Shown here in pieces: positions 1-64,000 of a stretch of DNA of 64,000 nt (positions are counted from its first letter, which is position 1; each line of letters opens with the position of its first letter). The translations under genes were made by a program, and so were the position numbers. Origin of the DNA: Acidobacteriota bacterium (GTDB lineage: Bacteria; Acidobacteriota; Thermoanaerobaculia; Gp7-AA8); assembly GCA_019244185.1 (NCBI GenBank), contig JAFATB010000014.1:1-64000 (forward strand), read 5' to 3'. The notes below the pieces were generated by a model, which saw only the letters and a list, made by a program, of their open reading frames with translations, searched no databases and had not been told where the DNA came from.

Positions 1-2810
1 GCACCCGGCTTCGGTAGCCCACTGCCCGCGGCGAGCAACGCTTTCCCGAGCGCTTCGCCCACGGCATCGCCGAGGCCCATCACTTCGCCCGTCGACTTCA
101 TCTCGGGGCCGAGATACGTATCGACGTGCGTCAACTTGTTCATCGAAAACACTGGCGCTTTGGCGGCGATCAACTCGCCTGCTGGCCAGAGGCCGCACTC
201 CTGCAGAGGCAGGCCCAGCGCAGCCGCGATCGCCAGGTCAACCATCGGCACCCCGGTCACCTTCGAGAGGAACGGCACGGTTCGGCTGCCGCGTGGATTG
301 ACCTCGATGACGTAGACGACACCCTCGAAGACGACGTACTGGATGTTGAACAGTCCGCGCACTCCGAGCGCACGGCCGAGCTCGGTGGTGTACCGAACGA
401 TCGTGTCGATCAGCTCCGGCGTGAGGGACTGCGCCGGATACAACGCGATGCTGTCGCCTGAGTGCACGCCAGCCCGTTCGACGTGCTCCATGATCCCTGG
501 AATAAGGACCCGGCTTCCGTCGCAGATGGCGTCCACCTCGATCTCGGCGCCCTCCAGGTACTTATCAACCAGCAGCGGCTTCTTGCCCGCAATTTCCTTT
601 GCCGTCGCGGCGAACTCCATGAGCTCGTCCGCCGTGCGGCACACCTCCATCGCGCGTCCCCCCAGCACGAAGGACGGTCGCACCAGTACGGGATAGCCGA
701 GCTGCTCGGCCAGGCTGACCGCGTCGGGTGCCGACTGCACGATCCCGCCCGGCGGCTGAGGAATGCCGAGCTGGTCCAGCAGCTCGCTGAAGCGATCACG
801 ATCCTCGGCGACGTCTATCGCGTGCAGATCGGATCCGAGCAACGTGTAGCCCGCGTGGACCAGTGGTTCGGCAAGGTTGATCGCCGTCTGCCCGCCAAAC
901 TGCGCCAGAACCAGCGGTGCCTGGCCGTCGAACGTTTCGTTTTCGAGAACGTCGCGAACGGATTCGTCATCCAGCGGTTCGAAATACAGGCGTGTGGAGG
1001 CATCGAAATCCGTGCTGACGGTCTCGGGGTTGGAGTTGATCATGATGCTGCTCACGTTCTGCTCGCGCAGAGCGTTCGCGGCCCGTACAGAGCAATAATC
1101 GAACTCGATGCCCTGGCCGATCCGGATTGGACCCGACCCGAGCACAACGACTTTGCGGCCGGGCAGTGCGGGCGCCTCGTTCTCCGCTTCGTACGTGCCG
1201 TAGAAGTACGGCGTAACGGCTTCGAACTCAGCCGCGCAGGTGTCGACCATCTTGTACGTCGTTCGGATGCCCCAGGCCTTCCGACGGTCGCGCACGCGCT
1301 CGGGCATGTCGTCGAGCAAGGTGCCGATCTGTTGGTCCGAAAAGCCGAGGCGCTTGGCGCGTCTGGCCAGCCCGGGCGTGAGGCTCGGCGCCTGGAGCAG
1401 CGAACGTTCGCAGTCGACGATGTTCTGGAGCTTGTGCAGGAAGAACGGGTCCATGCCGGACCAGTCGGCCAGCTTCTGCGGCGTGTGTCCACGTCGCAGG
1501 GCCGCCATCAGCGCCCAGAGACGTTGATCGTTCGGCTCGCGGATCATTCGCTCGAGATCGGCTGCCGTCCAGTTCGGGTCTTCCCACAGCAGGTCGCGGC
1601 TGCGCATCTCGAGCGACCGCACCGCTTTCTGCAGCGCAGCCTCGAAGCTGCGGTCGATCGCCATCGCCTCGCCTGTCGACTTCATCTGAGTGCCGAGTCG
1701 GCGGTCACCGTCAGGGAACTTGTCGAATGGCCAGCGCGGGATCTTGACCACCAGGTAGTCCAGCGCGGGCTCGAAGGCGGCGGTCGTGCGTTTGGTTACG
1801 GCGTTCGGGATCTCGTGCAGGCGCCGACCGACCGCGATCTTGGCCGTGACGCGCGCGATCGGGTACCCGGTGGCCTTGGACGCCAGGGCAGACGAGCGGC
1901 TGACGCGCGGATTGACCTCCACGACGGCGTAGTCGCGCGACTTCGGGTCGAGCGCAAACTGGACATTGCACCCGCCGATGACACCGAGCGCGCGAATGAT
2001 GCGCAATGCCGCCGACCGCAGCATCTGGTATTCCTGATCCGAGAGTGTCTGTGAGGGCGCGACGACGATCGAGTCGCCGGTGTGCACGCCCATCGGATCG
2101 AAGTTCTCGATCGAGCAGACGATGATCACGTTGTCGGCGCGGTCGCGCATCACCTCGAGCTCGAACTCTTTCCAGCCGATCACCGACTCTTCGACGAGCA
2201 CGCGATGCACGGGCGAGAGGTCGAGCCCGCGCGCCATGATCGTGCGCAGCTCTTCGACGTTGTACGCGATGCCGCCGCCCGAGCCGCCGAGCGTGAACGA
2301 TGGGCGAATGACGAGCGGATAGCCGATGCGCGCGGCGAACTGTTCCGCGTCCTCGATCGTCGCCGCGTACGCCGACTGCGGCACGTCGACGCCGATCGAC
2401 GTCATTTTCTCTTTGAAGAGCTGCCGGTCTTCCGCGGTCTTGATGGCGTCGTAGTTCGCGCCGATCAGTTCGACGCCGTGGCGTTCGAGCGCGCCGTTCT
2501 CATAGAGCGCAATGGCGAGGTTGATGCCGGTCTGGCCGCCGACGGTCGGCAGGATCGCGTCCGGCTTCTCGCGTTCGAGGATGCGCTCGAGCGTCGCGGG
2601 GGTGAGCGGCTCGATGTACGTGCGGTCCGCGAACTCCGGGTCCGTCATGATCGTGGCCGGGTTCGAGTTGACGAGGATGATGCGGTAGCCCTCGTCTTTC
2701 AGTGCCTTGCACGCCTGCGTTCCCGAATAGTCGAACTCCACCGCCTGACCGATGACGATGGGACCGGAACCGATGATGAGGATGGAGTGGAGATCGGTGC
2801 GTTTCGGCAC
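1..2810 (-). CDS. carB: Carbamoyl-phosphate synthase large subunit (runs off the window's left edge)
   Basis: Manual translation from GTG 2810 (alternative ATG 2819): [37 protein letters not shown]...[11 protein letters not shown]...[18 protein letters not shown]...[12 protein letters not shown]. The same frame holds at the positions checked down to 1. Absent from the ORF track because there is no stop in the window. Confidence 0.97.
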
Positions 2811-2830
2811 TGCCGGCATAGTATACGGAC

Positions 2831-3325
2831 GTGCCTCGCTTCCTCGAATGGGATTCGATCGACGTGCGCGTCGACGGCGCGAAACTCTCCGCCATGGCGC
2901 GGGAGATGACGGTGTCGGAGCCGATGCTCGAGCGCCTCGAGCTCACGTTCGCGAACGGCCTGCTGCGCGTCGACGGCAGCATCCGCAAGTTCATCAGCAT
3001 CCCGTTCCGCGTCGACATCACGCGGATCGAGGCGAGCGGCACCACGGTGCGCGTGCCGCTCGCGCGCATTTCCGCGGGGCCGATTCCGATCCCCGCGTTC
3101 CTCATCGGACTCGTGCGCGACCGGCTGCCGAAAGGCGTCGCCACATTCGAAGATCCCGCCACGCTCGTCGTTTCGCTGGAGCGATTTTTGCCACCGTTCG
3201 TCTCCGCCGACATCCAGAAGATCTGGATCATCGACGGCGGCCTCGCCGTCACCCTCGGCCGAGGCGGCGCCGACATTCCACACGGAGGTTTCAATGGCAA
3301 CGAACCGCGACACGACGGCGGGTGA
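2831..3325 (+). CDS. Hypothetical protein (164 aa, beta-rich)
   Basis: ORF with genome-typical codons and plausible globular composition. Divergent from carB, with TAGTAT 6 nt before the GTG. Confidence 0.7.
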
Positions 3326-3827
3326 AACGCCGGACGACGACTTCGACACGATGATGAGCGACAGCAGCGAGGCGCACGGCGGCATGTCGCAGGACCGCGC
3401 CGAGCGCTACTACGATCGCGTGCGCACCGCCATCCGCCGCTATCTCGAGAAGAAAGGCGACGTCGCCGCGAAGACCGGCGAGTACCTGCTGCTCGTCCCC
3501 GACATCTTCATGCTGCTGTGGCGTCTCGTGAACGACGCCCGCGTGAGCGCGAAGAACAAAGTGCTCCTCGGCAGCGGCATCGCCTACTTCGTCTTTCCGC
3601 TCGACCTGATGCCCGAGGCGCTCCTGGGCGGCATCGGCTACGCCGACGATCTCGTCTTCGCCGTCTATCTCCTGCAGAAGATGCTCGGCGATACGGACCC
3701 CGAGGTGCTGCGCCAGCACTGGAGCGGCAGCGAGGACATCCTCGCCACCATCCAGAAGGTGCTCGGCGCGGCGGACCAGCTGATCGGGAAGGACATTTTC
3801 GGGAAAGTCAAAAGCGCAATGAAGTGA
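3294..3827 (+). CDS. DUF1232/YkvA-family membrane protein
   Basis: Motif KVLLGSGIAYFVFPLDLMPEALLGGIGYADD is typical of DUF1232; GGAGG RBS upstream. Confidence 0.85.
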   Translation: MATNRDTTAGETPDDDFDTMMSDSSEAHGGMSQDRAERYYDRVRTAIRRYLEKKGDVAAKTGEYLLLVPDIFMLLWRLVNDARVSAKNKVLLGSGIAYFVFPLDLMPEALLGGIGYADDLVFAVYLLQKMLGDTDPEVLRQHWSGSEDILATIQKVLGAADQLIGKDIFGKVKSAMK

Positions 3828-3851
3828 CGAAACGCTACGTGCGGCAGAGTC

Positions 3852-3883
3852 GCGGCGGCCTCGACAGTGCCGCCGCTTTTTTT
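3852..3883 (+). terminator. Intrinsic terminator
   Basis: GCGGCGGC-9 nt-GCCGCCGC followed by T7. Confidence 0.8.
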
Positions 3884-3892
3884 ATTCAGCTC

Positions 3893-3926
3893 GTGGAAAT
3901 TTGTGGACAGCAGTGGGTGATGGTGG
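3893..3926 (+). promoter_or_regulatory. Putative MraZ operator (4 x GTGG at 10-bp spacing)
   Basis: GTGG at 3893, 3903, 3913 and 3923 directly upstream of mraZ. Matches the phased GTGG/TGGG repeats known as MraZ binding sites. Confidence 0.8.
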
Positions 3927-3980
3927 TAAAAACAGGCATCTCTTAAGCGGATTTGACCCGGTTTCAAGGCTCTACCGATC

Positions 3981-4433
3981 GTGGAACTGAACGTACTCAT
4001 GGGGCACAGCCCCGCGAAGATCGACGAGAAGGGGCGCCTCAAAGTCCCGGCGAATTTCCGCAAGATCATTGAAGAGCGTTACGGCAACGACTGCTTCATC
4101 ACCTCGATGGACGGCGAGCGCGCCCTCGTATATCCGCTCGCGGTCTGGTTCGAGTTCCAGTCGCGCCTGGCGAAGGTGCCGTCGGCCTCGCAGGCGAAGG
4201 CGAAGATGCTGGAGCGGGTGAACTACTTCGGGCAGGTCGCCACGATGGACGCGCAGGGACGCGTGCTCGTGCCGCAGGTCCTGCGCGACGTGGCCGGCAT
4301 CGCCGACGACGTGGTCGTCCTCGGCAGTCAGGACCATCTCATCGTCGAAAACGATCAGAAGATGCAGCAGCGGCTGAAGGACACGCCGCTGACCGCGGAA
4401 GACTTCAAGGAGCTGGAGCTCCACGGTGTGTAG
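3981..4433 (+). CDS. mraZ: Division/cell-wall cluster transcriptional repressor MraZ
   Basis: Two SpoVT/AbrB-type motifs (KIDEKGRLKVP, TMDAQGRVLVP); first gene of the dcw cluster. Confidence 0.93.
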   Translation: MELNVLMGHSPAKIDEKGRLKVPANFRKIIEERYGNDCFITSMDGERALVYPLAVWFEFQSRLAKVPSASQAKAKMLERVNYFGQVATMDAQGRVLVPQVLRDVAGIADDVVVLGSQDHLIVENDQKMQQRLKDTPLTAEDFKELELHGV

Positions 4434-4454
4434 GTTGCTGCTGATTCAGCAGCC

Positions 4455-5375
4455 ATGAAACACGACCCTGTTCTTTTAGAACCTGTTCTCGAGTACCTCG
4501 AGCCGAGCCGTAACGACGGAACCATCGTCGATGCGACCGTCGGTCTCGGCGGACATACGGAAGCGCTGCTGGAGCGCCATCCGGACGTCCGGCTGATCGG
4601 GATCGATCGCGACCCCGAGGCACTCGAACGATCGCGGGAGCGGCTGAGCCGTTTCGGCGATCGCGTGACGCTCGTTCGCGGACGTCACGAATCGCTCATT
4701 GACATCCTGAAGCAGTCCGGCACGCCGCAGATCAGCGGCCTGCTCGCCGACCTCGGCGTCTCGTCGATGCAACTCGACGACGCATCGCGCGGATTCTCGT
4801 TCCGCTCCGATGCGCCGCTCGACATGCGCATGGGCTCCGACGGAAGGACGGCGGCGGATCTCGTCAACGCGATGGATGAGCGCGAGCTCGCGAATGTCCT
4901 TCGCGACTTTGGCGAGGAGCCGATGGCGCGGCGGATCGCGCGGGCGATCGTCGAGGCGCGCGGTACGGCGCCGATCGAGACGACCGCGCGGCTCGCGGAA
5001 GTCATTCGCAGCGTGAAACGCGCACGGCCGCACGAGATCGATCCGTCGACGCTGACGTTCCAGGCGCTGCGCATCGCGACGAACGAGGAACTGGTCGGAC
5101 TCGACCGCTTCGTCGACGACGCGGTGAGCGCGCTGGAGTCGAAGGCGCGCGTCGCGATCATCTCGTTCCACTCGCTCGAGGATCGCATCGTCAAGCGCGC
5201 GTTCCGGCGGCTGGAAGGGGAGTGCACCTGTCCGCCGAACATGCCGGTGTGCGGGTGCGGCGCGAAGGCGATCGTCAAGACGTTGACCAGACATCCGGTC
5301 ACTGCTTCAGAAGAGGAGATCCAAAGGAATCCGCGGTCGCGCAGCGCGAAGCTGCGGGTGGCGGAGAAGTTGTGA
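4455..5375 (+). CDS. rsmH: 16S rRNA (cytosine1402-N4)-methyltransferase
   Basis: HDPVLL, DATVGLGGH, DLGVSSMQLD...RGFSF, FHSLEDRIVK, NPRSRSAKLR. Confidence 0.98.
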   Translation: MKHDPVLLEPVLEYLEPSRNDGTIVDATVGLGGHTEALLERHPDVRLIGIDRDPEALERSRERLSRFGDRVTLVRGRHESLIDILKQSGTPQISGLLADLGVSSMQLDDASRGFSFRSDAPLDMRMGSDGRTAADLVNAMDERELANVLRDFGEEPMARRIARAIVEARGTAPIETTARLAEVIRSVKRARPHEIDPSTLTFQALRIATNEELVGLDRFVDDAVSALESKARVAIISFHSLEDRIVKRAFRRLEGECTCPPNMPVCGCGAKAIVKTLTRHPVTASEEEIQRNPRSRSAKLRVAEKL

Positions 5376-5605
5376 AGTGCTGCAGTGCCTCGCTCGAAGT
5401 CGTCGAGCAAGGGTGAAGGTTGGGGAAGGGTTGGGCGTGTGTGCGGTGTGGGGAGCTCGGGAGGGGTGGAGCGTGGAGCGTGGGTGTGCGTGGATGGCTC
5501 GTCGCGCCGTGCTTGTAGGCAGATCTTCACCCTTGTTTGACGATTTCGCATCCGCCGATCTGGCGACTGACGATCTCGCGTCTCACGTTTTCGCGGCTCC
5601 CGGTC

Positions 5606-5980
5606 ATGTACACGCAAAAGAAACCGATCGACAACACCCACATCGTCCGCGAGCGCGATCGCAAGCGCGTTCGTGAGCTGCTCGCGGTCCTCTCGCTGGG
5701 CATCCCGATCGGTCTCTTCCTCCTGCTCTTCACCTGGCAGAACCTCGAGGTGATCCGTCTCGGCCACGAGGCCACGCGCCTGCAGAAGGATCTGAAGGAC
5801 GTCGAGGCCGCGCACAAGTCGCTGCAGCTCGAGCTCGATCGCCTGACGTCGTTCGACGCCGTCGAGCAGCAGGCCTCCGCGCTCGGCTTCGCCGCCACGG
5901 ACGCGAAAGCGGTGGTGCTGGTCAGCCGCGACGCGACGCGGACTCCCGCGCCGGCAGCGGCGCCGCCCGGAGTCCGCTGA
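5606..5980 (+). CDS. ftsL: Cell division protein FtsL (start probably ATG 5606; ORF open from 5537)
   Basis: Single TM followed by a coiled coil; lies between rsmH and ftsI. Confidence 0.8.
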   Translation: MYTQKKPIDNTHIVRERDRKRVRELLAVLSLGIPIGLFLLLFTWQNLEVIRLGHEATRLQKDLKDVEAAHKSLQLELDRLTSFDAVEQQASALGFAATDAKAVVLVSRDATRTPAPAAAPPGVR

Positions 5981-7923
5981 TGGCGACCTCGCAGCGCCGT
6001 CTCCTGCAGATCTTCGCGCTCCTCGCCGCGTGGGCGGTGGTGGTCGTCGGACGGCTCGTGCAGGTTCAGCTCGTGAAGCACGACGACTACGTCGCGCGCG
6101 CGAAGGCGCAGCAGGAGCGGACGCTCGCGCTCAATCCGGTGCGCGGCTCGATCCTCGATGCGCGCGGCCGCGTGTTCGCCGAGAGCGTCGCCGCCGAGTC
6201 GATCTACGCCGATCCGCAGGCGGTCGGCGACAAGCGCGACGCGGCGAAGAAGCTCGCCGCCGTCGACGGCCTCGGTCTCACCGCGCGCGAGGTCGAGGTG
6301 AAGCTCCGCTCCGGCGGCAGCTTCGCGTGGATCGCGCGGCAGCTGCCGCTCGACGTCACCGCGCGCGTACGCAAGCTCGCCATTCCGGGCATCTACTTCC
6401 TCGAGGCGCACCGGCGCTCGTATCCGCGCGGTCCGCTCGGCGCGAGCGTCGTCGGCTACGCGGGACTCGACGGCGACGGGCTCGCCGGCATCGAGCATTC
6501 GTTCGACGCGTACGTGCGCGGCACGCCCGGCAAGGTCACGCTGCTCAAGGACGCGCGCAAGGGGATGTACCTCGTCGGCGGCGACGGCGCGAACCGGCCG
6601 CGCGATGGCCAACATGTTGTCCTCACCATCGACTCGGTCGTGCAGTTCATCGCCGAACGCGCGCTGGAGAAGAGCATCCGCCAGTACCGCGCGTCGGGCG
6701 GCTCCGCGATCGTGATGGACCCGAACGACGGGGCGATCCTGGCGATGGCGTCGTGGCCGCCGTTCGATCCGAATCATTTCGCCGATGCGCCGCGCAACGC
6801 GTGGCACAACCGCAACGTGCAGGACCTGTACGAGCCGGGATCGACGTTCAAGATCATCACCGCGTCGGCGGGACTCGAGGAGCGCATCGTCACGCCGTCG
6901 CAGATCCTCGACTGCGGCAACGGCTCGATCACGATCGGCAACGTCACCATCCACGAGCACGACGGCAATCGCTACGGCCTGCTGTCGTTCGAAGACGTGA
7001 TCGTCAACTCCTCGAACGTCGGCACCGCGCACGTCGGCCTCGAGCTCGGCCGCGACCGCTTCTATCAATGGATCCGCCGCTTCGGCTTCGGCCAGCGCAC
7101 CGGCATTCCGCTGCCGGGCGAGGCGAGCGGCATCCTGCGCGGCACCGACAAGTGGACGCCGGTGTCGAACGCGAGCATCGCCATCGGCCAGGAGATCGGC
7201 GTCACGCCGCTGCAGATCGTGCGCGCCGCCGCGGCGGTCGCCACCGGCGGCCTGCTCGTCGAGCCGCGCATCGTCGAGCGCGTCGTCGATGACTCCGGCA
7301 AGACCGTCTACGAGCCGCCGCGCCACGCGCCGGTGCGCGTGATGTCGGAGAAGACGGCGGCCGTGCTCAACGAGATCCTCAAGAACGTCGTCACGCGCGG
7401 CACCGGCAAGCTCGCCGCGCTCGCGGAGCACGTCGCGGCCGGCAAGACCGGCACGGCGCAGAAGTTCGTGCACGGCACGTATGCGAACGATCGCTACGTC
7501 GGATCGTTCGTCGGATATGTCCCCGCCGACCGGCCGCGGCTGGCGATTCTCGTCGTCGTCGACGAACCGCGCGGCGGCGTTTACTACGGCGGCACCGTGG
7601 CCGCGCCGGCGTTCCGCGAGATCGCCGAAGGCACGCTCCGCTACCTCGGCGTCGCGCCTTCGATTCCGGCGCGTTCGATCGAGTTGCAACCGCCGTTGCT
7701 GGCCGCGTTTTCGCAACATCCGGCGGCGGCATCCGCGACCTCCGGCGTTCCCGATCTGCGCGGTCTCGACGCGCGCGCGGCGATCGCCCGGGCGGTTGCG
7801 AGCGGACTGACGGTCCGGGCCATCGGAAGCGGCGTGGTGACATCACAACAACCGGAGCCGGGCGGAGCCTTGCCGGGGGATCGGCGGCTGACGCTCATGT
7901 TGTCGGCGGAGAGCGGCGCATGA
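5980..7923 (+). CDS. ftsI: Peptidoglycan D,D-transpeptidase FtsI/PBP3 with C-terminal PASTA-like domain
   Basis: RGSILDARG, YEPGSTFK (SxxK), SSNVG (SxN), GKTGTAQ (KTG); C-terminal VPDLRGLDAR...GSGVVTSQQP. Confidence 0.96.
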   Translation: MATSQRRLLQIFALLAAWAVVVVGRLVQVQLVKHDDYVARAKAQQERTLALNPVRGSILDARGRVFAESVAAESIYADPQAVGDKRDAAKKLAAVDGLGLTAREVEVKLRSGGSFAWIARQLPLDVTARVRKLAIPGIYFLEAHRRSYPRGPLGASVVGYAGLDGDGLAGIEHSFDAYVRGTPGKVTLLKDARKGMYLVGGDGANRPRDGQHVVLTIDSVVQFIAERALEKSIRQYRASGGSAIVMDPNDGAILAMASWPPFDPNHFADAPRNAWHNRNVQDLYEPGSTFKIITASAGLEERIVTPSQILDCGNGSITIGNVTIHEHDGNRYGLLSFEDVIVNSSNVGTAHVGLELGRDRFYQWIRRFGFGQRTGIPLPGEASGILRGTDKWTPVSNASIAIGQEIGVTPLQIVRAAAAVATGGLLVEPRIVERVVDDSGKTVYEPPRHAPVRVMSEKTAAVLNEILKNVVTRGTGKLAALAEHVAAGKTGTAQKFVHGTYANDRYVGSFVGYVPADRPRLAILVVVDEPRGGVYYGGTVAAPAFREIAEGTLRYLGVAPSIPARSIELQPPLLAAFSQHPAAASATSGVPDLRGLDARAAIARAVASGLTVRAIGSGVVTSQQPEPGGALPGDRRLTLMLSAESGA

Positions 7924-9380
7924 AGCTGGCCGAGCTCCTCCGCGACGCACCCGTGCGCGCGGCGCAAGGCGCGCTCGACGTCGACATCACGTCGGTGACG
8001 CCCGACTCGCGTCTCGTGCGCGACGGCGCGCTCTTCGTCGCCATTCCCGGCACGGCGAAAGACGGCACCGCGTTCATCCCGCAGGCGATCGAGAAAGGCG
8101 CCGCCGCAATCGTGGCGACGGACGCGGTCGACGACCGCGCGAAAGCGACGATCGTCGTCGACGATCCGCGCGCCGCCCTCGCGCTGCTCGCCGCGAACTT
8201 CTACGGCCGTCCCGCGGAGAAGCTCTCGCTCGTCGGCATCACCGGCACGTCGGGCAAGACCACGTCTTCGCGCATGGTCGAGTCGATCTTCGACGCCGGC
8301 TCGGAACCGGTCGGCCTCATCGGAACGATCGAATACCGCGCGGGCGACGAGCGTCTCGTCGCCGACCGCACGACGCCGGACGCCGTCGTGCTGCAGGAAT
8401 GGTTCGCGAAGATGGTCGACGCCGGCGTCCATCACGCCGTGATGGAAGTGTCGTCGCACGCGCTCGCGCTCAAGCGCACGTACGGCATCCACTTCGCCGC
8501 GGCGGTCTTCACGAATCTCTCGCGCGAGCACTTCGACTTTCACAAAGACTTCGAGGACTACTTCGCCGCGAAGAAGATCCTCTTCACGCAGATCGACCGC
8601 TCGCGGCAGACCGCGGTCGTAAACATCGACGACGAGTACGGCCGCCGGCTCGCGAATGAGCTCGGCCCCGTGGCGATGACGTTCGGCCGCAACGCGGACG
8701 CGGACCTCCATCCCGCCGACGGCTTCGTGATCTCCGTCGACGGTCTGCACGGCACCGTCGTCACGCCGCGCGGCGACATCCGCATCGCGTCGCGGCTCCT
8801 CGGATTACCGAACCTCTACAACTGGCTCGGCGCGATCGGCGCGGCGCTCATCGTCGGCATTCCGGTCGAAACGATCGAAGCAGGCATTCGCAACCTCACA
8901 TCCGTGCGCGGCCGCTTCGAGCGCGTCGCCGCGGAGAACGGGCCGACCGTCATCGTCGACTACGCGCACAAGCCGGACGCGCTCGAGAAACTGCTGCACG
9001 CCGTGCGCGAGATCGCCGGCACGCGCCGCGTCTCGCTCGTCTTCGGTTGCGGCGGCGACCGCGATCGCGGCAAGCGCCCGGAGATGGGCGCGATCGCCGC
9101 GCGCCTCGCCGACAACATCATCGTCACCAGCGACAACCCGCGCAGCGAAGAGCCGCGCGCCATCATCGAGGAAATCACCAAAGGAATCGCGGGCAAGGAG
9201 TACCTCGCCATCGCCGACCGCCGCGAGGCGATCGCGAAGACCATCGCCGAGGCGCTGCCGGATGACGTCATCGTCATCGCCGGGAAGGGTCACGAGACGT
9301 ATCAGGTCGTCGGCGATCAGGTCATCCATTTCGATGACCGCGAGGAAGCCGAGCTCGCGCTGAAAAAGAGACACGCATGA
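7920..9380 (+). CDS. murE: UDP-MurNAc-tripeptide synthetase MurE (meso-DAP type)
   Basis: GITGTSGKTT, MEVSSH, DYAHKPDAL, GCGGDRD, DNPR motif. Confidence 0.97.
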   Translation: MKLAELLRDAPVRAAQGALDVDITSVTPDSRLVRDGALFVAIPGTAKDGTAFIPQAIEKGAAAIVATDAVDDRAKATIVVDDPRAALALLAANFYGRPAEKLSLVGITGTSGKTTSSRMVESIFDAGSEPVGLIGTIEYRAGDERLVADRTTPDAVVLQEWFAKMVDAGVHHAVMEVSSHALALKRTYGIHFAAAVFTNLSREHFDFHKDFEDYFAAKKILFTQIDRSRQTAVVNIDDEYGRRLANELGPVAMTFGRNADADLHPADGFVISVDGLHGTVVTPRGDIRIASRLLGLPNLYNWLGAIGAALIVGIPVETIEAGIRNLTSVRGRFERVAAENGPTVIVDYAHKPDALEKLLHAVREIAGTRRVSLVFGCGGDRDRGKRPEMGAIAARLADNIIVTSDNPRSEEPRAIIEEITKGIAGKEYLAIADRREAIAKTIAEALPDDVIVIAGKGHETYQVVGDQVIHFDDREEAELALKKRHA

Positions 9381-10747
9381 AGATCCCGTTTTCTCAGCTT
9401 GCGGAGATGGTTCACGGCACGCTCGTGCAGGGCGGCGACGTCGAGTCGAGCTCCGTCGTCATCGACTCGCGCGAAGTCAAACCCGGCGCCGCGTTTTTCG
9501 CAATCAAAGGCGAGCGCCTCGACGGACATCAGTTCCTCGCGCAGGCGCTGCAGACGGCCGCGGGTGCGGTCGTGTCGCGCGTGCCCGACGACGTGCCGCC
9601 CGGCAAAGGCATCGTCAAAGTCGATGACACGACCGAGGCGCTGCAGCAGCTCGCGAAATCGATCCGCGACAGCTCCGACTTTCTCGTCATCGGCATCACC
9701 GGCTCCGCCGGCAAGACCACGACGAAAGAGATGATCGCGACGGTCGTCGCGACCGAACGCCGCACGCACAAGTCGTGGGGCAACTTCAACAACCAGATCG
9801 GCGCGCCGCTCTGTCTCGACAACGTGCCGGACGGCGCGGAAGTCGTCGTCAGCGAGATGGGGATGAACCACGCCGGCGAGATCGCGCAGATCGCGGGCCT
9901 CATGCGCCCGCACGTCGGCGTTTACACGAACATCGCGCCGGTGCACATCGAATTCTTCGGCACGATCGAAGGCATCGCCGCCGCGAAACGCGAGCTCCTC
10001 GAGAACGTCGTGCCCGGCGGCACGATCATCATCAACAACGACAACGAGCACGTCGTGCGCATCAGCCGCGACTTCGAAGGCCGGCGCGTGACGTACGCCG
10101 TCGAGCACGAGGCCGAGTATCGCGCGACGAACATCCGCGAGCGCGGCCTCCTCGGCACGCGCTTCACGCTCGAAGCCGAAGGCGCCGCGCGCGACTTCGA
10201 TCTCGCGCTGCCCGGCCGCCACAACCTCGACAACCTCCTCGCCGCCATCGCCACCGCTCGCGCCATCGGCATCTCGTGGGAGAGCATCGAGCGCGGCGTG
10301 CGCGACGTGAAGCCCGCGTATCACCGCGGTGTCATCGTCGAGTGGCGCGGCGCGACGATCTACGACGATACGTACAACTCGAACCCGTACGCGCTGCAGC
10401 GCACGCTCGAGCTCATGACCCAGGCCGAAACGCGCGGCCGCCGCATCGCCGTCATCGGCGACATGCTGGAGCTCGGCGAACAGGAGCTGCAGTTTCACCG
10501 CGACGCGGGACGCGGCATTCCGAAGGCCGTCGACGTCGTCCTCGGCGTCGGCAAGCGCACGCGCGCGCTGCTCGAAGGCGCGCGCGAGGCCGGATTTGAC
10601 GAAAACGCACTGCACTACTTCGGCAACGCGCAGGACGCCGGCGCGTTTCTCATGGACGAGATCCGCGACGGCGATCTCGTCCTGATCAAAGGCTCGCGTG
10701 GCGTCGGCCTCGACAAGATCGTGACCATGCTGGAGGGCGCGCCGTAA
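9377..10747 (+). CDS. murF: UDP-MurNAc-pentapeptide synthetase MurF
   Basis: GITGSAGKTTTKEM, GNFNNQIG, EMGMNHAGEI, DDTYNSNP, GDMLELG, KGSRG. Confidence 0.97.
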   Translation: MKIPFSQLAEMVHGTLVQGGDVESSSVVIDSREVKPGAAFFAIKGERLDGHQFLAQALQTAAGAVVSRVPDDVPPGKGIVKVDDTTEALQQLAKSIRDSSDFLVIGITGSAGKTTTKEMIATVVATERRTHKSWGNFNNQIGAPLCLDNVPDGAEVVVSEMGMNHAGEIAQIAGLMRPHVGVYTNIAPVHIEFFGTIEGIAAAKRELLENVVPGGTIIINNDNEHVVRISRDFEGRRVTYAVEHEAEYRATNIRERGLLGTRFTLEAEGAARDFDLALPGRHNLDNLLAAIATARAIGISWESIERGVRDVKPAYHRGVIVEWRGATIYDDTYNSNPYALQRTLELMTQAETRGRRIAVIGDMLELGEQELQFHRDAGRGIPKAVDVVLGVGKRTRALLEGAREAGFDENALHYFGNAQDAGAFLMDEIRDGDLVLIKGSRGVGLDKIVTMLEGAP

Positions 10748-11835
10748 TGCTCTACCACCTGCTGTACAGCCTGCGGACGCACTTCGTCGGCTTCAACGTC
10801 TTCCGCTACATCACGTTCCGGACGGCGTTCGCCGCGCTGACCGCGCTCATGATCTCGTTCATCCTCGGCCCGTGGCTGATCGAGCGCATGCGCCGCATCA
10901 AGCTCGGTCAGTACATCCGCGAGGAAGGGCCGAAGTCGCACCAGCAGAAGGCCGGCACGCCGACGATGGGCGGCATCCTCATCAACGTCGCCATCCTGAT
11001 TCCGACCATTCTCTGGGCCGACATCTTCAACCCGTACATCTGGATCATCCTCTTCGTCACGTTCGCGTACGGCGCGATCGGCTTCGTCGATGACTATCGC
11101 AAGCTGATCAAGAAGCGGAACCTCGGCCTCACGCCGAAGGAGAAGTTCACCGCGCAGTTCGGCGTGGCGTTCCTGGCCGCGCTCGCGATCGCGTATCTGC
11201 CGATGCTGAAGAACAACTACTCGACCGCGATCACGTTTCCGTTCGTGAAGCAGGTCGTGCTCAACCTCGGCTTCCTCTACATCCCCTTCGTGATGGTGAT
11301 CCTCGTCGGCGCGTCGAACGCGGTGAACCTCACCGACGGTCTCGACGGCCTCGCCATCGGCTCGACGCTCATCGCCGCCGTCACGTACACCGTGCTCACG
11401 TACGCGGCAGGCCACGCGCGCATCGCCGACTACCTCCGCATCGCGTGGGTGCCGCAGACCGGCGAGCTGGCGGTGTTCTGCGGCGCGATGGTCGGCGCCT
11501 CGCTCGGCTTCCTCTGGTTCAACGCGCATCCCGCCGAGATCTTCATGGGCGACGTCGGATCGCTGGCATTGGGCGGCGCGATCGGCTGCCTCGCCGTGAT
11601 GATCAAGCAGGAGATCCTGCTCGTGCTCGTCGGCGGTCTGTTCGTCGTCGAGGCGCTGTCGGTCATTCTGCAGGTCGCGTCGTTCAAGCTCACCGGCAGG
11701 CGCATCTTCAAGATGTCGCCGTTGCACCATCACTTCGAGCTGTCGGGCTGGAGAGAAACCAAAGTCGTCGTGCGCTTCTGGATCATCGCGATCATGTTCG
11801 CGATGATGAGCCTCGCGACCTTGAAACTGCGATGA
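10747..11835 (+). CDS. mraY: Phospho-N-acetylmuramoyl-pentapeptide transferase
   Basis: KAGTPTMGG, NAVNLTDGLDGLA, FMGDVGSLALG, PLHHHFE. Confidence 0.98.
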   Translation: MLYHLLYSLRTHFVGFNVFRYITFRTAFAALTALMISFILGPWLIERMRRIKLGQYIREEGPKSHQQKAGTPTMGGILINVAILIPTILWADIFNPYIWIILFVTFAYGAIGFVDDYRKLIKKRNLGLTPKEKFTAQFGVAFLAALAIAYLPMLKNNYSTAITFPFVKQVVLNLGFLYIPFVMVILVGASNAVNLTDGLDGLAIGSTLIAAVTYTVLTYAAGHARIADYLRIAWVPQTGELAVFCGAMVGASLGFLWFNAHPAEIFMGDVGSLALGGAIGCLAVMIKQEILLVLVGGLFVVEALSVILQVASFKLTGRRIFKMSPLHHHFELSGWRETKVVVRFWIIAIMFAMMSLATLKLR

Positions 11836-13145
11836 GCCGGATCCTCGTACTCGGGGCCGGCAAGTCCGGCGTCGCCTCGGCGAACTACCTCGCGCAGCGA
11901 GGCGACGACGTCGTGCTCACCGACGTGAGCGCGCATCCGAATCTGCCGTTTCCGCTCGACCCGCGCGTCGCGCGCGAGTTCGGACGTGACGACGACGCAT
12001 TGCTCGACGGCATCACCTCGATCGTGCTCAGCCCCGGCGTGCCGATGACCATTCCTCTGCTGCAGCACGCGGCCGCGCGAGCGATTCCGGTCATCGGCGA
12101 GATCGAGCTCGCGTACCGGAACCTCAAAGGCACGATCATCGCCGTCACCGGCTCGAACGGAAAGTCGACCACCACCGCGCTCATCGGCGAGATCCTGCGC
12201 GTCGCCGGACGCCAGCCGATCGTGGCCGGCAACATCGGCGAGCCGCTCATCGCCGCGCTCGATCCCGACAAAGCGCGCACGTACGTGCTCGAGCTCTCGT
12301 CGTTCCAGCTCGAATCCGTCGATACCTTTCACGCCGACATCGCGCTGCTGCTCAACATCACGCCCGATCACATGGATCGCTATCCGAACTTCGACGCGTA
12401 CGCCGCGGCGAAATACCGGATCTTCCGCAACCAGCGCTCCGGCGACGTGGCCATCGTGAACGGCATCGAGCGCCGCTCGCTCGCGCGCGAGACGCCGGGG
12501 CGCGTCTGGCGTTTCTCCGCGACGAAGCGCGTCGACGAAGGCGCGTGGCTCGACGGCGATCAGCTCGTGCTCTCCGTCGGCGGCGACACGCGCCGCATTC
12601 CGCGCGCCTCGCTCGCATTGCAGGGCACCGCGAACGTCGAGAACGCGCTCGCCGCGTGGCTCGCCGCGCGCGCCGCCGGCGTCGACGACGTCGACGTGCA
12701 GATCGCGTTCGGCACGTTCCAGGGCCTGCCGCACCGCATGGTGCTCGTGCGCGAGCTCGACGGCGTGCGCTGGATCAACGACTCGAAAGGGACGAACGTC
12801 GACGCCACGCTCAAGTCGCTCGAAAGCTTCGGCGACGGCAGCGTGATCCTCATCCTCGGCGGCAAGGACAAGGCCGGCGAGTTCGAGCGGATGCGCGACC
12901 TCGTGGCCGCGAAAGCGCGCGCGGTCCTGACCATCGGCCACGCGGCCGAGCGCATCGGCGAAGCGCTCGAAGGTTCCAGCGCGATCGTGCCGTCCGAAGA
13001 CATGCAGCGCGCCGTCGCGTGGGCGCGCGCGAACGCGAAGTCCGGCGAGACCGTGCTGCTCTCACCGGCGTGCGCGAGCTTCGATCAGTACCGCAACTTC
13101 GAACATCGCGGCGAGCACTTCGAGGAACTGGTGAGAGCGTTATGA
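11832..13145 (+). CDS. murD: UDP-MurNAc-L-Ala-D-Glu ligase
   Basis: MSRILVLGAGKSG, VTGSNGKSTTT, ELSSFQL, NDSKGTN, LSPACASFDQY. ATGA overlap with mraY. Confidence 0.97.
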   Translation: MSRILVLGAGKSGVASANYLAQRGDDVVLTDVSAHPNLPFPLDPRVAREFGRDDDALLDGITSIVLSPGVPMTIPLLQHAAARAIPVIGEIELAYRNLKGTIIAVTGSNGKSTTTALIGEILRVAGRQPIVAGNIGEPLIAALDPDKARTYVLELSSFQLESVDTFHADIALLLNITPDHMDRYPNFDAYAAAKYRIFRNQRSGDVAIVNGIERRSLARETPGRVWRFSATKRVDEGAWLDGDQLVLSVGGDTRRIPRASLALQGTANVENALAAWLAARAAGVDDVDVQIAFGTFQGLPHRMVLVRELDGVRWINDSKGTNVDATLKSLESFGDGSVILILGGKDKAGEFERMRDLVAAKARAVLTIGHAAERIGEALEGSSAIVPSEDMQRAVAWARANAKSGETVLLSPACASFDQYRNFEHRGEHFEELVRAL

Positions 13146-14236
13146 GTCGCAAGCTCTCGTTCGACACCTCGCTCTTCGGCGCCGCCACGCTCATCGTCGT
13201 GATCGGCCTTGTGATGATCTACAGCGCGTCGGCGATGCTGGCCACGCAGCGCTTCGGCCACGGCGCGTCGTACTTTTTCATGCGGCAGCTCGTGTTCCTC
13301 GCCGCGGGCGCGATGGCGATGGTGTTCCTGATGAACGTCAACCCGGCGCTGCTGCAGGATCGCCGCGTCCTCTACACCGGCCTCGGCGCGATCGGTCTTT
13401 TTCTCATCGTCGCGCTGTTCCAGTCGCCGATCAACGGCACGCACCGCTGGATCGTGCTGCCGTGGTTTCAGCTGCAGCCGTCGGAGTTCGCGAAGCCGGC
13501 CATCGTGCTGTTCCTCGCGTCGTTCCTCGCGCGGCGCGAGGAGCGCATCAACGACCTCACCACGACCATCCTGCCGGTCGGCTTCATCCTCGCGCTCTTC
13601 GCGGGACTGATTCTGCTCGGCCGCGACTTCGGCACCGCCACGACGCTCGTGCTCGTCGCCGCGGGGATGATCTTCGCGGCCGGCATCGCGTGGCGTTACG
13701 TCGCGCTCATCGGCATCGCGCTCGTGCCGGTGGCCGGCTACTTCGCGCTCAGCGCCGCGTATCGCCGCGAGCGCGTGCTGACGTTTCTGAATCCCGAGGC
13801 CGATCCGCTGGACAAAGGGTTCCAGGCGCTGCAGTCGCTCATCGCGCTCGGCACCGGCGGCTTGTCCGGACTCGGCATCGGCAACGGACGACAGAAGCTC
13901 TTCTTCCTGCCCGAGCCGCACACGGACTTCATCTTCTCGATCATCGGCGAGGAGCTCGGATTCCTCGGCGCGATCGCGCTGCTCGCGCTCTTCGGGTTCC
14001 TCGCGTGGCGCGGCTTCCGGATCGCGCGCGACAGCCAGGATCGTTTCGCGTTCTACGCGGCGCTCGGCTGCACGCTGATGATCGCGGTGCAGGCGCTGGT
14101 CAACGTCAGCGTCGCGCTGTGCCTCCTGCCGACGAAAGGCTTGCCGCTGCCGCTCGTGAGCTACGGAGGCTCGTCGCTGATCGCGAGCCTCATCGCGGTC
14201 GGGCTGCTCCTCAACTTCTCACAACAATCCGGCTGA
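13142..14236 (+). CDS. ftsW: Peptidoglycan glycosyltransferase FtsW (SEDS)
   Basis: QPSEFAK, LPEPHTDFIFSIIGEELG, PTKGLPLPLVSYGGSS. ATGA overlap with murD. Confidence 0.97.
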   Translation: MSRKLSFDTSLFGAATLIVVIGLVMIYSASAMLATQRFGHGASYFFMRQLVFLAAGAMAMVFLMNVNPALLQDRRVLYTGLGAIGLFLIVALFQSPINGTHRWIVLPWFQLQPSEFAKPAIVLFLASFLARREERINDLTTTILPVGFILALFAGLILLGRDFGTATTLVLVAAGMIFAAGIAWRYVALIGIALVPVAGYFALSAAYRRERVLTFLNPEADPLDKGFQALQSLIALGTGGLSGLGIGNGRQKLFFLPEPHTDFIFSIIGEELGFLGAIALLALFGFLAWRGFRIARDSQDRFAFYAALGCTLMIAVQALVNVSVALCLLPTKGLPLPLVSYGGSSLIASLIAVGLLLNFSQQSG

Positions 14237-14247
14237 AGGACATCGAC

Positions 14248-15342
14248 ATGGGCGTGACGGGCGTGAAGACATTGATGATCGCGGGCGGCGGGACCGGAGG
14301 CCACATCTATCCCGCGATCGCGGTCGCGCGCGAATTTCTCGCGCGTGATGCCTCGCGCCGCGTCGTCTTCGTCGGCACCGAGCGCGGACTCGAAAAGCAG
14401 ATCGTGCCGAAGGCGGGCTTTCCGCTCGAGTTCATCCAGGTCGGCGGACTGAAAGGCAAAGGCGGACTCGATCTGCTGCGCAACCTCGCCCGCCTGCCGC
14501 TCGGCTTCATTCAGGCGTTTCGTCTCATCGGCAAACATCGGCCGAGCGTCGTCATGGGCGTCGGCGGCTACTCGTCCGGACCGGTGCTGCTCGCTGCAAT
14601 CCTGCGCCGCGTGCCGACGATCATTCACGACGCGAACGCGTTTCCCGGCGTCGCGAACCGCGCGGTCGCACGCTTCGTCACCGCCGCCGCTGTCGCGTTC
14701 GCGGAAGCCGCGCCGCGACTGAAACGCGCCGATGCCGTCGTCACCGGCAACCCGATCCGCGCGGAGTTCTTCAGCGCGCAGCGCCCGCCGCGCGGCGCGA
14801 AGCAGCGGCTGCTCATCTTCGGCGGGTCGCAGGGCTCGCGCGTCATCAACGACGCGATGGCCGGCGCGCTGCTGTTTCTCGCGCGCCTCAAAGACACGCT
14901 CGACATCGTCCATCAGACGGGGCCGAACGATCTCGAGCGGATCCGCGAGTCGTATCGCACGTCCGCGTTCAGTGACGCGCGCGTCGTTCCGTATCTCGAC
15001 CCGATCGTCGACGAGCTCGCGGCGGCGGACCTCGTGGTCTGCCGCGCCGGCGCGATGACGCTCGGCGAGCTCGCGGCGGTCGGGCGCGGCGCGGTGCTCA
15101 TCCCGTTCGCGGCGGCCACGAACAACCATCAGGAGCTCAACGCGCGCGTCGTCGAAGCGGCCGGCGGCGCGGTGGTGATCACGGAAAAAGAATTGACGCC
15201 GGAGCGTCTCGCGTCGGCGATCGAGAGCATCGCCGCCGACGGCGAGCGCGCGCGGCGGATGGGCGAGGCGGCGAAGACGCTGGCCGTTCCCGACGCAACA
15301 AAAAGAATTGTCGATTTGATCGAGAAAATCGCGGCACTTTAA
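14248..15342 (+). CDS. murG: Lipid II synthase (GlcNAc transferase) MurG
   Basis: AGGGTGGHIYPA, GVGGYSS, TGNPIR, FGGSQG, CRAGAMT, HQELNA. Confidence 0.97.
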   Translation: MGVTGVKTLMIAGGGTGGHIYPAIAVAREFLARDASRRVVFVGTERGLEKQIVPKAGFPLEFIQVGGLKGKGGLDLLRNLARLPLGFIQAFRLIGKHRPSVVMGVGGYSSGPVLLAAILRRVPTIIHDANAFPGVANRAVARFVTAAAVAFAEAAPRLKRADAVVTGNPIRAEFFSAQRPPRGAKQRLLIFGGSQGSRVINDAMAGALLFLARLKDTLDIVHQTGPNDLERIRESYRTSAFSDARVVPYLDPIVDELAAADLVVCRAGAMTLGELAAVGRGAVLIPFAAATNNHQELNARVVEAAGGAVVITEKELTPERLASAIESIAADGERARRMGEAAKTLAVPDATKRIVDLIEKIAAL

Positions 15343-15369
15343 TTTAGAATTTCAAGAGATCAGTTCAGG

Positions 15370-16722
15370 ATGAATTTTGATCGAATTAGCGCCATCCATT
15401 TCGTCGGCATCGGCGGAATCGGCATGAGCGGCCTGGCGGAGATCCTGGCCAATACCGGCATCTCCGTCTCCGGGTGCGACCTCAAACGTTCCGCGGCCAC
15501 GGACCTCCTCGCGCGCCGCGGCATCTCCGTCTCCATCGGTCACGATCCCGCGCACGTCGCGGGACAGGACCTCGTCGTCGTCACCGCCGCGGTCAAAGGC
15601 GAGCACGCGGAAATCGATGCCGCGCGCATCGCCGGCGTGCGCATCATGAAACGCTCCGAGGTTCTCGGCGCGATCGTCAATGCGAAGCGGTCGGTCGGCG
15701 TGTCGGGCACGCACGGCAAGACCACCACCTCCGCAATGATCGCGACGGTGCTCGAAGAGGCGGGACTCGATCCGACGATGCTCGTCGGCGGAATGGTCCG
15801 CAACTTCCAGACGAATGCGAAGAGCGGCGCGAGCGACTTCCTAGTCGTCGAAGCCGACGAATACGACCGCACGTTCCACCACCTCCGCCCCGAGATCGCG
15901 GTGGTCACGAACGTCGAGGCCGATCATCTCGAGTACTACCAGTCGCTCGAGAACATCGTCGAGGCGTTCCGCATCTTCCTCGGCCGCGTGAAGCCCGGCG
16001 GCGCGATCATCGGCTGCGTCGACGATCCGCTCGTCGCCGAACTGCTCGACGGCGTCGACGGCACCGTCGTCCGCTACGGTCTCTCGGAACGCGCCGAGCT
16101 GCGCGCGACGAATCTGCAGTTCGCCGAGCGCGGGCTGTCGTTCGAGATCGAAGGCGTCGGCCACTTCAAGCTGTTCGTGCCCGGCGAGCACAACGTGCGC
16201 AACGCGCTCGCGGCGATCGCCGTCGGTCTGCAGCTCGGCATCGCGCCGCACGCGATCGCCACCGCGCTCGCCCGCTTCCTCGGCGTCGACCGGCGCTTCC
16301 AGATTCTCGGCGACTACCTCGGCGCGATCGTCGTCGACGACTACGCGCATCATCCGACCGAGATCCGCGCGACGCTCGAAGCCGCGCGCCGCGGCTATCC
16401 GGGACGCCGCGTCGTCGCGCTGTTCCAGCCGCACCTCTACTCGCGGACGCGCGACTTCGCTCGCGAGTTCGCCGAGGCGCTGCGGATCGCGGACGTGCCG
16501 ATCGTTGCGCCAATTTATGCGGCGCGCGAGCAGCCGGTCGAAGGCGTCTCCGCGCGCCTCATCGCCGACGGCGCGAAAGGCATCGAATTCCTCGACCGCA
16601 GCAACGCGCAGATCGTCAACGAGATGCGCCGCCGCCTCGAGGCGAACGACATCTTCATCACGATGGGCGCGGGCGACGTGCACGAGGTCGCGGAAGAGTT
16701 GGTGAGGGGAGGCGTCGCGTGA
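15370..16722 (+). CDS. murC: UDP-MurNAc-L-alanine ligase
   Basis: HFVGIGGIGMSGLA, GTHGKTTTS, EADEYD, DDYAHHPTEI, FQPHLYSRT. Confidence 0.98.
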   Translation: MNFDRISAIHFVGIGGIGMSGLAEILANTGISVSGCDLKRSAATDLLARRGISVSIGHDPAHVAGQDLVVVTAAVKGEHAEIDAARIAGVRIMKRSEVLGAIVNAKRSVGVSGTHGKTTTSAMIATVLEEAGLDPTMLVGGMVRNFQTNAKSGASDFLVVEADEYDRTFHHLRPEIAVVTNVEADHLEYYQSLENIVEAFRIFLGRVKPGGAIIGCVDDPLVAELLDGVDGTVVRYGLSERAELRATNLQFAERGLSFEIEGVGHFKLFVPGEHNVRNALAAIAVGLQLGIAPHAIATALARFLGVDRRFQILGDYLGAIVVDDYAHHPTEIRATLEAARRGYPGRRVVALFQPHLYSRTRDFAREFAEALRIADVPIVAPIYAAREQPVEGVSARLIADGAKGIEFLDRSNAQIVNEMRRRLEANDIFITMGAGDVHEVAEELVRGGVA

Positions 16723-17519
16723 ACTTCGACACCACCGCCTCCCGTTTCCTCCGCCCCACCGACGTTGCGCGCCTGCGCCGCAATCAGCGCCGCATTCAGG
16801 TGCAGCGCCTAGCGATCATCATCCGCAACGCGCTGCTGGCGGCGGTGCTCGCCGCCGCCGCGCTTTGGGCGTGGCGGCAGACGCAGGCCAGCGCGCGGTT
16901 CGCCGTGCGCACGATCGAGCTCGCGGGCGTCGTGCACACGCCGCGCGCGGCCATCGAAAGCGTCACGCGGCAATACGTCGGCCTCAATCTCTTCCGCATC
17001 GACATCGCCCGCGTGCAGCGCGATCTCGCGCACCTCGGCTGGGTCAAGCGCATCGACATCGAGAAGACCATTCCCGACACGCTGCGCATCAAGATCACCG
17101 AGCGCGCACCGGTGGCGCTGCTGCGCGACGGCGAACGCCTGCTCTACGTCGACGACGAAGGCACCGGCTTCGCGGAGCTCGCGCCGTCGGTGGGCGACGA
17201 CGACCTGCCGGTGATCGTCGACGCGCAGGGCGACGAGCTCGCGCGGACGATCGCGATGCTGCGCGAGCTGCGCGCGCGCGACCGCGAGCTCTACGCGCGC
17301 GTCTCCGAGGTGCGGCCCATTCCGCCGCGTGGCTTCGCGCTGTTCGATCGCCAGCTCGGCGCGTTCGTCTACGCCGACGCCGATCGTCTTGCGGAAAAGT
17401 GGCGCAGCCTCTACGCGATCCTGCGCGCCGAGAACCAGCCCCACATCGAATACGCGGATCTGCGCTTTGCCGATCGCGTCATTGTGAAAGCGTTGGAGAC
17501 AAGTCATGTCCAGAACTGA
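16719..17519 (+). CDS. ftsQ: Cell division protein FtsQ/DivIB
   Basis: GTGA overlap with murC; TM, POTRA-like region (NLFRID...WVKRIDIEKTIPDTLRIKITERAP) and C-terminal YADLRF. Confidence 0.9.
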   Translation: MNFDTTASRFLRPTDVARLRRNQRRIQVQRLAIIIRNALLAAVLAAAALWAWRQTQASARFAVRTIELAGVVHTPRAAIESVTRQYVGLNLFRIDIARVQRDLAHLGWVKRIDIEKTIPDTLRIKITERAPVALLRDGERLLYVDDEGTGFAELAPSVGDDDLPVIVDAQGDELARTIAMLRELRARDRELYARVSEVRPIPPRGFALFDRQLGAFVYADADRLAEKWRSLYAILRAENQPHIEYADLRFADRVIVKALETSHVQN

Positions 17520-18735
17520 AGACAAGTACATCGTCGCTCTCGACATCGGCACCTCGAAGGTCTGCGCCCTCGTCGGCGAGATCAACGACCGCGGTCACGT
17601 CGAGATCATCGGCAAAGGCACCTCGCCGATGAAAGGCACGCGCCGCGGCAACATCATCAACCTCGATCAGGCGATCGACGCCGTGAAGAAGGCGGTCGAT
17701 GAAGCGGAGGTGATGGCGGGGCTGCAGATCGAATCGGCGTATGTGGGAGTGGCGGGCGATCACATTCGCTCGGTGAACTCGCGCGGCGTCGTCTCGGTGA
17801 TGGGCAAGCACAAGGAGATCGGGCGCGAGGACATCGATCGGGTGATCGAAGCCTCGAAGTCGATCGCCATTCCCGCCGAGCTCGAGCTGCTGCACGTCAT
17901 CCCGCGCGAGTTCGTCGTCGACGGGCAGGACGGCATTCATGATCCGCTCGGCATGACCGCGACGCGCCTCGAGGCGAACGTGCACATCGTCACCGGCGCA
18001 CGCACGCACGACCAGAACATCCTCACGTGCGTCAACAAGGCCGGCATCGCCGTGCACGAGCTCGTGCTCGAACAGCTCGCCGCGGCCGAAGCCGTGCTGA
18101 CGCAGGACGAGCGCGAGATGGGCGTGCTGCTGATGGACATCGGCGGCGGAACGACCGACTACGCGGTCTTCCTCGAAGGCAACGTGGTGCACACGAACGT
18201 GCTGCCGGTCGGCGCCGGACACTTCACGAGCGACATCAGCGTCGTGCTGCGCACGCCGATGGAAGACGCGGAGCGCATCAAGAAGCGTTACGGCTGCGCG
18301 CTCGCGTCGCTCGTGACCGAAGACGATCCGATCGAAGTGCCGACCGTCGGCGGACGCGCGCCGAAGATCCTCAGCCGGCAGGAGCTCACCGGCATCCTCG
18401 AGCCGCGCGCCGCGGAGATCGCGAAGCTCGTCTACCGCGACCTCGAGAAAGTGGGACTGGACAAGGAGATCCGCTCCGGCGTCGTGCTCGTGGGCGGCGG
18501 CGCGGAGATGGACGGCATGGTGGAGATGGTCGAGCAGGTGTTCGACCAGCAGGCCCGCCGCGGCGTGCCGCGCGGCGTGGGGGGTCTCTCCGACACCGTC
18601 GGCGGACCGGAGTGGGCGGCGGCGGTGGGGCTGCTGCTGTGGGGACTCAAAGATCAGTCGCGCGTGCGGAAGCGCCCGCGCAAGGGTCTGGCGAAAGTCG
18701 CGGACTCGTTCAAATCGCTGTTTGCGTGGACATGA
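17506..18735 (+). CDS. ftsA: Cell division protein FtsA
   Basis: [33 protein letters not shown]. Confidence 0.98.
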   Translation: MSRTEDKYIVALDIGTSKVCALVGEINDRGHVEIIGKGTSPMKGTRRGNIINLDQAIDAVKKAVDEAEVMAGLQIESAYVGVAGDHIRSVNSRGVVSVMGKHKEIGREDIDRVIEASKSIAIPAELELLHVIPREFVVDGQDGIHDPLGMTATRLEANVHIVTGARTHDQNILTCVNKAGIAVHELVLEQLAAAEAVLTQDEREMGVLLMDIGGGTTDYAVFLEGNVVHTNVLPVGAGHFTSDISVVLRTPMEDAERIKKRYGCALASLVTEDDPIEVPTVGGRAPKILSRQELTGILEPRAAEIAKLVYRDLEKVGLDKEIRSGVVLVGGGAEMDGMVEMVEQVFDQQARRGVPRGVGGLSDTVGGPEWAAAVGLLLWGLKDQSRVRKRPRKGLAKVADSFKSLFAWT

Positions 18736-18756
18736 TTTTTCATTCGTGAAAATTGT

Positions 18757-18785
18757 TTGAAAGTCGTACACGAAATGCTTACTAT
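18757..18785 (+). promoter_or_regulatory. Putative sigma70 promoter for ftsZ
   Basis: TTGAAA-17 nt-TACTAT in the AT-rich ftsA-ftsZ gap, followed by GGGAGA RBS. Confidence 0.65.
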
Positions 18786-18800
18786 CCTGGGAGACGGTAA

Positions 18801-20111
18801 ATGATCACGTTTGACGAACGACCTGGCGACGGATCGCTGGCGGTCACGCTCGATGAAGAGCTGCACCTCGGCGCGAAGATCAAGGTCATCGGGGTTGGTG
18901 GGGGTGGCGGGAATGCCGTCAACCGGATGATCCAGGCAGGCATTCGCGGCGTCGAGTTCCTCGTCGCGAATACGGACCTGCAGGCCATGCGCGCCTCGCT
19001 CGCGCCGGTGAAGCTGCAGATCGGCGGGAAGCTGACCAAAGGCCTCGGCGCCGGCGCCAATCCCGAGATCGGCAAGGAAGCCGCGCTCGAAGACACCGAT
19101 CGCATCCTCGAGGCGCTCAGCGGCGCCGACATGATTTTCATCACCACCGGCATGGGCGGCGGTACCGGCACCGGAGCCGCGCCGATCATGGCCTCGCTGG
19201 CCGCGGAGCTCGGCGCGCTGACGGTCGCCGTCGTGACGAAGCCGTTCGGCTTCGAAGGCAAGCGCCGCCGCGTGCAGGCCGAACACGGCATCCGCGCGCT
19301 GCGCGACACCGTCGATACGCTCATCACCATTCCGAACGAACGGCTGCTGAACTTCGTCGAGCGGGGAACGTCGCTCTCCGACGCGTTCAAGATCGCCGAC
19401 GACATCCTGCGCCAGGCGGTGCAGGGCATCTCCGATCTCATCACCGTTCCCGGCGAGATCAACCTCGACTTCGCGGACGTGAAAACGATCATGCACGGCA
19501 TGGGCATGGCGCTCATGGGCACAGGCGTCTCGTCCGGCGAGCATCGCGCCGTCGAGGCCGCGCAGCGCGCGATCTCGTCGCCGCTGCTCGAGGAAGCGTC
19601 GATCGAAGGCGCGAAGGGCGTGCTGATCAACGTGACCGGCGGCCCGGACATGACGCTTTTCGAAGTGCACGAGGCGGCGTCGATCATTCAGGAAGCGGCC
19701 GACGAGGAAGCGAACATCATCTTCGGCACGGTCATCGATCCGAAGATGCGCGACGAGGTGAAGGTGACGGTCATCGCCACCGGCTTCGACGCGGCCACGA
19801 AAGGCTTGCTGAACGCGCGCGGTGAATCGCTGTCATCCGCGCACGCGCGCGCGGCGTCGACGTCGTCATCGTCCGCGGCGCAGGCGGAGAAGCCCGTGCC
19901 GTACCGCCCGTTCGCGCCGAAGGAAATCGCCGCGCAGCACGAAGAGCCCGCGCCGCCGCAGATCGGCGCCGAGGGAGAGATTTACGATCCACCCTTTTTT
20001 CGAAGAGGCTTCACCCGCGCCGATGGTTCGGGAGGATTCGGCCCGATGGCGTCGAGTGATTTCGGCAATGATCTCGACATTCCGACGGTGATTCGCAATC
20101 TGAGCGATTAG
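18801..20111 (+). CDS. ftsZ: Cell division protein FtsZ
   Basis: [32 protein letters not shown]-terminal DLDIPT. Confidence 0.99.
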
Positions 20112-20205
20112 GCATTGATTCAAACCGGACTCGTTCCGGTGCCGGTGCACCCCTCATGTGCACCAACAAGGTCCGGGGGAGAGGGCCCCGGGACCACTGC
20201 TCCCG

Positions 20206-20241
20206 ACGGGGCGCGGTTCTTCCGACCGCGCCCCGTTTTTT
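20206..20241 (+). terminator. Intrinsic terminator of ftsZ/dcw
   Basis: 12-bp stem ACGGGGCGCGGT/ACCGCGCCCCGT followed by a T-run. Confidence 0.85.
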
Positions 20242-20248
20242 CGAGAGG

Positions 20249-21388
20249 ATGATCCGTCGCGCGCTGGCGAAGCGCTGGTTCGTATTTCTGGCCACGGTCG
20301 TGGTGCACGCGCTCTCCACGCGCGGGCGCGCGCTCGCCTCGCCGGACACCACGCTGTACATCCAGCTCAGCGACGGGTTTCTGCGCGGCGATCCGTCGCA
20401 GACGTTCACGACGGCGGCGGTGCGGTGGACCAAGACGCTGTATCTGCTGCTGCTCACCGGCGCGCGCGTCGCGGCGCCGGTGCACTGGATGGCGCTGATG
20501 GTCGCGTTCAATGTGATCTGCAGCGGCATCGTCGCCGTGCTGCTGGTCGGGATTGCGTTGCGCGCCAGTCGATCCGCGGCGGCGCCGCTCGTGGCGTGGC
20601 TGGCGTATCTCGGCTGCTACGAGCTCGTGCAGTGGCTGCCGTTCGTGCTCACGGACCTCATGTTCTGCGCCGCGGCGCTGGTGCCGTTCGCGCTGGTCGC
20701 GCGTCGCATTCTCGAGCCCGCGACACCGCCGCGGCCGTGGCTGCTCGCGATCTCGCTGGCGATCGCCTGTTTCTGCCGGCCGCCCGGCGCGCTGCTGATT
20801 CCGCTCGTGCTGTTCGCCGAGCTCGTGCTCGTGCGCCGCACGCTCTCCGTGCGCGCGGCCGCGGCGATCATCCTCGGCATTGCGGCCGCGGCCTTGATCG
20901 TCCGTACGGCGGTCGTCTACGAGCCGGCGCGGTGGCCGTTCCGCTTCGTGCGGCCGAAGCTCGAGGAGTTTTCGGGCCGCGAGAAGACAGGCGAAGTCGT
21001 CTACGATCGCAAGGAAACCTTTCGTCCGCCGCCGAAGACCGCCGCCGATCACGTGACCATCGAGGCCGATCGCTTCGCGCGTTTTTTTCAGTTCACGTCG
21101 TCCGCTTACTCGCGCGCGCACAACCTCACCAACGCTGTCTTCTTCGTCCCACTGTACGCGCTGGGGATCTTCGGCGCGATCGCGGCGATCCGCGGCGACG
21201 ATCGCCGGCGGCGCGCGTACGTCGCGGCGCTGCTCGTCTGGATCGGCGTGTACGCGTATTTTTTCGCGTTGACGGTGCTCGACTACGACTGGCGTTTCCG
21301 CGTGCCGCTCATCCCGCATTTCATCCTGCTCGCGGCCTGCGGTGTCGACGCGCTGGCGGTTCGCCGTCAGCCGATCGCGTCGAGATGA
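20249..21388 (+). CDS. Polytopic membrane protein, probable GT-C fold (ArnT/PMT-like) glycosyltransferase
   Basis: Many TM segments, N-terminal loop SPDTTLY, LTD and RPPG motifs, DWRFRVP near the C-terminus; GAGAGG RBS before ATG 20249. Confidence 0.6.
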   Translation: MIRRALAKRWFVFLATVVVHALSTRGRALASPDTTLYIQLSDGFLRGDPSQTFTTAAVRWTKTLYLLLLTGARVAAPVHWMALMVAFNVICSGIVAVLLVGIALRASRSAAAPLVAWLAYLGCYELVQWLPFVLTDLMFCAAALVPFALVARRILEPATPPRPWLLAISLAIACFCRPPGALLIPLVLFAELVLVRRTLSVRAAAAIILGIAAAALIVRTAVVYEPARWPFRFVRPKLEEFSGREKTGEVVYDRKETFRPPPKTAADHVTIEADRFARFFQFTSSAYSRAHNLTNAVFFVPLYALGIFGAIAAIRGDDRRRRAYVAALLVWIGVYAYFFALTVLDYDWRFRVPLIPHFILLAACGVDALAVRRQPIASR

Positions 21389-22230
21389 CGGAGCACCACG
21401 TCGCTCGCGCGCGTCGCCCGCTCCACGTCGAAGTAGCGGTCGTTGAATAGATTCACGATTTCGGCATGCAGCCGCGCGGCGACGGCGAACTTGCCGTGCG
21501 GCGCATAGTGGCGGCTGGCGAACAGTCCCGCATCGAAGAGCCGTTCGACGAGCCGTTCGGCGGCGGGCACGCGCAGGTTGAAACGCCACTGCTGGAACTC
21601 GGCGTCGAGTGCGACGTGAGCCGGCAGGCGCCGCAGGTAGATCGCGTTCAGCGCTTCCTTCTGCGCCGCGGCGGCGTCGACAGCGCGCGAGACGCGACGA
21701 CGGTATTCGTCCCATGAGTCATCGGGAGGCGCGAGGTCGAGCCACGCGGGACCATGCGCGTCACGCGCGTACGGCAGCCGTTCGCGGAGGAACGCGAAGC
21801 CGCCGCGGCCGAGGTCCGCGTACTTTGCGTAACCGCTGCTGAAGAGCGAGACATCCGCGGGAGGGACGAGCGAGGTGCCGTCGAAGTCGGGACGCGCGAG
21901 GCAACGGTCATCGATGAGGACGAAGTCGGAGCGCAGCGCGCGCAACGCGTCGAACAGCGCGAGCGGCGGACGTTCGCTTCCGTACGGGCGGACGAAGAGC
22001 AGGCCCGCGTAGGCGCCGGGCTCCGCGCGTACGAGCTCGATGCAGCGATGCGCGTCGATCGCCAGCGAAAGCTCTTCGATGTCGACGAGCGAATAGGGCT
22101 GCCGCGCCGCGGCGAACGTCTCGATCACGACGGCGCAGACGTTCGCCGGCAGAAGAAACGGCCGCGGGTCGCCCAATCCGCGCAGGAGGTGAAAGAGGAT
22201 CGCCGACGCGCGGCGCTCGTACGCGATCAC
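21367..22230 (-). CDS. Shortened DegT/DnrJ-like (PLP-transferase fold) protein
   Basis: LLPANVC...V...F, IDDRCL, SLFSSGYAKYADLGRGG, LFASRHY, IVNLF resemble the sugar aminotransferase fold; only 287 aa. Confidence 0.6.
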   Translation of the reverse strand: MIAYERRASAILFHLLRGLGDPRPFLLPANVCAVVIETFAAARQPYSLVDIEELSLAIDAHRCIELVRAEPGAYAGLLFVRPYGSERPPLALFDALRALRSDFVLIDDRCLARPDFDGTSLVPPADVSLFSSGYAKYADLGRGGFAFLRERLPYARDAHGPAWLDLAPPDDSWDEYRRRVSRAVDAAAAQKEALNAIYLRRLPAHVALDAEFQQWRFNLRVPAAERLVERLFDAGLFASRHYAPHGKFAVAARLHAEIVNLFNDRYFDVERATRASDVVLRHLDAIG

Positions 22231-23363
22231 CGCCGCGGTCCCTCCCGGAGTTTCCGATGCGCGGTCTCGGACAGGAACCAGAATCGCGACTCACCGTCCG
22301 GAAATGCGGAGACGCGTTCGAGGCGCTCGATCTCGCGCGCGGCGTTCGCCGGCGTCGCCGCATCGTCGTCGAAGCCGGCGCGTACGATCGTGTATGGCTC
22401 GCGGAACGCGCGCAGGACGCGTGTCGCGTCGGTATCCCCGAGCGAGCTCTCGTAGCCGAGCAGCCGCAACTCCGGAAGGCACGCAGCTTCGACGTACCGC
22501 GCCACGTCGTCCGGCAGCGTATCGCGATAGCGCGAGACACTGGCGCCGGAGACGCCGTCGTGGTCCGCGAACGACGAGTTCCCGCGCCAGCGCTGCCCAT
22601 CCGCATCGACGAGCTCTTCGCGCGCCTGCATGGTGCCGAGCTCCAAACGGTCGCCCAGCCGCGCGAGCTCCGCGGACGGGTCGTCCACGAGGTCCTCGTA
22701 ACGACACCAGTGAAAGCGCGGCTCACTTTCGAGCGACAGCGCGATGGCGACGCTCTTGCGCCAGTTGCGAATGTTGAAGAGCGTCGGCTTGAGTTCGCCG
22801 CCAAATTCACGTCCGCGTCCGTGATTGAGCGACGCGAGGACATCGCGCGGATCGCGAATGATGATCGCGCAGCGGAAACCGCGGCTGCACAGTGCGGGCA
22901 TGTACTCCTCGCTCACGGTTTCCTTGAGGCCGCAGAACGGCGCGGAGGGGTCCGGCGCGAGCGCGCGTGCGAGCGAGGAGATCACGGCGGCAAAGTCGGA
23001 GTCGCGTGGCAGCGACGCGAGTGCGGTGCCGACCGTTTCGGTGTCGAACCGCGCGTACTGGCCGGAGTAGCTTCGCATCGCCGCGAACTGGGCGGCCAGT
23101 GTTTCCGCGTTCGTTCGCCACGATGCGAGAAATGCCGCGAAACCGGCCGCTGTGTAGCGGCGTTCGTGAAACAGATGACCGAGCGGATAGGAGTCGCCTC
23201 CGCCGTCATCGAGCGTGCCGAGGAATGCCCGTTTGGTTTCGACGAAGAGGAACGGGAACGGCTGCGAGAGCATCGAGACCTGCGGCTGCATCCCGAGCAG
23301 CTTCTCGAGCAGCGTCGTACCGGATCGCTGGGCGCCGGAAACAAAGACCGCTCCGTCGATCAT
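22227..23363 (-). CDS. PAPS-dependent sulfotransferase
   Basis: FVSGAQRSGTTLL (5'-PSB) and IIRDPRDVLAS (3'-PB); start ATG 23363 overlaps the wbqC-like stop. Confidence 0.88.
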   Translation of the reverse strand: MIDGAVFVSGAQRSGTTLLEKLLGMQPQVSMLSQPFPFLFVETKRAFLGTLDDGGGDSYPLGHLFHERRYTAAGFAAFLASWRTNAETLAAQFAAMRSYSGQYARFDTETVGTALASLPRDSDFAAVISSLARALAPDPSAPFCGLKETVSEEYMPALCSRGFRCAIIIRDPRDVLASLNHGRGREFGGELKPTLFNIRNWRKSVAIALSLESEPRFHWCRYEDLVDDPSAELARLGDRLELGTMQAREELVDADGQRWRGNSSFADHDGVSGASVSRYRDTLPDDVARYVEAACLPELRLLGYESSLGDTDATRVLRAFREPYTIVRAGFDDDAATPANAAREIERLERVSAFPDGESRFWFLSETAHRKLREGPRR

Positions 23364-24058
23364 GCGTTCTCGCCGCGCCAGCCCCAGATGAAGCGCGGCG
23401 CGTCCGGCCCGGTGTGAAAGAGCAGATCGAGGATGGTCACCTCGTGCACGAACGGCGGATGGAGTTGCTCGTACTCGGGGTAGCCGGCGTAATCCTTCCA
23501 ACGCAGCTCGATCGTCTCCGCGGCGAAGCGATCGGCATCGAGATACGTCTGCGCCGCGGGACCGGAGACGTACGTCGTCGCGCCGGTTTGTCGCAGAATC
23601 TCGAGCACGCGTTCCTGTTTCTTTCCCTGCAGTGCGAGCTCGCGCGTGTCGAGAAAGCGCGTCTGCAATCCGAGCTGTTGCGCGATCGTGCGGATCGCGT
23701 GTTGATTCAGCTCCGACAGCGATCGAGCGCTTCCGCCGTAGATCTCATCGAGCAGCGGGCGAAAGGCGGCGAAGAACGGCGCGCGTTGATACGCGGCCGT
23801 CAGTCGTTGCCGGTGTGCGCGCATCCAGTCGTTCGCCGGAAGCGGGACGTCGCAGATCCGCCGCCGTTCGTCGCCGCCGACCGGGATCGTCAGCCAGGCG
23901 GTTCCGGCCGGCGTTTTGATGCGGTTGCGGTTCCGCCAGTCCTGCCTGGTGTACTGCACGTCGTCATGGAAGATGAACTCGTCGACGTCGTGGATAATGT
24001 CGAAGTATCCCTTCCATGGAATGTAGCTCGATTGCAGGATCGCGACGCGTTTCGGCAT
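23360..24058 (-). CDS. WbqC-family protein (putative glycyltransferase for amino sugars)
   Basis: AILQSSYIPWKGYFD, DDVQY...WRNRNRIKT, YVSGPAA, ILDLLF. Confidence 0.92.
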   Translation of the reverse strand: MPKRVAILQSSYIPWKGYFDIIHDVDEFIFHDDVQYTRQDWRNRNRIKTPAGTAWLTIPVGGDERRRICDVPLPANDWMRAHRQRLTAAYQRAPFFAAFRPLLDEIYGGSARSLSELNQHAIRTIAQQLGLQTRFLDTRELALQGKKQERVLEILRQTGATTYVSGPAAQTYLDADRFAAETIELRWKDYAGYPEYEQLHPPFVHEVTILDLLFHTGPDAPRFIWGWRGENA

Positions 24059-24079
24059 GGGACCGAGGCTTTCGAGTAT

Positions 24080-25015
24080 ATGCGTGAACCAGCGGGTGAG
24101 CCGCGACTGGTGTCGGTGGTCGTGCCGGTGTACGACAGCCCCGCGATCGAGGAACTGACGTCGCGCATCGAGGGAGTCCTGTCCGCGCGCGGCGGCGACT
24201 ACGAGATCATTCTGGTCGACGACGCCTCGCGCGATCCGGCGATGTGGCCTGCGCTCCGGAAGCTGGCCGAAACGCGTGCAAACGTACGCGCCGTGCAGTT
24301 GTCGCGCAACTTCGGCCAGCAGGCGGCGACGCTATGCGGGCTGCGCGAATCGCGCGGCGACGTGGTGGTCACGCTCGACGACGACCTGCAGCACGATCCC
24401 GCCGACATCCCGCTGCTCCTCGCGCACGCCGGCCGCGACATTGTGATCGGCCAGTTCGCCACGCGCGAGCATTCGCTCCCGCGGCGCATCGGCAGCCGCG
24501 TCAAACGCATGTTCGACCGCCTGATCCTCGGCGCGCCGCGCGACGTGCAGTTCACCTCGTTCCGCCTGCTGAGCCGCACGGTCGTCGACGGCATGCTGTC
24601 GATCCGCACGCCGCATCCCTTCCTGCCCGCGCTCATGCTGCACGTCAGCCGCGATCTCGTCGGCGTGCCAGTGACGCATGGGAAACGTTCCGCGGGACGC
24701 AGCGGCTACACGCTGCGCAAGCTGGTGCGGCACTTCAGCAATCTGCTGATCAGTAACTCTTCGCTCCTGCTGCGCGCGGTCGCGTACGCCGGCGCGTCGC
24801 TGGCGGTGGTGAGCTTCATCCTCGCCGCCTGGGCAATCGAGCGCCGTCTGGTCAATCACGTGCACGCGCAGGGCTGGACGTCGCTGTTCGCGGCGCTGTT
24901 GCTGATCGGCGGTCTGCTGCTCTTCAGCGTCGGACTGATCGGCGAGTACCTGATCCGCATCGTCGAAACGACCGAGGCGAAGCCGACGTACATCGTGCGC
25001 CGGCGGACCGGCTGA
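24080..25015 (+). CDS. GT2 polyprenyl-phosphate glycosyltransferase (ArnC/GtrB-like)
   Basis: SVVVPVY, LVDDAS, LSRNFGQQAA, TLDDDLQHDP, two C-terminal TMs with GLIGEYL. Confidence 0.92.
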   Translation: MREPAGEPRLVSVVVPVYDSPAIEELTSRIEGVLSARGGDYEIILVDDASRDPAMWPALRKLAETRANVRAVQLSRNFGQQAATLCGLRESRGDVVVTLDDDLQHDPADIPLLLAHAGRDIVIGQFATREHSLPRRIGSRVKRMFDRLILGAPRDVQFTSFRLLSRTVVDGMLSIRTPHPFLPALMLHVSRDLVGVPVTHGKRSAGRSGYTLRKLVRHFSNLLISNSSLLLRAVAYAGASLAVVSFILAAWAIERRLVNHVHAQGWTSLFAALLLIGGLLLFSVGLIGEYLIRIVETTEAKPTYIVRRRTG

Positions 25016-25029
25016 TCGGAAAGAGCCGA

Positions 25030-26187
25030 TCAGAAGTCGAGAACGGCGTCGATGACGCGCGTTTGTTCGTCGGCGGTGAGCGTCGTGAACAGCGGAAGCC
25101 GCACGATGCGCTCGCTCACCGATTCGGCGACGGGACACTGTCCGGGACGGCCGCCGAACTGCGCGCCCATCGGCGACAGATGCAGCGGAAGGTAGTGAAA
25201 GATCGCCTGGATGTGGCGGCGCCGCAGATGCGCGATCAGCGCCTGCCGCTCGCCGAGCGACGGCATGAGGATGCGGAAGAGATGATGCGACGAGCCGCAG
25301 CGCTCGGGAACGTGCGGCAGTTCCGCGCCGCGCGCCGCGGCCCATTCCGCGAGCGCGTTCCGATAGCGGAGCCAGAGACGCTGCCGCTCGGCCTGGATGC
25401 GCTCGTGCCGTTCGAGCTGCGCGAGGAGAAACGCGGCGAGGAGGTCCGACGGCACGTAGCTCGATCCGACGTCGAGCCAGGTGTACTTGTCGACTTCGCC
25501 GCGAAAGAATCGCGAGCGGTCCGTGCCCTTCTCCCGCAGCACCTCGGCGCGCGCGGCGAAGCGCGGATCGTTGATCGCGAGAGCGCCGCCTTCGCCGCAG
25601 AAGACATTCTTGGTCTCGTGGAAGCTCAGCGCGCTCATCGCGCCGAACGTGCCGAGCGGACGGGAGTCGTACGTGCCGAACAGGCCGTGCGCGTTGTCTT
25701 CGACGACCTCCGCGCCGGCGCGCTGCGCGATCCGCACGATCGCGTCCATGGCGCAGCCGACGCCGGCGTAGTGCACCGGCACGATGGCGCGGGTGCGTTC
25801 GGTGATGGCCTCTGCCAGCAGCCGTTCGTCGAGGTTGAGCGTGTCGGGACGGATGTCGGCGAAGACCGGACGCGCGCCGCGCAGCACGAAGGCATTCGCG
25901 GTCGACACGAACGTGAACGACGGGACGATGACTTCGTCGCCCGGCCGGATGTCGAGGAGCAGCGCCGCCATCTCCAGCGCGTGCGTGCACGAGGTCGTCA
26001 GCAGCACGCGCGCATCGTTCAGCAGCTGCGACAGCACCGCCTCGCATCGGCGGCTGTAAACGCCGTCGCCGGAGAGATGGCCGCGCGCGATTGCGTCGTG
26101 CACGTACTCCATCTCGTTTCCGATGAGCGACGGACGGTTGAACGGGATCGACGAAGCGATCGCCAGGCTTTCAGCTGCGGTGCTCAT
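25030..26187 (-). CDS. wecE: dTDP-4-amino-4,6-dideoxygalactose transaminase (WecE/RffA family)
   Basis: IPFNRP, LLTTSCTHALEM, PVHYAGV, SFHETKN, REKGTDRSRFFRGEVDKYTW, FHYLPLH. Confidence 0.92.
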   Translation of the reverse strand: MSTAAESLAIASSIPFNRPSLIGNEMEYVHDAIARGHLSGDGVYSRRCEAVLSQLLNDARVLLTTSCTHALEMAALLLDIRPGDEVIVPSFTFVSTANAFVLRGARPVFADIRPDTLNLDERLLAEAITERTRAIVPVHYAGVGCAMDAIVRIAQRAGAEVVEDNAHGLFGTYDSRPLGTFGAMSALSFHETKNVFCGEGGALAINDPRFAARAEVLREKGTDRSRFFRGEVDKYTWLDVGSSYVPSDLLAAFLLAQLERHERIQAERQRLWLRYRNALAEWAAARGAELPHVPERCGSSHHLFRILMPSLGERQALIAHLRRRHIQAIFHYLPLHLSPMGAQFGGRPGQCPVAESVSERIVRLPLFTTLTADEQTRVIDAVLDF

Positions 26188-26213
26188 GCGCCGATGCCAG
26201 AATAGCGGAAAAG

Positions 26214-26828
26214 ATGCACCGCACTAAGGGTCTGTATCGCGTGCTGGAGCGGCCGTCGGTCTACGAGCGATTTCAGAAAATGCTCGGAGCGGATCGCGTG
26301 CGCGCGCGCTTCGTCGAAGAGTTTCTCCGGCCCTTCGCGGGCGCGCGGCTCATCGACGCCGGCTGCGGCACCGGCTCGCTGCTCGACTATCTGCCCGCCG
26401 GCGTCGAGTACGTCGGCTTCGATCCGAATCCGCGTTACATCGAGGCCGCGCGCGCGCGATACGGCGCGCGCGGCACGTTCTTTTGCGCGCGCACGAGCGA
26501 AACGGCGCCGTTCGAGGAGGCCGCGTTCGACATCGTGGTGGCGAAATCGCTCCTGCATCACCTCAGCGACGGCGATGCGCACGCGCTGCTCGCGTCGGCG
26601 CGGCGCTGGCTGCGGCCGGGCGGCGCGTTCGTGTCGAGCGACGGCGTCGTGCACGCGCGGCAGCGAACGATCGCCCGTCTCCTCACGGCGCTCGACCGCG
26701 GCGCCAACGTGCGCACTCCGGAAGGATATCGCGCGCTCGCGACGCCGTACTTTTTGCACGTCGAGAGCTGGCTGATGAGCGACATGGCGGCGATTCCGTA
26801 CGATCACTTCATCCTGCGCGCGAGCTGA
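26214..26828 (+). CDS. Class I SAM-dependent methyltransferase
   Basis: LIDAGCGTG, FDIVV, LLHHL, LRPGG. Confidence 0.9.
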   Translation: MHRTKGLYRVLERPSVYERFQKMLGADRVRARFVEEFLRPFAGARLIDAGCGTGSLLDYLPAGVEYVGFDPNPRYIEAARARYGARGTFFCARTSETAPFEEAAFDIVVAKSLLHHLSDGDAHALLASARRWLRPGGAFVSSDGVVHARQRTIARLLTALDRGANVRTPEGYRALATPYFLHVESWLMSDMAAIPYDHFILRAS

Positions 26829-26832
26829 ATCG

Positions 26833-27750
26833 ATGCAGCTCGTGCGCACACGCCGGCGGCATCTCTCCGGAACAGAGCTCATCGACGCAACGGATGCGTG
26901 TCCGATCTGCGGCGCGACGGAGACTCGGAGCGGATCGGTTCGCCTGCAGCGAGATCCGGACGTCGTGTTGCTCGTCTGTCCGCGTTGCCGCGGCGCGTCT
27001 GCCTCGCACATGCCGCGAGCCGCGGTGCTGGAGCGCTACTACGCGACCTACTACGATGGCCACGAACGCGAAGTGACGATTGCGAACCCCGCGCAGCTGG
27101 CGCGGCGCATCGTGCGCACCTTGCCGCGCGCTGCATTCGGCGAGCGCGTGCGGATCCTCGACTTCGGCGGCGGCGACGGCAGCGTTGCGACGGCGGTCGC
27201 AGCGACTTCGATCGCGCATGGGCCGGCGCGATTCGCGGAGATCGTGGTGGTCGATTTCGCGGAGCGGCCGCCGCGAACGTCCGCGACGATCGCGGTTCGT
27301 CATCAGTCACCCGAGGCGCCGCTCGACGGGACGTTCGATCTCGTGCTCGCAAGCGCGGTGCTCGAGCACATCCCCGAACTGCAGCGCGTTCTCCGTATGC
27401 TGTACGCGCACATCGGCGTGCGCGGTTTCTTCTACGCGCGGACGCCGTACGCGCTTCCGCTGGTACGCGTCTGGCCTTCCTTCGACCTCGGCTATCCGGC
27501 ACACGTTCACGATCTCGGCAGCGGCTTCTGGAACCGCGTCGGCACGACGTTCGGCTGGCAACTCGAGACGATCGCGTCGCGACCTTCACCGGTCGCTGCG
27601 TCGCTGCGCGCCGATCCGCTGCGCGCCATCGCTGCCGCGCTGCTCAAGATGCCGGCGTCGCTCGAGAATCGCCTTTCGCCGCGTGCGCGGCGCGACCGCT
27701 GGTGGAACCTCGTCGGCGGATGGGAAGTGCTCCTGCAGCGTCGCGCGTGA
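26833..27750 (+). CDS. Class I SAM-dependent methyltransferase with N-terminal Zn-binding CxxC pairs
   Basis: CPICG...CPRCR, ILDFGGGDG, FDLVLASAVLEHI. Confidence 0.85.
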   Translation: MQLVRTRRRHLSGTELIDATDACPICGATETRSGSVRLQRDPDVVLLVCPRCRGASASHMPRAAVLERYYATYYDGHEREVTIANPAQLARRIVRTLPRAAFGERVRILDFGGGDGSVATAVAATSIAHGPARFAEIVVVDFAERPPRTSATIAVRHQSPEAPLDGTFDLVLASAVLEHIPELQRVLRMLYAHIGVRGFFYARTPYALPLVRVWPSFDLGYPAHVHDLGSGFWNRVGTTFGWQLETIASRPSPVAASLRADPLRAIAAALLKMPASLENRLSPRARRDRWWNLVGGWEVLLQRRA

Positions 27751-27782
27751 ACGAAAACGGCCGCCGGAATCCGGCGGCCGTT
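27751..27782 (-). terminator. Intrinsic terminator between convergent genes
   Basis: AACGGCCGCCGG-AAT-CCGGCGGCCGTT, with the T-tract on the minus strand. Confidence 0.75.
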
Positions 27783-27804
27783 CGCAAAACACGATGGCGG
27801 TTGG

Positions 27805-29625
27805 TTACTTCGGAAGGTTGTTCTCGCGTTCCACTTCGAAGTCGAGATAGCCCTTGCGGATGCCCTGTACGAAGTAGTCGAACTCGGCATCGGGCGCGCC
27901 GTCGGCCACTTTGATGACGACCTTTTCCGGCGTCTTCTCGGCGACGTAGAGCTGACCCGGAGCGCCGACCGGCGTGATCTGGACGGTCATTCTCTCGGTC
28001 TCGGTGATGCGGGAGAAGTAACCCGGGAGCTGGATGACGACTTTTCCGTCGACGGTCTTCGCGGTGCCGCGATAGTACGTGCCCGCCTCGGGGCCTTCGA
28101 GCGCCGCGTAGTAGATGGCCTTCTTCGAGTCGGCCGGATCGACGACCGCGAAGTTCTTCGTGCCGCCGGTGACGGTGAAGTTGCCGGTGACGGTCACGCC
28201 ACCCGTGGCGCCGATCTCGAGACGATTCGTGGAGTTGGTGCCGAGCACGAGGTTCGTCGCGTTCGCGGTGCCGACGATCAGACCATTGCCGGCGGAGCCG
28301 AGGAACTCAGCCCAGCCGCCGAGGGTCTTGCCGAAACGGCTCAGCGTGCGCGCGCTGCTGTGCGCCTGGAAGCTGACGGTCGCGGTGTCGCTCTTGGCCT
28401 GGAAAGCCGCGTTCGCGCTCGTGCCGGTGGTGCTGGGGTTCTCGATGAGCGAGATGAGGTTCGCGTCGACGTCCTTGTATGCGTGCACCCACTGGCTCGG
28501 CGAGGCCGTACCGATGCCGACGTTGCCGCTGGCGGCGATGTCGATGGAGCTCGTCGGCGCGCCCGGACGGACGCGGAGCGGGAGCTTGGAGCCGCCGGTG
28601 AGGTCGCGGACGAACCAGTTCGCCTCGTTCGCGCCGATGTCCCACGTCTGCGCGGTGAAGCCGCTGGAGTTGGTCTGCTCGAAGCGGATGGCCGGCGTGT
28701 CGCCGGTGGTGATGTGGAGGTCGAGGAGCGGGTTGGAGTTGCGGAAGCCGATCTTGCCCGTGCTGTCGATGTAGATCGAGTTCGTCGGCGACGCCGCTTC
28801 GATGTTGAGGATCGTCTTCGAGTTCGTGACGTCATCGATCGAGAAGCGGTTCGCGCCGCCGCTGGTCGTGTCGTTCGCGGTCAGCGACCAGCTGACGTTC
28901 GGATAACCCGCCGACGTGCTCGTGTCGTCGAAGTTGATGCGGAGGTTGTTCTCTTTGAGGCGGATCGTATCGAAGCCGAACGACTCGTTGTTGACGCAGT
29001 CGAAGCCGAAGCAGCCGGAGCCCTGCACGATGAGGTCATCGGCGATGACGTTGTCGTTGACGACCGGCGTCAGCGACGGATGCGATGCGTTGCCGGACGC
29101 CGGAGCGGTGGTGCCGCTGCCGTTCGAGGCGATCGGGCGCTGCGGCCCGCGGCTGACCGGCTCCTGCATGTTCGGATCGAGGATCGAGCCGTTGACGACG
29201 GTGAACGTTCCCGACTGGACGGCGGGGTTGCCGAGGCCGTTCGCGGTGATGATGCGGTGGATCGCCTCATCGTCGTTGTTTGCGCGCGCGTCGATGAGCT
29301 GCTGGCGCACGGACGCGGAGACCTGCGGCATCGCGCGCAGCTCGTAGTGATACGCGCCGTCCGCGATCGGCTTTCCGGCCATGTCCTGCAGGCGGAACGA
29401 GGGCGTCGTGCCGGCGGCGAAGTCGCGCGAGAAGGTGTCGTGATTCGGCGTGACGACGATCAGCTGATAGTGATCGACGCCCGACGCGTTGGCCTGCCAC
29501 TGGATCGAACTGCCGCCCGCGGTGGGGCGCGCGATCTCCCGGGCCGTGTCACCGGCGAAGAGTGGAGCGGCGATGGAGAGCGTGAATAAGAATGCGGTAC
29601 CAAGTTTGAGAGAGCGCTTCATCAC
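27805..29625 (-). CDS. Secreted tail-fibre-like beta-rich protein
   Basis: Signal peptide; GSGCFGFDC, GKIGFRNSNP and GNVGIGTASP fibre-type motifs; C-terminal LEGPEAGTYYRG...LPGYF...TVQITP domain; GGAGG RBS. Confidence 0.75.
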   Translation of the reverse strand: MMKRSLKLGTAFLFTLSIAAPLFAGDTAREIARPTAGGSSIQWQANASGVDHYQLIVVTPNHDTFSRDFAAGTTPSFRLQDMAGKPIADGAYHYELRAMPQVSASVRQQLIDARANNDDEAIHRIITANGLGNPAVQSGTFTVVNGSILDPNMQEPVSRGPQRPIASNGSGTTAPASGNASHPSLTPVVNDNVIADDLIVQGSGCFGFDCVNNESFGFDTIRLKENNLRINFDDTSTSAGYPNVSWSLTANDTTSGGANRFSIDDVTNSKTILNIEAASPTNSIYIDSTGKIGFRNSNPLLDLHITTGDTPAIRFEQTNSSGFTAQTWDIGANEANWFVRDLTGGSKLPLRVRPGAPTSSIDIAASGNVGIGTASPSQWVHAYKDVDANLISLIENPSTTGTSANAAFQAKSDTATVSFQAHSSARTLSRFGKTLGGWAEFLGSAGNGLIVGTANATNLVLGTNSTNRLEIGATGGVTVTGNFTVTGGTKNFAVVDPADSKKAIYYAALEGPEAGTYYRGTAKTVDGKVVIQLPGYFSRITETERMTVQITPVGAPGQLYVAEKTPEKVVIKVADGAPDAEFDYFVQGIRKGYLDFEVERENNLPK

Positions 29626-29814
29626 ATTCCTCCTTAAGACGAAAAAAGACAGTCGTTCGCGCCTGCGGGTACGCCGTCAGCGATGGGGGCCTGCTTGAAT
29701 TGTCCGATCAGACGCGGATGAGTAACTATAGGTCCGCGGTAGCAAATGCGGAAGGGGTCAGGGGCGGAAAATTTTTTAGCGCGAACGCCGGAAGTCGGGA
29801 TTGGCGACGAGCCG

Positions 29815-31365
29815 TCATTCCCACTCGATGGTGCTGGGCGGTTTGGACGACACGTCGTAAACCACTCGATTCACGCCACGTACCTCGTTCACGATACGCC
29901 GCGCCATGCGATCGAGCACGTCGTGCGGCATGCGAAACCAGTCCGCCGTCATGAAGTCCGTGGTCGTCACGGCGCGGATGGCGAGGACGTTTTCGTACGT
30001 CCTTTCGTCGCCCATGACGCCCACACTCTTCACCGGTAAGAGTACGGCGAAGGCTTGTGAGATCTCGCGATAGAGGCCGGCCCTGCGAATCTCGTCGATC
30101 ACGATCTCGTCGGCGTTCTGCAGCACCTCGACGCGCTCGGCGTTCACCTCGCCGAGGATGCGCACGGCGAGTCCGGGGCCGGGGAACGGATGGCGCCAGA
30201 CGAATTCCTCTTCGAGACCGAGCTCGATGCCGAGCTGGCGCACTTCATCCTTGAACAACTCGCGCACCGGCTCGATGAGCTTGAGGCCCATCTTCTCCGG
30301 AAGTCCGCCGACGTTGTGATGCGTCTTGATGACGGCCGAGGGTCCTTTGATCGACACCGACTCGATGACGTCGGGATAGAGCGTGCCCTGCACGAGGAAC
30401 TCGACGTTCGGAATCCGCTTCGCTTCTTCCTCGAAGACGGCGATGAACTCGTTGCCGATTCGCTTGCGTTTCACTTCCGGCTCTTCGACGCCGGCGAGCT
30501 TTTCGTAGAAGCGCTGGCGGCCGTCGACGGCGACGATGTGCATGCCGAGGCCTTCGCTGAGACGCGAGACGACCTGCATCGCCTCGTGTTTGCGGAGCAC
30601 GCCGTTGTCGACGAAGATCGCCGTGAGCTGATCGCCGATCGCCTCCGCGACGAGGAGCGCCGCGACGGACGAGTCGACGCCGCCGCTCACCGCGGCGATG
30701 ACGTTGCGGTCGCCGACCTGCTCGCGGATCTCTTCGACCTTGCGCCGCCGGAAGTCGCCGAGATCCCACGACGGCTCGCAGCCCGCGATGCCGAACAGAA
30801 AATTCTCGAGCAGCTGTGATCCCGCCTCACTGTGCGTGACCTCGGGATGAAACTGGATGCCGTAGCACGCGCGCGCGCGATCTTCGAACGCCGCGATCGG
30901 CGCGCTCGGCGAGGACGCGGTGACGGTGAAGCCTGGCGGCGCGGCGAGAATGCGGTCGCCGTGACTGGCCCACACGCGCTGGTGCGCGGGCGTGTTCGCA
31001 AAGAGCGGGGAGTCGTTTGCGTCGACGTCGATCTGCGCGCGGCCGTACTCCCGCTCCGTCGCCGGTTCGACGCGGCCGTCGAGCAGGTACGCGGTGAGCT
31101 GCATGCCGTAGCAGATGCCGAGGAGGGGGATGCCGAGGGAGAAGATCTCGCGCGAACAGTAGGGTGCGGATTCGGCGTAGACCGACTGCGGACCGCCGGA
31201 GAGGATGATCGCTTTCGGCGCGATCGCGCGGATCTTCTCGGGCGCGAGATCGAACGGATGCACGACCGAGTAGACGCGCTTGTCGCGGATGCGGCGGGCG
31301 ATCAGCTGCGTGTATTGGGAGCCGAAGTCGAGGACGAGGACGGTCTGTTCGGGCTGCACGCTCAT
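29815..31365 (-). CDS. guaA: GMP synthase (glutamine-hydrolysing)
   Basis: [54 protein letters not shown]. Confidence 0.99.
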
Positions 31366-31553
31366 GCGGCGCGGATTGTAAGGCGGGGTGGGCCGCCGGT
31401 GTCAGCCTGTTGCACCGGCGGCCGGAAGGATGGGGAGGTGGGGCTTGTGCATCACGGGGTTTGGTGATGCGGTGAGCACATCTTTCGTCCTTTGTTTGGA
31501 CGATTGGGGCGAAAGGATGTTGCTCACCTTCCGGTGAACAAGCGGCAACCGAA

Positions 31554-31823
31554 TCAGAGCAGGTTGCGCAGTTCCTTCCCCGGCTTGAAGCGGATCGTGT
31601 TGCCGGGAGGGATCTTCACCTCGACGCCGGTCTTGGGGTTGCGTCCGATGCCCTTCTTCCGCTGCTTCACCTGAAACACGCCGAAGCCGCGGAGCTCGAT
31701 GCGCTGCCCGCGGGCGAGCGCGTTCCGCAGTCCTTCGATGACGGTATCAACCGCCTGCGCCGCCTTGATCCGGGAAATTTCCGACGTCTCGGCGACTTTG
31801 TTGACGATGTCCGCCTTGATCAT
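31554..31823 (-). CDS. HU/IHF family DNA-binding protein
   Basis: MIKADIV...IELRGFGVF...GRNPKTG...FKPGKEL; TATAAT (31845-31850, minus strand) and GGAGG upstream. Confidence 0.96.
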   Translation of the reverse strand: MIKADIVNKVAETSEISRIKAAQAVDTVIEGLRNALARGQRIELRGFGVFQVKQRKKGIGRNPKTGVEVKIPPGNTIRFKPGKELRNLL

Positions 31824-31861
31824 GCATTTCCTCCGAAGGCGCTGATTATACGACTCTTACG

Positions 31862-32218
31862 ATGGAACGACATCGCATCGACCTGTGGCTGAAGCTGGTC
31901 TGCCTCTTCAAGCATCGCGCGGACGCGACCGAGGCGTGCAAGGGCGGGCTGGTGAAGATCAACGGCGAGCGCTGCAAGCCGGCCGCGACCGTGAAGGAAG
32001 GCGACGTGGTCGAGTTCTACTCCGGCGACCGCTTCCGCCGCGTCGTCGTGCAGGCGATGCCGGCGGGCAACGTCTCGAAGGAAACCGCGCGGACGATGTA
32101 CCTCGACCAGTCGCCGGAGCAGCCGAAGCTCGATCCGCTGACGAGCATCCTGCGCGAGCGCGGCGCGGGACGTCCGACGAAGCGCGACCGCCGCGAGCTG
32201 GACAAGCTGCGCCGCTGA
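31862..32218 (+). CDS. hslR: S4-domain ribosome-associated heat shock protein Hsp15
   Basis: RIDLWL...FKHRADATEAC..G.VKING...KPA; C-terminal GRPTKRDRR. Confidence 0.9.
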   Translation: MERHRIDLWLKLVCLFKHRADATEACKGGLVKINGERCKPAATVKEGDVVEFYSGDRFRRVVVQAMPAGNVSKETARTMYLDQSPEQPKLDPLTSILRERGAGRPTKRDRRELDKLRR

Positions 32219-32265
32219 AGCGCAGCGCGAGCGAACTTTCTCGCGGCCGCGGCGTCAATCGTTCG

Positions 32266-32979
32266 ATGCCCGGCGCGTTCCGCCTTCGCCGCCGCTCCTT
32301 CGCGCCGCACGCGTCGACGCCGCGGCACGAGCACGACTGCGCGTATTTCTGTCTGATCGCGCGCGGCGACGGACGGCAGCATTCCGGCGGCATCGCGCGG
32401 ACGCGCGCGTGCGGCGAGGTGTTCTTCTATCCCGCCGGCGAGTCGCAGTCGGAGACGTTCGGCGCGGACGGCGGCGCGGTGTTCGCGGTCGATTTCTCCG
32501 CGCGCGTCGACGGCCTGCCCCCGCGCTCGCACGAGGTCGACGGCGCGGCGGCGCTCCTCGTGCGGCGGCTCGCGTTGCTACAGGCGGACGACGTGCTCGA
32601 CGTCGACGAGCTCGCGACGCTCGCCGCGAGCGCGCTCGCACGGATGCGGCGCGACGCGATGCCGTGGCTCGAAGCCGCGCGCGAGTACATCCACGCGCAT
32701 TTCGCGTCGCCGCTGACGCTCGACGAGATCGCGGCGACGGCGAACGTGCATCCGGTGCATCTCTGCCGCACGTTTCCGCGCCGTTTCGGCACGACCATCG
32801 GCAGCTACGTGCGCGCGCTGCGCCTCGACGTTGCCGCGCGGCAGCTCGCGACGACGGCGCGGCCCATCGCGGAGATCGCCCTCGACGCCGGCTTCTCGTC
32901 GCAGGCGCATCTCACGCGGCATTTCACGGCGCAGATGCGCGTGTCGCCCGCGCTGTATCGCGCGTGGGTTGGGCGGTGA
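32266..32979 (+). CDS. AraC-family transcriptional regulator (start uncertain)
   Basis: N-terminal cupin-like HEH motif; C-terminal LTLDEIA..ANVHPVHL.R.F....G and IAEIALDAGFSSQAHLTRHF. Confidence 0.9.
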   Translation: MPGAFRLRRRSFAPHASTPRHEHDCAYFCLIARGDGRQHSGGIARTRACGEVFFYPAGESQSETFGADGGAVFAVDFSARVDGLPPRSHEVDGAAALLVRRLALLQADDVLDVDELATLAASALARMRRDAMPWLEAAREYIHAHFASPLTLDEIAATANVHPVHLCRTFPRRFGTTIGSYVRALRLDVAARQLATTARPIAEIALDAGFSSQAHLTRHFTAQMRVSPALYRAWVGR

Positions 32980-33127
32980 GGTGGGAGGAGGTAGGCGCAG
33001 TTGTGGGGAGTGAGATGAGAGTTGGTTCGCGCCCCCGCACTGGATCGCGCGTGTGCGGATCATCGCCGGACCTGTGCTGATGATGCAGGCAGGAGGGTTT
33101 CGCGCTCGCGGCGATTCGTTGCCGCGA

Positions 33128-33426
33128 CGCACGATGGATATCGACCGACGTCAATCGTAGCCGCGCGATCGCATGAATGCGTGCGGCGAACGCACGATTG
33201 ATATGAGGCGATATCCATCGTGGACTCGGTGGTCGCGTGAATCCGTGCGGCGAGCACGAGATTGACGTGCGTTGATATCAATCGTGGCCGCGCCGATCGC
33301 ATGAACGCGTGCGGCGAACGCACAATTGATATGGGGCGATATCCATCGTGGACTCGGCGGTCGCATGAATGCGTGCAGCGAGCGCACGATTGATATGCGG
33401 GTATATCCATCGTGGTCTCGCGTCGC
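33128..33426. repeat. Tandem array of about 4.7 copies of a 63-64 bp unit, each with a roughly 12-bp inverted repeat
   Basis: Units start at 33128, 33191, 33255, 33319 and 33383; core CACGATTGATAT-N6-ATATC(C/A)ATCGTG. Confidence 0.92.
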
Positions 33427-33660
33427 TGATCCACGTGCACCGCCGCTGCACGCTGTTGCGCGTGCGCTTGTTCACCTCGCGCACTTCGATGCGGTGTACG
33501 CCTGCGAATGCGGAGTTGCAGACCTCGTCGTGCCGCGAGCGGAATCGAGTGGGCGTCGCGGCGTTGTCGGCGAGTGAGAGTTGGCGTGCGCGCTCGCCAC
33601 GATCGCGCGTGGTTAATCCCGTGAAAGACGCGGCGCCTCCTCGCGCGCCATCGTGTGCTC

Positions 33661-35145
33661 ATGAGAAACGCGCTGCTGTTCGTCTGTTGCCTCGCCGCCT
33701 GCACCATGTCCGCCGCGATTCGCTGGGAGCCGTTCGCCCTGCCGCCGGAAGCGCGCGACCTCCACGCCGACCTCGGGCATCTCACCGTTCCTCTCAATCG
33801 CGCGCATCCGGACGCCGGCAGCGCGGAGCTCGCGTTCGTCCGCTTGCGCGCGGGCGACGGCAGCGCGAATCCGCCGATCGTCTATCTCGCCGGCGGCCCG
33901 GGCAACTCCGGCGTCGACGCGGCGCGCAATCCGTACGCGCTGCCGTCGCTCGCGCGGCTCGCACGCGTGGGCGATGTGATCCTGCTCGACCAGCGCGGCA
34001 TCGGCCTGTCGACGCCACACGTCGCGTGCAAGGCGACGCCGCTTCCGCCGCGCGAGCGTTTCATCGCGCTTCCCGCGGCCGTCGCGCGTTACGCCGAGCG
34101 CACGCGCGCGTGCGTCGCGGAGCTCGCGTCGAACGGCATCGACGTCTCCGCGTTCAACGTGCGCGAGAGCGCCGCCGACGTCGACGAGCTGCGTCAGGCG
34201 CTCGGCGTTCCGAAGGTTTCGCTCCTCGCGCACAGCTACGGCACGTACCTCGCGCTCTCGGTGATTCGCGACTACGGCGCGAACATCCATCGCGCGGTGC
34301 TCCTCGGCACAGCCGGCCCGAACGACATGCGCAAGCTGCCGCTGATGCTCGACACGCAGCTCGGCAAGCTCGCCTTGCTCGCCGCCGGGGATCCCGCGGT
34401 CGGCCGCGACGTTCCCGACCTGGCCGCGCTGCTGCGCCGCGTGCTCGACAAGCTCGAGAAGAAGCCGATCGACGTGACCGTCACCGATCGCGCGACGAAA
34501 GAGCTCGTGACGTTTCCCGTCGGCCCTGACACGCTGCGCTCGTTTCTCGTCGCCGACATCGGCGATGGCAACGACTTCCCGTTCTTTCCCGCGCTGCTGC
34601 TGACGATCGAACGCGGCGATCCGTCGATCCTCGAGTGGTTCGCGGAGAAGCGCTACAACCAGCGCGCCGCCGGCGTCGATCTCATGGTCCTCGGCATGCG
34701 CTGCTCCGCCGGCGCCACCGCCGCGCGCGATCGCGAGATCGAGCGCGAGGCGTCGCTGTCGCTGTTCCGCAACGCCGTGAACTTCCCCTTCCCCGACGCT
34801 TGCAATGCGCTCCCATCGATCGACCTCGGCGATGCGTTCCGTGCGCCGATCGTTTCGAACGCATCCGTGCTCTTCATGAGCGGCACGCTCGACAGCAACA
34901 CGCCGCCGTATCAGGCCGAAGCCGTGCGCTGGGGCATGCCGAACGCGACGCATCTCATCGTCGACAACGCGGGACACGAGGACCTCGAGCCGAACGAAGA
35001 CGTGCAGGCAATCATCGCGGACTACCTCGCCGGCAAGGACGTCGCGCAGCGGCGCGTGTCATTGCCGAAGCCGCACTTCCTCAGCGTCGACGACGCGAAG
35101 AAGCAGCGTCGCGCGTCGCGCTTCGGCAACGCCACGTCGCATTGA
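33661..35145 (+). CDS. Secreted alpha/beta hydrolase (TAP-like / S33-type peptidase)
   Basis: Signal peptide; YLAGGPG, LLDQRGIG, AHSYGT nucleophile elbow, GTLDSNTP, NAGH. Confidence 0.9.
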   Translation: MRNALLFVCCLAACTMSAAIRWEPFALPPEARDLHADLGHLTVPLNRAHPDAGSAELAFVRLRAGDGSANPPIVYLAGGPGNSGVDAARNPYALPSLARLARVGDVILLDQRGIGLSTPHVACKATPLPPRERFIALPAAVARYAERTRACVAELASNGIDVSAFNVRESAADVDELRQALGVPKVSLLAHSYGTYLALSVIRDYGANIHRAVLLGTAGPNDMRKLPLMLDTQLGKLALLAAGDPAVGRDVPDLAALLRRVLDKLEKKPIDVTVTDRATKELVTFPVGPDTLRSFLVADIGDGNDFPFFPALLLTIERGDPSILEWFAEKRYNQRAAGVDLMVLGMRCSAGATAARDREIEREASLSLFRNAVNFPFPDACNALPSIDLGDAFRAPIVSNASVLFMSGTLDSNTPPYQAEAVRWGMPNATHLIVDNAGHEDLEPNEDVQAIIADYLAGKDVAQRRVSLPKPHFLSVDDAKKQRRASRFGNATSH

Positions 35146-36249
35146 CTACGGCGCGTTGACGAAGCGGCGCATGTCGACGTTCAGGATCAGGCCGATGGCG
35201 ATGAAGAACATCATCGTCGACGAGCCGCCGTACGAGATGAGCGGCAACGGAATGCCGGTCGTCGGCAGGATGCCGATCTGCATCGACACGTTGATCATCA
35301 CGTGAAAGATGATGAACGAGATCAGCGAGATCACGAGGAAGGTTCCCCCGCGGTCTCTCGCATGTTTTGCGAATGAGAGCGCCTGGACGACTAAAAACAA
35401 ATACAACCCGAGCACGACCACGACTCCGATGAAGCCCCACTCTTCGCCGAGGACGGCGAAGATGAAGTCGGTGTGGCGGGCGGGGAGGAACTCGAGCTTC
35501 GCCTGCGTGCCGTGCTTGAACCCTTTGCCGTGGATGCCGCCGGAGCCGATGGCGATCTTCGCCTGCGTCACCTGATAGCCCGAGCCGAGCGGATCGCGCT
35601 CGGGGTTGAGGAAGATCATGATGCGCTCGCGCTGATACGGCTTGAGGAAGAAGAAGTAGCCGGCCGGAATCGAGATCAGCGCGATGAGGATCATGGCGAT
35701 CCAGACGCGCGCGCGCACGCCGCCGAAGAAGAGCGCGACGGCGAAAAGCGGGAAGAACGTTGCCGCGGTGCCGAAGTCGGGCTGGATGATGATGAGGCCG
35801 ACCGGCAAACCGATGATGCCCATGGCCACGAGGAACGAGCGCGCATCGAGATAGGCGCGGTCGTTCGAGTCGAAGTAGCGCGCCAGCATCAGCGCGGTGA
35901 AGATCTTCATGAACTCCGATGGCTGGAACTGGAAGCCGCCGATGTGAATCCACGACTTCACGTTCGCCGTGACCTTGCCCCACACGAGCAGGTAGACCAG
36001 TAACAGGTTTCCGATGCCGTAGAGGATCGGCGCGACGTCGAACAGCACGTGGTAGTCGACGACCATGAAGGTGATCATCAGCGCGAGGCCGATGGCCATC
36101 CAGAGGATCTGCTTCTTGAAGATGCCCAGCGCGGGATCGCCGTAGTAGGTCGCGCTGTAGACGAGCAGACAGCCGATGCACGCGATGACGATCGCGGTGC
36201 CGAGAAAGTTCAGGTCGACATTCGGTCGGACTCGTTCGCCGAGAATCAT
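35146..36249 (-). CDS. rodA: Rod shape-determining SEDS protein RodA
   Basis: QPSEFMK, QPDFGTA, LPARHTDFIF..LGEEWG, GIPLPLISYGGSS; start ATG 36249 overlaps the mrdA stop. Confidence 0.97.
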   Translation of the reverse strand: MILGERVRPNVDLNFLGTAIVIACIGCLLVYSATYYGDPALGIFKKQILWMAIGLALMITFMVVDYHVLFDVAPILYGIGNLLLVYLLVWGKVTANVKSWIHIGGFQFQPSEFMKIFTALMLARYFDSNDRAYLDARSFLVAMGIIGLPVGLIIIQPDFGTAATFFPLFAVALFFGGVRARVWIAMILIALISIPAGYFFFLKPYQRERIMIFLNPERDPLGSGYQVTQAKIAIGSGGIHGKGFKHGTQAKLEFLPARHTDFIFAVLGEEWGFIGVVVVLGLYLFLVVQALSFAKHARDRGGTFLVISLISFIIFHVMINVSMQIGILPTTGIPLPLISYGGSSTMMFFIAIGLILNVDMRRFVNAP

Positions 36250-38180
36250 CGTGTGGTGGGGAGCGGCAGCTCGCCTTCCTTGATCTGTTCGAGCGTCTGC
36301 GGATTGGAGAGATCGAGGCGCGCGCCGGTGACCTGGTCGCGGAAACGCGCTTCGTAGAGGAGCTTCGCAAGCGGCGCCGCGTCGGTGCCGCCGTGGCCGC
36401 CGTGCTCGATAAACACGACCACGACCATCTGCGGATTGTTCAGCGGCGCGAACGACGCGAACCACGCGTGGTCCTTGTAGCGGAACGGCAGCCCTTCGGT
36501 CTTGACCCAGCCGTGCTGGGCGATGACCTGCACGGTGCCGGTCTTGCCGGAGATATCGAGACCGTCGATGCGCGCGTTGCCGCCGGTGCCGCCTTCTTCG
36601 TTGACGACTTTCCAGAGTCCCTCGCGCACCGACTGCAGCGCGTTCGGCGCGAGCGTCACCTCGTGAATGACGCGGCTCGGCACGCGGAAGCGCTTGTACT
36701 CGCCGTTCGGCTGCACGCGGTCGACGTAACGCACGACGTGCGGCTGGAACACTTTGCCGCCGTTCGCGACGGCCGCGAGCATGTTTGCCACCTGCAGCGG
36801 CGTGACGATGAGCGGCCCCTGGCCGATGGCGACGGAGATCGTCTCGCTGGGATACCACTTGCGGTGCTGCTTGTTGGTCGCCCACGCGGTCGACGGCACG
36901 ATGCCGGGGCGTTCGCCGTCGAGATCGATGTGCGAGATCTCGCCGAAGCTCAGCTTGTGCGCGTATTCGGCGATCTTGTCGACGCCGAGCCGCGCGCCGA
37001 CGTTGTAGAAGTAGATGTCGCACGACACCTTGATCGCGCGGGCGAGATTGACGGTGCCGTGGCCTTCGCGCTTGTAGCAGCGGAAGCGGCGGCCGAAGAA
37101 GACCGCGCTGCCGCCGCAGCCGAACTCGGTGCCCGGTGAGACGACGCCTTCCGAGAGTCCGGCCATGCCCATGACGATCTTGAAGACCGAGCCGGGCGAG
37201 TAGAGACCCTGGATCGCGCGATTGAGCTCGATCTTGAACGGGTTGCTGGTGATCGTCTTCCAGACGTCGGGCGAGAAGCGTTTCGAGTAGACGTTCGGAT
37301 TGAATGCCGGCGAGGAGACCATCGCCAGCACTTCGCCGCTCTTCGGATCGAGCGCGACCGCGGCGCCGACCATCTCGTTTTCGGCGAAGTACTGCTCGGC
37401 GCGCCGCTGCAGCTCGAAGTCGAGCGTGAGATAGATGTTGTCGCCCGGCACCGGCTGCTTGCGCGCGGGGATGTACTCGCTGAGGCGGCGGCCGTCGGCG
37501 TCGTACTCCCAATACTCCGCGCCGCCGCGGCCGCGCAGGTACTGGTCGTACATCAGCTCGACGCCGCGTTTGCCGATGAGGTCACCCTGCGCGAGCTCGT
37601 TGTTCTGCTTGAGCTCTTTCTCGCCGACCTCGCCGATGAAGCCGAGGACGTGGGCGGCCATCGTCGCGTAGGGATAGTTGCGGCGCTGCACCGGCACGAC
37701 GTTGATCTCAGGGAACGCGATCGACTCGGCCTGCAGCGACGCGACCTGCGACATCGTGAGGTCTTCGGCGATCGGGAACGGCCGCGTGAACGGCACTTCC
37801 TTCGCCTCTTTGTCGTAGCGCGCGGTCAGCTCCGGCACGGGCGTGCCGAGGACCGTCGAGAGGAATGCGACCAGCTTCGCCTTGCGCGCGGGATCTGCTT
37901 TCGCGAGCGGCTTCATGACCACGCGGTCGATCTCGAGCGAATACGCCGGCTGGTTGTCCGCGAGGATCTTTCCGTGGCGGTCCATGATCAGCCCGCGTTT
38001 GGCCGGGATCTGGATCTGCCGCATCGCGTTGGCCTCGGAGAGCCCGCGATATTTCTCCGCCTGCACGCCCTGCACGAACCAGAACGAGCCGGCCAGGAAG
38101 ACGAACGCCGCGACGATGCCCCACATCACGGCGTTGATGCGGAACTGCAGGAACTTCTGATCGTCTCGATAGACGCGCAT
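36246..38180 (-). CDS. mrdA: Penicillin-binding protein 2
   Basis: RGLIMDRHG, YSPGSVFK, SCDIYFY, GKTGTVQ, DHAWF. Confidence 0.97.
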   Translation of the reverse strand: MRVYRDDQKFLQFRINAVMWGIVAAFVFLAGSFWFVQGVQAEKYRGLSEANAMRQIQIPAKRGLIMDRHGKILADNQPAYSLEIDRVVMKPLAKADPARKAKLVAFLSTVLGTPVPELTARYDKEAKEVPFTRPFPIAEDLTMSQVASLQAESIAFPEINVVPVQRRNYPYATMAAHVLGFIGEVGEKELKQNNELAQGDLIGKRGVELMYDQYLRGRGGAEYWEYDADGRRLSEYIPARKQPVPGDNIYLTLDFELQRRAEQYFAENEMVGAAVALDPKSGEVLAMVSSPAFNPNVYSKRFSPDVWKTITSNPFKIELNRAIQGLYSPGSVFKIVMGMAGLSEGVVSPGTEFGCGGSAVFFGRRFRCYKREGHGTVNLARAIKVSCDIYFYNVGARLGVDKIAEYAHKLSFGEISHIDLDGERPGIVPSTAWATNKQHRKWYPSETISVAIGQGPLIVTPLQVANMLAAVANGGKVFQPHVVRYVDRVQPNGEYKRFRVPSRVIHEVTLAPNALQSVREGLWKVVNEEGGTGGNARIDGLDISGKTGTVQVIAQHGWVKTEGLPFRYKDHAWFASFAPLNNPQMVVVVFIEHGGHGGTDAAPLAKLLYEARFRDQVTGARLDLSNPQTLEQIKEGELPLPTTR

Positions 38181-38189
38181 GGGATCGGA

Positions 38190-38693
38190 TCACCAGGCCG
38201 CGCGACGCGTGGCGTCGATCGGCTCTTCTCGCAGGAACAAGGTGAGGAGCTGGTACACGAGCATGCCGAACAGCAGCGTGAAGATGGTCTTCACCAGCAG
38301 CCCCTGTTCGAACATCTCGATCTTCTGGCGGACGAGGATGTTCACGAGCAGGTAGATCACCAGCTCGTTGACGATGACGGCACCGCCGAGGCAGGCGCCG
38401 AAGGCCAGCGTGCCGCGAAGCACGAGGCGCGCGTTGATGTAGGCCACGATGTACGCGCAGACGGTGAGCGAGAACGCGTGCAGGCCGAACATCACGTTCG
38501 AGAACGCGTCCTGCACGAAGCCCGCGGCGATGCCGGCGAAGATCGCGCCGACGATGTTGCCGCCCATCGCGTAGTACGTCACGAGGATGATGTACGGATT
38601 GAAGAACGCCAGCGCGTTCGGATAGAAGCGGTCGAGCAGCGAGTGCAGCGTGAGCGCGATGAGCAGCCCGACCGCGAAGCGCAGCGCCCTCAC
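38190..38693 (-). CDS. mreD: Rod shape-determining protein MreD
   Basis: Small polytopic membrane protein (GFVQD...FG) between mreC and mrdA. Confidence 0.85.
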   Translation of the reverse strand: MRALRFAVGLLIALTLHSLLDRFYPNALAFFNPYIILVTYYAMGGNIVGAIFAGIAAGFVQDAFSNVMFGLHAFSLTVCAYIVAYINARLVLRGTLAFGACLGGAVIVNELVIYLLVNILVRQKIEMFEQGLLVKTIFTLLFGMLVYQLLTLFLREEPIDATRRAAW

Positions 38694-39550
38694 GGCGTGT
38701 ACCTCATCACGTTCTCGGAGATTTTGTGCGTGTGGATCACGATCACTTCCTCGATCGTCCCGAAGTCGACGGACGGACGCACGGTGATGGTCTTGAAGAG
38801 CGACTGTCCCGGGTCCGCGCGCACGACCGTGCCGATCGGGATGCCTTTCGGATAGATGCCGTCGATGCCGGCGGTGAGTACGACGTCGCCCGCCTGCACG
38901 TCGGAGAGCGACGGGATGTCGAACATCTGCAGCGCGGAGGTGCCGCTGCCGCGCACGACGCCCTGGCGCCGCGTGCGCTCGATGAGCGAGCCGATCGAGC
39001 AGTTGTTGTCGGTGAGGAGCTGCACCTTGGCGAGGTCGCGCGTCGTGAGCACCACGCGTCCCACGAGGCCGTTCGCGTTGGCGATGACGTCGTTGACTTC
39101 CACGCCGTCCGCCGAGCCGCTGTCGATGATGATCGATTTGAAGCGGCCCGCGGTGTCGAGCATGATCGTCTGCGCCATCGACGTCTGCAGGTTGAACTGC
39201 TCGGAGTAGGCGAGGAGGCTGCGCAGCCGCCGCAGGTCGCCTTCCGACTGGCGCAGCTTGAGGTTCTCGGTCGTGAGCGACGCGACCTTGCGCCTCAGCT
39301 CGAGGTTCTCGTTCACCGCGCGGCGCATGTCGAGATAGCCGTGATACATGTCCTGCGCGACTCCGCCGACACGGCTCACGAGCTTCGGCACGGGCGAGAA
39401 GATGGTCATCACCGTGCGCTCGAACATCGTGCGCGTCTCGCCGACGTAACGCGTCTGCGAGCTCACGCTCATGAGGAAGAAGAGCACGGCCAGGACGATG
39501 ATGAACAGCAGCGTCGGCCGGCGTGGAATGACGTCAGTGGGTACGGCCAT
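38690..39550 (-). CDS. mreC: Rod shape-determining protein MreC
   Basis: TM plus coiled coil, IDSGSADGV, GLVGRV, TAGIDGIYPKGIPIG. Confidence 0.95.
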   Translation of the reverse strand: MAVPTDVIPRRPTLLFIIVLAVLFFLMSVSSQTRYVGETRTMFERTVMTIFSPVPKLVSRVGGVAQDMYHGYLDMRRAVNENLELRRKVASLTTENLKLRQSEGDLRRLRSLLAYSEQFNLQTSMAQTIMLDTAGRFKSIIIDSGSADGVEVNDVIANANGLVGRVVLTTRDLAKVQLLTDNNCSIGSLIERTRRQGVVRGSGTSALQMFDIPSLSDVQAGDVVLTAGIDGIYPKGIPIGTVVRADPGQSLFKTITVRPSVDFGTIEEVIVIHTHKISENVMRYTP

Positions 39551-39623
39551 GATTCGTCGAGCCGGTTCAGCAGAATTCGGGCCAGAGAGACGCGAGGCAT
39601 GGACGAGCCATGCCCCACGCCCT

Positions 39624-42287
<2,664 letters not shown>

Positions 42288-42289
42288 TC

Positions 42290-44260
42290 ATGCTCAAGTC
42301 AATGCGGGACAGCTTTCACAAGCTGAAGTGGATTCTCCTCGCGGTCGTCGCGGCATTCGTCTTCGGGTTCGTGTTCATCGACATGGGCCTCGGCCGCGCC
42401 GTCGGCGCGAGCCAGACGGACCAGAACTTCGCCGCGCGCGTCAACGGCGACACGATCAGCACCAGCGAGTACTACCGCGCGCTGAAGAACTACGAGGACA
42501 TGTATCGCCAGATGTACGGCGAACGTTTCACGCCCGAGGCCGCCGAGCAGATGGGCATCCCCAAGCAGGTGCTCGACGCGCTCATCGACCAGCGCCTCCT
42601 CGAGCAGGAAGCCGCGCGCCTGCACCTCACCGCCACGCCGGAAGAGGTCCGCAAGAAGCTGCTGGCGATGCCGACGTTCTCGCCCGACGGGAAGTTCGTG
42701 GGCATGGAGCTGTACACGCGCTACGTCACCGGACCCCTCGGCTATCCGAGCGCCGCCGCGTTCGAAGAACAGCTCGGCCGCGAGATCGCGCTGCAGAAGA
42801 TGGAGAGCGCGCTGACGAGCTCCGTCGTCGTCTCGCCGCAAGCCGCCGACGCGGAGTACCGCCGCGCGAATGAAGCGGCGAAGGTGAAGTTCGTCGTGGT
42901 CGACGCGGCGCAGCAGGCCGCGAACGTGACCGTCACGCCGGCCGAAGTCGAGACGTACTACCGCAACAACCAGGCGAAGTACACGCACGGCGAGCAGCGC
43001 TCGTTCCGCTATCTCCTCGCCGACTACGCGAAGCTGCGCTCGCAGGTCCAGCCGACCGAAGCCGAGCTGCGCCGCCGCTACGAGTCGGTGCGCGACACGG
43101 AGTACAAGTCGCCCGAAGCCGCGCACGTCCTGCACATCCTCGTGAAGGTCGATCCGAAAGCGCCGCCCGCCGTCGACGCCGCCGCGCGCGCGAAAGCGCA
43201 GTCGCTCGTCGCGCAGCTCCGCGCCGGCGCCGACTTTGCGGCGCTCGCGAAGGCCAATTCCGAAGATCCGTCGTCCGCCTCGAACGGCGGCGACATGGGC
43301 TTCGTCGAGCGCGACACGACGGTCGAGCCGTTCGACCGCGCGATCTTCTCGCTGCCGCTGAACACGATCGGCGATCCGATCCGCTCCGCCGAATACGGCT
43401 ATCACATCGTGAAGGTCCTCGCGCGCCGCCCCGGCGGCTACCGCAGCTTCGAGGAAGTGCGCCCCGAGCTCACCGCCCGCGCCGCCGACGAGATGGCGAA
43501 GGAACAGGCGCGCGCGGAGATCAACCGCATCTACACGATCCTCAAGAACAATAAGCCGAAGGACGTGAACACGTTCATCGCGTATGCGAACGACAAGGTG
43601 ACGTCGAACGACAGCGGCTGGTTCGGCCGCGGCGACCAGATCCAGGGCATCGGCGCGAACCCCGTCATCTCGCAGTGGGCGTTCGCGGCGAAGGAAGGCG
43701 ACATGACCCAGCCGTTCGGCACGCCGCGCGGCATCGCCATCCCATATCTCACCGCCACGCGGCCGGCCGGCGTCTCGGCGCTCGCCGACATCCGCGCGAA
43801 GGTCGAGGAAGACGCGCGCATCGAGAAGGCGCGCGCGCTCGCGAAGTCGCAGCTCGCGTCGATGATGACCGGCGTGACGTCGATCGATCAGCTCGCGGCG
43901 AAACTGAACACGCCCGCCCGCGACGGCAACGTGAACCGCCAGGTCGGCGTCTCCGGCCTGCAGGGCGATACGTCCGCGGTGGTCGAGGCGGCGCTCACCG
44001 GCGCGCCCGGCACCGTGATCGGTCCGATCTCCACCGATCAGGGCGCGGTGGCGCTGCAGATCCTCGAGCAGAAGAAGGTGTCGCCGCAGGAAGTCGCGCA
44101 GAACCGCCCGAGCTACATCGAGAACCTGCGCTCGCAGCAGGCGCGCAATCTCCGCGGCTCGCTCGTGAAGCGCCTGCGCAATGCATCGAAGGTCGAAGTG
44201 AACGACGCGGTGCTCGCACCGGCCTCGTCGCAGTCGCAGCAGCAACAGCAGCAGGGTTGA
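42290..44260 (+). CDS. ppiD: Membrane-anchored periplasmic chaperone/parvulin PPIase (PpiD/SurA-like)
   Basis: N-terminal TM, SurA-N-like region, HILVK...DFAALAKANSEDPSSASNGGDMGF...SAEYGYHIVKV. Confidence 0.85.
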   Translation: MLKSMRDSFHKLKWILLAVVAAFVFGFVFIDMGLGRAVGASQTDQNFAARVNGDTISTSEYYRALKNYEDMYRQMYGERFTPEAAEQMGIPKQVLDALIDQRLLEQEAARLHLTATPEEVRKKLLAMPTFSPDGKFVGMELYTRYVTGPLGYPSAAAFEEQLGREIALQKMESALTSSVVVSPQAADAEYRRANEAAKVKFVVVDAAQQAANVTVTPAEVETYYRNNQAKYTHGEQRSFRYLLADYAKLRSQVQPTEAELRRRYESVRDTEYKSPEAAHVLHILVKVDPKAPPAVDAAARAKAQSLVAQLRAGADFAALAKANSEDPSSASNGGDMGFVERDTTVEPFDRAIFSLPLNTIGDPIRSAEYGYHIVKVLARRPGGYRSFEEVRPELTARAADEMAKEQARAEINRIYTILKNNKPKDVNTFIAYANDKVTSNDSGWFGRGDQIQGIGANPVISQWAFAAKEGDMTQPFGTPRGIAIPYLTATRPAGVSALADIRAKVEEDARIEKARALAKSQLASMMTGVTSIDQLAAKLNTPARDGNVNRQVGVSGLQGDTSAVVEAALTGAPGTVIGPISTDQGAVALQILEQKKVSPQEVAQNRPSYIENLRSQQARNLRGSLVKRLRNASKVEVNDAVLAPASSQSQQQQQQG

Positions 44261-44263
44261 TGC

Positions 44264-44668
44264 GTGGGGGACACGCCGGCAAAGTGGGATGAGCCCGCAA
44301 TCCGCGTGCTGATGATGCCGCGCGACACGAACGCGCACGGCACGATCTTCGGCGGCGTGATCCTCTCGTACATCGACCAGGCCGGCGCCATCGAAGCGCG
44401 CCGCCAGGGGCTGAAGTTCATGGTCACCGTGTCGATGGACAAGGTGGTCTTCCACGAGCCCGTGTTCGTCGGCGATCTCGTGAGCTTCTGGACCGAAACC
44501 CTCCGCATCGGCACGACCTCGATCACGACCAAAGTCGTGGTCGAGGCCATCCGCTCCGGCGATCCGTCGAAACGCGTGACCGTGACCGAAGCCCAGGTCG
44601 TCTACGTGAACATCGGCGACGACCGCAAGCCGGCGCCGATCGAGCGCGTGCCGGCGAGCGCGTACTGA
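44264..44668 (+). CDS. Hotdog-fold acyl-CoA thioesterase (YciA-like)
   Basis: [14 protein letters not shown]...IDQAG, PVFVGD, IGTTSI. Confidence 0.92.
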
Positions 44669-44671
44669 GTC

Positions 44672-44861
44672 GACGAGGGATACCGACCAAGAGCGCCTCC
44701 GGCGGGCCGGCGCGGCCGGCAGCGCTAAGGGCTTAGCCAGTACGCACGTGCGGCTGCAGTCAACGACGTTCACCGCGACCGCACGTGCGTCTAGGCTAGG
44801 CCCTTAGCGCTGCCGGCCGCGCCGGCCCGCCGGAGGCGCTCCCGGTCGGTATCTCCTCGTC
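44672..44861. repeat. About 190-bp near-perfect palindrome (REP-doublet/MITE-like)
   Basis: Arms of about 82 bp, including a perfect GAGCGCCTCCGGCGGGCCGGCGCGGCCGGCAGCGCTAAGGGC and its reverse complement, around a loop of about 25 nt. Confidence 0.9.
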
Positions 44862-46182
44862 ACCTCCGACGCGCGCCACGCATGCGCTCGAGCCGCTCCT
44901 TGATCGCCGCTTCGGCGCCGGCGTCTTTCGGTTCGTAGAAGCGGCGGCCGGCGAGGGAATCGGGGAGGCACTCCATCGCGGTGGTTTGCTCCTCGTAGTC
45001 GTGCGCGTACTGGTAGCCGCGGCCGTAACCGACGTCCTTCATGAGGCGTGTCGGAGCGTTACGGATGTGGAGCGGGACGGGTGGATTGTCGCCTTGCCGG
45101 ACTTCCCGAACCGCTTCTCCGTAGCCGACGTAGGCGGCGTTCGACTTGGGGGACGCGGAGAGATAGGTCACGAGTTGGGCGAGTGCGACGCCGGCTTCCG
45201 GCATGCCGAGGAAGTGCACGGTTTGCTGGACCGCGATCGCGAACACCAGCGCTTGCGGATCCGCGTTCCCGATGTCCTCGGACGCCGCGCGCACGAGGCG
45301 GCGTGCGATGTAGAGCGGGTCCTCGCCGCCTTCCAGCATGCGCACCAGCCAGTACACCGCGGCGTCCGCGTCGCCGTTGCGGAGCGACTTGTGGAGCGCG
45401 GAGATGATGTTGTAGTGCTCCTCGCCCGACTTGTCGTACATGAGCGATCGGCGCTGCAGGATCTCTTTGACTTTCGCGACGTCGATCGGGCTGTCGTCGC
45501 GTGAGGCGGTCTCCGCGACGAGCTGCAGGCTCGTGAGCGCCTGGCGCGCGTCGCCGGCGGAGGTCGCGGCGACGAAGTCGAGCGCGTCGTGCGTGAGCTC
45601 GATGCCGAACTTCTCGACGGTGGGGTGGTGCACCGCGCGTTCAACGATCGCGAGGACCTGTTCGCGTTCGAGCGGCGGGATCACGACGACCTTCGCGCGC
45701 GAGAGCAGCGCCGAGTTCACCTCGAAGGACGGATTCTCGGTCGTCGCGCCGATGAGGACGATGTCGCCGGCTTCGACGTAGGGGAGAAACGCGTCCTGTT
45801 GCGCCTTGTTGAAGCGGTGGATCTCGTCGATGAAGACGATCGTCTTCGCGCTGCGCGTCTGACGCGAGCGGCGGGCCTCTTCCATCAGCGCCTTGATGTC
45901 CTTGATCGAGCTCGAGGTCGCGGAGAACGTCACGAAGCGCGCGCGGGTCGTCTTCGCGATGATGCGCGCGAGGGTCGTCTTTCCGGAGCCCGGCGGACCC
46001 CAGAAGATCATCGACGGGATGCGGTCGTTCTCGATCGCGTTGCGGAGGAACTTCCCCTTGCCGAGGAGATCGTCGAGGCCGACGACGTCATCGAGGGAGG
46101 AGGGGCGGAGGCGTTCGGCGAGCGGCGCGTCAGCGCGGACGGGAGGATCGGGCGGCGCGGTATCGAAGAGGGAGCCGGTCAT
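44860..46182 (-). CDS. rarA: Replication-associated recombination protein A (RarA/MgsA)
   Basis: PLAERLRP, WGPPGSGKTT, IDEIHRFNKAQQD, GATTENPSF, YDKSGEEHYNIISALHKS; start probably ATG 46182. Confidence 0.97.
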   Translation of the reverse strand: MTGSLFDTAPPDPPVRADAPLAERLRPSSLDDVVGLDDLLGKGKFLRNAIENDRIPSMIFWGPPGSGKTTLARIIAKTTRARFVTFSATSSSIKDIKALMEEARRSRQTRSAKTIVFIDEIHRFNKAQQDAFLPYVEAGDIVLIGATTENPSFEVNSALLSRAKVVVIPPLEREQVLAIVERAVHHPTVEKFGIELTHDALDFVAATSAGDARQALTSLQLVAETASRDDSPIDVAKVKEILQRRSLMYDKSGEEHYNIISALHKSLRNGDADAAVYWLVRMLEGGEDPLYIARRLVRAASEDIGNADPQALVFAIAVQQTVHFLGMPEAGVALAQLVTYLSASPKSNAAYVGYGEAVREVRQGDNPPVPLHIRNAPTRLMKDVGYGRGYQYAHDYEEQTTAMECLPDSLAGRRFYEPKDAGAEAAIKERLERMRGARRR

Positions 46183-46194
46183 GAGGCGAGAAGC

Positions 46195-46297
46195 GAATGA
46201 AGAACGCAGAACGCAGAATGAAGAATTGAGAAACGCGCGCGCGCAGCGCGCCACCACAATTCTTCATTCTTCATTCTGCGTTCTTCATTCTTCATTC
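46195..46297. repeat. Inverted heptamer-repeat element (GAATGAA/GAACGCA)n ... (TTCATTC/TGCGTTC)n
   Basis: Left arm is 4 heptamers + GAATTG (46195-46228); right arm is CAATTC + 5 heptamers (46257-46297). Confidence 0.88.
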
Positions 46298-47255
46298 AAC
46301 ACAGAATCGAAAAGTCGAGGTTTCCGCCGCTGACCATGATGGCGACCGGGCCGCGCGGCTTGATCGCGCCGTTGAGGAGTGCGGCGATGCCGAGGGCGCC
46401 GGTCGGCTCGATGACGAGCTTCGTGCGGTACATCGCCCACTTGGTCGTCTCGAGGAGAACGTCGTCGTCGACGGTGACGATGTCGCGGACGCGTTCGCGG
46501 ATGATGGCGAAGTTGCGCTCGCCGATGTGGAGCGTCCGCGCACCGTCGGCGATCGTCTTCGGCGGCTCGATGGTCACGATGCGGCCGGTGCGGAACGACT
46601 GCTGGCCGTCGTTGCCGGCGGCGGGCTCGACTCCGTAGATGTCGATCGATGGATGGACGGAGGTCGTGCCGAGCGCCGTTCCGGAGAGAAGTCCGCCGCC
46701 GCCGAGCGGCGTGATGATGGTCGTGACATCGGGCCACTCGTCGACGATCTCGAGGCCCGCGGTGCCGGCGCCGGCGATGATGCGCTCGTCGTCGAACGGC
46801 GGGATCACGGAGGCGCCGTTCTTCTCGGCGATCTCGCGCGCGATCGTGTCGCGCGTGGCGGCGGTGACGCCCGCCTGCACGACTGTCGCGCCGTAGGCTT
46901 CCGTTGCCGCCACTTTCGACGCCACCGAATTCTCCGGCATCACGATCGTCGCGGGGATGCCGAGCGTCCGTGCGGCGAGGGCGACGCCCTGCGCGTGATT
47001 GCCGGACGAGAAGGCGACGACGCCGTGCTTCCGCTGCGCTTCATCGAGCTGCAGCAGCGCGTTCATCGCGCCGCGGATCTTGAAGGACCCCGCGCGCTGG
47101 AGGTTCTCGCATTTGAGGCGGACTTCGACGCCGGCGCGTTCCGAAAGCGAGCGGCTCGGCAGCAGCGGCGTGCGGTGAATGTGCGTGCGAATGCGCTCCG
47201 CGGCGGCGCGGATGTCGGCTAAGTCGATTGTGCTGCTGACGTTTGGCGAACTCAC
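46296..47255 (-). CDS. PLP-dependent serine/threonine dehydratase / racemase family protein (no regulatory domain)
   Basis: KCENLQRAGSFKIRGA, SSGNHAQG, GGGGLLSG, TIADG, SGGNLD. Confidence 0.92.
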   Translation of the reverse strand: MSSPNVSSTIDLADIRAAAERIRTHIHRTPLLPSRSLSERAGVEVRLKCENLQRAGSFKIRGAMNALLQLDEAQRKHGVVAFSSGNHAQGVALAARTLGIPATIVMPENSVASKVAATEAYGATVVQAGVTAATRDTIAREIAEKNGASVIPPFDDERIIAGAGTAGLEIVDEWPDVTTIITPLGGGGLLSGTALGTTSVHPSIDIYGVEPAAGNDGQQSFRTGRIVTIEPPKTIADGARTLHIGERNFAIIRERVRDIVTVDDDVLLETTKWAMYRTKLVIEPTGALGIAALLNGAIKPRGPVAIMVSGGNLDFSILC

Positions 47256-47365
47256 CTGCCGTAGTATAAACTCGCGTCGATTATTTGATTTCTCGAATCG
47301 AGCGGCGTAGATCGTCGGCGTGATCCGCTGACACCAAGGTCATCTTCGGGTTGGAGGTTGGGGTT

Positions 47366-48967
47366 ATGTGGAGATGGGTTACCCGCGGCCTGGTACTCAC
47401 CTTTGTTGCGGCGCTGTCCGCGCCGGCACTTTTCGCGCAGACATTTACGTTCACCGGTGACGTCGATCGCCCCGATCCGGCGAAGACGCAATCGGGCATC
47501 ATCGAGGTCCGCGGCTGGGCGCTCGATCCCGGTCAGATCTCGCGCATCGAGCTCTGGGTCGACGACCAGTTCAAGCAGAACGCGGTGATGTTCCTCCCGC
47601 GCATCGACGTCGAGCAGGCGTTCCCCGACTGGCCCGGCATCCACACCGCCCGCCCCGGCTTCATCACCGGCTTCCATACCACCGACGGTCCGCACACGAT
47701 CGAGATGCGGATCTATACGCAGGACGGCCAGGTCCACTTCCTCGGCCGCCGCGTCATCAACGTCAACAACAGCATCAACCAGCCGCCGTTCGGCTTCGTC
47801 GACATCCCCGACGGCAACGGCGTCTACAACGTGTCCGGCGCGTTCCCGGTGAACGGCTGGGCCGCGGACCTCGACGGCGTGCAGAAGGTCGAGGTGCTGA
47901 TGGACGACGGCGTGCTGCAGGGCGCCGTCTACGGCGACGCGCGTCCCGACGTCGCCGCGACGTATCCCGACTTTCCCGCCGCGGCCTTCAGCGGCTGGGT
48001 CGCGAACGTCGACACCACGCGCATCGAGAACGGCCCGCACACGCTCACCGTGCGCGTGACCGATCGCAATGGCGTCCCGGCGCTCATCGGGCGCCGCACG
48101 GTACAGGTCATCAACAACGACAACTTCCTCAAGCCGTTCGGCTTCATCGACGAGCCGCAGCGCGACGCGGTGCTCTACGGCACGCTGTGCGGCGAAGGCG
48201 ATCAGGGCGGCCCGATCGTGTCGCCGCCGATCCGTCCCACCGCGCACATCACGCCGGTCCGCGGCTGGGCACTCGACCTCGGCACGCGCGAGAACACCGG
48301 CCGCGTCGCGTACGCCGAGCTCCTCGTCGACGGCGTGCGCTGGCTCTCGACCAACAACTGCGGCGTCGTCGAAGGGGAGTTCGCGAACTGCTACGGCCTC
48401 CCGCGCTTCGACGTCGCCAAGTACTACCCGTCGTTCCCCGACGCGCCGCGCTCCGGCTATCTCTTCACGCTCGACGTCGGCGCGCTGCTGAACCTCGGCG
48501 TACGCCCCGGCAATCACACGCTTTCCGTTCGCGTCGGCGATCGCGAGGGCACGTTCTCCGAGATCCCGAACGCCGACGGCATCCCGGTCTTCTTCCAGTG
48601 CGCGGAATCGACGCTGCACTTCCCGGCGCAGGGATTCATCGAGTTCCCGGCGAACTTCGACTACGTCGGCGGCACGGTGGTCTTCCGCGGCTGGGCGCTG
48701 ACCGAGGGACCGGCCGACGTCGTGATCGGCGTGGAGCTGTTCGTCGACGGCACGTTCGTCGGCACCGCGCAGTACGGCTTCCCGCGCACGGACGTCGAGG
48801 ATCAGTTCCCGTTCATCACCGGATCGCTCAACTCCGGCTGGATGTTCCAGATGGACACGCGCATTCTTCCGAACTCGCGCCACCAGCTCACGGCGGTAGC
48901 GGTCGACAACCGCGGCACGCGCACGATCATCGGCTCGAGCTACTTCTACACCGAGAACAACAACTAG
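47366..48967 (+). CDS. Secreted protein with four tandem Ig-like repeats
   Basis: Signal peptide; four repeats of G.(V/I)D.P...GWA(L).....R.DV...(F/Y)P....G...D....G.H.L. Confidence 0.8.
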   Translation: MWRWVTRGLVLTFVAALSAPALFAQTFTFTGDVDRPDPAKTQSGIIEVRGWALDPGQISRIELWVDDQFKQNAVMFLPRIDVEQAFPDWPGIHTARPGFITGFHTTDGPHTIEMRIYTQDGQVHFLGRRVINVNNSINQPPFGFVDIPDGNGVYNVSGAFPVNGWAADLDGVQKVEVLMDDGVLQGAVYGDARPDVAATYPDFPAAAFSGWVANVDTTRIENGPHTLTVRVTDRNGVPALIGRRTVQVINNDNFLKPFGFIDEPQRDAVLYGTLCGEGDQGGPIVSPPIRPTAHITPVRGWALDLGTRENTGRVAYAELLVDGVRWLSTNNCGVVEGEFANCYGLPRFDVAKYYPSFPDAPRSGYLFTLDVGALLNLGVRPGNHTLSVRVGDREGTFSEIPNADGIPVFFQCAESTLHFPAQGFIEFPANFDYVGGTVVFRGWALTEGPADVVIGVELFVDGTFVGTAQYGFPRTDVEDQFPFITGSLNSGWMFQMDTRILPNSRHQLTAVAVDNRGTRTIIGSSYFYTENNN

Positions 48968-48990
48968 CTCGCGCGCAACACTCGAGACGC

Positions 48991-49023
48991 GAAAAAGCCC
49001 GGCGCGTTGCGCCGGGCTTTTTC
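48991..49023. terminator. Bidirectional intrinsic terminator
   Basis: GAAAAAGCCCGGCGC-GTT-GCGCCGGGCTTTTTC between convergent genes. Confidence 0.88.
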
Positions 49024-49033
49024 ATTTGCGGAG

Positions 49034-51925
49034 CTAGAAGAGCTTGAGGAAGACGACGTTCGCGACGAAGCCGTCCTGCGCGTTGCGGCCGATGGTCTTG
49101 CCGATGTCGAGGCGCAGCAGCGTGCCGTACGGGCCGACGGTCTGCCCCGCGATGCCGAGACCCTGGAACGGCTCGCGGCGCAAGCCGGCGCTCGCGTCGT
49201 CGACGACGGCGTGGTCGTAGAACGCCTCCATGCGGAACTGCTCGGAGAAGACGAAGCCGTACGAGAGGTGACCGAGGATCGCGCGCTCGGCGCGGACGGA
49301 GCCGGATTCGACGCCGTGCACGCGCTGCGCGCCGAAGAAGCCGAGCTCGTACTTCGAGAAGCGGTCGAGACGCGTGCCGTCGAGATAGTTCACGTCGACG
49401 CCGATACGCTGGAACTTCGGCAGGTAAAAGCTCTTGCCGATCGACGCGCCGAAATGCGCGAACGACTTCTGGGCCGGGTCGTATTCGGAGATGCCCGGCG
49501 CGCCCCACGGCTCCCATTCGCTGCGGCGGTTGTAGTCGTAGTACGCGGAGGCGCTGTAGCCGTGCCGCGCGTACTGCGCGCTCACGGACGGCGAGAAGAC
49601 GAACGTGTCCGACGGGATGACGAAGTCGGCCGCGGTGTCTTCCGCGCGCTGATACGTGAAGTGCGCGATGCCGAGGGACGCGTCGATCTTGCCGAAGCCG
49701 AAGACGGGATGTCCCGCGCGCAGCGTGAGCGACGCCGGCAGCGTTTTCACCGCTTCGGACGGCTGCTCCTCGCCGTTGCGGAACATCGTGTTCTGGAACG
49801 GCACCGCGAGGCCGAAGAAGTCGGCGCCGACGTTCGTGCGCGTGTTGCCGACGTTCGGATCGGTGGCATTCGCGGCCACGATCACGCCCGCGAAAAAGAC
49901 ATTGGTCTGAATGCCGCGATTGAGCAGGTTGAAGTTGAAGTAGTCGATGCCGCCGAGCGGGACGACCGGGTAGTCGAGACCGGCGTCGTGATGGATGCCG
50001 CCGAGCATGAAGAGGCGCGACGTGTCGAAGCCTTCCTTCACCTCGCGCGTGCCGTCGCCGCGCTTCTCGAGGTAGCGCATGCCCTCCGGCGTCTCACGCA
50101 CCATGCGCGCTTCCGACGCGGACGCCTCGGCGTGCAGGCGGTCGTACTCCGGCGGATCGAGCCGGTAGTTGGTGAAGTCGGTCGCGCGCTCGACGACGCT
50201 CGCGCGGCCGGCGGCGGAGATCACCTGCTGCGCGTGCACGTCGGACGGCAGCCAGACGATCAAACGCGGATCGGACTTCGCGACGTCGGCGGCGCTGAGC
50301 GGCTCGTGCGTGACGCTCGCGAACGGCGCGAAGTCGACGCGCTCTTCGTTCGACAGCACTTCGCCCGTGAGATGCAGTTGCACCGTCGCGACGCGGATGC
50401 GCGCCCACGTCCGCGCATCGATGAAGACGGTGCCGCGGTACAACGGTAGGTCGGCCGGTGCATTCGGCGGCGGCTCGAAGCGAACTTCGTAGACGTGATA
50501 GCCGTTCAGCTCCGTCTCGCGCACGAGCTCGTAGCGGTAGTCGTTGGTCAGATGGATGTCGAGCGGCAGCTGCGCGACTTTCTCCGGCTGGATGAGCGGC
50601 AGCTCGGGGATGCGCCCGTACTTCCACTTCACGCCGTTGATGTAGAAGTCCTGCCAGACCCAGTCCGAGCTGCCGTGCGGGTCGGAGAAGTAGTCGCCGG
50701 CGATGGTGGCCTCGATTGCGTCGGCGCCGCTGCCGATGTCGAAGCGCAGCTTGGTCGTGTTGCGCGCAATCGTGCGCGGCACGAGGGTGTCCTGATAGGC
50801 GCGGTACGCCTGATGGTTGCGGATGATCTCTTCGACCGAGATGCCGCGCTGCGTGGCGACGCTGATCGATTCCTTCGTGACGTTGTGCTCCGGCTTCTCC
50901 GCGTGCTCGACGAGCACCGCGTACGGCGCGGTCGTCGCCGGCGTGCCGACGAGCAGGCGTCCGTTCTTCTGTCCCGTGTCGGTGATCGCGCGCTCGCCCG
51001 CGGCGTCGATGCGGCGCGGCGTCGTGTAGCGCTCGCCCGGCAGCGCGAGGATCGACGCGGACGCGGCGTCGCCGCGTGCGACGAGCAGCGTGCGCAGGTC
51101 TTCGCCGCGCACGAACGTGAGCACCGGCATGTCGATGCTGTTGCCTTTCGCATCGAGCACCGCGGTCTTGGACGTCGAGTCGAACGCCCAGTCGCCGGTC
51201 ATGGTGCGGTTGAACTGCGCGAGCGCACGCGCGTCGGCGGGGCCGGATGCGTACGCGCGCGACGCGCCGGCGGCGAGCGCCTGCGCGAGATCGAACAGAG
51301 GATTCGGCGACTGCAGGGCGGTGACGGCGTAGATCTTCTTCGAAGGATCGTGCTCGGCCAGCGTTGCCAGTGTGATCGGAACGTACTGCGCATAGACGAC
51401 GACCGCGTCAAAGTACGAGCCGGCGCCGCTCTCGAACGCGTCGATCAACTCGGAGTGGTCGTGCAGCTCCATGCTCACGTTCGCATACATCGCGTTGCGG
51501 TTGTCGAAGAGGATGCGCTGCGCCGCCTGTTGTCCCTGGGCCATCACCGAGAGCCGTTTCGTGGCGTAGGCGACGAGCGCCGGATCGGTGCTGTCGATAT
51601 GCACGCCGATCGCGTCGAACGGGCCGTGCGCCTTCGCCCAGTCGACGATCGCTTTCGTCTTCTGTTCGACGTCGTCGACGTTCGCGGCTTTGTAGTCGAT
51701 GACGACGGCGACGTTCGCGGCATTGGCCGCGGCATACGTCGCGTAGTTGCTCTCATCGAGCCGGACGAGCGCCGGCGCGACGACGCCGTCGCCACCGAGC
51801 TGGCCGACGCAGAGCGTGCAGGCGCCCGGCGTCTGCGAGGGTGCGGGCGTCTGCGCCAGCGCGGCCGGTGGGACGCCAATTTGCAAAAGCGGGACGAGCA
51901 GTAGAAGGAAGGACAGTTTTTTCAT
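49034..51925 (-). CDS. Large secreted multidomain protein with probable C-terminal outer-membrane beta-barrel
   Basis: Signal peptide MKKLSFLLLL; C-terminal ~330 aa of amphipathic strands ending VFLKLF (terminal Phe). Confidence 0.75.
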   Translation of the reverse strand: MKKLSFLLLLVPLLQIGVPPAALAQTPAPSQTPGACTLCVGQLGGDGVVAPALVRLDESNYATYAAANAANVAVVIDYKAANVDDVEQKTKAIVDWAKAHGPFDAIGVHIDSTDPALVAYATKRLSVMAQGQQAAQRILFDNRNAMYANVSMELHDHSELIDAFESGAGSYFDAVVVYAQYVPITLATLAEHDPSKKIYAVTALQSPNPLFDLAQALAAGASRAYASGPADARALAQFNRTMTGDWAFDSTSKTAVLDAKGNSIDMPVLTFVRGEDLRTLLVARGDAASASILALPGERYTTPRRIDAAGERAITDTGQKNGRLLVGTPATTAPYAVLVEHAEKPEHNVTKESISVATQRGISVEEIIRNHQAYRAYQDTLVPRTIARNTTKLRFDIGSGADAIEATIAGDYFSDPHGSSDWVWQDFYINGVKWKYGRIPELPLIQPEKVAQLPLDIHLTNDYRYELVRETELNGYHVYEVRFEPPPNAPADLPLYRGTVFIDARTWARIRVATVQLHLTGEVLSNEERVDFAPFASVTHEPLSAADVAKSDPRLIVWLPSDVHAQQVISAAGRASVVERATDFTNYRLDPPEYDRLHAEASASEARMVRETPEGMRYLEKRGDGTREVKEGFDTSRLFMLGGIHHDAGLDYPVVPLGGIDYFNFNLLNRGIQTNVFFAGVIVAANATDPNVGNTRTNVGADFFGLAVPFQNTMFRNGEEQPSEAVKTLPASLTLRAGHPVFGFGKIDASLGIAHFTYQRAEDTAADFVIPSDTFVFSPSVSAQYARHGYSASAYYDYNRRSEWEPWGAPGISEYDPAQKSFAHFGASIGKSFYLPKFQRIGVDVNYLDGTRLDRFSKYELGFFGAQRVHGVESGSVRAERAILGHLSYGFVFSEQFRMEAFYDHAVVDDASAGLRREPFQGLGIAGQTVGPYGTLLRLDIGKTIGRNAQDGFVANVVFLKLF

Positions 51926-51975
51926 GAGATTCCGCGTATTTCCGGCGTTTTTCAACGCCGTGGCGTGAGCTGAAA

Positions 51976-52869
51976 TTGCCAGTCAAAGGCGTGCTGTTTC
52001 TGAATCGTTCATCGGGCGCGAAACTGCCGCCTGCCGAGGCCGAGGCGCTGCGCGCGGCGGCCGGGGAGGCGAACGTCGACGTGATCGCGCTCGCGCCGGA
52101 CGTCGACATCCCGCGCACGATCCGCGAGCACCTCGCCCGCGGCACGCGTCTCTTCATCGCCGCGGGCGGCGACGGCACCGTGCACCACGTCCTGCAGCCG
52201 CTCGTGAACACGGAGGCGTGTCTGGCCGTGCTGCCGATCGGCACGTACAACCACTTCGCGCGCGATCTCGACATCCCGCTCGACTGGCGCGCCGCGCTGG
52301 AGGTCGCGCTGACCGGCGACAAGCGCCAGATCGACGCCGCGCGCGTGAACGACCGCTACTTCGTCAACAACCTGTCCATCGGTCTCTATCCCGAGCTCGT
52401 GGCGCGGCGCGAGGAGCGCGGCCGCGATTACCCGCGCTGGAAGGCGCGCCTGTGGGCGGCGTACGTCACGCTGCGCAAGTATCCGCATGTCACGGCGACG
52501 CTCGAGTCCGAGCACCATCACGAGGTCCTGCGCACGCACGTCTTCATCGTGTCGAACAACTCGTACGACCTCTCGCGGGCCGGAATCGAAGCGCCGCGCT
52601 CGACGCTCAGCGAGGGACGCCTCTCGGTCTACTGGCTGCCGCACGTGCCGCGGCTGCGCCTCACGCGCTACATCGCGCGCTACCTCGCGGGACGCGTGCA
52701 CCAGGCGCCCGGCTTCCGCTCGTTCCGCACCACGCGCATGCGTTTGCAGTCGTCGCGCAAGAAACTCTCGGTCGGACTCGACGGCGAGCTGTTCGTGCTC
52801 GACACGCCGCTCGTCATCACCAGCGTGCCGCAGTCGCTCCTTGTCAAAGTCCCGCGTGAGGGATACTGA
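51976..52869 (+). CDS. Diacylglycerol-kinase-like (YegS/BmrU family) lipid kinase
   Basis: FLNRSSG, AAGGDGT, LPIGTYNHFARDL, LDGE. Confidence 0.9.
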   Translation: MPVKGVLFLNRSSGAKLPPAEAEALRAAAGEANVDVIALAPDVDIPRTIREHLARGTRLFIAAGGDGTVHHVLQPLVNTEACLAVLPIGTYNHFARDLDIPLDWRAALEVALTGDKRQIDAARVNDRYFVNNLSIGLYPELVARREERGRDYPRWKARLWAAYVTLRKYPHVTATLESEHHHEVLRTHVFIVSNNSYDLSRAGIEAPRSTLSEGRLSVYWLPHVPRLRLTRYIARYLAGRVHQAPGFRSFRTTRMRLQSSRKKLSVGLDGELFVLDTPLVITSVPQSLLVKVPREGY

Positions 52870-52874
52870 GCGCG

Positions 52875-54617
52875 ATGCCGGGCATCTTCGACACCGTGGT
52901 CGATCCGCGCGTGCAGTCGCTCTTGCGCCGCGAGCAGCGGCTGCTCGTCGAACTGCGCGAGACGCTCGAACGCGAACAGGGCGACGAACGGCGGCGCGTC
53001 GAGGAACTGCTGGCGACGCTCGAGGATCTCTTCACGATCGTGATCGTCGGCGAGTTCAACGCCGGCAAGTCGTCGCTGATCAACGCGCTCTTCGGCGCGA
53101 AGCTGCGCGTCGAAGGTCCGATCCCCGTCGATGACGTGATCTCGATCCTCCGCTACGGCGAACAGGCTTCGCAGAAGCGCATTTCGGATTACGTGACCGA
53201 GCAGTTCTATCCGGTCGATTTCCTGCGCAACATCACGCTCGTCGACACGCCGGGCACGAACTCGATCGTGCAGCGGCATCAGGAGATCACCGAGGATTTC
53301 ATCCCGCGCGCGGATCTCGTGCTGTTCGTAACGTCGATCGATCGGCCGCTCTCCGAGTCGGAGCGCCGCTTCCTCGAATACATCCGCGAGTGGGGGAAGA
53401 AGGTCGTCTTCGTGTTGAACAAGGTCGACACGAAATCGGACGACGAGATCGCGCAGGTGCTCGACTACCTGAAGACCAACACGCGCGCGATCTTCGGCTT
53501 CGATCCGACGATCTATCCGACCGCGGCGAAGCTCGCGCTCGAGGCGAAGCTCGGCAACGCGCCGCCGCGCGACTGGACGCGCAGCCGCTTCGAGGCGCTC
53601 GAGGACTACATCTTTCAGGTGCTCTCCGAAAAAGAACGCGTGCGCCTCAAGCTCGCCGCGCCGCTGGAGACGATCCTCAGCCTCTCGCGCAAGCAGTTCC
53701 GCATGATCGAGTCGCGGCGTGAAGTGCTCGCCGCCGATCAGGCGCGCATCACGTCGATCAACGACCAGCTCGAACGCGCGCGCGCCGATCTGCAGTCGAA
53801 CTTCCGCCAGTTCGTCATCCGCATCGACAACCTGATGATGGACCTCGAGCGCCGCGGCATCGACTTCCTCGAACGCTACGTCCGCATCCAGCACGTGATG
53901 ATGCTGCGCGACGCGCTGCGCTTCCGCGAGGAGTTCGATCGCCAGGTCTTCGCCGGCTGGAAAGGCAACATCGACGCGACCATTCAGGAAGCGGTCGACT
54001 GGATCGTGCGCGAGAACATGAAGCTCTGGTCCGGCACCGTCGAGGCGTTTCATCGCCGCGCCGAATCCGACGCGCGCAACGAGGAGATCGTCGGCCGCGT
54101 CGGACGGGAGTTCGCGTACAACCGCGAAGAGGTCTACGCGCGCATGCGCACGAACGCGGAGCAGCGCCTCGCCGCGTACGACGTGAACGTCGAATCGCGC
54201 CGCATCATCGACAACGCGATGCGCGCCGTCCTCCACTCCTTCGGCCTCGGCGCCGGCGCGCTCGGACTCGGCTATCTCCTCACGACCGCCGTCAGCAGCA
54301 CCGCCGTCGACGTCACCGGCCTCACCGCCGCGACGATGCTGCTCGTCACGAGCTTCCTCATCCTTCCGTACAAGCGTAGCAAGGCGAAGGACGAGTTCCG
54401 CCGCCGTATCGAGGAACTGCGCACGCAACTGCAGGAGTCGCTCGACCGCGAGTCGAGCACCGAGATCGACCGCATGCTCCGCTCGATCACGTCCGCGTTC
54501 GAGCCGTATCAGCGCTTCTACGCCGCGGAGTCCGAAAAGATCGAACGCTTCGCCGCGAAGCTGACGTCGATCGACGGCGAGGCGCGCGCGATCACGGGCG
54601 AGATCGAGAAGCTCTGA
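52875..54617 (+). CDS. Bacterial dynamin-like GTPase
   Basis: G1 GEFNAGKSS, G3 DTPG, G4 NKVD; long helical stalk with a hydrophobic hairpin near the C-terminus. Confidence 0.9.
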   Translation: MPGIFDTVVDPRVQSLLRREQRLLVELRETLEREQGDERRRVEELLATLEDLFTIVIVGEFNAGKSSLINALFGAKLRVEGPIPVDDVISILRYGEQASQKRISDYVTEQFYPVDFLRNITLVDTPGTNSIVQRHQEITEDFIPRADLVLFVTSIDRPLSESERRFLEYIREWGKKVVFVLNKVDTKSDDEIAQVLDYLKTNTRAIFGFDPTIYPTAAKLALEAKLGNAPPRDWTRSRFEALEDYIFQVLSEKERVRLKLAAPLETILSLSRKQFRMIESRREVLAADQARITSINDQLERARADLQSNFRQFVIRIDNLMMDLERRGIDFLERYVRIQHVMMLRDALRFREEFDRQVFAGWKGNIDATIQEAVDWIVRENMKLWSGTVEAFHRRAESDARNEEIVGRVGREFAYNREEVYARMRTNAEQRLAAYDVNVESRRIIDNAMRAVLHSFGLGAGALGLGYLLTTAVSSTAVDVTGLTAATMLLVTSFLILPYKRSKAKDEFRRRIEELRTQLQESLDRESSTEIDRMLRSITSAFEPYQRFYAAESEKIERFAAKLTSIDGEARAITGEIEKL

Positions 54618-54623
54618 GCGCGC

Positions 54624-57545
54624 TCACGTCTGCGCGATCGCATCGTCGGACAACACAAAGGAGCTCTGCGCGAGATCGGCACCCGGCTCGAGCAGATCGG
54701 GGAAGACGATGCCGGGGAGCACCTGGATGTCGAAGATCTCCTGCACCGAGCCTTCGAAGCGCACGAACGCCACGATCGCGCCGCTGCGGACATCGATCGC
54801 CCAGATGCCGCAGGAGCGCTCGTCCGCGCGCAGCCGCTCGCCGAGAGGGATGTTGTCGAAGACGCGCTCGCGCACCTGCGAGAGTCCGACGAACGCGATC
54901 GGTCCCGCGAACGCGAGTCCGCGCGTGAAGCCGGGAAGCTGGGCGATGGTCTCGCGCCGTCCGCTGCGCAGGTCGAGCGTGGCAAGCGTGCCGGCGGCGC
55001 TCTCGAGGATGTAGGCCTGTCCGTTGTAGAGGCGGGGCGAGTGCGGCATCGCGAGTCCCGTCGCCACGAGCTCGCCCGTCGGGATGTCAATGACGATGCC
55101 GCCGCTCGCTTTCCGCTCGCGCCAGCCTTCGGCGGTGTCGGTGGCGCCGAGGGCGGTGGCGTAGCGCGGCACACCATCGACGATCGCGAGGCCGTTGAGG
55201 TGGCAGCGGTCCTCCGCGGCGAGCTTGCTGATGAACGGCGGACGCCAGCGCGGCAGGAAGCTGTGCTCGGAGTCGAGCGTGCAGAGCGCGGAGAAGCGCG
55301 TGTTCACGAGCCACAGCTCGCCGTCGTCCGCGAAGGCCAGCTCGTGCACGCGGATGTCGCCGGTGACGTGCATGTTGCGCGGGAGGAAGCACGCGTCGTG
55401 ACGCGCGGGATGCAGGCGCGCCGCGGCGCTCGGGACGTTGCGGTAGTCCCAGATTTCACCGAGCGTTCCGATCGCGAGGCGAGTGCCGTCGAAGGCGAGT
55501 CCCATCGGGCTCGCGAAAAAACGGAAGTGCGTGTTCAGCCGCTCGCCGTCGGCGCGCAGCAGCACGACGCGGCCGCTCTGATACGTCGAGACCGCGAGCG
55601 AGATGCGCAGCTCCGCGAGCAAGCGCGGGAAGTTCGTCGTGTGCACGCTGCGGAAGTCGGTCGCGTTTTGCGGCGGCGCATCGGCCGACGTTGGATTCGC
55701 GGCCGGCGCGCGCGCCGCCGATGCGGGCATCGTGCGCTGCCGCGGCGCGGACGCGAAGAGATCGCGCGCACGCGCCGCCGCTGGCTCGATGAGCGGCAAG
55801 AGTGGCGCGAGCTCCGTCGCATTGCGCTGCCACTTCGCGGCATCCGGCGGCGTCAGCGTGTGCCGCGACGGCGGGAGCGGCGCCGTGAGCGTGCGGTCCC
55901 AGCGCAGCCCGACGTAGTCGCAGAGCCGCTCCATCGTTTCCTGCGGCTGCTCGATCAGCGCGTCGTAACTCGCCACGCACCACGATTCCGGCGGCAGCAT
56001 TTCCAGATCGTCGAGCACGACCGTCGTCGCCGCGATCCACTGCCGCGCGACGACCTCCGCCAGCGGCCGGCCGATCGTGTCGCGCCAACCCGGCGTCAGC
56101 AGCAGCGACCACGGTTGTCCTTCCCATCCCGGCAAGTCGGGATACGTGATGAAGCGTCCCGATCGCCACGCGTCGAGCATGCTGCTGATCGTCGCCCGCT
56201 CGTCGCGGTAGAGATAGATGAAGAACGCGTCGGCGAAGAGCGCGCGCAGAAACGGGATGCGCAGCGCGTTCTTCGGCGTCTTCTCGAGAAAGCGGAAGCG
56301 ATGCGTCGCCGGCGCGCGCCCGTCGCGGTCGACGGCAGCGGAGGCGAAGCGCGCACGCAAATCGTCCGCGACGGATTCGCTCGCATCGGGCGCCGTCAGC
56401 CGGTTCGACTCCCAGCCGTGCGCGGCGGGATGCAGCGCGCCGATGCCTTCGATGAGCGCGTGACTCTCGCCGCCGATGGTCATCACCTCCGGCGCCTGCG
56501 CGAGCGTTTCGAAGAGCAGCGACGATCCGGAGCGCGGCGACGAGACGATGAAGATCGGACGATCGAATGCGTTGCGGCTGCGCGCGATCGACGGCGCCGT
56601 GCGGCGCGCGAGATCGGTGTTGAGCGCGGGACGGAGCAGGATCTGCTGCACGGCCTGCGCGGCATCGATGCCGTTCGGCAGCATCCACGCGCCGAGGTGC
56701 CGCGCGATGCGCTGCTCGGTCAGCTCGAGCAGTTCGGCGTACGCGCGCCAGCCGCGCGGCGCCGCCTCGTGCATGCGCCAGAGCGACTGCCACGCGTCGA
56801 GGAAGCGCACGACCTCGTCGCGCAGCGCGCGTCCGGCGGCGCTCGCGTCGAGATCGGCGGCGAAGATCTCGAAGAGCGCATGTTGTTCCGCCGGCGCCAT
56901 CACCACCGGGAAGTTGTGGACTTCCATGCGCGGCTCCGCGGATCGCGCTTCATCGAATGCGATCGTGGTTGCCTCGGGCGCAGGCGCGCCGGAAAACGGA
57001 TCCCAGCCTTCGTCGATGAGCGCGCGCAGGCGCGGCGAGCCGGCCGTGTCCGCGACGAGATGAATGCGCCGCGTCGGATTCGGATTGATGACGTTGTGCA
57101 GGCGCCACGTATCGAAGATCCACGTCTCGCCGGGCGCCATGTGCAGCTCGCGGTCGCCGCAGAGAAAGCGCACCGCGGGATCGGTGACGATCGGCACGTG
57201 CACGCGCACGCGCGTCTGCCAGTAGTAGTTCACGTCCACATGCGCGGTCGCCTCGGCATTGCCGTCGATGCGCATCAGCCGCGTGCGTCCGATCGGCGCC
57301 TCGAATGCGGCGAGCAACTGCCGCAGCGCCGAACAACGCGCCAGGTGCGGCGTCGCGCGCATCTCGCCCTTCACGCCATCGTCGTTGGGATCGCCTCCGA
57401 CCGCGATCAGCGGCAGCGCGAAATTGCCGGGATGACCTTCGGGATGCGGACGCCAGTCCGACTCGGCGAACGCGGACACCTCCGCCGCCAGTCGCGCCGC
57501 GTCGAAGTGCAGGGGAAGTCGAAGGAATTCAATGGGTAACCGCAT
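54624..57545 (-). CDS. Triple fusion: Asp/Asn beta-hydroxylase + PAPS sulfotransferase + TIGR03032/DUF4915 domain
   Basis: HVD...RVHVPI...WIFDTWRLH...RIHLVAD; FIVSSPRSGSSLL, LEKTPKN, YRDERATISS; TGDIRVHEL, VNTRFS.LC, EDRCHLNGLA, MPHSPR, PGFTRGL. Start probably ATG 57545. Confidence 0.88.
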   Translation of the reverse strand: MRLPIEFLRLPLHFDAARLAAEVSAFAESDWRPHPEGHPGNFALPLIAVGGDPNDDGVKGEMRATPHLARCSALRQLLAAFEAPIGRTRLMRIDGNAEATAHVDVNYYWQTRVRVHVPIVTDPAVRFLCGDRELHMAPGETWIFDTWRLHNVINPNPTRRIHLVADTAGSPRLRALIDEGWDPFSGAPAPEATTIAFDEARSAEPRMEVHNFPVVMAPAEQHALFEIFAADLDASAAGRALRDEVVRFLDAWQSLWRMHEAAPRGWRAYAELLELTEQRIARHLGAWMLPNGIDAAQAVQQILLRPALNTDLARRTAPSIARSRNAFDRPIFIVSSPRSGSSLLFETLAQAPEVMTIGGESHALIEGIGALHPAAHGWESNRLTAPDASESVADDLRARFASAAVDRDGRAPATHRFRFLEKTPKNALRIPFLRALFADAFFIYLYRDERATISSMLDAWRSGRFITYPDLPGWEGQPWSLLLTPGWRDTIGRPLAEVVARQWIAATTVVLDDLEMLPPESWCVASYDALIEQPQETMERLCDYVGLRWDRTLTAPLPPSRHTLTPPDAAKWQRNATELAPLLPLIEPAAARARDLFASAPRQRTMPASAARAPAANPTSADAPPQNATDFRSVHTTNFPRLLAELRISLAVSTYQSGRVVLLRADGERLNTHFRFFASPMGLAFDGTRLAIGTLGEIWDYRNVPSAAARLHPARHDACFLPRNMHVTGDIRVHELAFADDGELWLVNTRFSALCTLDSEHSFLPRWRPPFISKLAAEDRCHLNGLAIVDGVPRYATALGATDTAEGWRERKASGGIVIDIPTGELVATGLAMPHSPRLYNGQAYILESAAGTLATLDLRSGRRETIAQLPGFTRGLAFAGPIAFVGLSQVRERVFDNIPLGERLRADERSCGIWAIDVRSGAIVAFVRFEGSVQEIFDIQVLPGIVFPDLLEPGADLAQSSFVLSDDAIAQT

Positions 57546-57629
57546 AGCTCCGGCAAAAAGCATCGACAGGCGGGGGTTCCGCTCCGATAATCCCATAGTT
57601 TCCAACTTTGGCCGAAACGGAGACCTTCC

Positions 57630-60600
57630 CTGAAACCTCGTGACCAACGCCCTTCCTCGCAGTTCGACCGGCGATCTGCGGAGATCGGCGCGCGACGCTC
57701 GGTGCTCCGTGACTCGAAGCCGTCAGGGTCCCTCGCCGCCGCGATCGCCGCCGGCGCCGTGACGCTCACCGCCGCCGGCGCACAGGCGGCGACCATCACC
57801 GTCAACTCGATTGCGGACAACACGACCGCCGGCGATGCGCAATGCACGCTGCGCGAGGCGCTCGCGAACGCGAATGCGAACGCCGACACGACCGGCGGCG
57901 ACTGCGTGGCGGGCAGCGGCGCCGACACGATCAACCTGACCGCGCTCGCGGGCACGATCACCCTCGGCGGCACGCAGCTGACGATCAGCGATTCGACGAC
58001 GCTCACCGGTCCCGGCGCCTCCACGCTGACCATCGACGCGGCGAGCAACTCCCGCGTCTTCTACATCTACAACAACGCAACCGCGCTCACCGTATCGATC
58101 AGCGGACTCACGGCGACGCGCGGCCGAGGGGCGACCGGCGGCAACATCGTCGCGAAGGGCGAGATCGTCACGCTGAACGGCGTCACCTTGAGCGGTGGTG
58201 TGGCGGCGACGGCGGGCGGCGGCGTCGCCAATGTCGGCGGATCGCTCACCGTTCGCTCGAGCACGATCAGCGGGAACACCGTCCAGGGCGTCGTTGGCGG
58301 CGCCGCGATCTACAACGTCGGCGGAGCGCTGACCGTCGACACGTCCGTGATCACGTCGAACTCCGCGAGCTCCCTCGCGGCGCGCGCTGGTGCGATCGCC
58401 ATCCTGTCGACCACCCAGCCCGCCAGCATCACCAATACGCAGATCACGAACAACACGAGCGTCGCAAAGGGCGCCGCCTTCGGCGTGAAAACGACGGCCG
58501 CGGGCGGAACGCTCACCATCGATCACAGCGTCATCACCGGAAACACGGCCACCGGCCGTGGCGGTGCGTTCTTCCTTTATCGGAGCGGCGGCGCGATCAC
58601 GCTGTCGCACGATCAGATCAACAACAACACGACCCAGAACCGCGGCGGCGCGATCTTTCTCTACAACGCCAGCGCGAACGTCACCATCAGCGACACCACG
58701 ATCTCCGGAAACACCGCGCCGACCGCGGCTGGAAACGGCGGAGGCATCTTCTTTTACAAAGGCAGCGCCGGCACGAAACTGTCGATCCAGCGCAGCACCA
58801 TCAGCGGCAACTCGGTGAATCGCGCCGGTGGCGGCATCTTCTTTTACAAAGGCAGCGCACAGCTGGAGATCGAAGACTCCACGATTGCCAACAACACCGC
58901 CGGCACGACCGGTGGCGGCATTTTCGACAGGGGGCCTTTCGGCGGGACCGCGTCGATCGCAATCGGTGAGTCGACCATCACCGGCAACAGCGCGGGCACG
59001 AGCGGCGGGAATCTGAGCGTCACCGCGGTTCCGATGACGATCGACAACACGATCGTCGCCAACGGCACGGCGCCGGCGAGCCCGGACATGGCCAGCGGCG
59101 CCTCCAACGTAACCATGAACTACTCGCTGCTCGAGAACACCTCGGGTGCGACGTTCACCGGAACGGGCAATATCACCGGCGTCGATCCCAGTCTCGGACC
59201 GCTGCAGGACAACGGCGGCCCGACGTTCACCCAACGGCCGAACATCGGCAGCCCGGTGCTCGACGCCGGCGATCCGTCCTTCACGCCGCCGCCCAGCACC
59301 GACCAGCGCGGTCTGCAGCGCGTCTACAACGGACGCATCGACATCGGCTCGCTCGAGCAGGGAGCGATGAGCTCCATCTCGTTCTCCACTGCCGGCGCGA
59401 CGATCTCCGAGGGTGCGGGGTCGGTGACGGTCACGGTGAATCGCGGCAGTGGCGAAGGCACGGCAAGCGTCAACTACTCGACGAGCAACGGCACGGCGCA
59501 AGCGGGCGCCGATTACACGGCCACCTCCGGCACGCTGACGTGGGGATCCGGCGACTTCACACCGAAGTCGTTCACGATTCCGATCCTCGAAGAAGCGATC
59601 TTCGAAGGGAACGAGTTCTTCAACGTGACGCTCAGTGCGCCGTCGAACGCGACGCTCGCGGCACCGGCGGCGGAGACGGTGACGATCGCGGACAACGATC
59701 CGCAGCCTGCGCTCTCCATCAACGGCGTCTCGCAGGCGGAAGGGAACTCCGGCACGACGAGCTTCCCGTTCGTGGTCTCGCTGTCGAATCCGTCCGCGCA
59801 GACGGTGACGGTGAACTACACGACCGTGAACGGCACGGCCATCGCCGGCAGCGACTACACCGCGCAGAGCGGCACGCTCACGTTCGCGCCCGGCACCACC
59901 GTCCAAACCATTCCGGTCTCCGTCCTCGGCGATGCGCTCAATGAGGCGAGCGAGACATTCACCGTGACGCTCTCCTCCCCGACGAACGCCACCATCGCGA
60001 CGACCACCGGCACGGGCACGATCGGCAACGACGATCCGCAGCCGTCGCTGTCGATCGGCAGCGTTGCGAAAGCCGAGGGAAACAGCGGCAGTACGAGCTT
60101 CGTGTTTCCGGTCACGCTCTCCGCGCCGAGCGGGCAGACGGTGACGGTCGCGTACGCGACGGCGAGCGGCAGCGCGACCGCGGGCAGCGACTACACGACC
60201 ACCAGCGGCACGCTCACGTTCACGCCGGGCACGACGGCGCAGAACATCACCGTGCCGGTGACCGGCGACACGACGAACGAGACGAACGAAACGTTCACCG
60301 TGACGCTGTCCGCGCCGACGAACGCCACCATCGGCACCGCCACCGGCACAGGCACGATCGACAACGACGACGCTGCTCCGGCGGTGTCGGTCGGCGACGT
60401 CACGCAGGCCGAGGGAAACAGCGGCAGCACGAGCTTCGTCTTTCCGGTGACGCTGTCCGCGGCCAGCGAGCAGACTGTGACCGTCAACTACTTGACTTCC
60501 GACGGCAGCGCCGTCGCGGGCAGCGACTACACCGCGGCCAGCGGCACGGTCACGTTCGCGCCGGGCGTGACGTCGCAGTCGATCTCCGTGGCGGTCGTCG

Positions 60601-63600
60601 GCGACACGACCAAAGAGCCGAGCGAGACGTTCACCGTGACGCTCAGCGCGCCGTCGAATGCGATGCTCGGCACCGCGTCCGCGACCGGCACGATCGTCGA
60701 CGACGACAGCGCGCCGGTGCTCGCGATCGGCAACGTCTCGCAGGCCGAAGGCAACAGCGGCACGACGACATTCTCGTTCCCGGTCACGCTCTCCGCGCCG
60801 AGCGGACAGACGGTCACCGTGAGCTACGCCACCGCGAACGGCAGCGCCGTCGCCGGCAGCGACTACGGTGCGACCAGCGGCACGCTCACGTTCGCGCCGG
60901 GCGTGACGTCGCAGACCGTGAACGTGCCGGTCACCGGCGATCTCACGAACGAGGCCGACGAGACGTTCACGGTGACGTTGTCGTCATCGACGAACGCGGC
61001 CATCGCAACGGCCACCGGCACCGGCACGATCGTGAACGACGACGCGCCGCCGCTGCTGTCGATCGACGACGCCTCGCAACCGGAAGGCAACAGCGGCTCG
61101 GCGAGCATGCCGTTCGCGGTGACGCTCTCGACGCCGAGCGAGCAGTCGATCACGGTCAACTACACGACGTCCAACGGCAGCGCGGTCGCCGGCAGCGACT
61201 ACACGGCCACGAGCGGCACGCTGACGTTCGCTCCCGGCGCGACGGTGCAATCGATCAATGTCCCGATCAGCGGCGACACGACGGCGGAGACGAACGAGAC
61301 GTTCACGGTGACGCTGAGCGCGCCGTCGAATGCGGCCATCGGCGACGGCAACGCGACCGGCACCATCGTGAACGACGACTCCGGTCCCGTCGTCTCGATC
61401 AGCGGCGTCTCGCAGGCGGAGGGGAGCGGCGGGACGTCCGCGTTCACGTTCAACGTGACGCTGTCGCAGGCCAGCGAAGAGACCGTGACCGTCAACTACT
61501 TGACCAGCAACGGCAGCGCGATCGCGGGCAGCGATTACACCGCCGCCAGCGGCACGCTCACGTTCGCACCCGGCGTGACGTCGCAGACGGTCACCGTGAC
61601 GGTCATCGGCGATACGACCAGCGAGCCGGACGAAATGTTCTCGGTCATGCTTTCCGCGCCGGTGAATGCGAGCGTCGGCACCGCGTCCGCGACCGGCACG
61701 ATCGTCGACGACGACACCGCGCCGGTGCTCGTCATCGGCAACGTGTCGCAGTCCGAAGGCACGGGCGGCTCGACCACGTTCACGTTCCCCGTCAGTCTCT
61801 CCGCGCCGAGCGGACAAACCGTCACCGTCCATTACGCGACCGCCGACGGATCCGCGGGCGCAGGCAGCGATTACGGCGCGACGAGCGGCACGCTCACGTT
61901 CGCGCCGGGCGTGACGACGCAGACGGTCGACGTGCCGGTCACCGGCGATGCCACGAACGAAGCGAACGAGACGTTCACGGTGAACCTCTCCGCCTCGACG
62001 AACGCCGCCATCGCCACCGCGACCGGCACCGGCACGATCGTCAACGACGATCCGGTGCCGTCCCTCTCGATCGCGGGGACGGCGCAGGCGGAAGGGAACA
62101 GCGGGCTCACGAACATGCCCTTCGTCGTGACGCTGTCCGCGGCGAGCGAACAGACCGTAACGGTCAACTACTTGACGAACAACGGCAGCGCAATCGCGGG
62201 CAGCGACTACACCGCCACGAGCGGCACGCTCACGTTCGCGCCCGGCGTCACGTCGCAGACGATCGACGTACCGATCGCCGGCGACACCACCTCGGAGACG
62301 GACGAGACCTTCACCGTCACGCTCGGCACGCCGTCGAACGCGGCCATCGCCGTCAGCAGCGCCACCGGCACGATCGTCAACGACGATGCCGGTCCGGTAC
62401 TCTCGATCGACAGCGTCTCGCAGGCCGAAGGCAACAGCGGCACGAGCAACTTCACATTCAACGTCACGCTCTCCGCGCCGAGCGAGCGCACCATCACCGT
62501 GCAGTACGCGACCGCGGACGGCAGCGCGACCGCGGGCAGCGATTATGTCGCGACGAGCGGCACGGTTGCGTTCGCGCCCGGCGTGACCTCGCAGAACGTC
62601 GTCATCGCGGTGAACGGCGACACGGCGAACGAGCCGGCGGAGACGTTCAGCGTCACGCTCTCGTCGCCGGTCAACGCCACGATCGGCACGGCCAGCGGCA
62701 GCGGCACGATCGTCGACGATGACGGCGCGCCGGTGCTCGCGATCGGCAACGTCTCGCAGGCCGAGGGCAACAGCGGCACGACCACGTTCTCGTTCCCGGT
62801 CACGCTCTCCGCGCCGAGCGGCCAGACCGTGACCGTGCAGTACGCGACCGCGAACGGCAGCGCCGTCGCCGGCAGTGACTACGGCGCGACGAGCGGCACG
62901 CTCACGTTCGCGCCCGGCGTGACCTCGCAGAACGTCGATGTGCCGGTCACCGGCGATCTCGCGAACGAAGGCGATGAGACGTTCACGGTGACGCTGTCGT
63001 CGTCGACGAACGCCGCCATCGCCACGACCACGGGAACCGGCACGATCGTCAACGACGACGGCGGTCCCACGGTCACGATCGCCGACGCATCGCAGGCGGA
63101 AGGCGACAGCGGCAGCTCGAATCTCTCGTTCGCGGTGACGCTCTCCGCGCCAAGCGAGCAGACCGTCACCGTCAGCTACGCCACCGCGAACGGCACCGCG
63201 ACCGCCGGCAGCGACTACACCACGACGAGCGGCCTGCTCACGTTCGCGCCCGGCGTGACCGCGCAGACGATCGACGTCCCCGTCATCGGCGACACGAACA
63301 TCGAGCCCGACGAAACGCTCTCGCTGCAACTCTCCGGCGCGACGAACGCGACGATCATCCGCGCGCAGGCGACCGGCACGATTCTCAACGACGACGGCGC
63401 GGTCACGCCCGCGATCTCCGTCAGCGACGTCTCCGTCCTCGAAGGCAGCGCCGGTACCACGCCCGCGACCTTCACCGTGACGCTCAGCGTTCCGACGACG
63501 CAGACGGTGACGGTGCACTACACGACGACGTCGGGCAGCGCGCAGGCGGGCGCCGACTTTGCGCCCACGCAGGGCACGCTCGTCTTCGCGCCCGGTACGA

Positions 63601-64000
63601 CCTCGCAGACCGTGACCGTCGGCGTCGTCGGCGACACTGACGTCGAAGCCAACGAGACCTTCACCCTCGATCTCTCCGCGCCCGCGGGCGCGACGATCGC
63701 GCGCGCACGTGGCACGGCCACGATCGTGAACGACGACTACGCGGCGCCGCCGTCAACGCTGCCGGCGCTTCGCATCAGCGACGTGCGCGTCGCGGAAGGC
63801 GATCGCGGTCTCAGCGACGCCACGATCGTGGTGACGCTCAGCGCGCCGAGCGCCACCGACGTCACCGCCGACTTCAGCACCGCCGACGGCACGGCGACCG
63901 CCGGCGTCGATTACGCCGCGACGTCCGGCTCGGTCGTCGTTCCCGCCGGCACGCTGTCGCGCGCGATTCACGTGCCGATCGTCGGCGACACCGCGGTCGA
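57630..64000 (+). CDS. Giant secreted surface protein: CSLREA domain, right-handed beta-helix, choice-of-anchor-Q-like region, at least 14 Calx-beta repeats (runs off the right edge)
   Basis: Manual translation: ...AAGAQA|ATITVNSIADNTTAGDAQCTLREAL; GGAIF/GGGIF-N repeats; LGPLQDNGGPT...SPVLDAG...TDQRG...DIGSLE; then EGNSG...V.Y.T.NGSA.AGSDY...SGTLTF...GD...E..ETF.V.LS...GTI.NDD. Start is CTG 57630 or GTG 57702. Absent from the ORF track. Confidence 0.93.
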   Translation, partial: MKPRDQRPSSQFDRRSAEIGARRSVLRDSKPSGSLAAAIAAGAVTLTAAGAQAATITVNSIADNTTAGDAQCTLREALANANANADTTGGDCVAGSGADTINLTALAGTITLGGTQLTISDSTTLTGPGASTLTIDAASNSRVFYIYNNATALTVSISGLTATRGRGATGGNIVAKGEIVTLNGVTLSGGVAATAGGGVANVGGSLTVRSSTISGNTVQGVVGGAAIYNVGGALTVDTSVITSNSASSLAARAGAIAILSTTQPASITNTQITNNTSVAKGAAFGVKTTAAGGTLTIDHSVITGNTATGRGGAFFLYRSGGAITLSHDQINNNTTQNRGGAIFLYNASANVTISDTTISGNTAPTAAGNGGGIFFYKGSAGTKLSIQRSTISGNSVNRAGGGIFFYKGSAQLEIEDSTIANNTAGTTGGGIFDRGPFGGTASIAIGESTITGNSAGTSGGNLSVTAVPMTIDNTIVANGTAPASPDMASGASNVTMNYSLLENTSGATFTGTGNITGVDPSLGPLQDNGGPTFTQRPNIGSPVLDAGDPSFTPPPSTDQRGLQRVYNGRIDIGSLEQGAMSSISFSTAGATISEGAGSVTVTVNRGSGEGTASVNYSTSNGTAQAGADYTATSGTLTWGSGDFTPKSFTIPILEEAIFEGNEFFNVTLSAPSNATLAAPAAETVTIADNDPQPALSINGVSQAEGNSGTTSFPFVVSLSNPSAQTVTVNYTTVNGTAIAGSDYTAQSGTLTFAPGTTVQTIPVSVLGDALNEASETFTVTLSSPTNATIATTTGTGTIGNDDPQPSLSIGSVAKAEGNSGSTSFVFPVTLSAPSGQTVTVAYATASGSATAGSDYTTTSGTLTFTPGTTAQNITVPVTGDTTNETNETFTVTLSAPTNATIGTATGTGTIDNDDAAPAVSVGDVTQAEGNSGSTSFVFPVTLSAASEQTVTVNYLTSDGSAVAGSDYTAASGTVTFAPGVTSQSISVAVVGDTTKEPSETFTVTLSAPSNAMLGTASATGTIVDDDSAPVLAIGNVSQAEGNSGTTTFSFPVTLSAPSGQTVTVSYATANGSAVAGSDYGATSGTLTFAPGVTSQTVNVPVTGDLTNEADETFTVTLSSSTNAAIATATGTGTIVNDDAPPLLSIDDASQPEGNSGSASMPFAVTLSTPSEQSITVNYTTSNGSAVAGSDYTATSGTLTFAPGATVQSINVPISGDTTAETNETFTVTLSAPSNAAIGDGNATGTIVNDDSGPVVSISGVSQAEGSGGTSAFTFNVTLSQASEETVTVNYLTSNGSAIAGSDYTAASGTLTFAPGVTSQTVTVTVIGDTTSEPDEMFSVMLSAPVNASVGTASATGTIVDDDTAPVLVIGNVSQSEGTGGSTTFTFPVSLSAPSGQTVTVHYATADGSAGAGSDYGATSGTLTFAPGVTTQTVDVPVTGDATNEANETFTVNLSASTNAAIATATGTGTIVNDDPVPSLSIAGTAQAEGNSGLTNMPFVVTLSAASEQTVTVNYLTNNGSAIAGSDYTATSGTLTFAPGVTSQTIDVPIAGDTTSETDETFTVTLGTPSNAAIAVSSATGTIVNDDAGPVLSIDSVSQAEGNSGTSNFTFNVTLSAPSERTITVQYATADGSATAGSDYVATSGTVAFAPGVTSQNVVIAVNGDTANEPAETFSVTLSSPVNATIGTASGSGTIVDDDGAPVLAIGNVSQAEGNSGTTTFSFPVTLSAPSGQTVTVQYATANGSAVAGSDYGATSGTLTFAPGVTSQNVDVPVTGDLANEGDETFTVTLSSSTNAAIATTTGTGTIVNDDGGPTVTIADASQAEGDSGSSNLSFAVTLSAPSEQTVTVSYATANGTATAGSDYTTTSGLLTFAPGVTAQTIDVPVIGDTNIEPDETLSLQLSGATNATIIRAQATGTILNDDGAVTPAISVSDVSVLEGSAGTTPATFTVTLSVPTTQTVTVHYTTTSGSAQAGADFAPTQGTLVFAPGTTSQTVTVGVVGDTDVEANETFTLDLSAPAGATIARARGTATIVNDDYAAPPSTLPALRISDVRVAEGDRGLSDATIVVTLSAPSATDVTADFSTADGTATAGVDYAATSGSVVVPAGTLSRAIHVPIVGDTAV
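59370..64000 (+). repeat. Intragenic 336-bp Calx-beta tandem repeats
   Basis: The SDY motif recurs every 336 bp from about 59850 to 63210; antisense shadow ORF ends at 59855, 60191, 60527 ... 63215 show the same period. Confidence 0.93.

Follow-up and report, generated by a model that had tools for sequence, protein, structure and literature searches.

A fused oxygenase, sulfotransferase and DUF4915 propeller encoded beside a beta-helix surface protein: a candidate system for sulfation before export

The window (the whole stretch of 64,000 nucleotides that was analysed) contains a gene in which an Fe(II)/2OG oxygenase, a PAPS-dependent sulfotransferase and a TIGR03032/DUF4915 domain are joined, and this gene is transcribed divergently from that of a large secreted protein. 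The locus raises the question of what such enzymes modify, and what the third domain contributes. The original prediction was that Asp/Asn residues of Calx-beta repeats in the secreted partner are hydroxylated and then O-sulfated. Overall, the hydroxylate-then-sulfate interpretation was partly supported: judged from sequence, the enzyme trio stands beside a beta-helix protein in several bacterial groups, and the third domain has the histidine layout of known sulfate-relay enzymes, which points to a possible sulfate decoration of surface proteins before export. The features concerned are the following.

54624..57545, minus strand: fusion gene (oxygenase, helical domain, sulfotransferase, DUF4915), product predicted cytoplasmic
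54648..55661, minus strand: TIGR03032/DUF4915 six-bladed beta-propeller, with invariant H734, H782, N784, P834-H835 and R875
55743..56567, minus strand: PAPS-dependent sulfotransferase (PF13469), nearest solved relatives CurM sulfotransferase and TPST1/2
56583..56930, minus strand: conserved helical domain after the oxygenase, into which hydroxylase alignments reach
57033..57545, minus strand: Fe(II)/2OG oxygenase domain (PF05118), with H102-D104-H150 and R160
57546..57629, no strand: divergent intergenic gap, with a sigma-70-like site and GGAGA at 57619-57623
57630..57788, plus strand: partner leader, with a basic n-region and a Gly/Ala-rich weak h-region
57789..59360, plus strand: CSLREA-like cap, right-handed beta-helix and choice-of-anchor Q, the conserved partner module
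59373..64000, plus strand: 14 Calx-beta repeats, read as a stalk of variable length; the reading frame runs on to C4:64769

The reading frame of the fusion (54624-57647, minus strand) is open from TTG 57647. Because homologues begin at the Met of ATG 57545, a length of 973 aa was adopted, and all residue numbers are counted from this start. The anticipated polypeptide of about 970 aa was confirmed as an intact succession of 2OG oxygenase, helical linker, PAPS sulfotransferase and TIGR03032/DUF4915, and the proposed HMM search matched PF05118 (E 8.7e-11), PF13469 (E 2.8e-24), PF16261 (E 2.3e-121) and TIGR03032. The fusion is not an artefact, since the best 120 of 1,750 matches all have the three domains. 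Neither a signal peptide nor a membrane helix was found in it (maximum Kyte-Doolittle 19-mer 1.43), and profile searches gave no glycosyltransferase domain.

Residue conservation was scored in 119 homologues, the closest matches, which are 55-77% identical. The HxD...H triad and the two PAPS motifs noted originally were near-invariant in this set. The oxygenase has the double-stranded beta-helix fold, the triad H102-x-D104...H150 and the 2OG-binding R160 expected for PF05118, with these residues kept in 119/119 homologues. Its nearest structures were L-proline cis-4-hydroxylase (Z 16.0) and Cpz10 (Z 15.4), described as an AspH-like hydroxylase of the caprazamycin pathway (PMC9814697); a further small-molecule hydroxylase (Z 14.9) and human AspH (Z 14.8) followed. 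The alignments of proline cis-4- and 3-hydroxylase extended into the helical domain (model range 1..297 and 4..292). As the oxygenase is no closer to AspH than to small-molecule hydroxylases, the Asp/Asn specificity originally proposed is unsupported. Animal AspH carries a TPR substrate-binding domain and acts on a cysteine-bounded EGF substrate, whereas the Pfam profile search gave no TPR match in the fusion, and the partner contains three cysteines and therefore no EGF-type site.

The sulfotransferase also looks intact, with its 5'-PSB and 3'-PB motifs and its catalytic Glu and Lys: R338 is kept in 117/119 homologues, E360, K422 and R447 in 119/119, and S455 in 118/119. CurM was the best sequence match (E 6.3e-7). 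TPST1/2 have the same PF13469 fold, with a weak similarity (E about 1e-5) level with that of CurM, and the TPST2 motifs PRSG, GEE, KDP and RD align with PRSG, GGE, KTP and RD of the fusion. Tyrosylprotein sulfotransferases have a bacterial counterpart in RaxST. PAPS would be supplied by a PAPS synthase encoded in the same genome, an open frame of 558 codons that includes an APS kinase domain (C10:172605-174278) and that reads as sat-cysC by inspection. Such sulfate activation genes co-occur with the family, APS kinase being present in 24/26 DUF4915 genomes vs 185/301 overall; it lies inside six DUF4915 loci (4/100 in one survey, 2/26 in a fresh one), each of which has a sulfotransferase. A PAPS sulfotransferase was located within 7 kb of 36/98 clade-1 DUF4915 loci, directly downstream of DUF4915 in 3/3 clade-2 loci, and fused to it in the one clade-3 locus read; in 62/98 loci none was found within 7 kb. 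Some loci without a sulfotransferase have instead TPR plus GT9-like or GNAT fusions, the GT9-like matches being weak and confined to DUF4915 fusions other than that of the window. The window's oxygenase-sulfotransferase had a match in 0/5 genomes with a stand-alone DUF4915; other PF13469 genes were present in all five. A stand-alone DUF4915 gene also occurs in Synechococcus elongatus, which was positive in the control set.

The third domain is assigned with large margins (TIGR03032 406 bits vs a cut-off of 251.5; PF16261 405 vs 35) and was modelled as a six-bladed propeller (pLDDT 95.6). H734, H782, N784, P834, H835 and R875 are kept in 66/66 sequences from three remote clades and, in the predicted model, sit on the first strand of successive blades. 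In a profile alignment with PF14269 proteins (probability 77%, E 2e-5), H734, H782-x-N784 and H835 coincide with the motifs HD, HxN and QH. The corresponding ASST residues, taken from a review and a preprint, are His252, His356, Asn358 and His436 (PMC13426309), and in a second set His220, His283, Asn285 and His350 (bioRxiv 10.64898/2026.10.08.757636). Among the 50 structural matches listed, the longest alignment was that with ASST 3elq (Z 20.2, rmsd 3.6 over 275 residues). However, non-catalytic YWTD propellers ranked above it (Z 22-24), and PAL 3fw0 (Z 20.1) and lactonases (Z 20-21) were level with it. With the three clades, profile comparison gave 71% local and 85% global for the SGL control vs 77% and 42% for ASST; with clade 1 alone, 50% vs 7%. 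Atlas neighbours were SGL, strictosidine-synthase and NHL clusters, all below 0.9, and no ASST was among those listed. ASST Arg374 lacks a strictly conserved counterpart: R809 is invariant in clade 1 and missing in clade 3, whereas R875 is invariant across all clades, yet on another blade. The Pfam search gave no ASST family in the fusion, and the DUF4915 profile matched nothing below E 0.05 among sequences of solved structures. As it has no Pfam match and no preference for ASST over other propellers, we do not class DUF4915 as a member of the ASST family; it may work like one, given the histidine layout that alignment brings into register. SGL/lactonase propellers (PF08450) carry the calcium ligands Glu, Asn, Asn and Asp at their blade starts (columns E1, N79, N130 and D177, invariant in 12/12 SGL sequences); these are absent from DUF4915, which has His at three blade starts. 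No paper on TIGR03032 or DUF4915, nor an ASST-like reading of it, was found in the literature searched.

The partner runs past the window and has 2,355 aa from GTG 57702, in line with the >2100-aa secreted repeat protein expected. It has 14 Calx-beta stretches, with the motifs DY (x14), GD..E..E (x13) and [N/D/G]DD (x13). Its start is CTG 57630 or GTG 57702, and we infer CTG; the gap, estimated at about 85-155 bp, measures 84 bp with CTG (GGAGA 6 nt upstream) or 156 bp from GTG. The sigma-70-like site (57563-57591, plus strand) agrees with the consensus at 10/12 positions and is a consensus match only. The adhesin account was correct for Calx-beta and had overlooked the N-terminal domains: a CSLREA-like cap (TIGR04214 at 19.9 bits, below the cut-off of 25), a beta-helix (PF13229) and choice-of-anchor Q (NF041518, E 1.7e-17; 59184-59360). 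A C-terminal domain of ~215 aa is common to about 20 other open frames of the genome.

These overlooked domains turned out to be the conserved ones. The beta-helix/anchor-Q module occurs within 7 kb in 20/23 triple-domain loci from four phyla and in 55/98 DUF4915 loci, where chance would give about 0.6%, given 635 anchor-Q matches across 301 genomes; these counts, like the other locus counts here, include kin, which are not independent. Among fresh triple-domain loci it was present in 9/10 of the window's family and 3/7 elsewhere. Calx-beta accompanies 14/23 triple-domain loci, all of one class and with 1-14 copies, and lies within 7 kb of only 17/98 DUF4915 loci. None of the 6 triple-domain partners surveyed from three other phyla had it, nor did the two fresh ones from Actinomycetota. 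Being absent from these partners outside the window's class and variable in copy number, Calx-beta was rejected as the conserved partner, which is the N-terminal CSLREA/beta-helix/choice-of-anchor Q module. Thus the neighbourhood survey bore out a linkage to large secreted proteins far above chance and did not bear out one to Calx-beta. No partner was found nearby in 3/23 surveyed triple fusions and 4/7 fresh outside ones; the five partner-less genomes checked each had 1-11 anchor-Q genes elsewhere. Anchor-Q proteins mostly have no DUF4915 neighbour (3/73 metagenome loci have one, 1/16 with wide flanks), and a metagenome scan starting from the cargo gave no triple-domain locus. Specific neighbours that recur at clade-1 loci were limited to secreted repeat proteins and a single small gene without annotation; in clades 2 and 3, DUF4915 is encoded in sugar-modifying loci without beta-helix cargo. 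Across loci DUF4915 is constant while the fused or adjacent enzymes vary. Neither the DUF4915 tree (FastTree) nor a quick cargo tree supports an order of events.

Linked partners have a basic, weakly hydrophobic signal peptide. In the window's class its Gly+Ala fraction is 0.50 and its FILMV fraction 0.24 (n=23). The two fractions are 0.22 and 0.45 for control signal peptides (n=5); for unlinked genes from metagenomes, taken where the flanks are wide (n=9), they are 0.22 and 0.46. Tat export was rejected as a general route, as a TATFIND-like rule accepted 1/21 linked leaders in the class, 5/21 elsewhere and 0/35 unlinked ones. The linked partners end in varied anchors.

We propose that the fusion sulfates and hydroxylates the beta-helix protein, its candidate substrate, or a glycan on it before export, possibly in a two-step relay; this reading is plausible, at a little short of an even chance. 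A cytoplasmic system would modify the choice-of-anchor Q surface protein, with sulfate as the likely currency and the Calx-beta repeats as a stalk of variable length. The weak leader would slow Sec export so that the chain dwells in the cytoplasm; the oxygenase would hydroxylate the chain or a small carrier, and the PAPS sulfotransferase would then sulfate the new hydroxyl. H835 of DUF4915 could accept the sulfuryl group, as His436 does in E. coli ASST, and hand it to the beta-helix, where the final acceptor could be Ser, Thr, Tyr, a new hydroxyl or an attached sugar; this would resemble the Cpz8-to-Cpz4 relay, but within one polypeptide. This last step, taken by itself, is somewhat more doubtful than the whole. 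Rather unlikely, in our estimate, is the broader notion that DUF4915/TIGR03032 proteins are widespread, unrecognised cytoplasmic histidine-relay sulfotransferases, the fusion sulfating surface proteins or glycans before export and its clients being chosen by the basic weak leader.

The scheme has several precedents in part. Iyer et al. (2010) predicted, without a test, beta-hydroxylase and sulfotransferase neighbourhoods in which a co-encoded surface protein is hydroxylated and the hydroxyl then sulfated by the same two enzyme families (PMC2938197). The substrates in that scheme are tail-collar or collagen-like proteins, encoded alongside PhyH-methyltransferase and acetyltransferase genes. Our locus differs in its beta-helix/anchor-Q partner, in the fusion of the two enzymes and in the additional DUF4915 propeller, a domain that the account of the cassettes in that paper does not mention (PMC2938197). 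Tail-collar or collagen-like genes were not seen among recurrent DUF4915 neighbours, in a comparison made without a tail-collar profile. The ASSTs compared were E. coli ASST (3ELQ), D. hafniense ASTB and Cpz4 (9KF6) (PMC13426309, PMC6731281), and Cpz8/Cpz4 is described as a two-step sulfation (PMC13426309, PMC6731281, bioRxiv 10.64898/2026.10.08.757636). DUF4915 shares with them a six-bladed propeller with His, His-x-Asn and His in order on consecutive blades and the pairing with a PAPS-dependent sulfotransferase, and the caprazamycin route also has the AspH-like Cpz10. In contrast to ASST, it is more compact, has 9-10% structural identity and no signal peptide, appears to take its Arg from another blade and is fused to its sulfotransferase; unlike Cpz4, it is linked to secreted proteins and to no antibiotic cluster. 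BAHT (Aah, TibC) and HMW1C glycosylate beta-helix adhesins in the cytoplasm (PMC8151025), likewise pairing a dedicated enzyme with a beta-helical secreted client modified before export. They add sugars to type V clients, whereas our partners have varied anchors. Their substrates often have extended signal peptides; because this glycosylation does not depend on the signal peptide, our leader argument is an analogy only (PMC8151025). Searches on choice-of-anchor Q/CSLREA, on hydroxylase plus sulfotransferase and on protein sulfation at large listed matches unrelated by title.

Two other explanations deserve attention, each of which we consider unlikely. The fusion could attach sulfate to a small molecule, a lipid or a free glycan and leave the surface protein itself unmodified; that protein would bind or display the product, or would only be co-regulated. 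This agrees with the nearest oxygenase structures, with CurM as best sulfotransferase match, with the sugar-modifying loci of clades 2 and 3, with the triple fusions lacking adjacent cargo and with the known ASST acceptors, mostly small phenols or sugars (PMC13426309). However, genes for precursor supply, carriers or export do not recur in the surroundings of clade-1 loci, TPST1/2 too are among the nearest sulfotransferases, the altered signal peptide fits a cytoplasmic step on the chain, and all five partner-less genomes have anchor-Q genes elsewhere. Hardly different in probability is that the beta-helix protein is the client and DUF4915 no sulfur enzyme. PAL is a propeller with a His-zinc site; by analogy, the His trio would coordinate a metal that serves a lyase, hydrolase or processing reaction, or else the domain would hold the leader or chain while interchangeable oxygenase, sulfotransferase, glycosyltransferase or GNAT partners decorate it. 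The constancy of DUF4915 among changing partners, the oxygenase-DUF4915 fusions without a sulfotransferase (L067, L083, L275), the fold scores of PAL and the lactonases, the SGL/NHL-like atlas neighbours and the distinctive leader all suit this explanation. Against it, the SGL ligands are replaced by His and sulfotransferases accompany all three clades; moreover, a pure reader needs no shared His, His-x-Asn, His and Arg across clades with differing neighbours, including cargo-less sugar cassettes. Between the two roles first offered for TIGR03032, reader and third catalyst, this invariant set favours the catalyst.

The original idea, with Calx-beta Asp/Asn hydroxylated and then O-sulfated to tune calcium binding, we regard as very improbable. 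At least one Calx-beta is present in each of the 14 triple-domain partners that the first survey gave for the window's class and in 9/9 fresh ones, and human AspH trails the best oxygenase match by no more than about 1 Z unit; but the repeat is missing from the triple-domain partners of other phyla, its copy number varies, four other Calx-type frames of the genome do not lie near the fusion, and the TPR and EGF-type hallmarks are lacking.

Should sulfation before export be correct, a highly conserved family would gain a specific activity, checkable at H835 by a colorimetric pNPS assay, and an ASST-like enzyme would gain a physiological donor and acceptor; natural acceptors are unknown for most such enzymes (PMC13426309). 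Pre-export modification of beta-helix surface proteins would then extend from sugars to sulfate, and the 2010 prediction would become testable on a defined two-gene pair (PMC2938197).

A last observation concerns tyrosine, the peptide acceptor of TPST. A ladder motif, with Tyr 3-4 residues after GG[AG][ILVF], was seen in the discovery set at 66/137 rungs of triple-domain partners, 10/44 of sulfotransferase-only, 16/99 of DUF-only and 8/84 of control proteins. Set beforehand as a prediction, it held in 9 fresh kin loci (27/54 rungs). As a general substrate mark it was rejected, with 3/39 rungs outside the class vs 45/374 in the unlinked background; the tyrosine-rich motif is confined to one class and is kept only as a trait of the window's class lineage.

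The original prediction of a fusion joining an oxygenase, a sulfotransferase and TIGR03032 (DUF4915) was confirmed, as all three domains were matched by profiles and known catalytic residues are kept. The fusion, whose residues are numbered from ATG 57545, and its divergent partner are:

54624-57545, minus strand: fusion gene, 973 aa, with a PF05118 2OG oxygenase, a conserved helical domain, a PF13469 PAPS sulfotransferase and TIGR03032/DUF4915
From GTG 57702, end beyond the window: divergent partner gene, 2,355 aa

The catalytic residues of the oxygenase and sulfotransferase domains are kept in 117 to 119 of the 119 closest homologues. The closest homologues bear names that suggest the class Thermoanaerobaculia. 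By structural comparison the oxygenase is nearly equidistant from proline hydroxylases, Cpz10 and human AspH (Z 16.0 to 14.8), and the nearest solved relatives of the sulfotransferase domain are CurM and TPST1/2; neither domain is decisive for the substrate. The profile matches in the genome comprise one PF05118, one DUF4915, three PF13469 and an APS kinase. Also, one surveyed locus lacks DUF4915 behind the oxygenase, helical and sulfotransferase domains (L267:5235-6908), and three lack the sulfotransferase of an oxygenase-helical-DUF4915 protein (L067, L083, L275). The 3' end of the fusion is met convergently by genes for a dynamin-like GTPase (52875-54617) and a YegS/DAGK-type kinase (51976-52869), neither of which recurred around the other DUF4915 loci surveyed.

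The partner opens with a signal peptide and a CSLREA-like cap; a beta-helix, a choice-of-anchor Q (anchor-Q) domain and 14 Calx-beta repeats follow, and its C-terminal domain has no Pfam match. In a count of 98 DUF4915 loci that excludes the window and one duplicate, includes many short contigs and uses profiles built up from these same loci, a cap or anchor-Q module was found no more than 7 kb away at 20/23 triple-domain, 6/13 sulfotransferase-only, 29/60 stand-alone and 0/2 oxygenase-only loci. Independently, the curated NF041518 model finds anchor-Q next to the fusion in 12 genomes of the class among the matches listed; the background, at least 635 anchor-Q matches across 301 genomes, amounts to about 0.6% per 14 kb. 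The conserved neighbour is the CSLREA/anchor-Q module and not Calx-beta, which was found near only 17 of the 98 loci, its 14 triple-domain cases all within the window's class. Among fresh loci (three duplicates removed), a divergent partner stands at 9/10 in the window's family, each with 1-14 Calx-beta repeats, and at 3/7 outside it, none of these three with Calx-beta. Asp/Asn of the Calx-beta repeats, the target first proposed, is very improbable. The link runs one way, from DUF4915 to the anchor-Q partner and not the reverse: anchor-Q genes occur in 190/301 class genomes, and DUF4915 is nearby in just 3 of 73 partner-like metagenome genes. FG-GAP proteins adjoin 7 other loci (86 neighbours scanned, from 164 candidates).

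In linked partners of the window's class the h-region of the leader is rich in Gly/Ala and weakly hydrophobic (Gly+Ala 0.50, FILMV 0.24), with 6.4 Lys+Arg in the 20 residues before it (n=23). The corresponding values are 0.22, 0.45 and 4.2 in controls whose genomes have no DUF4915 match (n=5), 0.22, 0.46 and 3.3 in unlinked metagenome genes with wide flanks (n=9), and 0.27, 0.41 and 3.5 in an n=23 set of unlinked metagenome genes; linked partners in other phyla fall in between (0.37, 0.29 and 4.6, n=26). In this comparison start codons are putative, rows without an Ala-type cleavage site were removed, and kinship inflates the contrast. The window's partner may itself start at CTG 57630, which would give a 53-aa basic leader resembling those of its relatives; a site resembling a promoter, together with a GGAGA motif, favours this start. 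C-terminal anchors vary among partners. The domain of about 215 aa in the window genome's partner (G000 C4:64086-64766, L290), just beyond the window end, recurs in about 20 further open frames of that genome, single or tandem and mostly C-terminal, and may serve for sorting or anchoring in this lineage specifically. Within the window's class, a tyrosine motif in the rungs of the beta-helix went together with the fusion; it failed a pre-registered test elsewhere and was rejected as a general mark.

DUF4915 is confidently modelled as a six-bladed propeller (pLDDT 95.6). Across 66 sequences (25 of clade 1, to which the 98 loci belong, and 3 and 38 of the remote clades 2 and 3), the non-glycine residues present in at least 65 are H734, H782, N784, P834, H835, S849, R875 and R892, clade 2 having two extra residues between H782 and N784. 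This conservation is not a selection effect, because clades 2 and 3 were not chosen by the DNA pattern used in the search. In the model's secondary structure, H734, H782, H835 and R875 each begin a blade's first strand, in four successive blades, and active sites of propeller enzymes sit at such positions. Arylsulfate sulfotransferases (ASST) are described, in the cited sections, with His252, His356, Asn358, Arg374 and carrier His436 (PMC13426309) or His220, His283, Asn285, Arg301 and His350 (bioRxiv 10.64898/2026.10.08.757636). Aligning a combined DUF4915 profile with 18 PF14269 proteins brings H734, H782, N784 and H835 into register (77%, E 2e-5), and the same PF14269 profile detects Cpz4, the ASST of the caprazamycin pathway (E 4e-11). 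The longest structural alignment among the matches listed is to an ASST. Control comparisons weaken the likeness: an SGL control equals ASST in profile score, YWTD propellers outrank it in structural comparison, and the Atlas neighbours are SGL/NHL. It is the identity of the residues, with the context, that makes the ASST-like case; the likeness may reflect remote descent or convergence.

A PAPS sulfotransferase accompanies all three clades (36/98 clade-1 loci, 3/3 clade-2 and the one clade-3 locus read). Sequence comparison suggests repeated pairing with DUF4915, because the sulfotransferases are only distantly related (clade 1 versus 3, 28% over 151 aa; clade 1 versus 2, not significant). 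APS kinase is present in 24/26 DUF4915 genomes versus 185/301 overall, and in 12/12 versus 39/72 within the family; six DUF4915 loci contain its gene. Two findings speak against an obligate relay: the sulfotransferase is missing from most clade-1 loci, and five stand-alone-DUF4915 genomes gave no match to the fusion type, though other sulfotransferases occur there.

Gene linkage, fold and conservation are observed; we infer all chemical steps. The leader would slow the beta-helix protein, leaving cytoplasmic time for its hydroxylation and then sulfation, on the chain or a sugar attached to it, and DUF4915 would use H835 to handle the sulfuryl group; this leading reading falls just short of an even chance. 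The same client with DUF4915 as a metal enzyme or holder is rather unlikely, and a small molecule, lipid or glycan as product is about as unlikely. The cited part of PMC6731281 describes two-step sulfation by Cpz8 (a PAPS sulfotransferase) and Cpz4. The hydroxylation and sulfation proposed for the beta-helix client follow the logic that Iyer et al. (2010) predicted, in the section cited (PMC2938197), for co-encoded tail-collar or collagen-like proteins, whereas the partner here is a beta-helix/anchor-Q protein. BAHT and HMW1C modify beta-helix adhesins before export, with sugars rather than the sulfate proposed here, as far as the cited part of PMC8151025 describes. No paper naming TIGR03032 or DUF4915 was found in the literature searched.

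DUF4915 matches occur in 28/301 genomes of the class, 26 above the cut-off. The oxygenase-plus-helical profile matched 17/124 genomes of the window's family and 7/181, 1/151 and 4/251 in three outside groups selected around known carriers; these tallies take in the unpublished genome G175, on which alone no claim depends. Records labelled Actinomycetota, Verrucomicrobiota and Pseudomonadota contain further triple-domain loci. The triple label costs 9 changes on a quick DUF4915 tree; therefore, the enzyme set was gained or lost repeatedly.

The window also holds a small glycan-modification cluster (20156-27750), which may be another PAPS consumer:

22257-23417: second PF13469 sulfotransferase
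23360-24058: WbqC
25030-26187: DegT-type aminotransferase
26214-27750: two methyltransferases

In clade-2 loci L295-L297 a sulfotransferase directly follows DUF4915 (3/3), with a transketolase N-terminal gene nearby and, in L295 and L296, an adjoining epimerase. A small protein of about 170 aa, without a Pfam or NCBIfam match in the members scanned, adjoins DUF4915 in about 11 loci, mostly of Pseudomonadota, among them:

L083:12209-13241
L099:2048-2542
L103:6683-7201
L107:9385-9936
L095:1349-1894
L128:1083-1568

DUF4915-TPR fusions (L063, L064, L069, L122) carry a C-terminal extension with weak heptosyltransferase (GT9-like) matches, and a GNAT domain is joined to the DUF4915 N-terminus in L043 and L113. 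Elsewhere in the window, a secreted-looking 973-aa protein (49034-51955, minus strand) had no Pfam or NCBIfam match, and a 538-aa protein (47351-48967, plus strand) has a Big_7 Ig match and repeated GWA motifs.
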